From Bradymonadia bacterium (GTDB taxonomy: Bacteria; Myxococcota_A; Bradymonadia; UBA7976; UBA1532): a stretch of DNA of 64,000 nucleotides. Position 1 is the stretch's first letter. Every line of letters starts with the position of its first letter. Location of the stretch: the NCBI GenBank assembly GCA_046290225.1, contig JBKAGE010000035.1:256001-320000 (forward strand). The letters are read 5' to 3'. Under the pieces are notes generated by a model that searched no databases, was not told where the DNA came from, and saw nothing but the letters and a program-made list of their open reading frames with translations. Below, piece by piece: positions 1-64,000 of the stretch. Position numbers and translations under genes: made by a program.

Positions 1-347
1 CGGTGGAGAGTGATCCGCTGTCGATGCGCCACGTGAGCCTCGTCTTCGAGAACCTGATGGCGAGCTGGGAGGTGAAGTCACGTACGTCCTACTCCCGCAT
101 TGGGGTGCGCATCGAACAGAGCGCCGCGCTGTCGGTTCACCGCGGGCAGACCATGCGCCAGGAGAGCGACGCCTCGATGGCCGTGGGGGCCCGCTACGAG
201 AGCCGCGTGGGGCTGCAGTCGAGCTACGTGTACTTCTTCTTCAACTTCGGGATGAGCTTCAACGACCCGGAGATGCTCGATTTACTGCCCCACCTGATCA
301 ACCACGGCATGCTCGACGTAGGCATGAACATCGCCAGTCGGCTGTGA
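1..347 (+). CDS. 3' end of a hypothetical protein (truncated by window edge)
   Basis: Open frame from the window edge to TGA ending at 347 with host-like codon usage; no recognisable motif. Confidence 0.6.
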   Translation, partial: VESDPLSMRHVSLVFENLMASWEVKSRTSYSRIGVRIEQSAALSVHRGQTMRQESDASMAVGARYESRVGLQSSYVYFFFNFGMSFNDPEMLDLLPHLINHGMLDVGMNIASRL

Positions 348-375
348 TTCCACTGCACCGCAGCAGCGGAATACA

Positions 376-425
376 TGGAGTATGGCTACTCCACCTGACA
401 CAAATGTGGAGTACGCGTACTCCAC
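376..425. promoter_or_regulatory. Two tandem palindromic operator-like sites TGGAGTA-N4-TACTCCA
   Basis: TGGAGTAtggcTACTCCA at 376-393 and TGGAGTAcgcgTACTCCA at 407-424 (perfect 20-bp palindrome 406-425), starts 31 bp apart, in the intergenic region upstream of the lipid operon. Confidence 0.6.
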
Positions 426-693
426 CCCGAGGTCCGCTGACCGGCCTTCTGAAACATTCAAAGAGAATTCATAGCAAATACAGACACTTAACCTCTACCC
501 CAGAGTCCCACAGCCTGTGGATAAACTCTACCCCACCCCCTGACAACCCAGGGAAAATCCACCGAAATCTGCCATCGACTGCGTACCGGATCGGGTCGAT
601 CTCGAGCTCAGATCGCAGATTTGGGCCGATTTGATCTGGATCGGACCTTGCAGAGAGGGGCTGCCAACACGAATCGCCCCCAAGGAGGTCGAC

Positions 694-2100
694 ATGCGCG
701 TCGGCATCATGACTGAGTATCCTTCCGTTGCCGTGCAGTCCGGGCCTGCCCTGCACACTCGCTTCTTGTACGAGCAGATGAAGGGTCGGGGGCACAGCGT
801 GGTGCTCATGGGGCCGGACACCGGCAGTGAAGATCCTATCGACGCTTCCGAGGTTCAGCTTTACAAAGGCCGCCCCTACCCCACGCACCCGAAGGTGAAG
901 ATCCCCATGCCGGCCAGCTTCGGCCACATGTGGAACGCCCCCGACGTGGACGTCATCCACTCCCAGACCAACACCCACATGGTGCATTACGCGGTCTGGA
1001 TGCGGCGCATGAACCGGGTGCCGGTGCTCAACACTCACACGGTGCACCTGCCCACCCACTCGCACTTCGTCATCTCGGACAAGATGTGGCAGAAGCCCGC
1101 GGTGCGGCGGTTCCTGATGAACAGCGCCTCGAAGCTCGAGCGCAACTTCGCCAAGCTCTACAACCAGGGCGACTACCTGATCGTGCAGAGCAAGCACTTC
1201 GTGCAGTACTGGAAGGACCGCGGCGTCACCATCCCCATCGAGGTGGTGGGCCGCCCCATCGACCCGGCGAAGTTCTCCAAGACCCCGGGCCGTGATCCGT
1301 TCCCCAAGGGCTTCACCAAGGGCAAGCGACTGCTGGTGGTCTGCCGCCACGACCGGGAGAAGAGCCTCGATCACCTGATCAAGATCTTCGCCGAGCATCT
1401 GGCGCCTTCTGATCCCGACATCACCCTCACCCTCGTCGGTGACGGCCACGATCACGTGAACCTCGTGAACCTCGCTTCACGGACGGGCTACGCCAACCGG
1501 ATTCACTTCCCCGGGGAGATGAAGCACGGCGAGCTCGTCGACTGGTACGCCCACAGCGACGTCTTCACCTACACCTCGATCTCCGAGACCTTCGGCAACG
1601 TGGTGAACGAGGCTCTGTGGTGCCGCCAGCCCGTGGTGGCCCTCAACGACAACATGGGCGTGGCCCATCAGGTCGAGGACGGCGTGAACGGGTTCCTCGT
1701 CGAGCCCAAGCAGGCCGACACCGACGTGCTCTTCGCGAAGCGCGTGATGCAGCTCGTCAACGACGACGCGCTCCGGGCCAGGATGGCGGAGACCGCCGCC
1801 GAGATGAGCCGGGCCCGCAGCCACCCCGACGTGGTGGTGAGCCGCTTCGAGAAGATCTACGGCGAGGCCAAGCGCCACTGCGACGCCACCATCACCCGGC
1901 CCCTGAGCGAGGCCAGCACCTTCCGCCAGAAGGCGGCCCTGGCCAACCACCTGCAGAAGTGGCGCTGGTACAACGGCTGGCTGCTCACCATCGCCAAGGT
2001 GGCCACGGGCCTCGGCGCCGGCCGCAAGGTGCCCACCCAGGCCCTGCCGGCCCCCACTGTGCACCAGACCGGCGAAGCCCGCCGGATCACCATCAGCTGA
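694..2100 (+). CDS. GT4 family glycosyltransferase (resembles diacylglycerol glycosyltransferases)
   Basis: AAGGAGG RBS before ATG 694; N-terminal MRVGIMTEYP, R-x-x-x-EK motif, SISETFGNVVNEA (E-x7-E) GT-B signature. Confidence 0.88.
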   Translation: MRVGIMTEYPSVAVQSGPALHTRFLYEQMKGRGHSVVLMGPDTGSEDPIDASEVQLYKGRPYPTHPKVKIPMPASFGHMWNAPDVDVIHSQTNTHMVHYAVWMRRMNRVPVLNTHTVHLPTHSHFVISDKMWQKPAVRRFLMNSASKLERNFAKLYNQGDYLIVQSKHFVQYWKDRGVTIPIEVVGRPIDPAKFSKTPGRDPFPKGFTKGKRLLVVCRHDREKSLDHLIKIFAEHLAPSDPDITLTLVGDGHDHVNLVNLASRTGYANRIHFPGEMKHGELVDWYAHSDVFTYTSISETFGNVVNEALWCRQPVVALNDNMGVAHQVEDGVNGFLVEPKQADTDVLFAKRVMQLVNDDALRARMAETAAEMSRARSHPDVVVSRFEKIYGEAKRHCDATITRPLSEASTFRQKAALANHLQKWRWYNGWLLTIAKVATGLGAGRKVPTQALPAPTVHQTGEARRITIS

Positions 2101-2109
2101 GTCGTCTAG

Positions 2110-3141
2110 ATGTCTGATCGCGGCCTCATCTTCGTCACCGGTGGCAACGGGTTCATCGGCAGCCGTGTCGTGCGCTTGCTCGTGGAGCAGGGCTACCGGG
2201 TGCGCTGCCTGTTGCGCCAGACCAGCAACACCGATCGCATCGATGATCTCGAGTTCGAGCGCTTCATCGGCGACGTGCGAGATCAAGCGTCCCTCACCGA
2301 GGGCATGCAGGGCGCTCAGGGGTGCATCCACCTCGCCTCGATCAGCGCCTGGGAGAAGATGGAGTCGGACGAGCTGGAAGACACGGTGATCTCCGGCACT
2401 GAATACGTGATGGAGGCCGCCCTCGCCGCGGGCAAGATCCGCACAGTCTTCGTCTCGTCGATCCTCGGCATCAACGGCACCACCGAGCCCCGGGAGATGA
2501 CCGAAGACGAGGTCTTCGGCCTCGAAGGCACCCCGCTGCGGTACGCCATCGCCAAGCACAAGGCCGAGGAGCGGGTCCGCCGCTACGTTGCGGAGCAGGG
2601 CCTGCCGGCGATCATCGTGAACCCCTGCGAGGTGTACGGCCCGGAAGACACCGGCCTGATCACCGCCTGCAACCTCATCGACTTCATCAATGGCTGGCCT
2701 GCCCTCACCCTGAAGGGGGGCACCGCCATCGTGCACGTGGACGACGTGGCTCAGGCCATGGTGGCCGCCCTCGAGAAGGGCGAGCCCGGCGAGCGCTACA
2801 TCCTCGGGGGGGACAACCTCACCCTCGACGCCCTCGCCCGCCTGACCCTCGACATCGCCGGCAAGCCCAACAAGACCGTGCTCCGCCTGCCGGTGGGGCC
2901 CGTCCGGGCTGTGGTCCGGGCCATGGCAGCCATCAAGCTGCCCACGCCCGTCGTGCCCCAGGTCCTCGATTACGCTCGTTATTACTACTTCGTCGATCAC
3001 ACCAAGGCCCGCGAGACGCTGGGGTTCGACCCCCGGCCCGCACGGGCGGTTCTGGAACCCACCATCGCCTGGCTCGCCGAGGCAGGGCACATCAAAGCCC
3101 TGCCCCAGAAGGCAGACGACTCCACCGCCCAGCGCGTGTGA
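2110..3141 (+). CDS. NAD(P)-dependent epimerase/dehydratase/reductase (extended SDR, DFR/HpnA-like)
   Basis: TGGNGFIG Rossmann motif, YAIAK (YxxxK), VHVDDVA, GERYILGG. Confidence 0.88.
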   Translation: MSDRGLIFVTGGNGFIGSRVVRLLVEQGYRVRCLLRQTSNTDRIDDLEFERFIGDVRDQASLTEGMQGAQGCIHLASISAWEKMESDELEDTVISGTEYVMEAALAAGKIRTVFVSSILGINGTTEPREMTEDEVFGLEGTPLRYAIAKHKAEERVRRYVAEQGLPAIIVNPCEVYGPEDTGLITACNLIDFINGWPALTLKGGTAIVHVDDVAQAMVAALEKGEPGERYILGGDNLTLDALARLTLDIAGKPNKTVLRLPVGPVRAVVRAMAAIKLPTPVVPQVLDYARYYYFVDHTKARETLGFDPRPARAVLEPTIAWLAEAGHIKALPQKADDSTAQRV

Positions 3142-3152
3142 AGGAGACCGAG

Positions 3153-4985
3153 ATGAACGCACCCAACATCCAGTCCCCGCAGCCCCTCGTCGCTCCGACC
3201 CTCACCGAGGCCCTCGACCGGCTCCCGAGCATGCGCCCCAACGGCGGCTACACCTTCATCGACATGAAGGGCGAGCAGCGTCTCGTGACCTATGCCGAGA
3301 TGAACACCCGCACCCGCAGCTTCGCCGGGCACCTGTACGATCAAGGCCTGCAGGTGGGCGATCGGGTGGGCCTCATCGTCATCGAGCCCGAAGACTTCGT
3401 GGTGGCCTTCTTGGGGACGATCCGCGCCGGCATGGTGCCGGTGCCCCTCTACCCCCCCATGGCCCTCGGCGAGCTCGACGCCTACCTCGGCCGCCTCGGC
3501 CGCATCTTGACCAAGGGTGAGGTGAAGGCCCTGGTGGCCTCGAAGGCCCTAGACAAGATCGTGTGGGGTGTCATGGGCAAGGTGCCCTGCCTCAAGGGCG
3601 TGCTCACCGTGGAGAAGCTCGTGGCCCCCCGCGAGCCCGTGGCTGATCTGCCGGTGCCCAAGGCCGATGATCTGTGCTTCTTGCAGTACACCTCGGGGTC
3701 GACCTCTGATCCCAAGGGTGTGGTGGTTCAGCACCAGCACTTGGCGGCGAACAGCCAGGCCATCGTGGATCACCTCGAGATCGACCGGCACACCGACAAG
3801 GCCTTCGCCTGGCTGCCGCTGTACCACGACATGGGCCTCATCGGCTTCGTGATCACCGGCACCCTGCACGGCTTCGACATCGTGCTCATGCCCACTCTGC
3901 GGTTCCTCAAGCGCCCCAACGCGTGGCTGCAGGGCATCCACGACACCCGGAGCACCATCACCTTCTGCCCGCCCTTCGCCCTGAGCCTCGCCGCTCGTCG
4001 GGCCAAGGAGGCTCAGCTCTCGAAGTGGGACTTGTCCTGCCTGCGGCTGGTGGGTGTGGGCGCCGAGCCGATCCAGCCCGAGGGGGCGCGGCAGTTCACC
4101 GAGCTGTTCAACGATCGCTGCGGCATGCCCACCACGGTGGTGACCCCGGCCTACGGCATGGCCGAGGCCACCCTGGCCATGTCGATGAAGCTGCCCGATC
4201 GTGAGTTCTCCACCCGCGTGGTCGACGCCGCCACCTTCGAGGCCACAGGCTGCGCGGTGACCGCCGAGGCCGGCGCCGCGGTGCTTGAGCACGTCTCCTG
4301 CGGCCGCCCGCTGCGCCGCCACCAGGTCCGGGCCATCAGCGCCGAGGGCAAGTGGCTGCCCGAGGGCGTGCAGGGCGAGCTGTGCTTCCGGGGGCCCTCG
4401 GTCACCGCGGGTTACTTGAACCAGCCCGAGGCCACCTCGGCGGCCTTCAAGAACGGCTGGCTGCACACCGGTGATCTGGGCTACGTGCTCGACGGCGAGA
4501 TCTTCGTCACGGGGCGACTGAAGGATCTGATCATCCTCAACGGCCGCAACCTGCACCCCCAGTCCCTGGAGTGGACGGTGGGCACCATCGACGGTGTGCG
4601 CAAAGGCAACGTGGTCTGCTTCTCGGTGCCCGGTGACGGCACCGAGGCCCTGGTGGTGGCCCTCGAGGCCCAGATCGACGCCCCTGAGGATCTCGCCGAG
4701 ACCGTGCGGGATCGCCTGCGCAAGGCCGAGGGCGTGCCGGTGGATCACGTGGTGATTTTGCAGAAGGGCCAGCTGCCCAAGACGTCTTCGGGTAAACTGC
4801 AGCGCCGCAAGGCCCGCCAGCTGTTCATCGAGGGCACCCTCGAGGCTCAGGGCTCTCGTGCTCAGGGCCAGGGCCCGAGCAACATCGCCGGCAAGGCCAC
4901 CCTTGCCCGCCACGTGGCCCGGAGCACCTGGGCCCGCATGAAGCACCAGGCCCGTGGGGCCCTGGGCCGGGGAGCGTTCTCTTGA
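3153..4985 (+). CDS. Fatty acyl-AMP ligase (FAAL)
   Basis: FLQYTSGSTSDPKGV, WLPLYHDMGLIG, YGMAEATL, TGDLG, GRLKDLII, LPKTSSGKLQR; AAGGAG RBS before ATG 3153 (alternative GTG 3138). Confidence 0.92.
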   Translation: MNAPNIQSPQPLVAPTLTEALDRLPSMRPNGGYTFIDMKGEQRLVTYAEMNTRTRSFAGHLYDQGLQVGDRVGLIVIEPEDFVVAFLGTIRAGMVPVPLYPPMALGELDAYLGRLGRILTKGEVKALVASKALDKIVWGVMGKVPCLKGVLTVEKLVAPREPVADLPVPKADDLCFLQYTSGSTSDPKGVVVQHQHLAANSQAIVDHLEIDRHTDKAFAWLPLYHDMGLIGFVITGTLHGFDIVLMPTLRFLKRPNAWLQGIHDTRSTITFCPPFALSLAARRAKEAQLSKWDLSCLRLVGVGAEPIQPEGARQFTELFNDRCGMPTTVVTPAYGMAEATLAMSMKLPDREFSTRVVDAATFEATGCAVTAEAGAAVLEHVSCGRPLRRHQVRAISAEGKWLPEGVQGELCFRGPSVTAGYLNQPEATSAAFKNGWLHTGDLGYVLDGEIFVTGRLKDLIILNGRNLHPQSLEWTVGTIDGVRKGNVVCFSVPGDGTEALVVALEAQIDAPEDLAETVRDRLRKAEGVPVDHVVILQKGQLPKTSSGKLQRRKARQLFIEGTLEAQGSRAQGQGPSNIAGKATLARHVARSTWARMKHQARGALGRGAFS

Positions 4986-5227
4986 CCGACGCCGAGATCC
5001 TCAACACCCTCAAAGAGGGCATCGCCGAGGTGGCGCCTCGCAAAGCCGCAGCCCTCACTGATCCTCAGCCCACCATGGCCCTCGCTGATCTGGGCCTCGA
5101 CTCGGTGTCGCTGATGGAGGTCTTCGGCTACCTCGAAGAGACCCTCGACCTGTACCTGCCCGAAGAGAAGCTCACCGAGCTGCGCACACTCGGTGACGTG
5201 ATCGCTCTGGTCCACGCGAGCCAGTAG
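4982..5227 (+). CDS. Stand-alone acyl carrier protein
   Basis: 81 aa, acidic, DLGLDSV phosphopantetheine serine motif; start overlaps the FAAL stop. Confidence 0.9.
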   Translation: MTDAEILNTLKEGIAEVAPRKAAALTDPQPTMALADLGLDSVSLMEVFGYLEETLDLYLPEEKLTELRTLGDVIALVHASQ

Positions 5228-5241
5228 CTGCCAGCGGGCTC

Positions 5242-5305
5242 ATCTCTGCTGAAGCCTGTCTCCACTGAAGCACATCTTCGCTGAAGCCTATCTCTGCTGA
5301 AGAAA
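5242..5305 (+). repeat. Four tandem imperfect 16-bp direct repeats (consensus ATCTCTGCTGAAGCCT)
   Basis: Units at 5242, 5258, 5274 and 5290 with invariant CTGAAG core. Confidence 0.85.
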
Positions 5306-5311
5306 GCCCCT

Positions 5312-8300
5312 ATGCACACGACCACCCCCATCGCCATCGTCGGCATTGGCTGCCGCTTTGCGGGCGCTCAAGATCTGCACGCCTACGCTGATCAGATGCT
5401 CGCCGGCGTCGACGGCTTTGGTCCGATCCCCGCGGATCGCTGGACCCACGACGGCTTCTTCGATCGCAACCCCCGCAAGGCCGACAAGGCCTACACCACA
5501 CGGGGCGGGTTCATCGACGACATCAAGAGCTTCCCCGCGGTGGCGCTGCAGATCCCGCCGCGGCGCCTCGAAGTGATGGATCCACAGCAACGCTTGATCT
5601 TGGAGGTGAGCCTTCAAGCGGTGGCGGACGCTGGGATGCACACCTCGGCCTTGCCAAAGCGTACTGGGGTGTACGTGGGGGTGACGGCGGTGGAGTTCCG
5701 CACGCTCATGGCCTCACGGATTCTGGCCCAGATGATGGCTCAGGGTGATCTCGGCGACGGCATGGTGGACCCCTCGGCCCTGGCGGCGGCCATCGATCGC
5801 GTGATCCCGCCCCGGCCCTTCACGGCACCAGGCGTGCTCTCGAACATGATCGCCGCCACGGTGGCTCAGGAGCTGGGTCTGAAGGGCCCGGCCTTCACCA
5901 TGGACGCGGCGTGCGCCTCGTCTCTGCTGGCGGTGGCCCAGGCGGTGACGGGTCTTCGGGCGGGGCTCACCGACGTGGCCCTGGCAGGCGGGGTGTACCT
6001 CTGCCTGACCCCGGAGCATCACGTGGCGTTCTCCCGCATCGGGGCCATCAGCCCCTCGGGGCGCTGCCTGCCCTTCGACGCCCGGGCCGACGGCTTCGTG
6101 CAGGGTGACGGCGCTGGCATGGTGATGCTCAAGCGCCTCGATGACGCCGAGGCCGCCGGGGATCGCATCTACGGCATCATCGAAGGCATCGCCGTGAACA
6201 ACGACGGTGGCGGCGAGGGCCCCATGGCCCCGGTGCAGTCCGGCCAGATGGACGTGATCGAGATGGCCTGGGCCGACGCGGGGCTGAGCGCTTCGAATCT
6301 GGGCTACGTGGAGACCCACGGCACCGGCACCGCGGTGGGCGACAAGACCGAGTTCGCCGCCCTGATGCAGACCCTCGGCGGTGATGTTCAGCAGGCGGCC
6401 TTGGGCTCGGCAAAGGCCAATGTGGGCCACACGATGTCCGCCGCTGGAGTGGCGGGCCTGATCCGGGCCACGCTGGCGCTCTCTCGCGAGGTGGTGCCCC
6501 CCATGGCCCACTTCGAAGGGGCCAAGGCCGAGCTGGGCCTCGACGACTCGCCTTTCTTCGTACCCACAGCCCAGCAGGCGTGGTCTGGTGCCGATCGCCT
6601 CGCGGCGGTGAGCAGCTTCGGCTTCGGCGGTACCAACGTGCATGCCGTCGTCCGCTCAGCCAATGGCGGCTCGATGGCTGCGCATGGCGCGCCCGCGCCC
6701 ACACCCCAGCTCGAGCTGGTGTGCATCTCGGCCCCTGACGAGGTCAGCCTGCAGACCCTCGCCGGCCGCACCGCCGACGCTCTTGAGGCCGATCCGAGCC
6801 TCACCGTGGCTGGAGTGGCCCGAGCATGGCAGGTCCGCCGAGCCCAGCCCGCTCGCCTGGCCCTCGTGGCCGACAACCGGGAAACCCTCGTAGCCCAGCT
6901 GCGGGCGGCCCAGGCCGGCGAGCACGCAGACGGCACCACGGCAGCCCTCGCACCGGAGACGCCCCCAAAGATCGCAGGGCTCTACCCTGGCCAGGGCGCC
7001 CAGCAGATCGGCATGTTGCGGGCCCTCAAAGATCGCTTTCCGATCATCGCCGACGCCCTCGCCGAGGCCGACTCTGTGGCCAGCGAGGTGTGCACGCGCC
7101 CGATCTCGGAGCTGCTCTACCCCGAGCTCCGCGCCGAGACCATCGACGATGAAGCCGCTCAGGCCGAGCTGACCAACACCCGCAACGCTCAGCCTGCTCT
7201 CATCGCCGTGGGCCACGCCCTCACCGCTTTGTTGGATCAGGTGGGTGTGCAGCTCGACGTTGTGGCTGGTCACTCCGTCGGTGAGTTCACCGCCGCGGTC
7301 ACCGCCGAGGTCCTGCCCTTCGAATCAGGCCTGCGCTGGGTGGCGGCTCGGGGCGCCGCCATGGCCGATCACGAGGGTGATCCTGGGGCTATGGTGGCCC
7401 TGCACGTGCCCGCAGAGCGGGCCGAGGCCCTCCTCGTCGAAGTTCTGCCTGTGGGGCACGACCACCACGGTGAAGCCATCGTGGCCAACCACAACCACCC
7501 CCGACAGGTGGTGGTCTCCGGCACGACGCCTGCGGTGGCCGTCATCACCGAGGCCGCCAAAGCTGCGGGCATGCGGGCCACGCCGCTCCAGGTCTCTCAC
7601 GGATTCCACTCCCCAGTCTTCGCCGATCTTGATCTGAGCGCTGTCGTCGATGGTCTCCCCCTCGCTGATCCGCAGATCCCCCTGGCGTCGTGTATCCAGG
7701 ATCATCCCTACGCCGACGCCGACGAAGCCCGCGCGGTCTTCAAAGCCCACGCCACCTCGCCGGTGCGCTTCGTGGATACGCTGAAGCAGTGCCAGCAGGC
7801 CGGCGCCGAGTTGTTCCTGCAGGTGGGTGTCGGCGGCCCGCTGGCCTCGTTCACCCGAGGCACCCTCGAGGCGGGCAGCCACAAGGGCGTGCTCACCCTG
7901 AGCAGCCACAAAGAGCACCTCTCGGTGGGCGCCCTGCTGCTCACCTTGGGCAAGCTCTGGGTGGCGGGCGTGCCCGTGAACACGGCGCCCATCACCGGCT
8001 CGGCCCCCGTGGCCAGTGTGCCCCCGGAGGTGCTCCCCCGCACATGGCACTGGGGCGTGAAGCGCGAGGGCAATGGCCGCACCACCCTCGTGGGTCTGCA
8101 GAGTGAGGCTAAAGCCCAAACCACAGCTCAACCCAAGACGACGACCAGCAGCCTCGCCGCTGAGAAGCCAGCGGCGAGCCCGGCCACCGCGCCCGCACCG
8201 CAGGTCGACGTGCCCGCTGAGTCGTCTGCTCAGGCCGCCTCTGCCGAGTCCGTCATTCTTTCCACTGTGGCTCAGGTGAGCGCCTACCCGCTCGCCGCCC

Positions 8301-11300
8301 TCAAGGTGGAGATGCGGCTCATGGAGGATCTGGGCTTCGACTCGCTCATGCTCGTCGATCTCGGGGAGCAGCTGGTCAAGGCGATCGACGGCCTCGACGG
8401 GCTGCCTCAGGAGCTCTTCGTCAACCAGCCCAGGATCCAGGATCTCATTGATTACGTGACCGCTCAGGGCGACAGCAACGCCGAGGCGAACACCTCGACA
8501 GCAGACGAGGCGCCAGCGCACATCGATGATCACGATCCGCTGTCGCGGTTCCGACCCCACTGGGTCGAGGCGCCGCTCCCCACGTCGACCACCCCGTGGC
8601 CCGAAGGGCTGAAGGTGGCCATCGCCGGGCCCGGCGTCAGCGCCGCGGGGGTGCGGAGCGCTCTGCAGCAACGCGGCAACGCGCTGGTGAGCCCCTCCGA
8701 ATGCGATGTGCTCGTCTGGTGCGCAGACGGTGTCGATCAGCCGCACCTGGCCCTCGTCGTCGATGGTGACGATCCGGCCCCTGATCCTGCCGCAGCGCTG
8801 CTGTCGACCCTCAAGACCCTCGACAGCAACAGCCACCGACCCGACGTGATGGTCCTCCGCGACGCCGAGGACTTCTGGGCCGAGGGCCTCACCGGGGTGA
8901 TCCGCGCCCTGGCGCGAGAGTGGCCCGAGAGCCGCTGCCAGAGCCTGCGCTTCGACGCAGGCCTCAGCGCCGAAGCCCGCGTGGAGATCTTCACCCAGGC
9001 TGCAGTGAGCGCCGACGCCACCGTCGACGCCCTGTTCACGCCCACAGGGCGCTTCATCGCCGATCTGGCCCCAGCGCCGGAGACCGCAGAGCCGTTTGCA
9101 CCCACCAAATGGGGCTGGACGGTGATCACCGGGGGCATGCGGAGCGTGGGCCTCGCCATTGCCCAGCGGCTGCTCGATGCCGGCGGCATGGTGGCCCTCG
9201 TGGGCCGCAAGGGCCCCTCCAGCGAGGCAGAAGATCTGTGGCACACCCACGGCGAGCGGGTGGCCTTCGTCAAAGCCGACGTGCTCGACAAAAAAGGCAT
9301 CGCGCTGGCGCTGGAGAGGTGGCATGGCCGAGTGCACACCATGGTGCACTGTGCTGGTGTCCTCGCCGACGGCGCAGTAGGTCAGGTGAGCCTTGAGGCG
9401 GGTCGCAGTGTACGCGCGGTCAAGACTCAGGGCTGGCTCAACAGCCTCGCCGCCTGTGGCCGGGGGCTCAAGCGCACTGTGGCCATCGGCTCGTGGGCAG
9501 GTCGTTTCGGCAACCGGCACCAGTTGCACTACGCTGCAGCCAACGCCCAGATGGCCGCCATCGCCGAGCATCTGCCGATCCCTGCAGTGGTCTCCGAGTT
9601 CGGCCCCTGGACCGACAGCACCATGGGGCAGACCCTCTCTGAGGGGGTCAAGGCCACCATGCGAGCCAGCGGCGTCGACTTCGTGGGCACCGAGGCGGGC
9701 GTGAACGCCGTGCTCGCCGATCTCGCCGATCCCATCGGGGTGAGCCTGAGGGCCCGCCGCGTACCTCAGCGCGATCGCCGCGTGCAGCAACGCGTGCCGT
9801 TGTCGGTGGCCGCGCACCCGTACCTGCACGATCACGCCATCGGCGGTGTGCCGGTGCTGCCCATGGCCTCAGTGGTCGATCTCATCGCGTGGTCCAGCGC
9901 CGTGCAGGGGCCCTTCGAGGTCAGCAACGTGCGCTTGTTCCGAGGGGTGACGGTCACCGAAGACACCCACCTCACGGTGCAGGTCAACGGCGACGCCGCT
10001 CGAGTGACTGGTCCTGAAGACACCCTGCACTACACCGCCACGGTGCGGCCTGTGCTCGACCTGCCCACCTGGGCCGCCGTCGACGCCACTGGCCCCGTGG
10101 GGGTCGATCTCGACACCTTCTACCGCGACGTCACGTTCCACGGCCCCATGCTGCGCGGCCTCGTCGCTGCCGAAGGCGCTGGGCCCGACGTGATCCGTGG
10201 TCGAGTGAAGACCGGCCGCCCCAGCGACTGGATGCCCGACACCGCGCGAGATCGCTGGTCTGTCGATCCGCTGGCCCTCGACTCGGCCTTCCAGCTCGCA
10301 GCCGTGGCCGCCTGGGTGCAGTTCCAGCGTGGGGGCACCCCCATCGCTCTGGAGCGTCTGGTCCAGATCGCGCCGCTGCCCGCAGGTGAGATCTGGGCCG
10401 AGGTGCGGCTGAAGAGCCACACCGGCGACCAGTTCACTGCCGATGTGGCCCTGCTCGACGCCAGCGGCGCGCTGTTGCTGCTCGCCGAGGGCCTCAAAGC
10501 AGAGCTGCGGGCCATCGAGGCCCCTGATCAGGGCCACGATCCAGCGCCCCAGGCACCTGAGACCCCTGCAACTGAAGCCCCTGCCGCCGAGGCGATGGAG
10601 CTGAAGCCCGAGTGGACCGACTTCGCCGAGGCCCCAGAGTACAAAGACCTGCGCATGCGCCTCGATATGGTGGGCGCGCTGGGCTTGAAGAACCCCTACT
10701 TCGACGTGCACCAGGGCACCGCCCGCAGCCACAGCCTCATCGACGGCCGCGACTGCCTGAACTACAGCAGCTACAACTACCTCGGTTACTCTGGTGATCC
10801 CCGAGTGCTCGACGCCGTCGAGGCCGCCATGCGCACGTACGGCACCTCGGTGAGCGCCAGCCGGGTGGCCAGTGGGGAGCGGCCGTTCCACGGTGAGCTC
10901 GAGCGGGGCCTCGCCGCCGCTCAGAACGCCGACGCTGCCGTGGTCATGGGCTCGGGTCACGCCACCAACGTCACCACCATCGGTCACCTGTTCGGCTCGA
11001 AGGATCTCATCCTGCACGACGAGCTGATCCACGACTCGTGTCTGCAGGGCATCAAGCTCTCCGGAGCTGCCCGCCGGAGCTATCGTCACGAGGATCCTGA
11101 GCACCTCGAGTCTCAGCTCAAGATGCTGCGCCCGCACTACGAGCGCGTGCTCATCTTGACCGAGGGCGTGTACTCGATGGACGGCGACATCTCGAACACA
11201 CCGGCCTTTGTGGCGCTCAAGCGCAAATACGGCTGCTTGCTGATGGTCGACGAGGCCCACTCCTTCGGCACCGTAGGGGCCACGGGCCGGGGCGTCGGCG

Positions 11301-11824
11301 AGCATTGGGGCCTCGAGCGCGGTGATGTCGACATCTGGATGGGCACTCTGAGCAAGAGTCTGAGCGCCATGGGCGGCTGGATCGCCGGCAGCAACGCCCT
11401 GGTAGAGTACCTGCGTTACACCACCCCGGGCTTCGTCTTCGCCGCTGGCCTGCCCCCGACGCTGGGCGTGGCGGCGCTCACCTCGCTGCAGCTCATGGCC
11501 CAGGAGCCCGAGCGCGTGCAGCAGCTGCAGCGCAATGGCAAAACCTTCGTTCAGGCCCTCACCGAGCGGGGCATCGACGTGGGCCCCGCCCGAGGCGAGT
11601 CACCGGTGGTGCCGGTCATCACTGGCAACTCGCTGCATGCGATGCACCTCGCCGCCCGTCTGCTCGAAGACGGCATCAACGCCCGGCCCATCGTGTACCC
11701 CGCCGTGGCGGACGACGCAGCCCGGCTGCGGTTCTTCCTGTGCAACCTGCACACGCCCGAAGAGCTGGTCCACACCGCAGAGCGCGTAGCCCATCACCTG
11801 CAGCAAATCCGCAGCGAGATCTGA
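5312..11824 (+). CDS. Type I PKS KS-AT-ACP-KR-DH fused to C-terminal PLP-dependent alpha-oxoamine synthase (BioF/serine palmitoyltransferase family)
   Basis: KS DAACASS/HGTGT/NVGH; AT GQGAQ, GHSVG, SHGFHS; ACP LGFDSL; KR TGGMRSVG, LADG, YAAAN; DH HAIGGVPVLP and DSAFQ; AOS SYNYLG, EGVYSMDGD, DEAHS, TLSKS. Confidence 0.95.
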   Translation: MHTTTPIAIVGIGCRFAGAQDLHAYADQMLAGVDGFGPIPADRWTHDGFFDRNPRKADKAYTTRGGFIDDIKSFPAVALQIPPRRLEVMDPQQRLILEVSLQAVADAGMHTSALPKRTGVYVGVTAVEFRTLMASRILAQMMAQGDLGDGMVDPSALAAAIDRVIPPRPFTAPGVLSNMIAATVAQELGLKGPAFTMDAACASSLLAVAQAVTGLRAGLTDVALAGGVYLCLTPEHHVAFSRIGAISPSGRCLPFDARADGFVQGDGAGMVMLKRLDDAEAAGDRIYGIIEGIAVNNDGGGEGPMAPVQSGQMDVIEMAWADAGLSASNLGYVETHGTGTAVGDKTEFAALMQTLGGDVQQAALGSAKANVGHTMSAAGVAGLIRATLALSREVVPPMAHFEGAKAELGLDDSPFFVPTAQQAWSGADRLAAVSSFGFGGTNVHAVVRSANGGSMAAHGAPAPTPQLELVCISAPDEVSLQTLAGRTADALEADPSLTVAGVARAWQVRRAQPARLALVADNRETLVAQLRAAQAGEHADGTTAALAPETPPKIAGLYPGQGAQQIGMLRALKDRFPIIADALAEADSVASEVCTRPISELLYPELRAETIDDEAAQAELTNTRNAQPALIAVGHALTALLDQVGVQLDVVAGHSVGEFTAAVTAEVLPFESGLRWVAARGAAMADHEGDPGAMVALHVPAERAEALLVEVLPVGHDHHGEAIVANHNHPRQVVVSGTTPAVAVITEAAKAAGMRATPLQVSHGFHSPVFADLDLSAVVDGLPLADPQIPLASCIQDHPYADADEARAVFKAHATSPVRFVDTLKQCQQAGAELFLQVGVGGPLASFTRGTLEAGSHKGVLTLSSHKEHLSVGALLLTLGKLWVAGVPVNTAPITGSAPVASVPPEVLPRTWHWGVKREGNGRTTLVGLQSEAKAQTTAQPKTTTSSLAAEKPAASPATAPAPQVDVPAESSAQAASAESVILSTVAQVSAYPLAALKVEMRLMEDLGFDSLMLVDLGEQLVKAIDGLDGLPQELFVNQPRIQDLIDYVTAQGDSNAEANTSTADEAPAHIDDHDPLSRFRPHWVEAPLPTSTTPWPEGLKVAIAGPGVSAAGVRSALQQRGNALVSPSECDVLVWCADGVDQPHLALVVDGDDPAPDPAAALLSTLKTLDSNSHRPDVMVLRDAEDFWAEGLTGVIRALAREWPESRCQSLRFDAGLSAEARVEIFTQAAVSADATVDALFTPTGRFIADLAPAPETAEPFAPTKWGWTVITGGMRSVGLAIAQRLLDAGGMVALVGRKGPSSEAEDLWHTHGERVAFVKADVLDKKGIALALERWHGRVHTMVHCAGVLADGAVGQVSLEAGRSVRAVKTQGWLNSLAACGRGLKRTVAIGSWAGRFGNRHQLHYAAANAQMAAIAEHLPIPAVVSEFGPWTDSTMGQTLSEGVKATMRASGVDFVGTEAGVNAVLADLADPIGVSLRARRVPQRDRRVQQRVPLSVAAHPYLHDHAIGGVPVLPMASVVDLIAWSSAVQGPFEVSNVRLFRGVTVTEDTHLTVQVNGDAARVTGPEDTLHYTATVRPVLDLPTWAAVDATGPVGVDLDTFYRDVTFHGPMLRGLVAAEGAGPDVIRGRVKTGRPSDWMPDTARDRWSVDPLALDSAFQLAAVAAWVQFQRGGTPIALERLVQIAPLPAGEIWAEVRLKSHTGDQFTADVALLDASGALLLLAEGLKAELRAIEAPDQGHDPAPQAPETPATEAPAAEAMELKPEWTDFAEAPEYKDLRMRLDMVGALGLKNPYFDVHQGTARSHSLIDGRDCLNYSSYNYLGYSGDPRVLDAVEAAMRTYGTSVSASRVASGERPFHGELERGLAAAQNADAAVVMGSGHATNVTTIGHLFGSKDLILHDELIHDSCLQGIKLSGAARRSYRHEDPEHLESQLKMLRPHYERVLILTEGVYSMDGDISNTPAFVALKRKYGCLLMVDEAHSFGTVGATGRGVGEHWGLERGDVDIWMGTLSKSLSAMGGWIAGSNALVEYLRYTTPGFVFAAGLPPTLGVAALTSLQLMAQEPERVQQLQRNGKTFVQALTERGIDVGPARGESPVVPVITGNSLHAMHLAARLLEDGINARPIVYPAVADDAARLRFFLCNLHTPEELVHTAERVAHHLQQIRSEI

Positions 11825-11828
11825 CCGC

Positions 11829-13121
11829 TCAGCGCGCCGTCAAACCTTCGAGGGTTCGGGCCAGGAGCCCGGCGGTGTGGGGCGCGGAGAACTGATCCAC
11901 GGCGTCCCCCTTAGGGGTCACCGCCGGCCTGCCCTCCACAGCAGCAGCGAGCACCTTCCGCAGCGCGTCGCACACCGCGGCCACGTCATCAGGGGCTGCC
12001 ACAAACCCCGTGCCTGTATCTTCCACCATGCCCCGCAGCTCGGAGCTGCCGGAGAGACACAGGATCGGCGCTCCAGACAAGAAGTAGTCGAAGGTCTTCG
12101 CCGGCACGTACAAGGTCTCGCCACCATAGGCCAGCAGCAGCTGAAGCGGAGCCTTCGCCAGGCGGGTGATGCCCTCGGCATAAGGCACGTACGGCTCCCA
12201 GTGCAGCATGGACTGCAGACCCAGATCAGCGAGCAGGTCCAAGTCGGTCTGCGCCGGACGCCCCAGGTTCACCAGCCGCAAGCGCTCCGCGCCTGGGCAC
12301 TGCTCATCTCGGAGACGGGCGACGGCTCGAATGACCGTCGCCAGCTTCCGGGGCCCATAACAATTGCCGAAGTGGATCAGATCGATGGGCCCGTCAGGGT
12401 CGATGTGCACCCCTCGCGGCGGCGCCAGCGCCGGATCGAAGCTGTTGTAGATGGTGCGGATGTGGCCCTCGGGCAAGCCTGGGTACAGCTGGCGGTAAGC
12501 CTCAGCGGCGTGCTCACACGTGAGCAGCACCTGATCAGCTGCGGCGAAGTAGCGTGACTCGAGGCGCGCCTCCACCGCCCGCGTCCAGTTGGGTTTACGC
12601 AGTTGGTTGAAGTTGAGCGACCACGGATCGCGCAGGTCGAGGCACACCGGCAGGCCGGTCATCTTCTTGGCGGCGATGCCCAGCCGCAGCATGTAGTAGG
12701 GGCTCGACGTAGAGAAGATGACCTCGGGCTGCCAGCGATCCACCGCCTCGCGGATCTGGCGCAACATCCAGCGCTGAATCCAGGCCTGAGAGTTCAGCGG
12801 CAGCTGAAACTGCCCCGTCACGGTCTTCACCAGTGACTTCTTCTGCTCCGGGCGATCGGTGGTGGGCTGAGCGGTCGTGCCATCGCTGGGCCGGCCCTTG
12901 GGCTCAGGCCACCACCCAGGCAGCAGGTTGCGCTGGAGCACCACCGAGTCGGGCAAGGGATGGGGCGTAGAGTCCGCCCGCTCCGGAGAGGGCTCCGGGC
13001 CGGTGATCACCACGGGGCGCCACCCATGCTCGGGCAGATACCGGGCAAACCGATAAGGCCGCTTCCCGCCCACCGCGAAGGAGGGGGGAAAGTGCTCTGC
13101 CAGCATCAATACGGTCCTCAT
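11829..13121 (-). CDS. GT4-like (GT-B fold) glycosyltransferase
   Basis: FPPSFAVGGKR, GWRPVVIT, DLRDPW, PAKTFDY motifs typical of polysaccharide-locus GT4 enzymes. Confidence 0.82.
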   Translation of the reverse strand: MRTVLMLAEHFPPSFAVGGKRPYRFARYLPEHGWRPVVITGPEPSPERADSTPHPLPDSVVLQRNLLPGWWPEPKGRPSDGTTAQPTTDRPEQKKSLVKTVTGQFQLPLNSQAWIQRWMLRQIREAVDRWQPEVIFSTSSPYYMLRLGIAAKKMTGLPVCLDLRDPWSLNFNQLRKPNWTRAVEARLESRYFAAADQVLLTCEHAAEAYRQLYPGLPEGHIRTIYNSFDPALAPPRGVHIDPDGPIDLIHFGNCYGPRKLATVIRAVARLRDEQCPGAERLRLVNLGRPAQTDLDLLADLGLQSMLHWEPYVPYAEGITRLAKAPLQLLLAYGGETLYVPAKTFDYFLSGAPILCLSGSSELRGMVEDTGTGFVAAPDDVAAVCDALRKVLAAAVEGRPAVTPKGDAVDQFSAPHTAGLLARTLEGLTAR

Positions 13122-13294
13122 GCGTATGCCTCTGCGCGCCTCTGTGATGTCGTCCGGCGCAGCTTGACGACTTTGAAGATTACGTACAACACGCTTGTCG
13201 ATCTCCCAGACCGCGCGGGCGGTTGCTCACACCAGACACGGTGCTTAGAGTGCCTCTCAACGCCAGCCCGCGCTCAAAGCTCCGAGGTCGTCCA

Positions 13295-14047
13295 GTGCCG
13301 CTCCCGCTCATCTCCGCCATCATCCCCATCCGCAACCGCAGCAGCGATCGACTGGAGAACTGCCTGAGGGCGCTCCGATGGCAGGATCTGCCAGACGATC
13401 AATACGAAGTGATATTGAGTGATTTTGGCTCCAGCCCCGAGGAGGCCCGCCTGCTCCTCGAGATGGCCGAGCGCCACGGCGCCAGAGTGGTGCGCACCGA
13501 CACCGACGAGGTCTGGAACCGCTCCCGGGCCCTGAACTACGGCATCCGCGCCGCCCGGGGCGACTTCGTGTTCTGCACGGACGCCGACATGATCTTCGCG
13601 CCGAACTTCCTGAGCACGCTCCTGAGCACGCAACAGGCGAACGCGGATCAGGCCTTCGTGGTGTGCCGCTGCCGGGATCTCCCCGAGTCAGTGCCGGAGC
13701 AGCCCTGGCGGTTCGAGGATTTTCCGGATCTGCTGAGCAAGGCGGACTTCAGAGAGAAGCTGGGCACTGGGGCCTGCCAGATGGCAAAACGCAGCTTCTT
13801 CAACGACATCCGCGGTTACGACGAAGGCTTCAAGTTCTGGGGCATGGAAGACAACGACATGAAGTTCCGCGCCACCCGCTCGGGGCTCTCACTGATCTGG
13901 GTGCACGAGCAGACGTCAATGCTGCACCAGTGGCACCCCTCGGATCGCGGCAAGCGCCCGTTCCGGAAGTTCCTCAACGACGTACGGTTCCACGTGAGCA
14001 AATACCGCCGTCGCAAGAACCTGGTGCGCTGGGGCGGCCAGCCATAG
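13295..14047 (+). CDS. GT2 family glycosyltransferase
   Basis: ISAIIP, SDFGS, NRSRALNYG, TDAD (DxD), GYDEGFKFWGMEDND; GTG 13295 with GAGG RBS (ORF open from 13223). Confidence 0.88.
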   Translation: MPLPLISAIIPIRNRSSDRLENCLRALRWQDLPDDQYEVILSDFGSSPEEARLLLEMAERHGARVVRTDTDEVWNRSRALNYGIRAARGDFVFCTDADMIFAPNFLSTLLSTQQANADQAFVVCRCRDLPESVPEQPWRFEDFPDLLSKADFREKLGTGACQMAKRSFFNDIRGYDEGFKFWGMEDNDMKFRATRSGLSLIWVHEQTSMLHQWHPSDRGKRPFRKFLNDVRFHVSKYRRRKNLVRWGGQP

Positions 14048-14065
14048 AGGCCCAGCCATTCCCCT

Positions 14066-15703
14066 TCAGCCCTGAGACTTCAAAAACTTCAACCGCACCC
14101 ACCCCAAACCAAAGGCCAGGTCAGCTGACGAAATCAGCCCCGTCACCCGGCCGATGAGGGTGAACATCGGGATGATGATGATCGCATAGGCCACCAGGCC
14201 CACCAGCGGGTGCAACAGATCAGCATTCTTGAGCAGCACCGCGGGGATCGCCGCCGCTGAAGCCGCCAGCACCACCTTGAGCCAGATGAAGACCGGGAAG
14301 GTGTGCGTAAAAGGCACCTTGAGGGCATCAGCGATGTAGTAGCAGTACACCGCCACCATGGGGATGAAGGCCAGCAGGGTGCCCAGAGCGGGGCCGATGA
14401 AGCCCAGCCAGAGGGCCAGGGGGATCGTGAGCACCAGGTTCGAAACCAGGGCGAAGGAAGACGCCTTGAACAGGAGCGGTGAGCGACCTGCGGCGAGGAT
14501 CAGCACCCCGAAGCTGGCCACCCGGCCCATCGTGTAGATCACGTAGATGCGGAACACCTGGGCCGCGCCCAGGTAGTCATCCGTGAAGGCCACCCGAATG
14601 AACTCCTCCGCGCCGACGACGAAGATCATGCAGATGGGGATGATGATGAGCGAGACCTTGTGGATCGACTCTCGCCAGAGGTCGATGACCGTCATCGGCT
14701 GCTCCGCTTTGATCAGCTCGACGAAGCGGGGCATGTAGACGTGGCCGACGCTGTAGGCGATGGCCGTGATGGGCAGCTGCCAGGCCCCGGCGCGGTACTC
14801 TGCGAACAGCTGCGCCGACATCAGCAGCAAGATGGCGTAGCGGTCGATGGCGGCGTTGAGGTTGTTGATGATGTCCGTCAGGCCCAGCGGGTAGGCGAAG
14901 CGGGCCATCTCGCCGAGGCTGACCTCCGAGGGCACGTGAGCCACCCCACGGTATTGCTGCATGAACACGCGGCCGATCCAGGCACCCTGGATCAGCGAGA
15001 ACAAGGTGAGCCCACCCACGATGCCCGGCACGCCCAGGCCCAGGGCCGCGGGGATCACCATGCCGGCGCTCATCCCGATGGCCCGCAGGACCCCGAAGGT
15101 GGCCGCCTTGCTGGCGCGGTTCTCGGCGATCAGGAAGTTCGGGAACACCCGGGCCAGCACGTCGAGCACGGGGAAGGCCACGAAATACTTCAAATAACTG
15201 AGATCAGCCCGCTCTCCCTGCGGATCATCCGAGACCCATTGCCCGAAGGCGTCGAGCACATCGTTCCCGACGAGGCCCACGACATAGAGCACCACCCCGA
15301 TGATCACCCCCAGGCCCATCACCGCGCCGAACAGTCGCCGGGAGATGGCGAAGCGCGCCTCTGCGTCGCGGCCCGCCAGGAAGAACAGGATGGCCGCGGG
15401 GAAGCCCGCGGTGAGCACCACCGAGAGGGTGGTGTAGATGAGCATCAGGCCCGTGAAGGCGCCGAAGTCGGCTTTGCCCAGCAAGCGCACAATGACGAAG
15501 GGCATGATGGCCTCTGCCACCATGGCCATGAACCGACCAAAGACCAGGATGCTCGCGTCGCGGACCTCATTGCGCTCCGAGGTGGGCTCTTGTTGCGCGT
15601 CTGGCTGATCTTCGGGCTGCTCTGCAGGCCGCTCTTCAGATGTGTCTTCTGGGGGGTTGGACATGAGGCGGGCCGAGCTCTGCGTGGGTCTTGGGGTGGC
15701 CAT
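14066..15703 (-). CDS. Wzx/MOP-superfamily oligosaccharide flippase
   Basis: Many hydrophobic segments; VRLLGKADFGAF, IDRYAI, LWLGFIGPALGT patterns; start uncertain (15703 or 15664). Confidence 0.82.
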   Translation of the reverse strand: MATPRPTQSSARLMSNPPEDTSEERPAEQPEDQPDAQQEPTSERNEVRDASILVFGRFMAMVAEAIMPFVIVRLLGKADFGAFTGLMLIYTTLSVVLTAGFPAAILFFLAGRDAEARFAISRRLFGAVMGLGVIIGVVLYVVGLVGNDVLDAFGQWVSDDPQGERADLSYLKYFVAFPVLDVLARVFPNFLIAENRASKAATFGVLRAIGMSAGMVIPAALGLGVPGIVGGLTLFSLIQGAWIGRVFMQQYRGVAHVPSEVSLGEMARFAYPLGLTDIINNLNAAIDRYAILLLMSAQLFAEYRAGAWQLPITAIAYSVGHVYMPRFVELIKAEQPMTVIDLWRESIHKVSLIIIPICMIFVVGAEEFIRVAFTDDYLGAAQVFRIYVIYTMGRVASFGVLILAAGRSPLLFKASSFALVSNLVLTIPLALWLGFIGPALGTLLAFIPMVAVYCYYIADALKVPFTHTFPVFIWLKVVLAASAAAIPAVLLKNADLLHPLVGLVAYAIIIIPMFTLIGRVTGLISSADLAFGLGWVRLKFLKSQG

Positions 15704-15803
15704 CAATGGCCCGAGTCGACCGCGGCGTCAAGGGGGCCAACCCGGGGCAATCGCCCTTTGATGGCTGTGATATGGTGAGTCTTCACCTTAATTTCAGAGC
15801 GCC

Positions 15804-16967
15804 ATGATCGACCCACGACCCATCATCGACGAGATCCACGAGCATCTGCGGGCGCTGGGCGCCAAAAAAGTGGTGCTCTATGGCTACACCCGACGCGATC
15901 ACACCCATCACTGGGTCATGGCCGCCATCCATCGCGCCTTCGAGCTGATCCTCGCCGACACACCGGAGATCTCTCTGCACTGGGTGGACAACCGCAGCCG
16001 CGGGCTGATGCGCACCCTCGAAGATGCCGTGGTCTTCGGCAACATCAACGCCGACAAGGTGCACTGGGCCATGCCCCTGGTGCCCAGCGCCCACTACATC
16101 CTGCACAACCACGCCCCCAAGGATCTCACCGTCGACCCCTTCGCCGAGTACATCGAGGCCGGTCGGTGCGTGTTCTACGACGTCTTCCGCGGGCGGCCCG
16201 AAGGTGACTATGTGCCGGTGGAGGGCGAGCCGTGTCACTACACCTCGCTCTCAGAGGCCAACCTCACGATCACCTGGGCCACCGATCTGCTCCCCGGCGA
16301 GATCGCCGAGAACGCTGAGCGGGTCAAAGGCCTGAGCAGCGACGCTGATCGCCGTGAGGTGGTGTTCGTGGGCTCACTCTGGCGAGCCAACGCCGACGAG
16401 ATGGTGGAGCTGGCCCAGCACACAGTCGATCGGGGCCTCGTGTTCACCCACTACGGCCGCCAGCTGCTCCAGGCCCCGTGGCCCGAGCACGCGGACGTCA
16501 AGGTGCACACCGGCTCGGTCTCCTTCGAGGAGAACATGCGGCTGGTCCGCGAGGGCAAGATCGCCCCTGCGCTCCAAGGGCTACATCAGCTGAAGAACCC
16601 CACCGAGGTGGGCAACTACGTGCCTTGCCGCATCTTCAAGAACATCAGCTACGGCGCCTGGGGGGTGAGCAACAACCCCACCGTCGCCACGCTCTTCGAT
16701 GACGAGCTGATCTGCGAGGCCGACATCGGCGCCATGCTCGACGCCGCCCTCACCGCCATCACCGACCGACCTCAGCGCACGGCGCTGCTGCCCATGATGG
16801 CCCACGTCGCCGCACACCACACCTACCTCAACCGCCTGCGCCTCATGCTCAGCTTCGCCCACGCACGGCGAGACTCGGTGGGCATGCGCACGCCCCCTGC
16901 ACCCAAAAAGGCCGACCAGCTGCGCTGGATGGGCAAGCACACTGTCTCTCGCATCTTGCGGCGCTGA
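15804..16967 (+). CDS. Putative glycosyltransferase-like protein (CgeB/Glyco_trans_1_2-like C-terminus)
   Basis: VVFVGS, CRIFKNISYG and HHTYLNRL motifs; polysaccharide-locus context. Confidence 0.55.
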   Translation: MIDPRPIIDEIHEHLRALGAKKVVLYGYTRRDHTHHWVMAAIHRAFELILADTPEISLHWVDNRSRGLMRTLEDAVVFGNINADKVHWAMPLVPSAHYILHNHAPKDLTVDPFAEYIEAGRCVFYDVFRGRPEGDYVPVEGEPCHYTSLSEANLTITWATDLLPGEIAENAERVKGLSSDADRREVVFVGSLWRANADEMVELAQHTVDRGLVFTHYGRQLLQAPWPEHADVKVHTGSVSFEENMRLVREGKIAPALQGLHQLKNPTEVGNYVPCRIFKNISYGAWGVSNNPTVATLFDDELICEADIGAMLDAALTAITDRPQRTALLPMMAHVAAHHTYLNRLRLMLSFAHARRDSVGMRTPPAPKKADQLRWMGKHTVSRILRR

Positions 16968-17058
16968 TCTTCGCCACGTGACAGCGATTGATTGAGCCTC
17001 AAGAAGTTCGGCGCGCCACCCGATGGCAAAGCATTGCCCCGCCGGATAACGAAGGCAG

Positions 17059-18120
17059 ATGACGCGGATTTTGATCACAGGCGGCAGCGGCTTCATCGGG
17101 TCGAATTTTCTGAACCTGATGGTGCCTCGACATCCGGACGACGTCTTCCTCAACGTCGACGCGCTGACCTACGCCGGGAACCCCCAGAGCCTGTCGGCCC
17201 TCGAGGGCCGTGAGAACTATCACTTCACTCGGGCCGACATCGCCGACGCCGCCGCCGTGGAGTCGATCTTCACCGAGTTCCAGCCCGACTGGGTCTTCCA
17301 CTTCGCCGCCGAGAGCCACGTCGACCGCTCCATCACCGCCCCTGGCGCCTTCATCCAGACCAACATCGTGGGCACCTTCACCCTGCTCGACGCCTGTCGT
17401 CGCCATTGGCGTGATCTCACGGGCAAAGTGTTCCATCACGTGAGCACCGACGAGGTCTATGGATCCCTCGGCGCCGAAGGCCGGTTCGACGAAGACACCC
17501 CGTACGATCCCAGCAGCCCCTACTCCGCCTCGAAGGCCGGCAGCGATCACCTCGTCCGCGCGTGGCATCGCACGTATGGCTTGCCGATCCGCATCACCAA
17601 CTGCTCGAACAACTACGGGCCCTACCAGTTCCCCGAGAAGCTGATCCCGCTGATGGTGCTCAACGCCCTCGAGGGCAAGCCTCTGCCGGTCTACGGAGAC
17701 GGGGGCCACGTACGTGACTGGCTCTACGTGCTTGATCACTGCGAGGCGATCTGGGCGGTGGCCGAGCGGGGCCGCGACGGAGAGACCTACACCATCGGCG
17801 GCGACAGCGAGCGCACCAACCTGCAGGTGGTGCACGCCATCTGTGATGCCGTGGCCCGACACGCCATGGGGGATCCCGATGACTTCCGAGGGCTCGTCAC
17901 CTTCGTCGCCGATCGGCCGGGCCACGACTTCCGCTACGCCATCGACAGCGACAAGATCACAACCGAGCTGGGCTGGTCCCCCACGATGACTTTCGAAGAT
18001 GGCCTCGATCTCACAGTGGAGTGGTACCTGAGCAACGAGGCCTGGGTAGAACAGGTCCGCACCGGAGCGTATCGGGACTGGATCGAGCGCAACTACGCCA
18101 GGCGAGGCGACCGCCCATGA
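17059..18120 (+). CDS. rmlB: dTDP-glucose 4,6-dehydratase
   Basis: [58 protein letters not shown]. Confidence 0.97.
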
Positions 18121-18998
18121 GCAAGATTCAAAAGGGCATCGTGCTCGCCGGGGGATCAGGCACCCGCCTGCACCCCATCACGCTGGCGACGAGCAAGCAG
18201 CTGGTGCCGGTCTACAACAAGCCAATGATCTACTACCCGCTCACCACGCTGATGCTGGCGGGTCTGCGCGAGGTGTTGATCATCACCACCCCCCACGACC
18301 AGCAGGCCTTCCAGCGCCTGCTCGGTGACGGCCGCCAGTGGGGCATGCGCATCGAGTACGCTGTGCAGCCGAGCCCCGACGGCCTCGCCCAGGCGTTCAT
18401 CATCGGCGAAGACTTCATCGGCGGCGAAGGCTGCGCCCTGGTCCTCGGCGACAACATCTTCTACGGCCAGGGCCTCTCAGCCATGGTGCAGCGCGCCGCA
18501 GATCGACCAGAGGGAGCCACGGTCTTCGCCTATCCCGTGGAGAACCCCAGGGCATACGGCGTGGTGACCTTCGATACCTCTGGTCAGGCCATCGCCCTCG
18601 ACGAGAAGCCCGCCCAGCCCCGCTCGAAGTACGCCGTCACTGGGCTCTACTTCTACGACGACTCGGTGGTGCAGCTGGCCAGAACACTGCGGCCCTCTGA
18701 TCGAGGAGAGCTGGAGATCACTGATCTCAACCGCCTCTACCTCGAACGCAGGGCCCTCAACGTCGAGCAGCTCGGCCGAGGCTACGCATGGCTCGACACG
18801 GGATCACCCGAGGCGATGATGCTCGCCGCCCAGTTCGTGCAGTCGGTGGAGAGCCGCCAGGGCTTCTTGATCGCCAGCCCGGAAGAGATCGCCTGGCGAA
18901 AAGGCTGGATCTCCACGGCGCAGCTGGAGTCCCTGGCGATGCCATTGCTCAAGACGGATTACGGCAGAGCCCTCATGGCCCTGGCGGAGGGGGCCTGA
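18117..18998 (+). CDS. rmlA: Glucose-1-phosphate thymidylyltransferase
   Basis: [51 protein letters not shown] overlap with rmlB. Confidence 0.97.
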
Positions 18999-19600
18999 TG
19001 CAGGTCAAGCCCATGCGTTTACCCGGTGTGCAGCTGATTGTACCCCGCATCTTCGGCGACGAGCGGGGCAGCTTCGCCGAGGTCTGGCACTCTGCTGGCT
19101 ACGGCAAGATGGGCGTGCCGGCCTCTGGCGAGTCCTTCGTGCAGGACAACCTCTCAGTCTCTCGCAAGGGGGTGCTCCGGGGTCTGCACCTGCAGCACCC
19201 GAACGGTCAGGGCAAGCTGGTGAGCGTGCTGAGCGGTCGCATCTTCGACGTCGTCGCCGACGTGCGCCTCGACTCACCGACGTACGGCGAGTGGCTGGGG
19301 GTGCACCTCGACGGCGTGAGCCGCCACCAGCTCTATGTGCCCTCGGGCTACGCCCACGGCTTCCTGGCCCTCGAGGACGACACGGTGGTGCAATACAAGT
19401 GCACGGCTTTTTACAGCCCCGGCGACGAGCTCTCGGTCATCTGGAATGATCCGACGCTGGGCATCGACTGGCCGATCTCTGATCCGATTCAGTCTGTGAA
19501 AGACGCTGCAGCCTCAAAGTTGACCGAGATCGACCCCGCCCGGCTGCCCACCCTGGCCAGCTCAGTGCCTCTCACGCCTGTAGAGCTTCAGACCGCCTGA
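18998..19600 (+). CDS. rmlC: dTDP-4-dehydrorhamnose 3,5-epimerase
   Basis: FGDERG, FVQDN, GVLRGLH, QGKLV, GYAHGF, WNDPTLGIDWP; TGATG overlap with rmlA. Confidence 0.95.
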   Translation: MQVKPMRLPGVQLIVPRIFGDERGSFAEVWHSAGYGKMGVPASGESFVQDNLSVSRKGVLRGLHLQHPNGQGKLVSVLSGRIFDVVADVRLDSPTYGEWLGVHLDGVSRHQLYVPSGYAHGFLALEDDTVVQYKCTAFYSPGDELSVIWNDPTLGIDWPISDPIQSVKDAAASKLTEIDPARLPTLASSVPLTPVELQTA

Positions 19601-20238
19601 TCGCCCACGAAGGGGTTCGTCTTCCGCTCGTGGCCGAAGGTCGAAGTGGGCCCGTGCCCGCAGATGAAGGTGATGTCGTCCCCCAGCGGGAACAGCCGAT
19701 CCCGAATACTCGACTTCAAGTCTTCGAAGTTCCCCCGAGGAAAGTCGGTGCGGCCGATGCTGCCCTTGAAGAGCACGTCGCCGACGACGGCCAGCTTCGC
19801 CTCGGGCTGCACGAAGACCACGTGCCCTGGGGTGTGCCCCGGGCAGTGGAACACCTGGAACTCCACCTCGCCGACCTGCACCGTGTCGCCCTGATCCAGC
19901 CACCGCGTCGGCGTAAAGGCCTCTGCGTGCCCAAAGCCAAAGCGGGAGGCCTGCATGGGCAGCAGATCGATCCAGAACTGGTCTTCTTTGTGAGGGCCGA
20001 TGACATCGACACCCGACTTGCGCTGCAGCTCGGCGGTGGCGCCGGCATGATCCAGGTGAGCGTGGGTGATCCAGATGGCGCTCAGCGTGCCACCCATCTC
20101 TTCGATGGCCGCCTCGACCCGGTCGAGATCGCCACCCGGGTCGATGACCACGCACTGGTTGGTGGCGGTGCACTGGATGACGCTGCAGTTTTGTTGAAAT
20201 GGGGTCACGGGGACGATGGCGAGTTTGAGTGCGGACAT
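19588..20238 (-). CDS. MBL-fold metallo-hydrolase (YcbL/GloC, glyoxalase II-like)
   Basis: PVTPFQQNC, THAHLDH, PGHTPGH, GDVLFKGSIGRTDFP, GHGPTST. Confidence 0.92.
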   Translation of the reverse strand: MSALKLAIVPVTPFQQNCSVIQCTATNQCVVIDPGGDLDRVEAAIEEMGGTLSAIWITHAHLDHAGATAELQRKSGVDVIGPHKEDQFWIDLLPMQASRFGFGHAEAFTPTRWLDQGDTVQVGEVEFQVFHCPGHTPGHVVFVQPEAKLAVVGDVLFKGSIGRTDFPRGNFEDLKSSIRDRLFPLGDDITFICGHGPTSTFGHERKTNPFVGDQAV

Positions 20239-20317
20239 GAGGGTGCTCGAAGATGGCCTGTTCAGGGGGGCATTCTCTCACACCACGCGTGTGCAGGCAC
20301 TTCGAGATATGGCTTGG

Positions 20318-22156
20318 TCAAAGTGCGCGACCCACGACCCCGCGGATAAGCCCTGACTTGTCACCGCAGTCATAACGCTCCGCCGCCATCAGCGTCGACA
20401 CCGACCGGTGAGGCTCTGCGTCGAGGGCCTGAGCCTTCAAGTGCCCGCAAATGCGCTCGTGCTCTGCCGCAATGATGTCGAACACCCGGCCCGCCAGCCG
20501 CCGTGAGAGTTCCACCTGTATCGCGCTGCGAGTGGGCATGCGCAGGGGATCACCTTCGACGTTGTATTGGGGCTCCGGGTCTACCTCTCGATCGCTGGCT
20601 TCGAACTGCACCCGTGCAGTGAGGGTATGAGGGTACAGGCCTTTAACCGTCACCTCTGCGGCGAGGCGGGCGCTCAAGCTCACGTGGCGGATCGCGTACA
20701 CGTGATCACGCCAGACCTCTTCCTGCAGCGTAGGGGGCACCGACGACAGGCCTGCGCCGCAATCAGAGAGCTTTCGGCTGCTGTTGCAGATGCTCGGGCG
20801 TCGACAGTAAGGCACAGAGCGGTTGTTGGCCCGGGCCTCGGCCTGGCGCGCTTCACAGCTGCGAAACGTCGTCATGTCATTGTCGTACTGGCGCTGGCAG
20901 CGCTCATAGTCCGAGGTGCTGTTCTGACAGCGGCGCTCAGCGTCGAGATAGGCGGGGTTGGGCACTTCACGGTGACCGGCGAGGTAGGTCGATCGGCCCT
21001 CGGTCATGTCTTCGCGGCGATCAGTGACCATATCGGCAGGGATGTGCACCTCGACGGCGAACCCTGGCTGGCTCACGGCCCTGCTGGATGCGCCCTTGCT
21101 CACCTCGACCCGAGCCCACTGGGCGATCTGGTCTGCTCGGCGTTTCACCGACTGTGACGTATGGAACACGAAGTCACCGAGGCTCTCCCGGCCCTTGATC
21201 TTCACGCTGACGGGAAGCGCAGGTGTGTCGCGCCTCTCTCTGGCGACGCGCGCTCTCGCTTTGCTGGTGATGGCCAGGTTGCCGTACAGCCGATCAACAG
21301 CCATGGCGAAGTGGCTGAGATCTGCGCCTTCGAGTCGGCCCCTTTCCAGGGTTTCGCCGACCCAGCGGTCGAGGTGGCGACGGGCGTGTACTCGGGCCAC
21401 GTCGCAGCTCTGAGCCACAGGGTGCTCAGCGGGCCAGCGGGCCTTGCGCACATAATCCATGCAGTCTGCGAGCGTGCTCACAGAGCGCGAGGAGGCACCC
21501 GCGAGACCATCGAGGGCGCGCCTCAGCGTGGCGACGGGGGCTTCGAGGGCTTTGTCGGGGCACCAGTTCGACGCCTTCTCCAGGGCGGTGAGCCCCGGGC
21601 GCAGGCGAGCAAAGCGAGGGGCCACATCACCATTGCTCGAATCACCCATGCCCGCAGGGGCTGCCTCGGCGAGGCGTCGATCCGCCGTGGTGGAGAAGTA
21701 GGTGCAGACCTGATCTTTCTGATCGCGAATCAACGCGCGCACGATGGGCAAGGCGCGATGAGCAAGGGCACGATGCAGACGCTCGGCTCTGCACCCAGCC
21801 TCGTCACCGCACTGGGCCGTCTCGGAGAGCGCTGCCACCTCGACGCGATATTGAGTCTTGCCTAGTGGGCAAGGCGGCACGGACTGGCTGGAGAGTACAC
21901 GGGCGGCACCCTGCAAATCGCCGGTGCTGATCAACCGCTCGACGCGTGCCTCGGTCTTCTTTTGAAGGGTGCCGCAAATCTCTCTGATGAAGGCGCGGCA
22001 GCCATCGTCATCTCGGTACCCGTCACACTCTTCGGCAGCATAGGCGTAGACATCAGGGGCCTTCGCCGAGCCCTGCACCAAGTCCTGGTAGGATGGCCCG
22101 CATGCAGTGAGCAGCCACAGCATCGCCACAGAAACAGCCATTCGAATGTGCATCAT
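20318..22156 (-). CDS. Hypothetical Cys-containing lipoprotein (612 aa)
   Basis: Signal peptide with lipobox LTAC; long ORF filling the gap between the MBL gene and rmlD; no family recognised. Confidence 0.65.
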   Translation of the reverse strand: MMHIRMAVSVAMLWLLTACGPSYQDLVQGSAKAPDVYAYAAEECDGYRDDDGCRAFIREICGTLQKKTEARVERLISTGDLQGAARVLSSQSVPPCPLGKTQYRVEVAALSETAQCGDEAGCRAERLHRALAHRALPIVRALIRDQKDQVCTYFSTTADRRLAEAAPAGMGDSSNGDVAPRFARLRPGLTALEKASNWCPDKALEAPVATLRRALDGLAGASSRSVSTLADCMDYVRKARWPAEHPVAQSCDVARVHARRHLDRWVGETLERGRLEGADLSHFAMAVDRLYGNLAITSKARARVARERRDTPALPVSVKIKGRESLGDFVFHTSQSVKRRADQIAQWARVEVSKGASSRAVSQPGFAVEVHIPADMVTDRREDMTEGRSTYLAGHREVPNPAYLDAERRCQNSTSDYERCQRQYDNDMTTFRSCEARQAEARANNRSVPYCRRPSICNSSRKLSDCGAGLSSVPPTLQEEVWRDHVYAIRHVSLSARLAAEVTVKGLYPHTLTARVQFEASDREVDPEPQYNVEGDPLRMPTRSAIQVELSRRLAGRVFDIIAAEHERICGHLKAQALDAEPHRSVSTLMAAERYDCGDKSGLIRGVVGRAL

Positions 22157-22206
22157 CAGTGGTCCTGTTATCTTCCCTCTCCGGATACGTTCACCGGAGC
22201 CCCAAC

Positions 22207-23109
22207 ATGCAACCCATCCTCATCACAGGTGCACATGGCCAGCTCGGTTGGGCCTTGCAGAGCGCAGTGGCTCCGTTGGGACCCGTGGCAGCTCTCGACC
22301 GGCAGGGACTCGATCTATCAGACCATCGCGCCATCGCCGAGACCATCGCCGAGCTCAAACCCTCGGTGGTGCTCAACGCTGGTGCCTACACCGCTGTCGA
22401 CAAAGCCGAAGAGGCCCCTGCCCGGGCCATGGCCATCAACGGCACCGCCCCCGGCGTAATCGCCGAAGCCGCCAAGGCCGTTGATGCCGCCGTTGTGCAC
22501 TTCAGCACCGACTATGTCTTCAGCGGCACGGGCATCTCCGACCACAGCGGGGCCCTGCGACCCTATGTGGAGTCCGATCCCGTCGCGCCGATCAACACCT
22601 ATGGCCAGAGCAAGCTCGCCGGAGAGCTGGCCATCGATGCCGTAGGCGGGCGCTGGACCACACTGCGCCTCGCCTGGATATACGACGGCACCCGCGGACA
22701 AAACTTCTTGCGAACGATGCTGAGGCTGGGGGCCAGCCACCCTGAGCTGTCTGTGGTGGAAGACCAACGGGGCGCCCCCACCTGGGTTCGACCTGTGGCT
22801 GCCGCTGTAGCGCAGATCACCGCAGCGCATTTGCGCGGTGACGAGGCCGCTCAAGGGTTGTTCCACCTGCCAGCGGGTGGTCAAACCACCTGGTTCGAAT
22901 ATGCACAGCACATCTTCAAGCGTGCCGCCCCTCGGCTGATCGCCCAGTCGCCTGTGGTGAAGCCGGTCTCCAGCGAGGCCTGGCCCACGCCGGCGGCGCG
23001 TCCTCGTTACTCAGTGATGTCGGGCGATTTGCTCGCCGAACGGCTGGGCTTGCGATTGCCCCACTGGCAGGCCCAGCTCGACCTCGCCCTCGGGGAGATC
23101 ACAGGCTGA
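22207..23109 (+). CDS. rmlD: dTDP-4-dehydrorhamnose reductase
   Basis: ITGAHGQLG, AYTAVDKAE, STDYVF, YGQSKLAGE, DQRGAPT, PTPAARPRYS. Confidence 0.95.
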   Translation: MQPILITGAHGQLGWALQSAVAPLGPVAALDRQGLDLSDHRAIAETIAELKPSVVLNAGAYTAVDKAEEAPARAMAINGTAPGVIAEAAKAVDAAVVHFSTDYVFSGTGISDHSGALRPYVESDPVAPINTYGQSKLAGELAIDAVGGRWTTLRLAWIYDGTRGQNFLRTMLRLGASHPELSVVEDQRGAPTWVRPVAAAVAQITAAHLRGDEAAQGLFHLPAGGQTTWFEYAQHIFKRAAPRLIAQSPVVKPVSSEAWPTPAARPRYSVMSGDLLAERLGLRLPHWQAQLDLALGEITG

Positions 23110-23204
23110 AGCCAGAGGGTCGAGCGCCTCTCTGACTTCAAGGCTGGCCACCGGGGTCGTTTTGTTGGAGTCTCGTGACGCCCGAGTGCGGAGTGAACAG
23201 GTTT

Positions 23205-24860
23205 ATGCACGCGTACATTCGATCGTGGAGTGGGCTGCTTCTGAGCCTTGTGCTGGTGTGCAGCGCCCATGCTCAGAGCCCCACCGAGAGCCCGACACCA
23301 GCCGTGGAGACACCGCCAGAGACGGCTGTCGCAGCACCTGAGTCGAAGTCAGCTGAGTCAACGACACCTGAGGCGGCGCCATCTGAGTCGGGCTCACCTG
23401 ACACGCCACCGGCTGAAGGCCAGTCTGAGGCAACAGAGCCAACAACGGCGGCACCAGCGGAGGCATCTCCGCCGGCTCAGGCTGCAACGGTGGAGCGCAC
23501 CGAGGCGACCCCCGCGGCTGAAGAGAAGGCCGATCCGGCATCTGAGGTGGATCTCTCCGACGCCCCACCTGCAGATCAAGCGGGGGGCATCGCGGTGCCC
23601 GAAGATCACAGCGTACGGAACGGGCTGCTCTGGGTGCCCAGAGTGCTGCTGTTTCTGCCGAGGTGGGCGCTGGAGCTGGCTTTTGTGCCGCTCCGAGCCG
23701 TCGCCTGGGCCTTCGAGCGTCTCGACTACGTGGTCACCATCTTCACCGACTTCTTCTTCACTGAAGATCGGCGCTTCGGGGCCTACCCCACCGCCCTCTT
23801 CGAGACCGGCTTCGGTCTCAACATCGGCGCTCGGGTCGAGGGCAATGATCTCTTGGGCTATGGCGAAAAATACCGTCTGCGGGCGGGTTTCGGCGGTGAG
23901 TTCCGGCAGATCTATCAGTTCCGCTTCACCAGCGGGAGCCTGCTCGGCGATCGATTCAACCTCGAGCTGCAAGCCCGATACAACATCGCTCCGGGTCGGC
24001 CTTTCTACGGCATCGGCAACGGCGACATCACCGAGTTCGAGGCCGGTGATCCCGTGAGCGATCCTCTGGGTGGTGTGGCGATCAACACCCGCTACCGTGA
24101 GAACCGCCTGCGGTGGGGCGCCCTGTTGAGTGCTTCTGCAGGGCCCTTCAACTTCAGGTTGGGTCACATCTGGCAGATCAGGACCTTCGCCCAGACCCCC
24201 TCGGACACGGCCACGGTACTCACTGAAGCCTATGACCAGTCCCGACTCGTGGGGTACGCCGAGGAGCTCTTCAACGTTTATAACGAGCTGGCCATCACCT
24301 TCAGCACGCTGAAGCCCGCTCACCCCTGGATCTCCAGGGCCACCCCCTCGACGGGCTGGCAAATCACCACCTTCGCCGGCCACACCAAGGGGGTCACCGA
24401 CGATCCCTCGGATTACATCCGCACCGGCATCGACATCGAGCGCTACATCAACCTGGCCTTCGGTGATCGTGTCTTGCTGCTGCGGGGTTTCATCGACACC
24501 ACCATCGGCACTCGGGAGCACATCCCCTTCGACAGCTACCCCATGCTCGGGGGCGGGCAGTTCCTGAGAGGCTACCCCGTGGACCGGTTCCGAGATCGCG
24601 TCGCCGGCCAGCTGACCGCCGAGTACATGTACGCCCTCAACCAGAACCTCGCGACCTACCTGTTCACCGACATCGGGCGGGTCTGGGAAGAGCCCAGCGC
24701 CATGCAGTGGCAGAACATGCGGCAGACCTACGGCGGCGGGGTGCAGTTCCACTCTCTCGAGAGCTTCGTCTTCCGGTTCCAGGTGGCCGCCTCTGAGGAG
24801 GGTGACCTCTTCTTCGTGTTCAACATCAACCCCATCCAGCAGACCCGGGCGAGATTTTGA
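23205..24860 (+). CDS. Omp85/BamA-TamA family outer-membrane beta-barrel protein
   Basis: Signal peptide, Pro/Ala/Glu/Thr-rich linker, amphipathic beta strands, LGGGQFLRGYPVDRFRD (RGF-type loop), terminal Phe. Confidence 0.8.
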   Translation: MHAYIRSWSGLLLSLVLVCSAHAQSPTESPTPAVETPPETAVAAPESKSAESTTPEAAPSESGSPDTPPAEGQSEATEPTTAAPAEASPPAQAATVERTEATPAAEEKADPASEVDLSDAPPADQAGGIAVPEDHSVRNGLLWVPRVLLFLPRWALELAFVPLRAVAWAFERLDYVVTIFTDFFFTEDRRFGAYPTALFETGFGLNIGARVEGNDLLGYGEKYRLRAGFGGEFRQIYQFRFTSGSLLGDRFNLELQARYNIAPGRPFYGIGNGDITEFEAGDPVSDPLGGVAINTRYRENRLRWGALLSASAGPFNFRLGHIWQIRTFAQTPSDTATVLTEAYDQSRLVGYAEELFNVYNELAITFSTLKPAHPWISRATPSTGWQITTFAGHTKGVTDDPSDYIRTGIDIERYINLAFGDRVLLLRGFIDTTIGTREHIPFDSYPMLGGGQFLRGYPVDRFRDRVAGQLTAEYMYALNQNLATYLFTDIGRVWEEPSAMQWQNMRQTYGGGVQFHSLESFVFRFQVAASEEGDLFFVFNINPIQQTRARF

Positions 24861-24874
24861 AGCAGGAGGCCAAC

Positions 24875-26566
24875 ATGCAATTCACACGTCTCGTAGTCAT
24901 GACGGGCCTGCTGTGGGGCCTCGTGGGATGTGGCGGCGCCGTGAGCGAGCTCCGCTTCGAAAACGCCCCGCCGGTCTGGCAGGTGAACGATCGCCTCGAC
25001 GTGCCCGAGAAGCCGCCCGAGCGTGAGTTCGCGCGCTATCAGTACTATCTCGACGCCTACCTCACCCGGAACCTGCCCCGGTACATGTCGGTCCCGGTGC
25101 CCACCCACGCCCTCGACGTGAACAGCTTCGACGAGGTGCCCGACTCGACATGGTTCGTGAACCGGGTGGGCGTGCGCGACGTGAGCCCCGACGAGATCAG
25201 GCAGGGGCCCAACACCGATGATCCCGAGCCGCCATGGGAGATCCTGAGCAGCAAGGTGGGGGGCAAGTCACTGGGCTTCTTGATCCGAGACGCCAGGGGC
25301 CGCCGCTACCTGCTCAAGTTCGATGCCCCTGGCCACCCCGAAGTGGAGACAGGGGCCGATGTCGTAGCCCAGCGCCTGTTCTGGGCCCTGGGCTATCACG
25401 TGCCTGAGGACTCGGTGGTGTTCTTCACCCCCGATCAGCTGACCTTGAAGAAGGGCGCCTACCAAAAAGACATCTTCGGCAACAAGTTGCCTCTCGAGCA
25501 GGCACAGATCGATCGACAAATGAACTCGCTGCCGGTGATGGCCGATGGCCGCCGCCGAGCCCTCGCGAGCAAGTTCCTCGATGGTGTCCCCATCGGCGGC
25601 TACGCCCAGGAAGGCGTGCGAGAGGAAGATCCCAACGACACGATCCCCCACGAAGATCGCCGCGTGATCCGGGGGCAGTACATCTTCTTCTCATGGCTGC
25701 GCCACACCGACATCAAGGAAGATAACTGGCTGGACATGTGGGCCGAGTCACCGGACGGGAAGAGCCACTACATCGTGCACTACCTGCTCGACTTCGGTAA
25801 GGCCCTCGGCGTGATGAGCCGCCAGAACCGCCAGCCCTTCGACGGCTACACCTACGTCGCCATGGACTACCCCCAGATCCTGGCCAGCTTCTTCAGCCTG
25901 GGCCTGTGGGTGCGCCCCTGGGAGGGCTGGACCGCCTACCGCCCCCACGGCGCCGGTGACTTCGACATCGAGCACTTCCACCCCGGCGAGTTCAAGGTGC
26001 GCCAGCCCTTCACCCCGTTCTTGCGGCGAGATCGGGCAGACGACTTCTGGGGCGCCAAGCTGCTCATGCGCCTCACCGAGCCGCAGATCCGCGCCGCCGT
26101 GGAGATGGGCCGCTACAGTCAGCAGGAGACCACGGACTACCTCGTGAAGACCCTCGTGGGCCGACAGCGCAAGATCGGCAGCTACTGGTTCCAGTTCATG
26201 GCCCCCCTCGATCAGTTCACCGTGAAGCAGGACACCTTCTGCTTCGATGATCTGCAGCTGCTCTACACGCTGCCGGCCTGGGATGAAGACGTAGATCTGA
26301 GCAAGACCCGCTACACCGCCCGCAGCTACGACTATGCCGGCGGGTCGACCTCGTGGTCCGCCGAGGCGACACCCAACGCCGAGGGCCACGCCTGCCTCAA
26401 GGGCCTCGAGGCCGCAAGCGACGACCACGATGGCTATACGATCCTGGAGATCACCACGACCCGCGGCGATGACACGATGCCCCCGGTCTTCGTCCACCTC
26501 GCCCGGCCCAAGGGTGAGGCAGAGCGACCCCTCTCGGTCATCGGCATTCGGCGAGAGAGCCGGTAA
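24875..26566 (+). CDS. Lipoprotein with atypical kinase-like motifs
   Basis: CAGGAGG RBS; lipobox LVGC; KVGGKSLGF, YLLKFD, HTDIKEDN, LLDFG. Confidence 0.65.
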   Translation: MQFTRLVVMTGLLWGLVGCGGAVSELRFENAPPVWQVNDRLDVPEKPPEREFARYQYYLDAYLTRNLPRYMSVPVPTHALDVNSFDEVPDSTWFVNRVGVRDVSPDEIRQGPNTDDPEPPWEILSSKVGGKSLGFLIRDARGRRYLLKFDAPGHPEVETGADVVAQRLFWALGYHVPEDSVVFFTPDQLTLKKGAYQKDIFGNKLPLEQAQIDRQMNSLPVMADGRRRALASKFLDGVPIGGYAQEGVREEDPNDTIPHEDRRVIRGQYIFFSWLRHTDIKEDNWLDMWAESPDGKSHYIVHYLLDFGKALGVMSRQNRQPFDGYTYVAMDYPQILASFFSLGLWVRPWEGWTAYRPHGAGDFDIEHFHPGEFKVRQPFTPFLRRDRADDFWGAKLLMRLTEPQIRAAVEMGRYSQQETTDYLVKTLVGRQRKIGSYWFQFMAPLDQFTVKQDTFCFDDLQLLYTLPAWDEDVDLSKTRYTARSYDYAGGSTSWSAEATPNAEGHACLKGLEAASDDHDGYTILEITTTRGDDTMPPVFVHLARPKGEAERPLSVIGIRRESR

Positions 26567-26570
26567 GGCC

Positions 26571-27629
26571 ATGCGAGCGCTCGTCATCCTCCTGCTGTTC
26601 AGCGCACTCTCCTGCCGCAGCAACATCAGGCAGAAGGTGGTCCCCGTCGATCCCGGCCAGATGACGAGCTTGTACGCACACCACGAAGGCAAAGAGCGTC
26701 TCGTCATCCTGAACTATGGCGACGCTGGTGATCCGTCCAACGGTGAGTACCAGCAGATGACCGCGAACTTGATGCACGCGATCTGCCAGGCCAAGCAGTG
26801 TGACTTCGCCCTGGTGAACGGCGACAACATCTACGAGCGTGGGGTCTCCTCAGAGGACGACGATGCGTTCCTGAGCCATTTCGAGAACATCTACGAGAAG
26901 TTCGGGCGCTTCGACTTCTGGTCCGTGCTTGGGAACCACGACTGGCGCCTGAGCGCTCAGGGCGAGGTGAACTACACGCTCAAGTCCACGCGCTGGCGTA
27001 TGCCCCACGCGTGGTTCGAGGTGCCCGCGTTGCCCGACTGGATCACGATCTTCGGCCTCGACACGACCATCATCCACACGCGGATCAAGCTCGACGACCC
27101 AAAACAGACCAATGAGTGGGAGGCCCGCGTCGCCGAGCAGCATGCATCTGCGAAGCGGGCGCTGTGCAATGGCAAGGGCGGCTGGAAGCTGATCTTCAGC
27201 CACCACTTCCACTACACGAGCAGCGTGAAACGGATCGGCGACAATAACCGGAACATGCACCAGCTCATCGATCCGCTGATCCGAGAGTGCGGCGTACAGG
27301 TGTTCTCGGCGGGACACGATCATCACCTCGAGTTGTTGCACGTCGACTCCAACGCGAGCGCGTTCGAAGAGCATGGCCCGTATGTGCAAATCATCAGTGG
27401 GGCAGGGGGCCGCAAAGTGCGCGAGCTTGTTCCTTCAGATGACCCGAGGGTGAAGGATCGCAAAGGGGTGCATCAGCGCTTCGCCCGGCAGCAATACGGG
27501 TTCAACCTGCTCATCTTCACCCCCGACACGCTCACCATCGAGTTCTACACAATCGACCAGCCTGATCAGACGCCGGTCCATACCGAGACCTACCACCTGT
27601 CCGACTTCGAAAAAGACACACTCCAATGA
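26571..27629 (+). CDS. Metallophosphoesterase (purple acid phosphatase-like) lipoprotein
   Basis: Lipobox ALSC; GDAG, GDNIY, GNHD, FSHH, GHDH, SGAGG. Confidence 0.9.
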   Translation: MRALVILLLFSALSCRSNIRQKVVPVDPGQMTSLYAHHEGKERLVILNYGDAGDPSNGEYQQMTANLMHAICQAKQCDFALVNGDNIYERGVSSEDDDAFLSHFENIYEKFGRFDFWSVLGNHDWRLSAQGEVNYTLKSTRWRMPHAWFEVPALPDWITIFGLDTTIIHTRIKLDDPKQTNEWEARVAEQHASAKRALCNGKGGWKLIFSHHFHYTSSVKRIGDNNRNMHQLIDPLIRECGVQVFSAGHDHHLELLHVDSNASAFEEHGPYVQIISGAGGRKVRELVPSDDPRVKDRKGVHQRFARQQYGFNLLIFTPDTLTIEFYTIDQPDQTPVHTETYHLSDFEKDTLQ

Positions 27630-28810
27630 CTCAGATCCCTGCCGGCTTCCGGCTCTCTGGCCTGCACTGCGGCATCAAAAAGAACGGCGCCCTCGATCTG
27701 GGGCTCATCGTTTGTGACTCGGGCACGATCTGCGCCGGCGTCTACACCACCAACCTCGTGGTGGCGGCTCCGGTGGTCCTGAGCCGAACGCGTCTGCAGG
27801 CGAGCGCCGAGGTGGGGGCGGTCATCGTCAACAGCGGCAACGCCAACGCCTGTACCGGCGATCAGGGCATGTCCGACGCAGAAGACATGACCGCCGCGGT
27901 GGGGGCGCTGCTCGATGTCGATCCGGCAGCAGTGCAGGTGTGCAGCACCGGCGTGATCGGCGCGCCCTTGCCCATGGCCGTGATCACCGAGGGGCTGCCC
28001 CAGGTGGTCGAGGCGGCGACGGCCGAGGGTTTGCCGGCCTTCGCCGAAGCCATCATGACCACGGATACCCGCCCCAAGCACCGTACGGTCTCGGGTGAGA
28101 TCGCCGGCCGCACGATCACCGTGGCGGGGACCTGCAAAGGGGCGGGCATGATCCACCCCAACATGGCCACGATGCTGGCGTTCCTGCTCACCGACGCGCC
28201 CATCGCCGCAGCTGATCTGCAATCGATCTGGGCTCGAGTGTGCACGCGCACCTTCAACGCCATCACGGTGGACGGCGACACCAGCACCAACGACACGGCG
28301 CTGCTGCTGGCGAGCGGCGCTGCAGGCGGTGAAGCCCTGACAGGTGCTGATCTCGAAGCCTTTGAGGCGCTGGTGGAGCCCATCGCCCGCGAGCTGGCTC
28401 TGGACATCATCCGCGACTCCGAAGGGGGCACGAAGACGGTGGCCATCACGGTCTCTGGTGCCGCATCGACCGCCGAGGCACGGCAGGCAGCGCAGACGAT
28501 CGCCCTGAGCCCGCTGGTGAAGACGGCCATCCACGGCGAAGATCCGAACTGGGGCCGCATCGTCGCCGCAGCAGGCCGCGCCGGCGTGCAGATCGCGCCT
28601 GATCGCGTGAGTGTGCGCATCGACGATGTGGTGATTTACGCGGAAGGGGTCTGGCAAGGCCCCGAATCAGAAGCCCGGGCCCACACGATCATGAAGACGC
28701 CGGAGTATCCGATTCAGATCGACCTGGGGGTGGGTGAGGCCAGCTCGACGGTGTTCACCTGCGATTTCAGCAAGGGGTACATCGACATCAACGCCTCTTA
28801 TCGATCCTAA
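27626..28810 (+). CDS. argJ: Ornithine acetyltransferase/N-acetylglutamate synthase
   Basis: NSGNANACTG, STGVIG, IMTTDT, KGAGMIHPNMATML, DGDTSTND, DPNWGR. Confidence 0.97.
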   Translation: MTQIPAGFRLSGLHCGIKKNGALDLGLIVCDSGTICAGVYTTNLVVAAPVVLSRTRLQASAEVGAVIVNSGNANACTGDQGMSDAEDMTAAVGALLDVDPAAVQVCSTGVIGAPLPMAVITEGLPQVVEAATAEGLPAFAEAIMTTDTRPKHRTVSGEIAGRTITVAGTCKGAGMIHPNMATMLAFLLTDAPIAAADLQSIWARVCTRTFNAITVDGDTSTNDTALLLASGAAGGEALTGADLEAFEALVEPIARELALDIIRDSEGGTKTVAITVSGAASTAEARQAAQTIALSPLVKTAIHGEDPNWGRIVAAAGRAGVQIAPDRVSVRIDDVVIYAEGVWQGPESEARAHTIMKTPEYPIQIDLGVGEASSTVFTCDFSKGYIDINASYRS

Positions 28811-29042
28811 AGAACTGACCGAGAGTCGAGTTGGCCAATCACGGAGGTGGTGGCTGAGCCCTTGTAGGCAGTCATCGCTTCGCTCTGCCTGCGTAGGCAG
28901 CTGCCGACGGCCGGCCTTCGGCCCGCCTTGGAGCTGCGTACACGTTCGGGCATCCGCTCGCGCGGACACCCTTTCGGGTAGGCAGGGTCGCTCAATGCTG
29001 ACGCATTGATTGCTCGCTCCCCTGCGTACAGAGCTTCTTCTG
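28807..29042 (+). repeat. Structured ~235-bp repeat element, copy 1 (REP/MITE-like or ncRNA)
   Basis: Reverse-complement homolog of 29155-29391; 54-bp identical core 28842-28895; several hairpins; three GTAGGCAG motifs. Confidence 0.85.
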
Positions 29043-29154
29043 TATCTTGTTGCTGAACCCCGCCGGGATTCGACCTACCGCGAACCTGCAAGCTCCTGAG
29101 TCCCAACGCTTGGCGAAAGCCCCAACAGCATTGGGGGTGCCCTCAAAGCCACAC

Positions 29155-29391
29155 CAGAACTGACTTTTTACGCAGGGGAGCGAGCGAGAAGGGCGTAGCC
29201 CTGAGCGACCCTGCCTACCCGGGAAGGTGCCTGCCTCAGCAGGTGCCTGAACGTGTACGCGACCGACGAGGTTGCCCGAAGGGCGACCGAAGGCCGGGCG
29301 CTTACGCAGGCAGAGCGAAGCGATGACTGCCTACAAGGGCTCAGCCACCACCTCCGCGACTGGCCTATTCGACTCTTGGTCAGATTTCTAG
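29155..29391 (-). repeat. Structured ~235-bp repeat element, copy 2 (inverted)
   Basis: Core 29303-29356 is the exact reverse complement of 28842-28895; ends CAGAACTGAC...GTCAGATTTCTAG resemble imperfect terminal inverted repeats. Confidence 0.85.
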
Positions 29392-29424
29392 AGCACCATG
29401 AGGTTCCACCGCTCTGCAACGGCA

Positions 29425-29895
29425 TCAGCGGTGGTAAGGCGCCCCTGCCAGGATCATCCCCGCCCGATACAGCTGCTCTGCCAGAACCAGGCGAGCCATC
29501 TCGTGGGGCAGGGTGATGCGGCCCAAGCTCCAAATCTTGTTAGCGCGCTTGCGCACTGAAGGATCGAGGCCATCAGGGCCGCCGATGATGAAGGCCACCT
29601 CGGGCACCCCCTCATCTCGACGATCAGCGAGCCATCGGGCGAACCCCTGGGAATCCCAGGTGTGACCCCCTTCGTCGAGGGCCACCACCAAACCCGGTGA
29701 AGGCATCGCCGCCATCAAGGCTTTGGCCTCTTGTTGACGCCACCGATCGACAGAGCCACCGCCTCTGCGGTTGGGCTCTTTGACCTCGACGACACGATGA
29801 GGGAAGTGACGTCGTAGACGGGTGAAGTACTCGTCGCACCCGGCCTGGGTGAACGACATCTTCAGCTTGCCTACGGCAATGACTGAGAGCTTCAT
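29425..29895 (-). CDS. rlmH: 23S rRNA (pseudouridine1915-N3)-methyltransferase
   Basis: IAVGK, ALDEGG, FIIGGPDGL, TLPHEMARLVLAEQLYRA, PYHR; follows rsfS. Confidence 0.96.
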   Translation of the reverse strand: MKLSVIAVGKLKMSFTQAGCDEYFTRLRRHFPHRVVEVKEPNRRGGGSVDRWRQQEAKALMAAMPSPGLVVALDEGGHTWDSQGFARWLADRRDEGVPEVAFIIGGPDGLDPSVRKRANKIWSLGRITLPHEMARLVLAEQLYRAGMILAGAPYHR

Positions 29896-29957
29896 TGTCT
29901 TTTCGCGCCCGGCCCGAAGATCAACGCCTCGGGCCGAGCATCAGCGGGTGGTTGAGA

Positions 29958-30350
29958 TCAGTGGGCCAACGCGGTGAGGAAGCCCGGGGAGTACTCCGCA
30001 CCTTCGGGCTCGTAATCCACCCTCGGCGCGTCTTCCCACAGGCTCTCCAGATCGCGGTATGCCCGCTCCTCCTCTTGGAACACGTGCACCACCACGTCAC
30101 CGAAGTCGAGCAGGGCCCAGAGGCCCTCCCGAGCACCCTCGGTGCCCAGGGTGCGCACCCCGAGCTCCGAGCGGGCCGAGCGCTCCAGGTGATCGGCCAT
30201 GGCCGCCACCTGACGATCGCTGCGACCGCTGGCGATGACGAGATAGCTGGTGTAGCCCACCAGCGCCTCCACATCGAGAATGAGGATATCGACACCCTTC
30301 TTCTCGTTGAGGGCGTCCGCGAGGAACATTGCGAGTTCTTTGGCTTCCAT
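29958..30350 (-). CDS. rsfS: Ribosome silencing factor
   Basis: EKKGVDILILDV, VIASGRSDRQV, WALLDFGDVVVHVF, DLESLW. Confidence 0.95.
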   Translation of the reverse strand: MEAKELAMFLADALNEKKGVDILILDVEALVGYTSYLVIASGRSDRQVAAMADHLERSARSELGVRTLGTEGAREGLWALLDFGDVVVHVFQEEERAYRDLESLWEDAPRVDYEPEGAEYSPGFLTALAH

Positions 30351-31610
30351 TCAGCTCCTGGTTTGACCTGATCCGTAAACGACCCACTTTCGAGCCGTCA
30401 GATCAGTGACCCCCATCGGGCCATAAGCGTGCAGGCGGGTGGTGCTGATGCCGATTTCGGCGCCGAGGCCCAGCTCACCCCCATCGGCGAACCGGGTCGA
30501 GGCATTGGCCACCACCACCGACGAGTTGACCTCGTTCAAGAACCGCTGCACGGCGGTGTAATCTTCAGAGACGATGGCTTCCGTGTGATCAGAGCCGTAC
30601 GTCTCGATGTGCTCGATGGCTTCGTCCATGGACGAAACGACGCGCATCGCAACAATCAAATCCAAAAATTCTGCGTGATAGTCGTCTGCAGTGGCCGCCT
30701 TGACATCAGTCAGGTGACCGCGGGTGACATCACAGCCTCTCACCTCCACCCCTGCCGAAGACAGCCGCTCGCTGAGCTTCGGTAGGAATTCCGCCGCGAT
30801 GTCGCGGTGTATGAGGAATGTTTCGGCTGCATTGCAGACACCAGGTCGTTGGACCTTCGCATTGTAGCAAATATCGAGGGCCTGGTTGAGATCGGCGGCG
30901 GCGTCGACGTAGACGTGGCACACACCCTTGTAGTGCTTGATGACGGGCACGCGGGCGTGCTCTGCCACGAACCTGATCAGGGCCTCACCCCCTCGGGGGA
31001 TCACCAGATCGAGCCACTCTTCGGCCTTGAGCATGGCCATCACCCATGCCCGATCCGTGCTCGGCAGGGTCATGAAGGCGTCTGCAGGCAAGCCCGCTGA
31101 CTCTGCAGCGGCCCGGAGCACCTTCAGGATGGCCGTGTTGCTGTGGGCCGCCTCGCTGCCCCCACGCAAGATCACCACGTTGCCGGCCTTGAGGCACAGG
31201 CCTGCGGCGTCGGCGGTGACGTTGGGCCGGGCCTCGTAGACGATCCCGATGACGCCGAGAGGGATCCGCACCTGCCCCACCCGCAACCCGTTGGGGCGGA
31301 TGGTGGTGCCCAGTGACTGCCCCACTGGATCAGGCAGCAGCGCGATCTCGTCGAGGCCTCGGGCCATCTTCTCGATGCGCTCTTCGGTGAGCTTCAGGCG
31401 GTCTCGCAGGGCGCCGGTGACCCCTCGGGCGTCGGCGCTGGCGAGATCTTCGGCGTTCGCTGCGAGCAGCTCGGCGGTGGATGCCCGCAGGGCGCTGGCC
31501 ATGGCCTGCAGGGCGGCGGTCTTCACCGCTCCGGAGGCTTTGGCCACCTGTCGAGCGGCGGCCCGGGCCCGCTGCCCGAGGGCCTGCATTTCGCGATCGT
31601 GTGTGTCCAT
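30351..31610 (-). CDS. proA: Glutamate-5-semialdehyde dehydrogenase
   Basis: PLGVIGIVYEARPNVT, LRGGSEA, VIPRGG, PGVCNAAE, NASTRFADG, GISTTRLHAYGPMG. Confidence 0.97.
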   Translation of the reverse strand: MDTHDREMQALGQRARAAARQVAKASGAVKTAALQAMASALRASTAELLAANAEDLASADARGVTGALRDRLKLTEERIEKMARGLDEIALLPDPVGQSLGTTIRPNGLRVGQVRIPLGVIGIVYEARPNVTADAAGLCLKAGNVVILRGGSEAAHSNTAILKVLRAAAESAGLPADAFMTLPSTDRAWVMAMLKAEEWLDLVIPRGGEALIRFVAEHARVPVIKHYKGVCHVYVDAAADLNQALDICYNAKVQRPGVCNAAETFLIHRDIAAEFLPKLSERLSSAGVEVRGCDVTRGHLTDVKAATADDYHAEFLDLIVAMRVVSSMDEAIEHIETYGSDHTEAIVSEDYTAVQRFLNEVNSSVVVANASTRFADGGELGLGAEIGISTTRLHAYGPMGVTDLTARKWVVYGSGQTRS

Positions 31611-31666
31611 TCGGTCTGGTCCCTTGATTTGACCCTGGATCTGGTCTCCGCTGGCGGGTTACCACG

Positions 31667-32755
31667 ATGCATACTATGACTCAACGGATGCAAACCTTGC
31701 CCACGTTACTCTTTCGACGTTCTGGAACGCTTCTGTCTGTCCTTTTGGCTGCCAGCCTGATGCCTGCGTGCTCTGGCGATGATGGCGGTGACGGTGGAGG
31801 GGGTGAGGGTGCCTCTGGTGGTGCCGGTGGCACGGGGGGCGCAGTCGGCGGCCGCGATGCCGCAGTGGGCCGCCCCGACTTTGCCGTCGGCCCCGAAGCC
31901 GACGCCATGGTGGGCCGCCCCGACATGATGATGGCGGGCGGTGCTGGCGGCGGCGAGCCCGACATGATGATGGACGAGCCTGACGCCATGGCGGGCCGCC
32001 CTGACATGGAGATGGTGGATCCCGGGCCGCGGCCAGAGACCACCCTCGTGGCCTCGGTGGTACTCACTCAAACCCCCGGCGAGGCCGCCACCATCGATGT
32101 GGCCTTCACCGAGCCTGTCGATCTCGGCAACACACCAGGCTGTCTAGTGACCGAGTTTGATCCTGACGTGAGCATCAACCAGCGAGGCTACGACGGTGGC
32201 CAAGTGGTGGTCACTGGCCCCAACGGCGGGCCATACACCTTCAGCCCTCAGGGCGAGGTAGCCTTCGGCCTCACTTACACCGCTGATCGAGCGATCCCCG
32301 AGGACCTCTTCATCGAGGGCACAGTGATCGACATCGAGGGCATGGGCGGGCCGCACTTCGCGCCCTTCTCCAGCCAGATCTCCGCCCCTGGGGCGGTCCG
32401 GGTCCAGGCGCCACCGGCGTTCGGCTACGCCCAGGACAACGATGAGTCGCTCGATGTGCGTTGGAGCGCCGGGAATGGCGACACGCTCCTGATCACACTG
32501 ATCCCCATGGGGGGTGATCCTTTCGCGCCAGAGCCGATTGCTGGGCAGTGGGCTTTCTGCGCTGTCGATGACAACGGCAGCTACACCGTCGACGCCTCAG
32601 TGATTGGGCAGGTGGTCCCTGCACCCAGCCCCCTCGGTAGCCCCATGCTGGTGGGCCTGAGCCGGACTCGACTGGTGAGCGGTGATGTGGGCGACGTGGA
32701 CGAGGTTTCGGTGAGCGCCATCGCCAATGGCGGCGCCATCGTCACGATCCAGTGA
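31667..32755 (+). CDS. Hypothetical lipoprotein with Gly-rich and Pro-Asp-Met repeat linker
   Basis: Lipobox-like MPAC, GGAGG tract, GRPD/EPD-M repeats, beta-rich C-terminal domain; start uncertain. Confidence 0.7.
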   Translation: MHTMTQRMQTLPTLLFRRSGTLLSVLLAASLMPACSGDDGGDGGGGEGASGGAGGTGGAVGGRDAAVGRPDFAVGPEADAMVGRPDMMMAGGAGGGEPDMMMDEPDAMAGRPDMEMVDPGPRPETTLVASVVLTQTPGEAATIDVAFTEPVDLGNTPGCLVTEFDPDVSINQRGYDGGQVVVTGPNGGPYTFSPQGEVAFGLTYTADRAIPEDLFIEGTVIDIEGMGGPHFAPFSSQISAPGAVRVQAPPAFGYAQDNDESLDVRWSAGNGDTLLITLIPMGGDPFAPEPIAGQWAFCAVDDNGSYTVDASVIGQVVPAPSPLGSPMLVGLSRTRLVSGDVGDVDEVSVSAIANGGAIVTIQ

Positions 32756-32778
32756 GCAGTGCCCGCTGAGGAAGCGCT

Positions 32779-33177
32779 TCAGGGCTTCTTCTGGGACTTC
32801 ATCTCCACCCGAACGCCCTTGGCAGCACCCTTACCATTGCCCTTGGCGGCGCCCTTGCCGCTCGTGGGGGCGCCCTTGACGTTCTTGTCGCCCTTGGCCG
32901 CAGCCGCAGAGTTGGCCTTCAGGTTCTGAATCCGGCCGTTGTTCTTGTTCACGTGCTGCTGGCACTTCTCCAAGGCGGTGGCATCGGAGAGATCGCCCTT
33001 GTAGAGGATGCCGTTGGGCGTGCCCGTGCACTTACCGCATGTGTGCACCTCGCCGGCGATCTGACAGTTGCCGCCGTTTTGGGCCCCCGCGCAGAAGTTG
33101 CCACTGCACTGGGGCAGCCCAGCGTAAGCAGCGGTCCCGAAGAAGGTCACGGCGGCGAATGCGAGCAAGGTCTTCAT
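32779..33177 (-). CDS. Small secreted six-cysteine protein with Lys/Gly/Ala-rich tail
   Basis: GGAG RBS, signal peptide MKTLLAFAAVTFFGTAAYA, strong host codon bias. Confidence 0.75.
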   Translation of the reverse strand: MKTLLAFAAVTFFGTAAYAGLPQCSGNFCAGAQNGGNCQIAGEVHTCGKCTGTPNGILYKGDLSDATALEKCQQHVNKNNGRIQNLKANSAAAAKGDKNVKGAPTSGKGAAKGNGKGAAKGVRVEMKSQKKP

Positions 33178-33332
33178 AGGTCTCCCTCTCTCTGAGGCCT
33201 CGAGCAAACAGAGGCCCTCTGGTCAATGTGCCCCGCCATCAGTCTCCCGTGGCGAGCGTAACTGATCGATACACATCGTCCGGTCTGCTTTTTTTGATGA
33301 GGGCGAATTTTGTCTGAACAGACAGAGCAGGG

Positions 33333-34745
33333 TCAGAACGCGATGGTGTACCGAAGCGTGCCCTGGTCGTTGTGCTTGATCACACCGCCGAGGCTGTCAT
33401 CGGGCCCATGAATGATGGCTACCCCGAGGGCGAGCTGGTGCCCGGAAGCCGGGCTGTACTCCACCTGAGGCGAGACGAAGAAATCTCCTCGAGTCAGTCC
33501 GCGCTGCCCTGCCACGGTGAAGCCCCAATCACTGGACTCAGGCTGATAGCGAGCGAACATCACCGCATTGATCAAATGATCACCGATGAGCAACCACACC
33601 TCCCCCTCAGGGGCATCCTCGAGGGGCATGAACCCAAAGCACTCCACGGTGATGGAGAAGTCCTCGTGGGGCAGCCAGTCCACGCCGCCGGCCCAGCTGA
33701 CGACGGGGCTGCGGGCTGGGGTGAGTCCTTCGGTGTAGAGCACACGGTTCTGGCTCCACGCAGCGTCGGCCTTGAGGGTGAAATCGCCCAAAGCCAGCAC
33801 CCCATCGGCGCCGAGCGTGAGCTGCCGGTGGGTGGTGCTTTCGATGGGGATCAGACCACCAGGAGAGATGCGGATCGCAGGGGTTCGATCCCAGAGGTAG
33901 GCGCTGTTGAAGTTGAGATCCCAGCCCGAGCCTCTCAGGGAGAGCCGCGCACCTCCGCTGGCGTTGCCCAAGTGCTCGTCGGGGGGATTGAAGGCCACCA
34001 GCAAGGGCTGCACATCTTCCTGGACCGAGCGCGGTGTCGACGCTCGAAGACCAGAGGCGAGGAGCACGAAGGGGCTGCCGCTGGGGACAGGTGCAGTGTC
34101 TCGACCAAAGAGGTCGACCCGGTGGGGGGTGAAGAAAGGCAACACCACCATCTCTGCGGAGATCCTGCCTGCGTCATCGAAGGTGTAGATGGCCTGGGCC
34201 GCCACCTGAGGCAGAGCCGGGGTTTGGAGTCCGGGCTGCAGCCCCTGGCGCAAATCGATGGGTGCCAGCACATCATTGGGGCTGTTCGCCTCGGTCGACC
34301 CCCACCGGATCGTCTGATGACCGCCGGTGAGACGCAGCGGGCCGCTCTGCCAGGCGAGGTAGCCCTCTCGCAGCTCGGCCTCGCCCAACGCTCTCGCTTC
34401 GGCGAAGTCCCAATGAGGCGCCCGGCTTTCGTGGGTGATGCGACCGCCGACGACGGCGGTGAGCTTCGGGTTGATCTCCGAAGTCAGCTCGAGCTCGAGC
34501 TGGTTGCGCACCTCGATGACATCTTCGCCCTCTCGATCTTCCTGGAGATCACCGAGCACGCGACTCTGCCACTGGCCCCTGAAGCTGGTGTTGCTCTGTG
34601 TCGGCGGTGCCAGCTCGGGCAGCGCCGCTGGGACATCGAGCCCCGGCGCGTCGAGATCGGGCAGCCCGGGCATGCCTTCGAGATCAGGATCCTGCCCCCA
34701 GGCCGTACTGGCGATGAGCAAGCACACCAGAGACAGTCGCTTCAC
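33333..34745 (-). CDS. DUF1302-like outer-membrane beta-barrel protein
   Basis: Signal peptide after GTG overlapping the upstream stop; LREGYL, GHQTIRWG, SPNDVLAPIDLR; terminal YTIAF. Confidence 0.7.
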   Translation of the reverse strand: MKRLSLVCLLIASTAWGQDPDLEGMPGLPDLDAPGLDVPAALPELAPPTQSNTSFRGQWQSRVLGDLQEDREGEDVIEVRNQLELELTSEINPKLTAVVGGRITHESRAPHWDFAEARALGEAELREGYLAWQSGPLRLTGGHQTIRWGSTEANSPNDVLAPIDLRQGLQPGLQTPALPQVAAQAIYTFDDAGRISAEMVVLPFFTPHRVDLFGRDTAPVPSGSPFVLLASGLRASTPRSVQEDVQPLLVAFNPPDEHLGNASGGARLSLRGSGWDLNFNSAYLWDRTPAIRISPGGLIPIESTTHRQLTLGADGVLALGDFTLKADAAWSQNRVLYTEGLTPARSPVVSWAGGVDWLPHEDFSITVECFGFMPLEDAPEGEVWLLIGDHLINAVMFARYQPESSDWGFTVAGQRGLTRGDFFVSPQVEYSPASGHQLALGVAIIHGPDDSLGGVIKHNDQGTLRYTIAF

Positions 34746-35527
34746 GGCGTGGCGAGGCGCTGCGGGGTGAAATCTGCCGCAGAGAGGGCCGTCTTGCGGT
34801 CGACGCTGTCGACGAAGAGGAATGTGTTGTGGCCTGTGGCTTTGGTCCACATCTGGCTCTTGGTGGCCACGGGCACGCCATCGATGATCCTGGCCTCGTG
34901 CAGCCGATACACCTTCACGAGCTGATCATCAGCACCGAAGAATTTGATCTGCTGGGGCAAAAAATCAGTGATGCGCGCCCACAGCTCGATGCGCGTGTAC
35001 TGGTCGTCTTTGGGCACGGCCACAACGTGATGGCATTTGACGCCCTCGAGCTCGACGTCGTCCTTGCGCGTGTAGGTGGCGGCCTTGAGATCACGGCTCT
35101 CCATGTCGGAGTAGCTGAAATCACTCCCCATGAAGGCCCCCTTGCGCTGAGCGCCGGCGACACGCCGTGTACGCTTGAGCGCGGGCAGGTAGAGGTACAT
35201 GTCGTCGGCGCCGACGGCCTCGCCCTGGAGCAGCAAGAAGGCAGATCCGCGCACCTCGGCGGGCTCCTGAAACCTGATCAGGCTACGGCGTCGAGCATCT
35301 TCTCCGAGCAGGGTGGCGGACTTGATCGCGTAGGTCTTCCGCTTGCCAGCCTTGTCCTGCAAAACCATGCGCACGCTGGCCTGGCCCGCCTCGAACCCCA
35401 ACGCGTTTCGACCCGTGGCCCGCTCGATGATGGCCTCGGCGGTGAGCGCCTCTGTCGAAGCGTCGCCCTTGGGCGCATCGTCGGCGGGTGGTGCCATCAG
35501 GGCGACGAGCAGACACAACGCGATCAT
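34742..35527 (-). CDS. Outer-membrane lipoprotein-sorting (LolA-like) protein
   Basis: Signal peptide; FQEPAEVRGSAFL, YLYLPALKRTRRV, FMGSDFSYSDM, FTPQRL. Confidence 0.85.
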   Translation of the reverse strand: MIALCLLVALMAPPADDAPKGDASTEALTAEAIIERATGRNALGFEAGQASVRMVLQDKAGKRKTYAIKSATLLGEDARRRSLIRFQEPAEVRGSAFLLLQGEAVGADDMYLYLPALKRTRRVAGAQRKGAFMGSDFSYSDMESRDLKAATYTRKDDVELEGVKCHHVVAVPKDDQYTRIELWARITDFLPQQIKFFGADDQLVKVYRLHEARIIDGVPVATKSQMWTKATGHNTFLFVDSVDRKTALSAADFTPQRLATP

Positions 35528-35531
35528 GGAC

Positions 35532-36773
35532 TCACCTCTCTTCGCCGTTCAGGTATGCGGCGATGGCGTGCTGGTAGACCACCTTCAACGGCACACCGGC
35601 ATTTTGGGCCAAACGGACACAGTCTACATGCTCTGGGGCCACGTTCGTGACGGAACCCTGACGACGGCCCACCTTCACCGGTACGGCACCAAAGGGTGTC
35701 TGCACAGTGACGTGAGCGCGCTTCTGCTTGACCCGACTCACGGGGAACCGACGCAGGCCCAGAGACGAGCTCTCTTCCAGGAGCACTGACTCCACAGCAG
35801 GTTGCTTCCCGGCCTCGGTGAGGGCCCCGACGACCACCCCAGGGCGGTTGCGTTTCATGTGCACGGGGGTGAACCACACGTCGAGGGCCCCGGCGGCAAA
35901 GAGGGCGTCCATCAAGTAGCCGGTGATCTCGGGGTTGAGATCGTCGAGGTTGACCTCGGTGACGAAGCACCGGGCCTCTTCAGGCTGCTCACGGCCGAGC
36001 ACGAGGCGCAACAGGTTGGGCCGATCAGGGAACTCTGCGTCACCGGCGCCAAAGCCCACGCCCTCGACCACCATCTCGGGGAAGCTACCCACCCGCCGGG
36101 CCCAGGCCTTCACGAAGGCGGCCCCTGTGGGGGTGACCAGCTCGCGGTTCAGCTCGGTGCCGATGATGGGCAGCCCCTTCAAGATCTCCAACGTGGCAGG
36201 GGCAGGGCAGGGCATACGCCCATGGGCTGATCGGATGAAGCCCCTGCCGATGGGGGGCGGCGCGCTCTCCACATGATCGATGCCCAGCGACCACAGCCCC
36301 CATGCCACACCGACGATGTCGATGATGCTGTCCACAGCACCCACTTCGTGGAAGTGCACCTCTTCGATGGTGCTGCCGTGCACGTGCGCCTCGGCTCGGG
36401 CGATCTCGTCGAAGGCAGCCCGGGCCCGGCGCACCACCTCTGCGGGCAAACGCCCGCCTTCGATGCAATTGACGATGTCGCGATAGTGATGGTGGTGATG
36501 ATCGTCATGATGGTGATGATGGTGCGCATCACCCTCAGGCGATTCCACGGCGGGGCCTTCTTCAGCCTCGCCCACCTTCACGTGCACATCTGTCGCCCGC
36601 AGCCCGTTACGCACCACGGTGTGGTGTTCGAGATGCCAGCCCTCCAGGGGCAGCGTGCGCAACGCCGCCACGAGGGCCTCGACGTCGAGGCCGAGGTCGA
36701 TGAGGGCCCCGAGGGTCATGTCCCCGGCGAGGCCGCTGAAGCAGTCGAAGTACAGGACGCGCGGGCCATGCAT
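35532..36773 (-). CDS. larC: Nickel-pincer cofactor nickel insertase LarC
   Basis: YFDCFSGLAGDMTLGAL, His-rich tract, VHFHEVGAVDSIIDI, PAPAT, ELVTPTGAA, NLDD, MKRNRPG. Confidence 0.93.
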   Translation of the reverse strand: MHGPRVLYFDCFSGLAGDMTLGALIDLGLDVEALVAALRTLPLEGWHLEHHTVVRNGLRATDVHVKVGEAEEGPAVESPEGDAHHHHHHDDHHHHHYRDIVNCIEGGRLPAEVVRRARAAFDEIARAEAHVHGSTIEEVHFHEVGAVDSIIDIVGVAWGLWSLGIDHVESAPPPIGRGFIRSAHGRMPCPAPATLEILKGLPIIGTELNRELVTPTGAAFVKAWARRVGSFPEMVVEGVGFGAGDAEFPDRPNLLRLVLGREQPEEARCFVTEVNLDDLNPEITGYLMDALFAAGALDVWFTPVHMKRNRPGVVVGALTEAGKQPAVESVLLEESSSLGLRRFPVSRVKQKRAHVTVQTPFGAVPVKVGRRQGSVTNVAPEHVDCVRLAQNAGVPLKVVYQHAIAAYLNGEER

Positions 36774-37477
36774 CAGCGAGGCTCCTCGGTACGCGGAGCG
36801 GTGTTGATCTGCGCCGCAGCATAGGCAGCGCCAAAGCCATTGCCGATGTTCACCACAGTGACCCCGGCGGCGCAGCTGTTGAGCATGGTGAGCAATGCAG
36901 CGACGCCGTTGAAGCTGGCGCCATAGCCCACTTCGGTGGGCACGGCGATGACCGGCCGATCGACGAGGCCGCCCACCACACCGGGCAGCGCGCCGTCCAT
37001 CCCGGCGCAGACAATGATCACCGACGCTCGGCGCAGGCGCTCGACGTGGCCCAGGATGCGATGTAGCCCGGCGATGCCGACATCGTGGATCTCATCGACG
37101 GTGTGACCCCAGAACCGGGCGCAGGCGATGGCTTCGGCGGCGACAGGGCCATCGCCGGTGCCTGCAGAGACCACCAGGATCGTCCCCAACCCCACCGCCG
37201 GCGCTGGCGAGCGCTGCACGGTGAGGCATCGGGAGATCGCGTCGTACTCCGCAGGCAGATCTTCGATCAGCTGCATCACCTCGGCGGCGGCCTCGGGCGT
37301 CACGCGGGTGGCGAGCACCCGCTGGCCAGCGGCGTCGAAGCGGCGGGCGATCTCGGCGATTTGCGTGGGGGTCTTGCCAGTGCCCAGGATCACCTCGGGC
37401 ATCCCGCGGCGCTTGAGCCGATCGAGATCAAGGGTGGCGAAGGGCAGGCTGGTGTCGGTGGCGTGTTCGTCTTTCAT
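36773..37477 (-). CDS. larB: Nickel-pincer cofactor biosynthesis protein LarB (PurE-like)
   Basis: DLDRLKRRGMPEVI, SAGTGD, DVGIAGLHR, AGMDGALP, VPTEVGYGA, LNSCAAGVTVVNIGNGFGA. Confidence 0.92.
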   Translation of the reverse strand: MKDEHATDTSLPFATLDLDRLKRRGMPEVILGTGKTPTQIAEIARRFDAAGQRVLATRVTPEAAAEVMQLIEDLPAEYDAISRCLTVQRSPAPAVGLGTILVVSAGTGDGPVAAEAIACARFWGHTVDEIHDVGIAGLHRILGHVERLRRASVIIVCAGMDGALPGVVGGLVDRPVIAVPTEVGYGASFNGVAALLTMLNSCAAGVTVVNIGNGFGAAYAAAQINTAPRTEEPR

Positions 37478-37611
37478 GGCACGGGACTCTGGGGGCAGCA
37501 GACATTGGGGGCAAGGGGTTTCGTGGAACAGGTCTGATGCACGGCACATAGAGAAAGGTGCGTTGCTCATCACCGAGGTGCCGTTATGCTCAAGTGCTCA
37601 GGAGGTTCACC

Positions 37612-38166
37612 ATGCCGACCCCCCCATCACCGGAACACCGAATCACCGCGGAGGCTTTCTTCCGCGATCAGCACCGATACCCGGATGGATGTGAGCTCGT
37701 CGACGGCGAGGTGGTGGAATTGAGCCCCATGAAGGCCCCTCATGGGCGGACGTGTGCGCTGATCTCCACAGCATTGGGCAATTTCTTCCGTGCACATCGA
37801 GATCGATATTCCAACGCTGATATCCTCACGGGTGATGTGGGCTATCAACTCGGTGACTTCATCGTCAGAGCCCCTGACATCGCCGTACATCTCGATGTGC
37901 CTGAGTACACCGAGACATGGCTCCGCACGCCTCCCCTCGTCGCCATCGAGGTCATATCTCCCAACGACCGCTGGCGCGCAGTGGAGCAGAAAGCCCACCA
38001 ATGGCTTCAGTTTGGCGTGTCAGAGGTCTGGCTCGCTGATCCGACGACGCAGTCCGTCAGCGTCCGCAGCACCACCGAGACTCGACGCTTCAGTGAAGGT
38101 GAGGCGTTGAAGTCGAGCGCGCTGCCAGCGTTTCAGCCCACCCTGAGCGAGCTGTTTCAGTTATAG
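37612..38166 (+). CDS. Uma2/DUF820 family PD-(D/E)xK endonuclease-like protein
   Basis: GGAGG RBS; ELVDG, RAPDIA, PLVAIEVISP, GVSEVWLADP. Confidence 0.88.
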   Translation: MPTPPSPEHRITAEAFFRDQHRYPDGCELVDGEVVELSPMKAPHGRTCALISTALGNFFRAHRDRYSNADILTGDVGYQLGDFIVRAPDIAVHLDVPEYTETWLRTPPLVAIEVISPNDRWRAVEQKAHQWLQFGVSEVWLADPTTQSVSVRSTTETRRFSEGEALKSSALPAFQPTLSELFQL

Positions 38167-38199
38167 GCCGCCTCATGTGCCCCTGCCCGCGGGCAAAAC

Positions 38200-38234
38200 A
38201 AAACCCCCACCGCTCGAGTGCGGAGGGGGTTTTT
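38200..38234. terminator. Bidirectional intrinsic terminator
   Basis: AAAACCCCCaCCGC-loop-GCGGaGGGGGTTTTT with A/T tails on both sides, between convergent units. Confidence 0.75.
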
Positions 38235-38262
38235 AGAAAAGTCAGGGCCCGACGAAGGCGGT

Positions 38263-38336
38263 TTCGTACGACAGGATTTGAACCTGCGTCCTATTGATAC
38301 CAAATCAATTGCTCTACCAAACTGAGCTACCAACAA
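38263..38336 (-). tRNA. Atypical tRNA-Pro(UGG)-like gene or pseudo-tRNA
   Basis: Minus strand TTGTTGG TA GCTC AGTTTGGTA GAGC A ATTGA TTTGGTA TCAAT AGGAC GCAGG TTCAAAT CCTGT CGTACGA A: intact D, anticodon and T arms; two acceptor-stem mismatches; no encoded CCA. Confidence 0.75.
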
Positions 38337-38444
38337 AAAGCCGACGCCCACATGGCCCATGACGCCGTAGATCATGACGGCGCTCACCCACAAAATCAAA
38401 CCGCTTGGGGCTGATCTCGAAGGTCCGCAGTTGTGTGAAGGCCC

Positions 38445-39752
38445 TCAATCCTGGGTCAGGGTGAAGGTCTGGTCCACGGGCTGCCCTGCGTACTCACCGT
38501 GCACCCGTACGCCAAGCGCCCGGAACGGGATGAGATCGGAGACGTCGATGACGTCGGAGATGAAAGCCCCCACCCCATCAGGGTTGTAGGTCATCGCAGC
38601 CTGGATCTTGTAATCGGGGTTCGAAGCACCATCTGCAGCCCAAAGCTCGAGGCTCAGCGTTTCCCCACCGAGCAGAGCGTCGTAGTACATCTCGGTCACT
38701 TCACCGGTGATGAGGAGCGCCGCCCGCTCGCCATCAGACTCGAAGCCCACCACCTCGACCTCTTTGATCATCTCCACCGGCTCGACGACGGGCGCCTCAA
38801 CCGTAATCTCTGCGGCGGTGAAGTTGCCAGGGGTGAAGACGAACTGCTGATGCACAGACTCGCCGTTCAGCTCACCGGTGATCTCCACGGTCATCTGACC
38901 CCAGGGGAGCAAATCGGAGGTGTCGAGCGTGCCGGAGATGTATGCGCCGACGCCGTCGACATGGAACACCAGGGCGCCGGGGATCTTGTAGTCGTGGTTC
39001 GAGGCGCCGTCAGAGGCCCAGAGGCTGATCTGCAAAACATGCCCGTCCTCCAGCGTGTTGTAGAATTCGTCACTGGGGTAGGCCACCAGTTCGATGGTCT
39101 CCTTCTCACCATCAATCTCCTCGTGGCTGATCATCTCCAGACCAGCGACGAGCTTGATGGTCTCGGGGGCCATGGCGACACACGCGGCATCGACACAGGC
39201 CTCACCTGCACCGCACTCAGCGTCGACCATGCAAACACCAGTGTCCATCGGCTCGACCGTGACCTGACCGAGATCATTGCCGTAAGTGAAGACGAAGTCG
39301 TCGTAGCCCCGCTCACCAGTCAGGCGCATCTTCATCGTGTTCCAGGGCAGGAAGTCTGACGCGTCGACGAGATCAGAGACGAAGGCCCCTGCGCCGTCGA
39401 CGTGGTAGGTCAAGGTGGTGTTGATCTTGAACTCGGGGTTGGCGTCGCCATCGAGGAGCCACATCTCCACCTTCAACGTCTCGCCATCGACTGCGTCGTC
39501 GTAAAAGGCGTCGGCCACCTCGGCGGTGATGTAGAAGGTCTCCTTCTCACCGTCGACGACCTCGTGCTCCAACAACTCCACCGATTTGATGAAGCCCACC
39601 TGAGTGGGTGTGGTGTCTTGCTTGCCATCCGCACCCGCGCCCTCGGCGGCAGGGGCTTCAGGTGCCGCCTCTGGGGCTGTGGTCGCCGTCTCGCCACCAT
39701 CACAGGCAGGGAGCAAGCAGAGGCTGAGCAGAAGTGAAGCTGTAATGCGCAT
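38445..39752 (-). CDS. Acidic lipoprotein with three ~110-aa tandem repeats
   Basis: Lipobox LPAC; three copies of W-x-x-DG-x-x-N-x-(D/E)-(Y/F)-KI...DG-x-GA-(F/Y)-(I/V)-S...D-x-SD-x-x-P-(W/F); four-Cys motif between repeats 1 and 2. Confidence 0.85.
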   Translation of the reverse strand: MRITASLLLSLCLLPACDGGETATTAPEAAPEAPAAEGAGADGKQDTTPTQVGFIKSVELLEHEVVDGEKETFYITAEVADAFYDDAVDGETLKVEMWLLDGDANPEFKINTTLTYHVDGAGAFVSDLVDASDFLPWNTMKMRLTGERGYDDFVFTYGNDLGQVTVEPMDTGVCMVDAECGAGEACVDAACVAMAPETIKLVAGLEMISHEEIDGEKETIELVAYPSDEFYNTLEDGHVLQISLWASDGASNHDYKIPGALVFHVDGVGAYISGTLDTSDLLPWGQMTVEITGELNGESVHQQFVFTPGNFTAAEITVEAPVVEPVEMIKEVEVVGFESDGERAALLITGEVTEMYYDALLGGETLSLELWAADGASNPDYKIQAAMTYNPDGVGAFISDVIDVSDLIPFRALGVRVHGEYAGQPVDQTFTLTQD

Positions 39753-39904
39753 GGGTCGACCTCGGATGTGCGGGATGTGTTCAGTGATGAGCAATGATCG
39801 ATCCAACCCCGCACGAGACGCGTTTTGGCCGTGAGCAGGCACGATCTACGGGGCAGGTGGCCAGTGCATTGGCCGGGAAGGGTCAGCTGAGGTGGTCACA
39901 AGAG

Positions 39905-42097
39905 TCACCGGTGGTGATGGCTCTCGATCCGCATGGGGTCGCTTAGAATCACGCGCACCAGACCGTGTCGATCTGTGCGCCACTGTTCGATGTTCCGCTG
40001 ACGATAGCGACGCCTCACCGGCCCATGAGGAAACCCATATCGATTGTCCCGGCCGGTGGTGAAGATCACCGCCCGAGGGCTCAGGGCATCGATGAAACCT
40101 GCTGTGCTGCTGGTCTTGCTGCCGTGGTGGCCCGCCTTGAGCACATCCACCGGCTTGATCCCACGAGCGACGAGCCCTGCCTCGGCCTCTGCCTCTACAT
40201 CACCTGTGAGCAGCATGCTGCCGCCAGGGCCATCGAGCCGCACGACCAGCGACGCGTCGTTCTCTGACCAGTACGCCGGGCCTCCGACGGCGAGAAACCG
40301 AACCTGCAGCGCCCCGATTGACTGCGCGTCCACTGGTGGTCGACGTGGCCGTACCCCACGTCTCGCCAACGCTTTGGCCATACGCTGCCCATCTGGCCCT
40401 CGGGGCCAGCGACCATTGTAATAGAACGCCTCGATGGTGATGGCGCGATCCTCGAGCAAGGGCATGAGCCCGTTGAAGTGATCGGGGTGCCCGTGGGAGA
40501 GCGCCACCCAGCGCAGCCGCGTCACCCCCTGACGATGCAGGTGGCTCAAGAGCACCCGACCGGCGGTGTCGGGGCCACCGTCGATGAGGGCAGCCCCCTC
40601 AGGGGTAGAGATCAGCAACGCATCGCCCTGACCTACGGCCAGGCACTCCACCATCAGCGTAGATGATCGATTGCCCAGCCAGAGCACCCCCACGACCAGC
40701 GCAACGACCATCGCCAGACGAGCTCGCTGCAGGCGTATACCCAGAGCCACGATCAAGGGCGCAGTGAGGGGCAGAGCCGCCTGAGCGCCCACCATCACCC
40801 CGCCATCGCCCCATCGGGCCAGAATCAACGCTGCCTCAGAGAGCCACCCACTGCAGTGTGCCGCCCAGAGCAGAGGCTGCTCGGTGAGGGGAAACACCAC
40901 GAGTCCGAAGGCACCCAGAGGCACCACCACGAAGGCGGCGATGGGCACCAACAACAGGTTGGCCAGAGGTGCGATGGGCGTCGCCGAGCCAAAGTGCCAT
41001 GCCTGAATCGGCGCAGTTGAGCACGCCGCCAGCGTGGCCACCGCCAATGCCCCCATGGGCCCCGACCAATGCCTCGGCGCCAGGATCAACGCCACCACCG
41101 CGCCGAAGGACATTTGGAATGCAGGGCCCTGCCAGGCCAGAGGATCGTCGACGAGCACCCAAATCGCCGCGGCGCCAACGAGGTTGAGCGGATCAGCAGG
41201 GCGCCCCATGGCCCTGCCGACGAGAGCCACCGCAGCCATAATGCCCGCGCGGGTGGCGCTCAACGGGTGCTGGGCGAGGGCCACCATGATCCACACCGCC
41301 AGGATCGCCGGGGCCACGGCCCATCGAAAGGGCAACGCTGCGCCCAAGCGCCGGGCCAGCCACGTCACCAGTGCCATCACCGAGAGAGCAAGGCCTCCAA
41401 CATGCAGCCCGCTCACGGCCATCAGGTGCGCCAACCCCGATCGTTGGAACCCCTGCCGTGCGCGATCATCTACGGCGTGTCGATCGCCGAGGAGCAAGCC
41501 CATCAACACCGCGGCCCCTTGTGGCGCCCCGATCGACTTCAGGCGACTTCGAGCAACTTCTCGGGCCCGCAGCGCGAGCCCGGGTGTACCGGGCGTGACC
41601 ACCTGCACGACACCACGGCCCAACCACGCCACCTGATCTCGTGCCAGGTGAGCGCCGTGATCGAACTGCCAAGGGTTGTCCACGGGGGTCGGAGAGCGGA
41701 TCGCGCCCGAAAACCTCACGCGGGCACCGGGGGCCATCTCGGGGTTGCGTGCGTCGAGGATGATCCTGAGTCGCCATGGGCGCACCTGATCGGGGGCGAC
41801 ATCAATGACGTAGCTCGGTCCTCTCGTGTGAAGGGCAACAATCTCACCGACGAGGGGGCTCTCTGGTGGGGGCGGCATCTCACACGACCAGCGCCCCGGG
41901 CCCATGCTCGCCAGTGCCCCAGCGGCGAACCCCAACAACCAGAGCCCCACCACCACCTTGTGCACCATCACCCAGGAAGACCCGAGCGCGAGCAACACCC
42001 CTGATGCCAACGCCCAGGGCCAGAAGCCTGGCTCCATCGCCACAGGTACGGTGCCAACGACGAAGGCGATGGCGATGTGGAGCCAGGGGTGCTGCAC
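39905..42097 (-). CDS. comEC: DNA-uptake channel ComEC/Rec2
   Basis: GLAHLMAVSGLHVG, FQMSF, LANLL; MBL domain VGQGDA, SHGHPDH, NDASLV, GHHGSKTSS, NRYGFPH. Confidence 0.93.
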   Translation of the reverse strand: MQHPWLHIAIAFVVGTVPVAMEPGFWPWALASGVLLALGSSWVMVHKVVVGLWLLGFAAGALASMGPGRWSCEMPPPPESPLVGEIVALHTRGPSYVIDVAPDQVRPWRLRIILDARNPEMAPGARVRFSGAIRSPTPVDNPWQFDHGAHLARDQVAWLGRGVVQVVTPGTPGLALRAREVARSRLKSIGAPQGAAVLMGLLLGDRHAVDDRARQGFQRSGLAHLMAVSGLHVGGLALSVMALVTWLARRLGAALPFRWAVAPAILAVWIMVALAQHPLSATRAGIMAAVALVGRAMGRPADPLNLVGAAAIWVLVDDPLAWQGPAFQMSFGAVVALILAPRHWSGPMGALAVATLAACSTAPIQAWHFGSATPIAPLANLLLVPIAAFVVVPLGAFGLVVFPLTEQPLLWAAHCSGWLSEAALILARWGDGGVMVGAQAALPLTAPLIVALGIRLQRARLAMVVALVVGVLWLGNRSSTLMVECLAVGQGDALLISTPEGAALIDGGPDTAGRVLLSHLHRQGVTRLRWVALSHGHPDHFNGLMPLLEDRAITIEAFYYNGRWPRGPDGQRMAKALARRGVRPRRPPVDAQSIGALQVRFLAVGGPAYWSENDASLVVRLDGPGGSMLLTGDVEAEAEAGLVARGIKPVDVLKAGHHGSKTSSTAGFIDALSPRAVIFTTGRDNRYGFPHGPVRRRYRQRNIEQWRTDRHGLVRVILSDPMRIESHHHR

Positions 42098-42170
42098 GAC
42101 GGCCTCGGGAGGGGTTTACCCGAGATGTGTCGTCGTGGGCTGATGTGCCGCGCTTTTCAGTGAGCTGCCG

Positions 42171-43547
42171 CTATCGCCGGGGCTCTTCGGTCATGAACTC
42201 GGCATAGAGGCCGTTGCCGATTTTGCGTTGGAACGTCACCGCGCCCAAAGCGTTCACCAGCACCGAGACTACGATCAGAGCCTTGAAGGTCCGGGTGAGG
42301 GGGCGACCGCCGAGGGCCAGACAGACCAGCAGGTAGGGCAGGAAGTCGAGGGCGAAGCGGTAGCTGAACTGGATCCAGCCTGTGTTCTGGTACAGCAGCA
42401 AAGGCACCAGGATGACCACGGCGGTGATCCCCGCCACCTGCGCCAGCGGATGACGCCGCTGAGGCCAGAGCACGTAGACGATGGCGGGCATGCTCACCCA
42501 GAGCGCCATACCGTGCTTGCTGAGCTGCACATAAGGCGCGTGATCGGTGAACTTGGGCATCAGGGTGAAGGCCGCGGTGAGGTTCCGGTTGATGAACTCG
42601 GGGTGGAACAGGCCGAAATCTCTGATGCGGGCGAGGTGGCCCCCGGCGAGGTAGGTGTGGCCGAACTCGAGGGGGTTTTCGAAGCGGGCGTAGTTGTAGG
42701 CCATCAAGGCCACCCCCACCACGAGGCACGGGGCGCTGAAGAGCGCAAAGTCACGGATGATCGAACGCCGATCAGCATCTTGCTTCGACCACCGCTGCCA
42801 CAGCTGCAGATAGAAGAAGACCGCGCCGAAGACCAGAGAGGCCCGGGTGGCGAAGCCGCAGGCGAGGGCGATGCCTGCGAGGAGCGGCTTGCGGGCGTCG
42901 ATGGCCCACCAGATGTAGAGCAGGTTGAAGGTGACCCCCACCACGAGGGCGGTGAACCACACCTTGCCCATGACCCCACACCACAAGTGGGCGCTGCCGA
43001 AGGTGAGCAGCGCTGCGAGCCAGATGTGATCTGAGTCGCTGCGATCGCTGTGACCCCTGTGCCTGAGCTGTCGCAGCACCAGCCATGCCAGGACGAAGTT
43101 CAGGGCGGCGAAGATCACTGTGAAGATCACGTCGTTGGTGCCATATCCGATGGCGGCCACCGAAGGCAGCATCAAGATCGCAGGCATGGGCGGGAACGAG
43201 ACGAAGTGCTTCGTCTCGGCGGCGCCTCGATCTGCCCGTGGGATCTCGATGTGGTCTCCGGCGAGGGTGCGGAACTCGTTGCCCTTGCCCTTGCGGCGAG
43301 TGAAGAAGCCCTTCACCTCGCTGCCGTACTTCTCCGCCGACGCCCCTTTGAGCTGTTGTACTTTGTAGCTCGCCCAATCGTTTCCGTGCGGTGGCTTGCG
43401 CTGTAGCTCGGTGCTGCCATTGAGGAAGGCGTCGGCGAGATAGACGAAGTGATTGTCCTGACTGTGGATCCGCAGACGCACGTTGGCGAAGGCGCAGAAG
43501 ACGCCGAGGGCCACCAGGAACAAGATCAAAGGGGTTCGCCTGCTCAT
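42171..43547 (-). CDS. Polytopic membrane protein, probable GT-C fold glycosyltransferase
   Basis: Many TM segments; YLADAFL, FPPMPAILMLP, NYARFENPLEFG, YRFALDFLP. Confidence 0.6.
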   Translation of the reverse strand: MSRRTPLILFLVALGVFCAFANVRLRIHSQDNHFVYLADAFLNGSTELQRKPPHGNDWASYKVQQLKGASAEKYGSEVKGFFTRRKGKGNEFRTLAGDHIEIPRADRGAAETKHFVSFPPMPAILMLPSVAAIGYGTNDVIFTVIFAALNFVLAWLVLRQLRHRGHSDRSDSDHIWLAALLTFGSAHLWCGVMGKVWFTALVVGVTFNLLYIWWAIDARKPLLAGIALACGFATRASLVFGAVFFYLQLWQRWSKQDADRRSIIRDFALFSAPCLVVGVALMAYNYARFENPLEFGHTYLAGGHLARIRDFGLFHPEFINRNLTAAFTLMPKFTDHAPYVQLSKHGMALWVSMPAIVYVLWPQRRHPLAQVAGITAVVILVPLLLYQNTGWIQFSYRFALDFLPYLLVCLALGGRPLTRTFKALIVVSVLVNALGAVTFQRKIGNGLYAEFMTEEPRR

Positions 43548-43616
43548 CGAGGCGGCAGGTAACACGTTCCCTCACTTTTGCACAACTGCCCAGAGGGTGA
43601 GATACACTGAACCATC

Positions 43617-46600
43617 ATGGGTGAGCACGGGTTTACACTGGGTCGATTCGAGCTGAGCCACTTACTCGGTAAGGGGGCCATGGGATCTGTGTGGGGTGGG
43701 GTCCACATGGGCACCGGGCGGCCCGTGGCGGTGAAGGTCCTCCACGACAGCGCGCTGCGGGACCAACAGCGCATCAGCGCCTTCAAGCACGAGATCCAGG
43801 CCGTCAGCGCCGTGGATCACCCCGCCATCATCCAGGTCTTCGATCATGGCATCATCAGCAAGATGGCTGCCGCCGACAGCGAGGGTCGCCTCACCGCCGG
43901 CAGCCCCTACCTCGCCATGGAGCAGGCGGCGGGCGGGCCCCTTTCCAGCCATTGCGGGCTGCTGAACTGGGCCGAAGTTCAAGGGGTCCTACTGTGGCTG
44001 CTCGATGCACTCTCTCATGCCCACGCCCGGGGCATCATCCATCGCGATCTCAAGCCCTCCAACGTCTTGCTCACACAGGAAGCCCCGGCCATCAGGCTCA
44101 CGGACTTCGGCCTCGCCCGAGCGGTGGCGGAGGTGGACGCCGGGGTGGCTGCAGTGGCCGGTACGCCGGGTTATATGGCCCCGGAGCAGGTCACGGGCCG
44201 ATGGCGAGATCAGGGCCCGTGGACCGATCTCTACGCCCTCGGCGCCCTGGCCTACCACCTCGCCTCCGGACAGCGACCCTTCAAGGGGGCCAACCCCCGG
44301 GACACGATGCGACTGCAGCTCGTGGTGCCGCCGCCCCCCTTCGAGCCCTGCTGCCCGGTGCCCGACGGCTTCGCAGAGTGGATCACCCGGCTGATGTCAC
44401 GATCTCCACAGGATCGATTCCTGCGGGCCGCCGATGCCGCGTGGGCCCTGTGGCGGCTCGATCCCGTAGCGGGTCACCGGCTCGACACCGTGTGCATCGC
44501 CGGGCAGTACGCCGGCCGGCCGCCGACGCTCTACTGGTGGGCCCCCCAGGTAGAAGACGACGACGACATCACCGGGCGTATCACCCCACATCACGAGCAC
44601 ACGCTCAACGACATCCCTGGCCTGGGCACCCTCGAGATCTCTGCCCTCATGAGCCTCGACGGCGAAGAGCGGCCGCCCTTCCCCCTCGACTGGCGCGCCG
44701 TGGGCACCGGCGGTGATCTGCGCTCGATGAACGAGCTCGGGCCGGGCTTCCAGGCGCTGCGCACCGCGCCCATGGTGGGGCGAGTCGAAGAGCGAGATCG
44801 CCTCTGGGGTCTTCTGCAGCAGGCCGTGGAGCGCGAGGAAGCCCAGGTGGCCATCATCGAGGGGCTCTCCGGTGTGGGCATCAGCCGCCTGGCGCGGTGG
44901 CTCTGCGAGCTGGCCCACGAAGCCGGCGTGGCCACAGTGCTCCAGGCCTTCCACGGCCCCGAGCGTGGCCCCGGTGACGGCCTCGGGCCCATGCTGGTGC
45001 GGCACTTGAAGACCAGCAACCTCACCTCGGTGGCGCTGCTCGACCGTGTGCTCAGCGCCTTGAGCGACCTCGGGGTGACTGATCCCGTGGAAGGGCAGGC
45101 CCTCGCCGACGCCCTGGAACCATCGACCAGCCTCACCGCTGATCCGACGCTGCCGGGCTCCATGCTCGATCTCGACCAGCCACACAGCCAGAGCGATCCG
45201 ATCTTGAAGTATCTGCTGCGGCTCAGCCAGGCCCGGCCGGTGATCCTCTGGCTCGACGATGTGCACTGGAGCCTCGACGGCCTGCATCAAGTGGCGGAGA
45301 TTTTGCGGATCTCCGGCTCGGAGCCCATGGCCATGATGGTGGTGCTCACCCTGCGCACCGATGGCATGCCCGAAGAGGGCCCGGAGCAGAGCCACCTCGC
45401 CGAGATCGCCGCCCACGCCCGCTCGACCCGTCTGACCCTGGGCCCCCTCGCCGAGTCGGAGCTCAGCGCGCTGCTCATGCTGCACATGGGGATCGCCCCC
45501 AGGCTGGCGCAGCGCGTCACCGAGCAAACCCAGGGCAGTCCGAACTTCGCCATCCAGCTCATCAGCAACTGGATCGAGCGTGGGCTGTTGGTGGAGACCC
45601 TGCAGGGGTTCGACCTCGCCCCCGGTGTCAACGCCGAGCTCCCCGATGACGTGCACGCTCTCTGGATCCAACGCCTCGACCACCTGCTCGACGATCCGGC
45701 GACCGGTCAGGCCTTCGAGATCGCCGCGACCCTGGGCCTGCACGTCGATCCCGAGGAGTGGTCCACCGCCTGCGCTCATGCGGGGCTCCCGGCCAGCCTC
45801 GCCGCCCTGCACCGCCTCATCACCCACCACCTCGTGGCCCGAAACCCCGGGGGACCCAGCGCGCGGTGGTCCTTCATTCACGGCGCTATGCGAGAGAGCT
45901 TGTTGAGGCGAGCGCGAGACACCGGGCGAGCCACAGCCCACCACATCGCCTGCGCCGCAGCCCTGCAGCGCAGGCTGGGCCCCGAGACCGCAGAGCGCCT
46001 CGGGCGACACCTGCACGCTGGTGGGCGGCCTCAAGACGCCATCAAGCCGTTGCTCCGTGGGGCCCGCATCGGCATCACCCGTGGCCTGTACACCGACGCC
46101 ATCAGGCTGCTCGACCTGAGGGAAGACGCTCTCAAGAAGCTCCAGGCCACCGGCGCGGACGCGCGATGGGGCGAGGGCTGGCTGGTGCGCGCAGAAGCGC
46201 TCTCGCGCTCGGGTTACGAGCAGGCAGCAGAAGGGTGGGCCCGCCTCGCCATCGAGCACGCCCGCCTGCACCAGTGGTCCGATCTCTACCCCAGCGCGTT
46301 GGAGCTGAGCGGCCGGCTGGCCCTCAACCGCAGCGAGCTCGATCTCGCCCGCGAGCTCTTCGAGTCGGCCATGCAATATGCCGAGCACATCAATGACGAT
46401 CAGGGTGTGGGCATCTGTCAGCTGGGCATCGCCCGCGTGTGTCGACACCAGGGACACCTCGATGAGGTCTTCACCTTCGCCGAGCAGGCAGGGGCCCGGT
46501 TTGCCCAGACCGGAGACATCGAAAAAGAGGCCCGCACCCTCTTCATCCTCGGCGAGACAGCGCTCCACCGCGGTGATCTCGAGGGGGCCATCGCCGACGC

Positions 46601-47156
46601 GACCCGAGCTCTGGAGCGCTACACCGAGGTCGGTTATGGCCCCGGCATCGCCCGCAGCGAGGGGCTCCTGGCCCACGTAGCCCTCGCCCGGGGCGATCTG
46701 TCCGTCGCCGAGCACACCTACCGCACGGCCATGAGCACCTTGGAGCACCTGGGCCGATCACCGAGCCCCAGGCTGTCTCTCGGCCTCGCTCAGGTCCTCA
46801 CCCTCAAAGGCCAGGGCATCCTCGCGCGATCGATGCTCCGACCACTGAGAGACACCCTGGAGCAGACCGGCCGTACGCTCTTGAAGCTGCGGGCGGAGGC
46901 CCTGTGGTTGCTGACGACTGATCCCACCCTCAGAGATCATACCTGGCCCGATCAGATCGAAGCGCTGCTTGAGAAATGCCGCAGGTTCGACGGCGCTGAT
47001 GCTGATCTGGCCTGGATGCTCGAACACATCGCCAGCGATGTGCACGGCCTCTGGCCGGACCGGGCCCGCGACATCGCCACCGAAGCGGCGAGTCTGTGGC
47101 AACGCCTGGGCCGCGCGGCCGACCTCCGCCGCATCACCGAGGCATATCTCACCTGA
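43617..47156 (+). CDS. Ser/Thr kinase with P-loop NTPase-like and TPR domains
   Basis: LGKGAMG, VAVK, HRDLKPSN, DFG, GTPGYMAPE; MVGRVEE, GLSGVGISR, LWLDDVHW, GSPNF; helical repeats at the C-terminus. Confidence 0.92.
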   Translation: MGEHGFTLGRFELSHLLGKGAMGSVWGGVHMGTGRPVAVKVLHDSALRDQQRISAFKHEIQAVSAVDHPAIIQVFDHGIISKMAAADSEGRLTAGSPYLAMEQAAGGPLSSHCGLLNWAEVQGVLLWLLDALSHAHARGIIHRDLKPSNVLLTQEAPAIRLTDFGLARAVAEVDAGVAAVAGTPGYMAPEQVTGRWRDQGPWTDLYALGALAYHLASGQRPFKGANPRDTMRLQLVVPPPPFEPCCPVPDGFAEWITRLMSRSPQDRFLRAADAAWALWRLDPVAGHRLDTVCIAGQYAGRPPTLYWWAPQVEDDDDITGRITPHHEHTLNDIPGLGTLEISALMSLDGEERPPFPLDWRAVGTGGDLRSMNELGPGFQALRTAPMVGRVEERDRLWGLLQQAVEREEAQVAIIEGLSGVGISRLARWLCELAHEAGVATVLQAFHGPERGPGDGLGPMLVRHLKTSNLTSVALLDRVLSALSDLGVTDPVEGQALADALEPSTSLTADPTLPGSMLDLDQPHSQSDPILKYLLRLSQARPVILWLDDVHWSLDGLHQVAEILRISGSEPMAMMVVLTLRTDGMPEEGPEQSHLAEIAAHARSTRLTLGPLAESELSALLMLHMGIAPRLAQRVTEQTQGSPNFAIQLISNWIERGLLVETLQGFDLAPGVNAELPDDVHALWIQRLDHLLDDPATGQAFEIAATLGLHVDPEEWSTACAHAGLPASLAALHRLITHHLVARNPGGPSARWSFIHGAMRESLLRRARDTGRATAHHIACAAALQRRLGPETAERLGRHLHAGGRPQDAIKPLLRGARIGITRGLYTDAIRLLDLREDALKKLQATGADARWGEGWLVRAEALSRSGYEQAAEGWARLAIEHARLHQWSDLYPSALELSGRLALNRSELDLARELFESAMQYAEHINDDQGVGICQLGIARVCRHQGHLDEVFTFAEQAGARFAQTGDIEKEARTLFILGETALHRGDLEGAIADATRALERYTEVGYGPGIARSEGLLAHVALARGDLSVAEHTYRTAMSTLEHLGRSPSPRLSLGLAQVLTLKGQGILARSMLRPLRDTLEQTGRTLLKLRAEALWLLTTDPTLRDHTWPDQIEALLEKCRRFDGADADLAWMLEHIASDVHGLWPDRARDIATEAASLWQRLGRAADLRRITEAYLT

Positions 47157-47372
47157 GGAGCGGGTTGTTCATGGACAGGGGTGGCCTCAGGCCTTACATC
47201 TCCCCCTATCACATGATATCATCCGACACCGTCTCACTTGATCCACTGACGAGGGGGACCTACCCTTCGTAAAGGTCCATACATCTGAACACCATGTCTC
47301 ACGCGCCCCACATGTGCCTCCACCTGACCAGCTTCCCCGAGCTCTGGTCCTCCGATCTCATCGGGTCGAGAC

Positions 47373-49604
47373 ATGATTGAGGGCCTCATTTGGGCAGCCC
47401 CTGCCCTCGTCGCCGGGGCCATCGGTGGCGCGCTCATCGCTCGACGTGGTCGAGGATCCAGCGCCGCGTCGATCCCTACGGGTACAGCGCCTGGTGACGA
47501 GAACGCTCACCTGCCCAGTTTTGGTGAGAGCACGTCGTCAGTGATCTTCACCCTCGCCGTCGATGCCAGCGGCAAGGTGTTGTCGGTGGACGATCGAGGC
47601 GTCAAAGGCAGCCAGCTCGATTTGATCGAAGGCCAACGTCTGGTGGGTTGGCCCGTCACCGAGATCAAAGGCGCCACAGGTCAGCTGCTCCAACCCATCA
47701 CTGAGGTGTTGTCCAGCGGCCAGACTGTTCGAAGGGTCTTCGCCGGGCGCCAGCTCTACGAGATCTTCTACGGGCCCATCCGAGACGCCCGCGGGCACGT
47801 CACCGGGGCTGTGGCCATGGTGGCCGACATCAGCCCTCACTTGCATCAGCTCGAAGACGTACGGCAGCGTGAAGAGCGCCTGGTCCTCGCCGCCCAGGGG
47901 GCCATCGACGGCCTCTGGCACTGGGATCTCGAGCACAACACCCTCTTCGTCACCCCCCGGTGGCAGGCCATGGTGGGCGCCGCTGGCCAGCCCTTCAGCG
48001 CTGATCCCGAAGAGTGGTTCGGGCGCATCAAATCTGAAGACGCCAAGCGCGTGCGCGCCCGCTTGCAAAGCCACCTCGACGGGCACACGCCGCACTTCGA
48101 GAGCGAGTACCGTATTCTGCACGCCGACGGCAGCGATCGCTGGATGTTGAGCCGTGGGCTCGCGGTCCGAGATGCTCAGGGCAAAGCGGTGCGCATCGCT
48201 GGATCTCAGACCGACATCACCGAGCGCAAGCTCGTGGAGAGCCAGCTGCTCCACGACGCGCTCCACGATGATCTCACCGGCCTGCCCAACCGCGCCCTCT
48301 TCATGGAGCGTCTCGCCAAGACGATCAAGAAGGCCCGCCGCGACGCCCAACATCGATATGCGGTGCTGTTCCTCGACCTCGACCAGTTCAAGATGGTGAA
48401 CGACAGCCTCGGCCACGTGGTGGGCGATCAGCTGCTCGTCGCCGTAGCTCGACGCCTTGAGGTCTTTGTGCGCCCCGGCGACACCGTGGCCCGACTCGGC
48501 GGTGACGAGTTCATCGTGCTGCTCGAAGATCTCGCCGAGATGAACGACGCCATGATGATCGCCGATCGCATCCAGCAAGAGCTCAGCTTGCCCTTTGCGC
48601 TCAACGGCAACGAGGTCTTCACCACCGCCAGCATCGGCATCGCCGTGAGCGCCGCCGACTACGAGCGCCCTGGCGACGTGATCCGCGATGCCGACACGGC
48701 GATGTACCGCGCCAAGGCCCAGGGCCGCGCCCGTCACGAGATCTTCCACCGCAAGATGCACCATCAAGCGGTGAAGCTGCTGCGCCTCGAGACCGATCTG
48801 CGCCGCGCCGTCGATCGCAACGAGTTCGAGGTCTACTACCAGCCCATCATCACCCTTTCGAACGATCGCATCGCCGGCTTCGAGGCTCTGATTCGCTGGC
48901 AGCACCCCGAGCGGGGCTTCGTGAGCCCGGAAGAGTTCATCCCTGTCGCTGAAGAGACCGGGCTCATCATCCCCATCGGTCGTTGGGTCATGCGGGAAGC
49001 CTGTCGCCAGATCAGCCAGTGGCGCACCGAATTCCCGGGCATGCCCCGCCTCTCGGTGACGGTGAACCTCTCCGCCACTCAGCTCAGCCAGCCCGATCTC
49101 ATCGATCAAGTGGCCCGCATCATCACCGAGACCCGGGTCGACGCCCGCTCACTGCGCCTCGAGATCACCGAGAGCGTGGTCATGGAAGACGTCGAGTCGA
49201 TCATCGACGTGTTGCTCAAGCTCAAGAATCTCAATGTGCAGATCCTCATGGACGACTTCGGTACGGGTTACTCGTCGCTGTCGTACCTGCACCGGTTCCC
49301 CATCGACATGCTCAAGATCGACCGCTCTTTCGTGAGCCGTATGGACGGCAGCGGCGAGAACTCGGAGATCGTGAGCACCATCGTGATGCTGGCCCGCAAC
49401 CTCGATCTGGGGGTGGTGGCAGAGGGTGTCGAGACCCAGGCTCAAAAAGCCCGTCTCAAGTCGATCCACTGTGATTATGGCCAGGGTTACCTCTTCAGCC
49501 GGCCTGTCGACGTCAAAGGCGCCACCCGATTGCTGGTGGCCAACCAGGCGCAACGCGGCACCGGGCACACGAGCACCCTCGACAGCATCGACAGCCAGGG
49601 CTGA
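47373..49604 (+). CDS. PAS-GGDEF-EAL diguanylate cyclase/phosphodiesterase
   Basis: N-terminal TM, PAS/PAC (GLWHWD, TDITERK), DDLTGLPNR, RLGGDEF, FEALIRW, DDFGTGYSSLSYL, AEGVET. Confidence 0.95.
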   Translation: MIEGLIWAAPALVAGAIGGALIARRGRGSSAASIPTGTAPGDENAHLPSFGESTSSVIFTLAVDASGKVLSVDDRGVKGSQLDLIEGQRLVGWPVTEIKGATGQLLQPITEVLSSGQTVRRVFAGRQLYEIFYGPIRDARGHVTGAVAMVADISPHLHQLEDVRQREERLVLAAQGAIDGLWHWDLEHNTLFVTPRWQAMVGAAGQPFSADPEEWFGRIKSEDAKRVRARLQSHLDGHTPHFESEYRILHADGSDRWMLSRGLAVRDAQGKAVRIAGSQTDITERKLVESQLLHDALHDDLTGLPNRALFMERLAKTIKKARRDAQHRYAVLFLDLDQFKMVNDSLGHVVGDQLLVAVARRLEVFVRPGDTVARLGGDEFIVLLEDLAEMNDAMMIADRIQQELSLPFALNGNEVFTTASIGIAVSAADYERPGDVIRDADTAMYRAKAQGRARHEIFHRKMHHQAVKLLRLETDLRRAVDRNEFEVYYQPIITLSNDRIAGFEALIRWQHPERGFVSPEEFIPVAEETGLIIPIGRWVMREACRQISQWRTEFPGMPRLSVTVNLSATQLSQPDLIDQVARIITETRVDARSLRLEITESVVMEDVESIIDVLLKLKNLNVQILMDDFGTGYSSLSYLHRFPIDMLKIDRSFVSRMDGSGENSEIVSTIVMLARNLDLGVVAEGVETQAQKARLKSIHCDYGQGYLFSRPVDVKGATRLLVANQAQRGTGHTSTLDSIDSQG

Positions 49605-49627
49605 CTCAGCGCTTTTTCAGGTGTCGC

Positions 49628-50635
49628 TCAGGGCTTCTCGGTGCCAGGGGCTGTTCGGCGGCGGAGCGTCTCCAAGATCAGGCCAGTGCGCAGCGCAGCG
49701 GAGGACACCGTCCAGCCGTCGAGATCCATCATGCGGGTGAGGGTCTCGAAGATGAGAGCACCACTGAGCATCACGTCGACGCGGGTGGGATCCATCCCCG
49801 GGAGGGCAAGGCGCTCGGCCCGGGTCGGCGCCGCAGCAAGGGCGTCGACCACGGCGTCGAGGGCCTCTCGAGGCAGCCAGACGCTGTTCTGGTTGCCCGC
49901 GGATTCGGGGAGCGCCCCGATGCCATGGGCGAGCTTGACCACCCGCTTGATGGTGCCCGAGGTGGCCACGGCATGCTCGAAGCCGTGATCTCGGGCACCC
50001 CGCACGTGGTGCCACAGGGTGTGACGCAGGTTGCGGCGGGCCAGCCTAATCTGCTCGAAGGTGACGGGATCAGACCCAAAGAAGCGCTTGGAGATGACCG
50101 CAGAGCCCACACGGGCGCTGGTGGCCCGCTCGGCGCGGCCCCCGAGGCCCACGAGCAGCTCGGTCGATCCGCCGCCGACGTCGACACAGAGCACCTGACG
50201 CGCCGACAGATGAGGCAAGCCATACATGACCCCGCTGTAAGTCAGACGGGCTTCTTGTTTGCCAGAGATGACATCGACCTCGATGCCCGCCTCTCGGGCC
50301 ACCCTGCTGAGCAGCTCCTTGCGGTTGCGGGCGGCGCGCACAGCGGCAGTGGCCGTCGCCCGAACCTCGGCCTGATGCTTGGTGGCCACGTCGCGGAACT
50401 TCTTCAAGGTCTCGACGGTGCGCTCGATGCCATCAGCAGACATCGTTTTGTCAGGGCGGATGGTGTCGGCGAGGCGCGCAGGGTACTTGTGCTTCTCGAG
50501 GACCTCGATCTCACCACGCTCGTCTACGCGAGCGAGGGTGAGATGGATCGAGTTCGAGCCAATGTCCACCGCAGCGATCGGACGCAGATGTCTCCGATCG
50601 TGAGCGTGCAGTTGCGTGCCGGCATTCATTGTCAT
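49628..50635 (-). CDS. ppx: Ppx/GppA family exopolyphosphatase (short form without HD domain)
   Basis: AAVDIGSNS, ATAAVRAARN, ISGKQEARL, DVGGGSTE. Confidence 0.88.
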   Translation of the reverse strand: MTMNAGTQLHAHDRRHLRPIAAVDIGSNSIHLTLARVDERGEIEVLEKHKYPARLADTIRPDKTMSADGIERTVETLKKFRDVATKHQAEVRATATAAVRAARNRKELLSRVAREAGIEVDVISGKQEARLTYSGVMYGLPHLSARQVLCVDVGGGSTELLVGLGGRAERATSARVGSAVISKRFFGSDPVTFEQIRLARRNLRHTLWHHVRGARDHGFEHAVATSGTIKRVVKLAHGIGALPESAGNQNSVWLPREALDAVVDALAAAPTRAERLALPGMDPTRVDVMLSGALIFETLTRMMDLDGWTVSSAALRTGLILETLRRRTAPGTEKP

Positions 50636-50869
50636 ACCTCTCCCCTCAAGCGACCTTCAGTGATGCACCCATGCAGTTTCATGGGTGTGCACTGATGGCT
50701 GAGAGCACCGGCAAGCATAGACACCTTTGATGTCGCCGTCGATGGGTCTGTGGATACCCTGTGGAAAAACTCAGTGGTGACAATGTCCGCAACAGTGACG
50801 ACCCATGGGTGGGTGTGTGTCGACCTGTGCAATGACATGAACCGCGGGCCGTGCGTACAGCCAGAATGG

Positions 50870-51376
50870 TCAGAGCTGATCTTCGATCTGCACCAGCGTG
50901 GGTGACGGGGATACCTCTGTTTTTTTGGGGCACTGAGCATATGTGCCATCACAGCGACCATAGAGCACCATTCGATGGTTTCCGAGGCTGAACCCATATG
51001 AACGGGCCACCTCTTCCTGACGATCCTCGATGGCGTCATCTTCGAACTCGATGACGGTGCCACAGTCGAGACACACCAGATGATCGTGATGCTCCCCTTC
51101 AACGTGGGGTTCATAACGGGTGTGATTGTCACCGAGGTTGCGGGTCGAGGCGAGACCCGCTTCGACGAGCAGCTTCATGGTGCGATACACCGTGGCATAG
51201 CCCACGGAACCGTCTTCCTTGCGCACCCACTCGTACATGTCTTCGACGCTGGGGTGATGCCCTGCCCGCTCGGGATCAAAGAAGATCTCGGTGATGAGCC
51301 GACGCTGGCGCGTGTACTTGAGCCCCTTGTGATCAAGGTGCCGGGCCAGAGCCTCTACTGCTTCCTGGGGTGTCAT
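50870..51376 (-). CDS. Fur-family transcriptional regulator
   Basis: TRQRR, HPSVED, ATVYRTMKLL, HHDHLVCLDCG, IEFED; GAGG RBS before ATG 51376. Confidence 0.93.
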   Translation of the reverse strand: MTPQEAVEALARHLDHKGLKYTRQRRLITEIFFDPERAGHHPSVEDMYEWVRKEDGSVGYATVYRTMKLLVEAGLASTRNLGDNHTRYEPHVEGEHHDHLVCLDCGTVIEFEDDAIEDRQEEVARSYGFSLGNHRMVLYGRCDGTYAQCPKKTEVSPSPTLVQIEDQL

Positions 51377-51682
51377 CGAATCCTCGCCACACTGCTGCAG
51401 GTGCCGTCGAGCCCTGAGATGACGCACCTCAAGGCCCAAATTGATCGTTTTTGAAAATCGTTGAAAACGACTTACCACGATCTGCACTCACCGTCCATCG
51501 GTGAGCGCAATCTATGATGCACAATGCATGCAATTGGCCGCGGTGAGTTTACTCGGCAGCGACAACAGTGATATCGAACCGATGTTTCTTCGACCCAAAT
51601 CACCCTTCGACGCGTCTGCTTGAATCCATGCGCCCGCGGCACATGATCCATCATCACACATGACGCACACCATGAAATTCAT

Positions 51683-52420
51683 ATGCTTACACCCATCCTC
51701 GTCTCCCTCGCCCTGATCGGGATCATCGCTCTGCTGGTTTTGAGTGTGCGGCACACGCACCTGATCCGCCGCGACATCAGGCGCGCCCAGCGCCGGAGCG
51801 AGGCCTGGGCGCACCTGCACCAGAGCATTTCTCCGCGTATCCCACTGCCCCTCACGACACCTTGGACGGCCTCACCTGAGCTGCTGGTGATCCTCTCGGG
51901 GCTGATCGCCGAGCACACACCTCGCCGTGTCGTTGAGCTGGGCAGCGGGTTCTCCACCCTCATCTCTGCCTACACCCTTGAGCAGCACGTCGAGGGCGGA
52001 CGGGTCATCGCCTTCGACCACGAGGCGCAATACGCCCAGGCAACCCGAGACATGATCACGGCCCACGGCCTGACGGACCGGGCCACCGTCGTGCACGCGC
52101 CCCTCGACAATACCCAGACCTCCCTCGGCGAGAAGCCCTGGTATCACACCGGCGCCCTCGAGGCCGCCCTGGAAGGTGAGCAGATTGGGCTCGTGCTCGT
52201 CGACGGCCCCCCTGGGGGCACGGCCTCGCTGGCCCGTCACCCGGCCTTCGAAAAGCTGAAGCCGTTCCTGGCGCCGGACGCCCTGGTGGTCATCGACGAC
52301 TCGGCCCGCGACGACGAGCAGAAGATGATTCACCACTGGCGCACGCTCGAGCAGCTCGAGCAGAGGGATCATCCAGTGGAGAAGGGGGTGGTCGTCCTCC
52401 GCAGAGGTGCCAACGCTTAG
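51683..52420 (+). CDS. Class I SAM-dependent methyltransferase-like protein with N-terminal TM anchor
   Basis: VVELGSGFST, LVDGPP, VIDD. Confidence 0.8.
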   Translation: MLTPILVSLALIGIIALLVLSVRHTHLIRRDIRRAQRRSEAWAHLHQSISPRIPLPLTTPWTASPELLVILSGLIAEHTPRRVVELGSGFSTLISAYTLEQHVEGGRVIAFDHEAQYAQATRDMITAHGLTDRATVVHAPLDNTQTSLGEKPWYHTGALEAALEGEQIGLVLVDGPPGGTASLARHPAFEKLKPFLAPDALVVIDDSARDDEQKMIHHWRTLEQLEQRDHPVEKGVVVLRRGANA

Positions 52421-52451
52421 TCAGCTCATCACTGCCTTTGCTGACTACGTT

Positions 52452-53435
52452 TTATTCGGCAGCAGTGACGGTGATGGTGTGGCGCTCAATGTCGAGGCCA
52501 CCGCGATCGTCACGCACGGCGATGAGCACTTCGATCTCACCAGGCTCGTCGGGCAACGTGATGACCGAGCTGTTGCCATTGCCCGTGGTGTCGTTCCACA
52601 CCGTCACTGGCGGGTCTGTCTCGCCACCGGTCGTGTACCAGGTGTAGGTGATGCGCTCGGTGGTTTCGCCGACGTTGACGCAGCCTGAGGTGTCGTTCAC
52701 GGCGCAATCGACGGCGCACTCCTGCTGAACCTCGATGGTGTCGAAGTCGGCGTAGTCCTCTCGGGCGCCGTCGGCGAGGGCCACCGACAAGACCACCTCG
52801 GATCCTGCGGGGGCGGTGAGATCGGCGTCGTCGCCGTCGAGGGTGAACTCGGTGATCTGAGGGTTCACGTTGGCGGGGAACTCATTGTCGGCGATGAGCA
52901 GCGCGTGGGCTGTCTGCACGACCCGATCGCCCTCGACGCCGCTGGTGAGCTTCAAGAAGCTGTTGGCCCCGAAGATCTGCACCTGGGTGCGGTACAGGAT
53001 CGTCTGGGTCACATCTTCGACGCCCTCGCAGGTGTCTTCCACATAGGTCCGGAAGGCACCGATCACCGCCCCTTGGATCGCCTGAAAGTTGAAGGTGATC
53101 TGTGCAGTGTCGCCGGGGAGCGGGAACTCGAGCTCCTCGCTGGGCAGGCCGAGGGCCGTCGGATCTTCGATGCCGAGCTCATCGGTGGTGAAACACTCGA
53201 AGGCGCTGATGGTGCCGGCGCTGATGGCACACAGCGACCACGAGTAGGTGGCGCCCTCGTTGTTCACGTCGATGGCGGTGACGGTGACCTCGGCAGTGTC
53301 GGGGCGCAGCTCTGGTGGATCGAGCTGCAAACCCAGGATGCGGTATCCGTCGATGATGGTTTTCGAATCGAACTCATCCTGGCAGCCCGAGGTGAGGGCG
53401 CCGGCGAGGGCGATCATCATGAGTGCGCGCTTCAT
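52452..53435 (-). CDS. Acidic lipoprotein coupled to the TonB-dependent receptor
   Basis: Lipobox TSGC; RILGLQLDPPE, NVNP, WYTTGG, VRDDRGG; TGATG overlap with the receptor stop. Confidence 0.8.
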   Translation of the reverse strand: MKRALMMIALAGALTSGCQDEFDSKTIIDGYRILGLQLDPPELRPDTAEVTVTAIDVNNEGATYSWSLCAISAGTISAFECFTTDELGIEDPTALGLPSEELEFPLPGDTAQITFNFQAIQGAVIGAFRTYVEDTCEGVEDVTQTILYRTQVQIFGANSFLKLTSGVEGDRVVQTAHALLIADNEFPANVNPQITEFTLDGDDADLTAPAGSEVVLSVALADGAREDYADFDTIEVQQECAVDCAVNDTSGCVNVGETTERITYTWYTTGGETDPPVTVWNDTTGNGNSSVITLPDEPGEIEVLIAVRDDRGGLDIERHTITVTAAE

Positions 53436-56224
53436 CACCACTCCCCTCTCAAGCCAAAGGACGGGATGATCGGGAGCCCGGTGATCTCCTGGCTCTCGGT
53501 GTAGTCATAGTTGTAGCTGATGCCCTCGGGGTTCCCCCGGTTGTAGGTGTTCTGCAGCTCGAAGTAAGCGTTGAGACGCCACGTGTTGTAGTTCCAGACC
53601 TTGTCGATGCGGATGTCGAGCTGGTGGAAGTCGGAGAGCCGATCGCTATTCACCACGCCACTCACAGGGCTGAAGGTGTCGTTGACGCTGTCATAGACCG
53701 AGCCGGTGATGGGGGTGGTGGGGTTGCCGGTGACATAGCGCCACCGGGTGCCCACGAACCATGTGGGGCTGAGCTTGTACTGGCCGATCAGGATCAGGTT
53801 GTGGGTCTGGTCGAGATCGAAGGGGCGCCAGGCTTCGCCGGGGTTATCTCGTCGCTCGGAGATTTGATAGGTGTAGGCGATCCAGCCGAAGAACCGCTCG
53901 CCGAGCTCGTGGCGGAGCAGGAACTCCATACCGTACGAGCGCCCAATGCCGTTGTTGTTGAACCGCACGTCGGGGCGATCGTCCCGGGTCACGAGCCGGT
54001 CGAAGTCCTTGTAGTAGAAGGTGACGTCGAGGTTCACCAAGTCGGTGAACTTGTGCTCAGCCCCGAGGGAGTAGTGGATGCCCTCCTGGAACTTCAGATC
54101 GGGGTTGCCGAAGGCCTCGTCGGTCTCGTCGGGCTGTGGCGGCTCGGCGAACATGCCCACCCCGGCCTTGAGCGAGGTGTCGGCGGTGAGCTTCCAGCGG
54201 GCGGTGAGGCGCAGCTGAGGGGCCGCCTGGCCCACCTGGGTCAAGTAGTCGACGCGGGCCCCGGGCAGAATGTTGAAGTCACCGAGCTGTAGATCGAGCT
54301 CGGTCCACACCGAAGGGGCATAGAACGTGAGCGAGGTCTGGCTGGTGATGGTCTCGGATCGATCTTCACCCTCGGGCGGATCACCCTCTTTGGGCGGACC
54401 ACCGTCGCCTTTGACGAAGATGTCGCCGTACTGGATGAAGTTGTCGGTGCCCACTCGCAGGGTGAGGTTGTCGTCGAGATCCCACTGCACCTCGTCGCGC
54501 AGGTAGTAGTCGTAGATCTTGAAGTCGAGGCGGAACACGTCGCTCACCCCGGCGAAGATCTCGTTGTACTGGAACTGCAGCTTCATGGTGTTGGTGACCT
54601 CGTCGGAGGCCCGCCACTGCCACTCGGCCTGAGCGCCGGTGAAGCCCACGTTGAACCGGGCGTTCCCCTGAATCTGCGGGTTCTCCTCCGGAGGCTCCTC
54701 GATGACCGCCACCAGCTGATCGTTGCTGGTGTAAGCGAGCACCTTGAAGGTGTGCCGCCCCTTCTCGAGATCGTAGAGAATCTGACCGTCGTAGTACCGC
54801 GGCAGGGTGCGGAAGCTCACCCCGGCGTCATCGGGCAGCACGAAGGTCAGCACGCCGTCGATGTAGCTGCGCCTGAAGGCCACGGCGAGGGCGCCGTACT
54901 CAGCGTCCTCACCGATGGGGCCTTCGACGAGAGCCGAGGCGTCGAAGACGTCGGCCTGCACCGCGCCGTGCACCCCATCGGTCTTGGGGCGCCGCAGGTT
55001 GATGTTGACGATGCCACCGTTCACGCGGCCGTACCGCGGTGAGTAGTTGCCGGGGTAGATGTCGATGTCTTCGATGAGATCGCTGTTCACCGTGGCCCGC
55101 AGGCCACCGAAGTGGAACGCCTGAGGGATCGGCAGCTCGTTGAGGTAGGGCTGAGTGAGGCCACCACCCCGCAACACGAGATCACCGGCGCCGAAGGGGA
55201 TACGAGACGCCCCAGGCAGGTTCTGGATGATGCGCAGGGCATCGCCAGAGGTGCCCGGCAGGTTTCTGATCTCCCGAATGGTGAGGGTACGCCGCGCCAC
55301 CACCTTCTTGGGCCGCCGGCCGATGATCACCATCTCCCCGGTGAAATCGACCTGCTCCATGAAGTACTCGACGGTGACCTCTTCGCCGGCGTTGACGGTC
55401 TCTTCGTCCTTGATGGGGGCGAAGTTGGGCTCCTGCACCAGGATCTGCACGGTGCCGGCGGGCACTGACTCGAAGGCGAAGCGCCCCTTCTCGTCGGTGA
55501 AGGCGTCGAGATCAGTGCCTTCGATGATCACACGCAGGCCGCCGAGGCCCTCGCCGGTGCCCTTCTTCCGCAGACGCCCCTTGAGCACGCCCACGTCGAC
55601 GTTTGACGGCACCTCGACCTCTTCGACCTGGGGCTCGAAGACGTACTGGTACTCGATCTGTACGCCGAAGGGCTCGCCGTCGGCGGTGGCGGGGCTGAAG
55701 ACGAACTGCTTCGCCGCCTCGAGGGCCGCGGTGTCGAACTCGGCGCCACCAGACTTGGTCACGGAGACCTCGGTCACGGCACCTTGCTCGTCGATGGTGA
55801 TCAGCATGATCACCTCGGCGCTCTGCCGCGCCTCAAGGGCTGCCGGTGGATACACGGCTTCGACGAACTTGAGCAACTTGGGGGCCACGAGCTTGGGGCC
55901 GTCCTGCTCTTCGCCCTCTGCAGGCTGGGACTCGACGGGCTGGGCCTCAACAGGCACGCCCTCGGGGGGCTGCCCAGCCTCGGGTGACTCGGTCTGCTGA
56001 TCGGCGCCCTCTGGTGTTGCCGGGGTGGACTCGACGGGGGTCGACTCCACGGCCTCACCTTCGCCCTCGTCGAGGATGATCTCTTCTCCATCGTCCTCGT
56101 CTTCTTCGATGAGGATGATTTCGTCGTCATCATCTTCTGTCTGGGCAAAGGCGATGGCGGGGCATGTGAGGGCGAAGGTCAGCCACCACAGTGTCAGACC
56201 ACCTCTGAAGGGGGGTGTGCGCAT
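53435..56224 (-). CDS. TonB-dependent receptor with N-terminal TonB C-terminal-like domain
   Basis: GAGGAGG RBS; signal peptide; YPPAA...IDEQGAV...FDTAALEAAKQFVFSPA; plug LPG...YPGNYSPRYGR; barrel ending PSFGLRGEW. Confidence 0.9.
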   Translation of the reverse strand: MRTPPFRGGLTLWWLTFALTCPAIAFAQTEDDDDEIILIEEDEDDGEEIILDEGEGEAVESTPVESTPATPEGADQQTESPEAGQPPEGVPVEAQPVESQPAEGEEQDGPKLVAPKLLKFVEAVYPPAALEARQSAEVIMLITIDEQGAVTEVSVTKSGGAEFDTAALEAAKQFVFSPATADGEPFGVQIEYQYVFEPQVEEVEVPSNVDVGVLKGRLRKKGTGEGLGGLRVIIEGTDLDAFTDEKGRFAFESVPAGTVQILVQEPNFAPIKDEETVNAGEEVTVEYFMEQVDFTGEMVIIGRRPKKVVARRTLTIREIRNLPGTSGDALRIIQNLPGASRIPFGAGDLVLRGGGLTQPYLNELPIPQAFHFGGLRATVNSDLIEDIDIYPGNYSPRYGRVNGGIVNINLRRPKTDGVHGAVQADVFDASALVEGPIGEDAEYGALAVAFRRSYIDGVLTFVLPDDAGVSFRTLPRYYDGQILYDLEKGRHTFKVLAYTSNDQLVAVIEEPPEENPQIQGNARFNVGFTGAQAEWQWRASDEVTNTMKLQFQYNEIFAGVSDVFRLDFKIYDYYLRDEVQWDLDDNLTLRVGTDNFIQYGDIFVKGDGGPPKEGDPPEGEDRSETITSQTSLTFYAPSVWTELDLQLGDFNILPGARVDYLTQVGQAAPQLRLTARWKLTADTSLKAGVGMFAEPPQPDETDEAFGNPDLKFQEGIHYSLGAEHKFTDLVNLDVTFYYKDFDRLVTRDDRPDVRFNNNGIGRSYGMEFLLRHELGERFFGWIAYTYQISERRDNPGEAWRPFDLDQTHNLILIGQYKLSPTWFVGTRWRYVTGNPTTPITGSVYDSVNDTFSPVSGVVNSDRLSDFHQLDIRIDKVWNYNTWRLNAYFELQNTYNRGNPEGISYNYDYTESQEITGLPIIPSFGLRGEW

Positions 56225-56417
56225 GGCCTCCTCGGCGTTGTGTCGCGGCAGTTTAGATGGCTCTTCGGGCATTTGGTCGCCCGCGATCCGCTGCAGGAGC
56301 ATAACGAGGCCGCCGAGGAGGTGCCTTCTTCTTCACGGTTCTTTATGTGATGGGGGAGAGAAAATCGCCGGGTCTGTGCCATGTCGCAGATGCGTCATGC
56401 CTCTGACTCGAAGGGGC

Positions 56418-59400
56418 CTATTCCGGACAGGCTGCTGGTGCTACGGCCTCAGGGCATTGACCGGACAAGCCCCATGGTGATCCTTGTCGCACGTCATCGA
56501 CGTACCAAGTCGGGCCCACATGGCCTGGCTCGATCATGCACACAGCCTGAGGATCAGGCTGCGGTTGCGCGCAGCTGCCAGGATCATCAGCAAGCACGAT
56601 TCGGGGAGAGCCCTCGGCGAGTGCGAGGCTACACAACCCACCGACGAGTTCGTCTCCTGCCAACTCCCCGACAGGATCAGCTTCGAGCGCGATGTCGCCA
56701 TACAGACTGTCAGAGATCGCCAGGGTGCCTTCAGGCCCCTCGGTGAAGACGCCAGTACCCTCATAGGCTAGGCTGTTCGAAATCTGCACGATGCTCCCTA
56801 CATCGACCACCCGAACAGCAGCGCCAGGGATGGCGGGTGGATCGACCAGACCCAGAGGGTTGCTCCACCCTTCCATCGCGAGACACGTCTCGTGTACCCG
56901 AGAGTTTCCATCCAAGCGAGCGACGGTGAGGTGACTGATCTGGTGCAAGCCCTGACCTGATACTTCGACGCCCACAGCGTCTCGGCCGCTGAGCGACTGA
57001 ATCAGCACATGATCAAACCTCGCCCCCGAGTTGTCGAGTTGGATGCCCACAGCACGACCGTCGACACCACCACACATCGCACGGGCAGGATGCGCAGGTG
57101 AGCCCACGCCACCTTGTACACCGCTGACGAGCACCTGCTCGAAAATCACATTGGGGCTGGACTCCACCCATATCCCGACCCCATCTGCGCCATGGCTTCT
57201 GTTCGTTGGCTGGTCGATCGGCCGACCGGCCTCACCACCCACGATGTTGAACACACGGCTCCGACGTACGATGGCCCCAGGAGAATCGTGGATGCGTATC
57301 CCCACGCCAGGATCTCCCGGTGTCGGGTATCCATCGATGCCTGGACCATTCACGCCCACAGCACCCTGAATGCCACCGATCTCCGCATCAGAGATGATCA
57401 CGCCAGGGCACTCGACGACCACGAGCTTGCCCACGTTGGTGGTGTCGGCGCGGGTCACGGCGACAGGGGCCATGATCTCTTCGCCCTGGGCACCATCACA
57501 ATGTCGGTAGAAGACAGGCTCGCACTCGATGAAGTTGGGTAGAGCGAGGTCGAAGGCGTTGTATCGAGTGAAGTCTTCGAAATACACGCCGAAGGCCGTG
57601 CCATTGGCTGATGCTTCGTCTGGATCCGTCCACGGGAAGGCGTTACCGGACCGAATGCCCACGGCGCCGCCTTCTCCTGGATTCACCGACTCGAAGGCGT
57701 TGTCGACCACGACGTTGTTGATCGCGTCGGCCGACAAGCGAATGCCCATGGCATGACCCCCACGGCCGGCATTGCTCGAGGCGTGCATGTCGCCCCCAGG
57801 GCCACCGTTGAGCCCCTGACCGCGGTTGCCGGAGATGCGGCCGCTCGAAGCATCTCCCAGCGCCATGGCGACCGCCTCACCGCCCACTCCAGCATGGGTA
57901 ACTTGTACGAGCCCACTCGGATACAGTCCACCCAGGCCAGCAGTCAGCTCCGAGATTTGATTGTTCTCGAGAACGAAGTCTCGCGCGGCGGCAATGTCCA
58001 AGCCCACGACATCGCCCCCCGTGTTGCCGTAGAAAATCCCGTCGGTGTATCCGTGCACGCGGTTGGACCGAATCGTGTTCCCAGTGCCCCCTCGCAGAGC
58101 CGTGATGGTCACTTCACGGATCGAAACCCCCCTGGGCAGCGCCGCACCTTCCCTGGGGCCGACGAGTACACCTCTCACCCGCTCCGCGGGATCGAACTCC
58201 ACTCTTTGGTCTGCAACGGGTACTTGGAGGTCTTTGAACAAATAGCCACATCGACCCTCAAGGTTGCTCACAGTGGTGTTGTGCAGGGCACATTGCTCAC
58301 CACACGACATCCACACTCCGGTGTGACACAGGTCACTGGCATTGATGGTGGATTCTTCCACCCGAGCGAAATCACCGGCGATCTCGACGATGGCGTCGGT
58401 GCACCGGTGAGCAAAATGCCGGCAAGCCTCCCCACCCTCTTCCTCTTCTTCACCAGGGAACACACTCACCCTCAACCCCCTCATGGCCGCAAAACGGCCC
58501 GCGAGAATGACGCTGGGCCCTTCGGAGGAGGTCGGCACGCTCACAGGCGCATCTTCACCCTCGATGCGTGTGAGGGCCGGCACCTCAAGCGTCTCAGTCT
58601 CGATTGAGGGGTTGAGGACCACGACTCGACGGGCCTCCCCCGGCTGAGGGTTGGCGCTGATGAAGGTCAGAGCTGCAGAGATGGTGACAAACGGGCGCAG
58701 AGCCGAGCCGTCGGCCTCACCATCGAAGTTGGCGAATCTGTCCACATAGAAGGGGGCGACGTTGGCCCACTCCACTTCGCAGCCATCGTTGGCGACGCCG
58801 TTGGCGTCGATGAAGCCAGGGGCACACTCGGTGAGGGTACAGACCTGCTCGACACACTCGGTGGTGGCGTTGGCGCCAGCACACGGGGTGTTGCACGCGC
58901 CGCAATGCTCGGCGCTGCTCAGCACACCCTCGTCAGTGTTGCCATCGCAGTCGTTATCAGCCTCGTCGCACACTTCGGGCTCGGGGCTGCCTGGGGTGAC
59001 CTCGCACTGCTCGGTCCCATTGGGCGAGCACACATAGGCACCTTCGGCTTCACATGCACCAATGCCCCCAAAGCATGGCTCTCCGATGCGGAAGCCCTCG
59101 TCGATCTCACCATCACAGTCATCGTCTCGGCCCGTGCCGCACAGCTCCGCCTCTCCTGGTGGTGCGGGTGTGGCATTGCACTCGAGGTCACTGCCGTCGA
59201 GGGTGCACACGAACTGGCCCCCACGCCGACACTCACCCACACCCAACTGACACACGGCACCCAAATCGGGGAACCGCTCGTCGAGCTGGCCATCGCAATC
59301 TTCGTCGATGCCGGTACCACACAGCTCAACCGCAACCTCGCCCGGCTCGGCATCACAGAAGGTGCCGTCGCGCGCAACGTTGCACACGTTGACCCCTACC

Positions 59401-60353
59401 CGAAGGCAAGCGCCCTGGCCCACATCGCATGCCTCACCCAGATCCTCGAAAGCCTCGTCGGTCTCACCATCACAGTCGTTATCGTTCCCATCACACAGCT
59501 CATCAGCTGGCTCGCCTGGGGTCGCGTCGCAGACCAGGCCACCATCACCACACACCCGAGCCCCGTTGGCAGCGCACTGCCCCACGCCCTCGCTGCACGG
59601 CTCACCGAGCCCCTCGACATTGTCGATGTTGCCGTCACAGTCATCATCGACGTCATTGCAGAACTCGACGCCAGGTGCTCCGGCTTCTGCATCACATTGG
59701 GTGCCTACACCATCGTCAGTGCAGACAATCATGCCTTCGACTGCACATGCCCCCACACCTTCGGTGCAGGCTTCACCCAGGCCGTCGAACGTCTCGTCGG
59801 CATTGCCATCGCAATCGTCATCGATGCCATTGCACACCTCTTCGGCAGGCTCGCCGAGCTCGGCATCACACACGCGACCTTCTGGTGTACATGCCCACGT
59901 ACCATCTGCTGCACAGATGCCCTCACCCGCTCTGCAGGCTTCTCCGAGGCCTTCGACGTTGTCAGCAGTGCCATCGCAATCGTCATCGACCCCGTTGCAC
60001 ACCTCTTCAGAGGGCACACATGGCGGCTCTGTCTCAGACCCATCAACAGCCATGTCTTCTGGCTCAGGGCCAGCATCACGCTCTGGATCTACAAGGCGCA
60101 TATCGACTGCGGCGTCGACATCTGGCGACATGTCTTCCCCATCGGGGATCACACGGTCGGGTAAGCCATCATCTCGCATCTCGTCGGGCAGATTCTCGGC
60201 GTCCGGGCCACTCAATGGCGCAACACACCTGTTCGAGACACACACCTTGCCTCCACCTGCGCAGTCTTCGTCGACATCACAGCTGAGCGGCTCAGCAAAG
60301 TCACACCCAGTGCTCGAAAGCATGAGGGCCATCAAGAGCGTGTATTTCTTCAC
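56418..60353 (-). CDS. Large surface lipoprotein with seven C-x-G-x-D-(D/N/E)-DCDG-type repeats and a probable beta-helix region
   Basis: GTG overlapping the upstream stop; lipobox STGC; ~58-aa Cys-rich repeats; YVD...DGSALRPFVTISAAL (DUF1565-like) followed by Gly-rich beta repeats. Confidence 0.85.
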   Translation of the reverse strand: MKKYTLLMALMLSSTGCDFAEPLSCDVDEDCAGGGKVCVSNRCVAPLSGPDAENLPDEMRDDGLPDRVIPDGEDMSPDVDAAVDMRLVDPERDAGPEPEDMAVDGSETEPPCVPSEEVCNGVDDDCDGTADNVEGLGEACRAGEGICAADGTWACTPEGRVCDAELGEPAEEVCNGIDDDCDGNADETFDGLGEACTEGVGACAVEGMIVCTDDGVGTQCDAEAGAPGVEFCNDVDDDCDGNIDNVEGLGEPCSEGVGQCAANGARVCGDGGLVCDATPGEPADELCDGNDNDCDGETDEAFEDLGEACDVGQGACLRVGVNVCNVARDGTFCDAEPGEVAVELCGTGIDEDCDGQLDERFPDLGAVCQLGVGECRRGGQFVCTLDGSDLECNATPAPPGEAELCGTGRDDDCDGEIDEGFRIGEPCFGGIGACEAEGAYVCSPNGTEQCEVTPGSPEPEVCDEADNDCDGNTDEGVLSSAEHCGACNTPCAGANATTECVEQVCTLTECAPGFIDANGVANDGCEVEWANVAPFYVDRFANFDGEADGSALRPFVTISAALTFISANPQPGEARRVVVLNPSIETETLEVPALTRIEGEDAPVSVPTSSEGPSVILAGRFAAMRGLRVSVFPGEEEEEGGEACRHFAHRCTDAIVEIAGDFARVEESTINASDLCHTGVWMSCGEQCALHNTTVSNLEGRCGYLFKDLQVPVADQRVEFDPAERVRGVLVGPREGAALPRGVSIREVTITALRGGTGNTIRSNRVHGYTDGIFYGNTGGDVVGLDIAAARDFVLENNQISELTAGLGGLYPSGLVQVTHAGVGGEAVAMALGDASSGRISGNRGQGLNGGPGGDMHASSNAGRGGHAMGIRLSADAINNVVVDNAFESVNPGEGGAVGIRSGNAFPWTDPDEASANGTAFGVYFEDFTRYNAFDLALPNFIECEPVFYRHCDGAQGEEIMAPVAVTRADTTNVGKLVVVECPGVIISDAEIGGIQGAVGVNGPGIDGYPTPGDPGVGIRIHDSPGAIVRRSRVFNIVGGEAGRPIDQPTNRSHGADGVGIWVESSPNVIFEQVLVSGVQGGVGSPAHPARAMCGGVDGRAVGIQLDNSGARFDHVLIQSLSGRDAVGVEVSGQGLHQISHLTVARLDGNSRVHETCLAMEGWSNPLGLVDPPAIPGAAVRVVDVGSIVQISNSLAYEGTGVFTEGPEGTLAISDSLYGDIALEADPVGELAGDELVGGLCSLALAEGSPRIVLADDPGSCAQPQPDPQAVCMIEPGHVGPTWYVDDVRQGSPWGLSGQCPEAVAPAACPE

Positions 60354-61315
60354 CAGCGCACCTCCAGGGTGGTCATGCCAGGACCTGGGTTGAGCGACAC
60401 CGAAGCCCCCGAATCGTCTTCCCACATCAGCCAGGCCGCCCCCGCAGCAGTGAGCACCGCTCCAGCGCCCAAGCTGAGCCACATGGCGGTGCTGGCGTTG
60501 TCGAAATCACCTTCGAGACGGTCGTACTGCTCGGTCTCATGGGGCTCGAGTGCCTCTGCATCTGACTTTGCCCCCGAGGCCTGCACGGCGAACCATACGC
60601 CAGCGCCCAGGGCCAGCACCCCAGCGCCCATGGTGATCCATGGTCCAACCTCAGACCCCCCAGTGGCTGGGGGCATCTCGATTTTCTCGGGATCCACCTT
60701 CACGACAGGTTGCTCAGCCTGCTTGGGTGCCTGCTTCACCACCTGCTTGATGACAGGCTTCAATGCCACGTCGACTGTTTGAGGCGGGCCAGCGAAGGGC
60801 ACCTTCAGTTCGATGCGCGCACTCTCGTGACCTTTGAGGGTGACAAGCACCGTGTACTCGCCAGGCAACCAACTCTTCTTCAGTGGGGATTGCCCCAATG
60901 CCTCGTCGCCGACTTGCAGGGCTGCACCTGCAGGTGACGTCGTGATACGCACTGGAATCTCGCACTCCTTCTCGATGCGCTGCATCCGCTTCACCACGAA
61001 GTCTGCCACCCCGCAGTCGAAGCGCTCGCACGCCACTCGATATGACCGGATCGCCGTCAGCGCTTCGTCACAAGCCCTCAACTCGTGCTGCGCGAAGGAG
61101 ATCCCCACCAACGGCTCCGGATCTGCGGCGCATGCAACCCGAGCCGCTTCGTAGCTCTTCAGCGCTGCTTCATGATCCCCCGCCCGGTAGTGATCGTTGC
61201 CTTGCCTGATGTGCTCGCCAAAGGCGCGTGGACACTCTGCTGGTGCCCCGCGCACCGGTGAGCCAAGGCACATGACAGCGGCCATGGCCCCGATGCAGAT
61301 CATCGACCTGTTCAT
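60350..61315 (-). CDS. TPR plus PEGA domain protein with C-terminal hydrophobic segments
   Basis: Signal peptide, TPR-like GNDHYRAGDHEAALKSYEAA, PEGA ITTSPAGAALQV...GQSPL...PGEYTV. Confidence 0.85.
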   Translation of the reverse strand: MNRSMICIGAMAAVMCLGSPVRGAPAECPRAFGEHIRQGNDHYRAGDHEAALKSYEAARVACAADPEPLVGISFAQHELRACDEALTAIRSYRVACERFDCGVADFVVKRMQRIEKECEIPVRITTSPAGAALQVGDEALGQSPLKKSWLPGEYTVLVTLKGHESARIELKVPFAGPPQTVDVALKPVIKQVVKQAPKQAEQPVVKVDPEKIEMPPATGGSEVGPWITMGAGVLALGAGVWFAVQASGAKSDAEALEPHETEQYDRLEGDFDNASTAMWLSLGAGAVLTAAGAAWLMWEDDSGASVSLNPGPGMTTLEVRW

Positions 61316-61487
61316 GAGCAGCCTCCCCCAGAATCCTGAAAACAAAGACATTTTAGGTATAAACGGCGTCATACTTGTGATTTGGGATGCGTAAATGCAA
61401 CCACTTTCCCGACAGACTCTGCTCACACCACATCAGACATTCAGATATGTTCGCGCTCTCGAAATCAGATGTTGAAGCGGCCTGCGG

Positions 61488-62942
<1,455 letters not shown>

Positions 62943-62954
62943 AGCGCATAGCTG

Positions 62955-64000
62955 TCACTCAGTGCAGTGATCGGGGCCCTGCTTCTGAGTGCAGCCGTTG
63001 GCGCAGCGGTGCAGTTGTAGATCACCATCTTTGCAGCGGCCCATGATCCGTGGCTCTCGGGTACAGGTCCACTGGGTGTAGGGCTGCCAGTTCTGCGGGC
63101 ACCGCCCCCACACCTCGGCTTCACCGTCTTCAGCACAGATGTCGTCTTCGCCGCGCGCCATGACCCGACACCCGGCCTGGCAGGCCACCCATTGGGGCGC
63201 CTGGCCCTCGGTGCAGAGGTGCTTGTAGCGGCCGCTCACCGTGCAAGTCCATTGGGCAAAGACCTGACGATCCGTCCCGCAGACCTCTTGCTGAGGATCT
63301 TCTGCCCGAGGCTTGTCCTCCTGCTCGGGTTGATCGTTCTCGGGCTGATCTTGCTCAGGTTGATCACCCTCTGGCTGGTCTTGCTCAGGCTGATCCTGCT
63401 CAGGTTGGTCCTGTTCGGGCTGGTCCTGTTCGGGTTGATCGCCCTCTGGCCGATCGTCTTCTGGACGCTCCTCTTGATCGGAGAGATCACCCAACGGCGG
63501 ATCGTCCTCGGGTCGATCTTCTTGAGGCCCACTGTTGATCTCGGGGATATCCCCCGAACTCCAGGCGACAACCTGCGCCCTCACCTCGGCGTAGTATGTG
63601 GGTACGTGACCGAAGATGTCGGTGCCGAACCGATCGCGGTAGTAGCCGCTGTTGATGCGCAGTATGGCGCCGGTGGTCTCGTCGAAGACCGGACCACCAG
63701 AATCACCGGGACACAGGTGGTTGGTGGCTTCACCCTGGGTGAAATCGGCTTTGCGCTTCTGCCAGTCGGTGCTGTAGCCCCGCTCAGTGCATCCATAGCC
63801 CCACACTGAGAGCGCGGTCCCTTCGGTGGGGGTCTCAGGCGCCAGAGGCCTCGGTGTGGCCAGGGTCTCGGGCACGACGCTGCCGAGCTTCAGCAGCGCG
63901 ATGTCACCAGATCCAAGCTGCCGGCTGAACGATTTGTACTCAGTGACGGTGAACGACTGGCGATCCTGCCCTGCAGGACGCACCCGGAAGCTGCCATAGT
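62955..64000 (-). CDS. Trypsin-like S1 serine protease, 5' end outside the window, with two Cys-rich C-terminal repeats
   Basis: DIALLKL, WGYG, CPGDSGGP; the catalytic His would lie beyond the window edge. Confidence 0.85.
   Translation of the reverse strand, partial: YGSFRVRPAGQDRQSFTVTEYKSFSRQLGSGDIALLKLGSVVPETLATPRPLAPETPTEGTALSVWGYGCTERGYSTDWQKRKADFTQGEATNHLCPGDSGGPVFDETTGAILRINSGYYRDRFGTDIFGHVPTYYAEVRAQVVAWSSGDIPEINSGPQEDRPEDDPPLGDLSDQEERPEDDRPEGDQPEQDQPEQDQPEQDQPEQDQPEGDQPEQDQPENDQPEQEDKPRAEDPQQEVCGTDRQVFAQWTCTVSGRYKHLCTEGQAPQWVACQAGCRVMARGEDDICAEDGEAEVWGRCPQNWQPYTQWTCTREPRIMGRCKDGDLQLHRCANGCTQKQGPDHCTE
63321..63480 (-). repeat. 15-bp coding tandem repeat encoding (Q/E)DQPE units
   Basis: RPEDD RPEGD QPEQD QPEQD... 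in the protease linker, with synonymous variation between units. Confidence 0.85.

Follow-up and report, generated by a model that had tools for sequence, protein, structure and literature searches.

The gene cluster at positions 694..11824 of the window (the whole stretch of 64,000 nt that was analysed, from a genome, G000, that is 99% complete) probably directs the formation of a sphingoid-type long-chain base, likely 4E-unsaturated. As read from the sequence, a fatty acyl-AMP ligase (FAAL) would load a fatty acid onto a free ACP, and a PKS module would extend the acyl chain, probably in a single cycle, giving a trans-2-enoyl thioester. The alpha-oxoamine synthase (AOS) fused to the PKS would condense the enoyl chain with an amino acid (probably serine), and an SDR would reduce the 3-ketone of the base. 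One cycle with serine would give a base with 4E unsaturation, which is sphingosine if the starter is C14, with no oxygen-dependent desaturase. Serine as the amino acid can be assumed with reasonable confidence, and a single extension cycle with E geometry is slightly favoured. Support for the core chemistry comes from the AOS tree, the separate BioF and Kbl genes, the FAAL-PKS linkage in 50/54 loci, and the swap of reductases. A preliminary description of this DNA had proposed much the same pathway; its core chemistry is supported, while its premise that characterised sphingolipid synthesis in bacteria relies on a free-standing SPT is outdated, the order of the five genes is not conserved, and glycosylation by the GT4 is the weakest step.

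Five ORFs span the cluster, all on the + strand and separated, in gene order, by 9, -4 (or 11), -4, and 84 nt, which agrees with the tightly packed, co-directional genes described before. A retaining GT4 glycosyltransferase of 468 aa (694..2100; Pfam PF00534/PF13439) has an EX7E motif at residue 298. It is followed by an extended, HpnA-like SDR of 343 aa (2110..3141; PF01370), which is predicted to reduce the 3-keto group of the long-chain base, and by the FAAL (3138..4985), the predicted loader of the fatty acid onto the ACP, for which ATG at 3153 is a likelier start than 3138, having the better ribosome site. A stand-alone ACP of 81 aa (4982..5227; PF00550), with the serine of an LDS motif at 39-41, is the predicted starter carrier, and a monomodular type I PKS fused to the AOS (5312..11824; 2170 aa) closes the cluster. 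A second GT4 (11829..13121) lies on the - strand, convergent with the PKS at a gap of 4 nt. No promoter-like sites were found at the locus in the sequence scan, and the eight terminator-like sites, against a chance expectation of 3.8 +/- 2.3, include none at an informative position. The order of the five genes is not conserved, as the SDR is directly before the FAAL in 2/57 other loci and the GT4 in 0/57 within the fetched flanks (one more GT4, in G113, is just beyond the flank). In 50 of the 54 loci whose flanks are long enough, the FAAL is directly upstream of the PKS; two of these loci represent identical DNA. Thus, from the neighbours expected to accompany homologous PKSs, the FAAL does so, but adjacency of the SDR and the GT4 does not hold; what is conserved is the core.

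The PKS is encoded in a single stop-free frame with the AOS fused in. The domain order by Pfam is KS, AT, ACP, KR, DH, and a PLP class I/II domain, and no Pfam match to an ER or a thioesterase was obtained in the 2170 aa, in agreement with the earlier reading of a PKS that lacks both and ends in a PLP-dependent AOS. The KS domain (5324..6676) contains Cys201, His336, and His373, the AT domain (6980..7867) Ser655 in an HG/AFHS motif, which we take to be malonyl-type, and the internal ACP (8252..8458) Ser1011. The KR domain (9113..9613) has Asp1353, Ser1394, and Tyr1407; the invariant Asp1353 in the LDD-type position presumably denotes a B-type KR. His1508 and Asp1657 are present in the DH domain (9779..10501), and His1907, Asp1980, His1983, and Lys2015 in the PLP-dependent AOS domain of the WcbT/RkpG/SgaB-like clade (10619..11824). 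The catalytic motifs reported for every domain are indeed kept, as the catalytic residues of KS, AT, ACP, KR, DH, and AOS are invariant in 123/123 aligned full-length homologues, the window PKS counted among them. In the NADPH loop of the KR, the window PKS has Ser1278, where Gly is found in 118/123 homologues. Linkers and about 190 aa ahead of the KR are the only stretches without Pfam assignment, and we infer that the latter represent a structural pseudo-KR.

The order KS-AT-ACP-KR-DH without ER is also that of the enediyne PKSE. If the module were iterative like PKSE, several KS/KR/DH cycles would produce a conjugated polyene, and the AOS would release it as a polyene amino-ketone or amino-alcohol (a pigment or secondary metabolite). 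In favour of such iteration, the pseudoKR-KR-DH region has its best plasmid matches in iterative enediyne PKSs, among them the C-1027 PKS, and the related SgaA is described as iterative in PMC12134224. However, the window KS groups in the tree with KSs of actinobacterial KS-AT-ACP-AOS proteins, next with WcbR/RkpA-type KSs, and apart from SgcE, the sole enediyne KS reference, which is on a long branch and unsure in its placement. Between the DH and SgcE, no match was obtained at E<=1e-3, an AOS stands at the C-terminus in place of the PPTase domain of PKSE, and the dedicated module for a long-chain starter has been retained in 50 of the 54 loci. An iterative, polyene-forming module is considered improbable, and the single-cycle sphingoid route is preferred.

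In a careful tree of 29 rows, the AOS was classified together with WcbT, RkpG, and Pseudomonas SgaB-like enzymes (support 100/99) and apart from BioF, Kbl, and canonical SPT; a quick tree of 66 rows agrees, RedL was not included in either, and SgaB of Pseudomonas fluorescens (PfSgaB) itself was matched by eye only. The proposed phylogeny against SPT, BioF, Kbl, and WcbT-like rows thus sets the domain outside the first three clades. The domain shares 52% identity with a PKS-linked AOS from Pseudomonas, 30-35% with SPT, Kbl, and BioF, and 32% with E. coli Spt. The best PDB match is Sphingobacterium SPT with 228 bits, compared with 127 bits for E. coli BioF. All NCBIfam scores are below the cut-offs, with 325 of 426 bits for the top model bioF (TIGR00858) and 288 of 640 (CFB-type SPT), 265 of 500, and 212 of 670 bits for SPT models, and these models fail to separate AOS subfamilies at such a distance. 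Automatic annotation names the PKS an aminotransferase or BioF, and the JGI names are 8-amino-7-oxononanoate synthase. These names and the top model would suit a C-terminal BioF in a cluster feeding biotin synthesis, but the score is under the cut-off, the tree sets the domain apart, and G000 carries a separate BioF adjoining a bioD-like gene. The probability of this reading is practically negligible. A separate Kbl adjoins a tdh-like gene in the same genome, and a BioF or Kbl role of the AOS was rejected on the basis of these genes and the separate clades.

PfSgaB, whose sequence is given in Suppl. Fig. S6 of PMC12134224, has active-site motifs in common with the window AOS when compared by eye, and is described there as serine-specific, with near-exclusive serine preference. 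The window AOS has Ala at the position of the phosphate-binding Ser273 of Sphingobacterium SPT (Ser in 73 and Ala in 50 of the 123 homologues), and Asp1908 in place of the Asn of the Pseudomonas and rhizobial enzymes; because of these two exchanges, serine is not secured as the substrate. With glycine or alanine, the AOS would make either a base of the 1-deoxy type or a cyclic product (alkyl-pyrroline or pyrrole) of the kind known from RedL/RedK. RedL has the layout FAAL-ACP-KS-AT-ACP-AOS, which resembles the window cluster. The undecylprodiginine system is similar in fatty-acid loading, PKS extension, PLP-dependent amino-acid condensation, and a following reductase, as RedL makes 4-keto-2-undecylpyrroline from dodecanoic acid and RedK reduces it (according to PMC12654105). 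Some first-shell residues of the AOS differ from those of SPT, and most carriers are without GT4, so a C1 hydroxyl is not demanded. On the other hand, the window PKS differs from RedL, which was set apart without direct sequence comparison, in the intact KR and DH; these are intact in 123/123 homologues and would eliminate the beta-keto group on which closure of a pyrroline ring depends. No pyrrole genes are nearby, no prodiginine-type genes were found among the scanned neighbours, and PfSgaB, a tested member of the Pseudomonas branch of the clade, takes serine almost exclusively (PMC12134224). Glycine or alanine has a low probability, and serine is retained as the probable substrate.

The FAAL has PRK09192 as its best NCBIfam model, with 471 bits and thus under the cut-off of 600, and is 34% identical to E. 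coli AasR. Its FAAL-type insertion has 64 residues, compared with 38-39 in two ordinary ligases of G000 and 65 in E. coli AasR. The C-terminal half of the PKS is present in 23/113 genomes of the class and 66/401 genomes of the phylum (~16%), and 1055 proteins among 8000 scored reach E<=1e-100; in this and the other co-occurrence counts, kin are not independent, and thresholds were chosen after the scores were seen. No published description of a FAAL-primed KS-AT-ACP-KR-DH-AOS fusion was found in a full-text search covering few subscription journals.

Among 56 PKS carriers, 43 have only an RkpH/KDSR-like (classical) SDR, 11 only the window-type SDR, none both, and two neither, so that two unrelated reductases alternate strictly. 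Since the two types never co-occur in these carriers, the window SDR belongs to the PKS pathway, and its earlier prediction as the pathway ketone reductase is backed by this swap. The best PDB match of the window SDR is 3WJ7 with 171 bits. The classical SDR shares 40% identity with the S. meliloti SDR that follows rkpG (the RkpH position), and the 3-ketodihydrosphingosine reductase TSC10 is its third PDB match. A classical KDSR-like SDR (SgaC type) was not found in G000, where the extended SDR is in its place. In the PKS carriers of family f6, the window-type SDR adjoins a YghO homologue (E 3e-34), and in three f6 genomes it is 12-15 kb from the PKS. An assignment of the SDR as an Epi/CerR orthologue is not supported, as identity is 30% over 219 aa, a match no better than that of other SDRs of G000.

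Family f6 comprises 43 genomes, with the PKS in 12, a stand-alone AOS, found with a profile built from two f6 members, in 26, and both in none. This AOS is in several loci beside ACP, YghO-like (bCerS), and Epi-like (CerR) genes, and neither the tree nor the models place it with canonical SPT. In two of the 12 carriers (G053 and G079), a divergent sister of this AOS is present (about 400 bits), and a strong stand-alone SPT-like match was recorded in 5/48 PKS carriers of other classes. The mutual exclusion of the PKS and the AOS of a ceramide cluster fits a membrane lipid, which is a further argument against a polyene product.

As to N-acylation, bCerS (YghO-like GNAT) was found in G000 neither by a single query nor by a 4-row or 36-row profile in six frames, the best score being E 0.16 (36-sequence profile); L156:8974-10035 was left out of the GNAT alignment as unrelated. 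It is present in 169/401 genomes of the phylum and only weakly linked to the PKS (34/66 carriers vs 135/335 non-carriers). Searches for TLC (eukaryote-type ceramide synthase) gave no match, with controls equally silent, and those for OlsB-type PF13444 gave none, with controls detected in 2/14. A stand-alone E2-fold acyltransferase, assigned to this fold by Pfam, PDB sequence matches, and Atlas, occurs in 35/44 PKS carriers vs 2/18 non-carriers. The protein of G000 is encoded outside the window (G000:C77:120074-121045) and represents a new N-acyltransferase candidate with an invariant His-His-x-x-Glu motif; that it acylates the product is possible, but tentative. A PlsC-like acyltransferase is beside the SDR in five f6 genomes and has a 41% orthologue in G000 (G000:C71:31949-32920).

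The family of the first GT4 is found in 86/401 genomes of the phylum, many without the PKS. Together with genes upstream of the window, the gene makes up a divergent GT4 pair/MMPL module, of which it is one half. Homologues of the second GT4 (26-29% identical, full-length) adjoin homologues of the first in L292-L295 and L306, all from PKS-free genomes, and the second GT4 is probably part of the same glycosylation module. The GT4 is thus mostly a module separate from the PKS. No NCBIfam model was near its cut-off for the GT4. Although GT4s acting on ceramide exist (B. fragilis BF9343_3149 and Z. mobilis Cer-GlcAT, as reported in PMC9692976), glycosylation is the weakest step of the pathway, because the module occurs without the PKS, and glycosylation of the product by the adjacent GT4 is possible, but tentative.

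Positions 11829-19600 of the window code for a GT4, a GT2, a Wzx-type flippase, and rmlBAC. With this neighbourhood, the PKS lipid could anchor or prime a surface polysaccharide, a role proposed for RkpAGH/WcbRTP, with the glycan built by the flanking GT4, GT2, flippase, and rml products. The AOS and the KS are related to RkpG and RkpA, which are located among capsule genes. However, the window GT2, flippase, and an adjoining GT-like gene were unmatched in the class-level PKS loci labelled with such genes, and capsule-export families were absent among the Pfam-scanned neighbours; at phylum level, annotation covers a minority of the neighbours. A polysaccharide anchor is regarded as quite improbable; this reading bears on what the lipid is used for and does not conflict with the sphingoid-base chemistry.

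Bacterial sphingolipids made by a PKS are already known. SgaAB of Pseudomonas fluorescens MYb115, a PKS and an AOS, makes sphinganines (Peters et al. 2025, PMC12134224), and the premise that characterised bacterial synthesis uses a free-standing SPT is therefore outdated. The fused, FAAL-primed PKS-AOS is likely a variant of this route. PfSgaA/SgaB/SgaC and RkpAGH/WcbRTP likewise consist of a type I PKS, an AOS of the same clade, and an SDR, and the KS clades of the SgaA/RkpA/WcbR type and of the window are neighbours. The SgaAB type has a PKS followed by a separate AOS in two genes and is fully reducing, whereas the window AOS is fused and the PKS lacks an ER by Pfam. Fused PKS-AOS forms occur among WcbRT-like loci too, so fusion alone is a minor feature. 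The window ACP is between AT and KR, while an SgaA-like reference has the KR near the C-terminus; unlike SgaAB, the window PKS is supplied by a FAAL/ACP starter pair; and SgaC is a classical KDSR-like SDR, while G000 uses an extended one. SgaAB products are described as saturated C24-C28 sphinganines (PMC12134224), in contrast to the unsaturated base predicted here. The same survey counted 6,101 SgaAB clusters, and single members of the window type may be among them; its genus table has no Myxococc-, Polyangi- or Bradymon- row and only three 'unclassified Deltaproteobacteria'.

The route of Caulobacter crescentus and E. coli BL21 with AasR/AcpR/Spt, Epi (CerR), and Aca (bCerS, YghO), as outlined in PMC9386255 and bioRxiv 10.1101/2023.11.08.566215, similarly supplies its AOS through a ligase of the FAAL type and a dedicated ACP, and the operon contains an extended SDR. 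The window cluster inserts a PKS module between ACP and AOS, has an AOS of another clade and an SDR distant from Epi, and bCerS is missing in G000. Fungal sphinganine-analog clusters (fumonisin Fum1/Fum8/Fum13 and myriocin), compared by description only, also release a PKS chain by an AOS and have a KDSR-like SDR, but are described with a highly reducing iterative PKS, a separate AOS, and no FAAL starter.

The 4E bond of eukaryotic sphingosine is installed by an O2-dependent desaturase. If the proposed pathway is true, the PKS dehydratase represents a second way to this bond; the bacterial routes tested in the cited papers, as described there, give saturated bases. In euxinic Black Sea water, a base with one double-bond equivalent is reported for about half of the ceramide structures, and these are attributed to bacteria (PMC11334938). 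An O2-free PKS route would be one candidate source of them, with no carrier tied to that habitat here. Surveys based on SPT would miss such producers because of the automatic names aminotransferase and BioF. A self-priming sphingosine synthase would be useful for long-chain base production in a laboratory host.

In its widest form, a large part of the phylum (probably Myxococcota) would make 4E-sphingosine-type ceramides by an O2-independent PKS route replacing SPT, acylated by a third kind of ceramide synthase (stand-alone E2/CAT-fold, catalytic His replaced by Glu). Some other PKS loci contain a desaturase and a CFA-type methyltransferase in addition, for example G048 with a desaturase-FAAL-CMAS-ACP-PKS locus. 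In such lineages, the two enzymes would tailor the starter so that the bases become methyl-branched or cyclopropyl and resemble 9-methyl-sphingadienine, which is regarded as specific to fungi, and here the GT module would lead to glycosylceramide. This whole is unlikely, though conceivable. The E2-fold acyltransferase, if its role is true, would define a new family of ceramide synthases, and methyl-branched sphingadienines from bacteria, if true, would make a fungal marker less reliable.

Five packed, co-directional genes on the forward strand at 694-11824 were confirmed as real ORFs, as the preliminary description had proposed. According to Pfam and NCBIfam they code for a GT4 glycosyltransferase, an extended SDR (2110-3141), a FAAL, an ACP, and a 2170-aa KS-AT-ACP-KR-DH-PLP enzyme. 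Both databases also bear out that the PKS has no ER or TE and that its PLP domain, an alpha-oxoamine synthase (AOS), stands last. Catalytic motifs were said to be retained in all PKS domains, and when 123 full-length homologues were aligned (homologous proteins of at least 2000 aa from the database search and 15 from fetched loci) the KS, AT, ACP, KR, DH, and AOS residues indeed proved invariant; selection thus maintains the reducing domains, which are no relics. The KR of the window has one rare change, Gly1278Ser, and retains the Asp of the LDD-type motif. A KR with this Asp gives a D-hydroxyl and, upon dehydration, a trans alkene.

From this anatomy, the residues, the AOS clade, and the co-occurrence of genes, we infer the following chemistry. 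The FAAL would adenylate a fatty acid and transfer it to the free ACP, the KS would add a malonate unit to this starter, and KR and DH would give a 2E-enoyl thioester, which the AOS would join to serine with loss of CO2. With decarboxylation in this condensation, acyl C1 would become C3 of the base and the alkene would lie at C4-C5; the SDR would then reduce the C3 ketone. An iterative PKS with a polyene product is an unlikely alternative to this single extension. In its working the proposed route is like SgaABC, the PKS, AOS, and SDR sphinganine route of Pseudomonas fluorescens, as far as described in the available part of PMC12134224, and it would be primed as by AasR/AcpR, a ligase/ACP pair feeding canonical Spt (PMC9386255, in part). 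It belongs to neither, however, being fused, without ER, of another domain order, and without the YghO-like bacterial ceramide synthase (bCerS). The available genus table of SgaAB clusters in PMC12134224 has no myxobacterial rows, and no published account of the FAAL-primed KS-AT-ACP-KR-DH-AOS architecture was found in a full-text literature search. The reductase swap, the exclusion pattern in family f6, and the acyltransferase candidate are newly worked out here.

The best solved-structure relative of the AOS is Sphingobacterium SPT. No curated model scored above cut-off; bioF had the top score, yet it is scarcely conceivable that the domain is a BioF, since BioF, like Kbl, has a separate gene in the genome carrying the window (G000) and falls outside the AOS clade, as do Kbl and canonical SPTs. 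Trees were more informative than model scores: they place the domain in a long-branched clade (support 100/99) with RkpG-, WcbT-, and Pseudomonas SgaB-like enzymes, FAAL-AOS loci of planctomycetes, and KS-AT-ACP-AOS proteins of actinobacteria. Gene context was the basis of the names RkpA/G/H and WcbR/T, which are absent from the records, and SgaB-like denotes a Pseudomonas AOS located after a type I PKS. The trees had 29 rows (careful search) and 66 rows (quick search) without RedL, SxtA, Fum8, and PfSgaB; in both, the domain is separate from BioF, Kbl, and canonical SPT. Members of the clade were also seen in planctomycete FAAL-(ACP)-AOS loci, in actinobacterial KS-AT-ACP-AOS loci beside MMPL genes, and in a Planktothrix plasmid PKS beside glycosyltransferases (L005, L007, L012, L017, L018, L047, L055, L069; L015, L364; L368). 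Elsewhere in the genome, at G000:C78:96893-102408, a second AOS fusion, a distant one of 818 aa, precedes a FAAL-containing protein of 1016 aa.

The amino-acid substrate is likely serine. PfSgaB condenses serine and hardly alanine or glycine, according to the available part of PMC12134224, and active-site motifs are common to it and the window AOS when compared by eye. When set against the ligand contacts of Sphingobacterium SPT described in the accessible part of PMC10196870, the window AOS retains equivalents of Ser81, His138, His213, Thr241, Ser243, and Lys244, and has Ala in place of Ser273. A glycine or alanine substrate, or a pyrroline product, is quite improbable.

The conserved unit is FAAL-ACP-PKS. 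Besides the window, 57 PKS loci were fetched (two are the same DNA), and in 50 of the 54 whose upstream flank reaches 2.6 kb or more the FAAL lies immediately 5' of the PKS and in the same orientation, mostly with the ACP in between. The five-gene order is not conserved: a window-type SDR immediately precedes the FAAL in 2/57 loci and the window's GT4 has no counterpart there within the fetched flanks of any of the 57, so this order is particular to G000. In G113, this GT4, divergent from a desaturase, lies just outside the fetched flank. In four f6 genomes (L240 = G081:C29, L152 = G079:C2, L153, L157) FAAL-ACP lies apart from the PKS; G081 has desaturase-FAAL-CMAS-ACP about 9 kb away on the opposite strand. 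A TGA codon interrupts the PKS of G079. An unknown protein of about 380 aa follows the PKS in loci of family f32 (L209, L210-L213, L215, L217, L218, L220, L221, L223, L224, L236, L002). The window cluster has no PPTase, which is present in 10/57 homologous loci; the only two matches in G000 (C70:89778-90005 and C78:248526-248759) are a domain within a 3856-aa PKS and a small AcpS-size protein.

Matches to the C-terminal PKS half (E<=1e-90) were found in 23/113 genomes of the class and 66/401 sampled genomes of the phylum, G000 counted; these are called carriers. Homologues at E<=1e-100 made up 1055 of 8000 scored proteins, and named matches are labelled Deltaproteobacteria, Myxococcota, or Myxococcales, which makes Myxococcota the probable phylum. 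The PKS is absent from all 27 genomes in the family to which the window belongs, and its nearest relatives come from other families, which suggests that G000 may have gained the cluster laterally.

In f6, a stand-alone AOS scoring above 580 bits occurs in 26/43 genomes and the fused PKS in 12/43, and no genome has both; no f6 genus contains genomes of both kinds. Two f6 members and three others went into the search profile, and the stand-alone AOS was assigned from its neighbours only, as it adjoins an ACP, a YghO-like acyltransferase, and an Epi-like (CerR) reductase in several loci. Several f6 carriers have a YghO homologue beside a window-type SDR, and two have a divergent sister of the stand-alone AOS. 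The exclusion may reflect few lineage splits. Outside the class, stand-alone hits above 340 bits, a threshold picked after scoring, occur in 5/48 carriers versus 21/27 bCerS-bearing non-carriers. Upstream of the stand-alone AOS, some f6 genomes that lack the fused PKS encode a FAAL-ACP-KS fusion of 1160-1640 aa (L310, L311, L313, L314), a further PKS-assisted variant within f6.

Window-type SDR orthologues (47-52%) occur in 9/112 other genomes of the class, all nine PKS carriers, and in other classes in 5/48 carriers and 2/32 non-carriers. Of these two non-carriers, one possesses an SPT-like gene that stands alone; the other genome is 83% complete and belongs to the same genus as a carrier. 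In most carriers the SDR is instead a classical RkpH/KDSR-like one, which adjoins the FAAL in 10/57 loci, is 40% identical to the SDR following rkpG, and has TSC10 as third PDB match. Both SDRs were searched for in 56 carriers: the classical one alone is present in 43 and the window type alone in 11, two have neither, and no carrier has the two together. The window type is present in seven families, so the switch occurred several times. The classical SDR was also found in 3/24 non-carriers, all three with a stand-alone SPT-like gene. Two unrelated reductases in one slot fit a required 3-keto reduction, and their alternation supports the earlier assignment of the SDR as 3-ketone reductase, a predicted activity. 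The best PDB match of the window SDR is 3WJ7, which we take to be a long-chain aldehyde reductase.

Homologues of bCerS occur in 169/401 genomes and 34/66 carriers; a homologue search of G000 found none. A stand-alone PF00198-like protein (about 320 aa) is encoded after the SDR in G031 and after the PKS in G319 and G379 (L158:8625-9578; L233:1442-2332; L235), and its G000 orthologue (49%) lies at C77:120074-121045. Among genomes hand-chosen to fill four classes, close copies occur in 35/44 carriers, G000 counted, and 2/18 non-carriers, which both also possess an SPT-like gene that stands alone; distant copies also occur in three non-carriers. For 29 carriers without bCerS the copy is close in 25 and distant in three, and of six carriers in which the copy is weak or lacking, five have bCerS. 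In this family Glu replaces the E2 catalytic His, and it has invariant motifs of its own, including HHxxE; the G000 copy deviates from the motif DERIDDG. The protein is a candidate N-acyltransferase; if it is not that enzyme, the G000 product would remain a free base.

As to the starter, a short (282-aa) CFA/CMAS-type methyltransferase lies between FAAL and ACP in 13/57 loci, and a DesA-like membrane desaturase upstream in 11/57, with a second desaturase in three (L101-L105, L110, L111, L201, L202, L204-L206, L233, L240). Orthologues of both are absent from G000. If the starter had a delta-5 bond, this would land at C9-C10 of the base, and the fungal enzyme that methylates ceramide at C9 carries a CFA-synthase-like annotation in the available part of PMC9325734.

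Action of the GT4 on the PKS product is plausible and the weakest step. Ceramide or diacylglycerol can serve as acceptor for GT4 enzymes, as described in part of PMC9692976, and in three carriers (G113, G378, G430) this GT4 lies between a desaturase and a fatty acid hydroxylase. The GT4 family, found in 86/401 genomes, extends to three families without the PKS; close orthologues occur in 11/65 other carriers and seven non-carriers. Typically the gene forms a divergent pair with another GT4 gene, accompanied by an MMPL gene. Here the module extends upstream of the window (L112:11180-18348 = G000:C35:249179-256347, running into window positions 1-347) and contains a second GT4, an MMPL transporter, a DXD glycosyltransferase, and two unknown 379-aa proteins. 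The MMPL-GT4/GT4 arrangement also occurs in G346, G222, and G266, and GT4-DXD glycosyltransferase-GT4 in the PKS-free family f17. That the lipid serves as a polysaccharide anchor is very unlikely. After the PKS, window positions 11829-23109 code for a GT4, a GT2, a Wzx-type flippase, a glycosyltransferase-like gene, rmlB, rmlA, and rmlC, with an rmlD-like ORF at 22207-23109. Farther on, at 34742-37573, are a LolA-like protein and larC/larB-type nickel-pincer cofactor genes.
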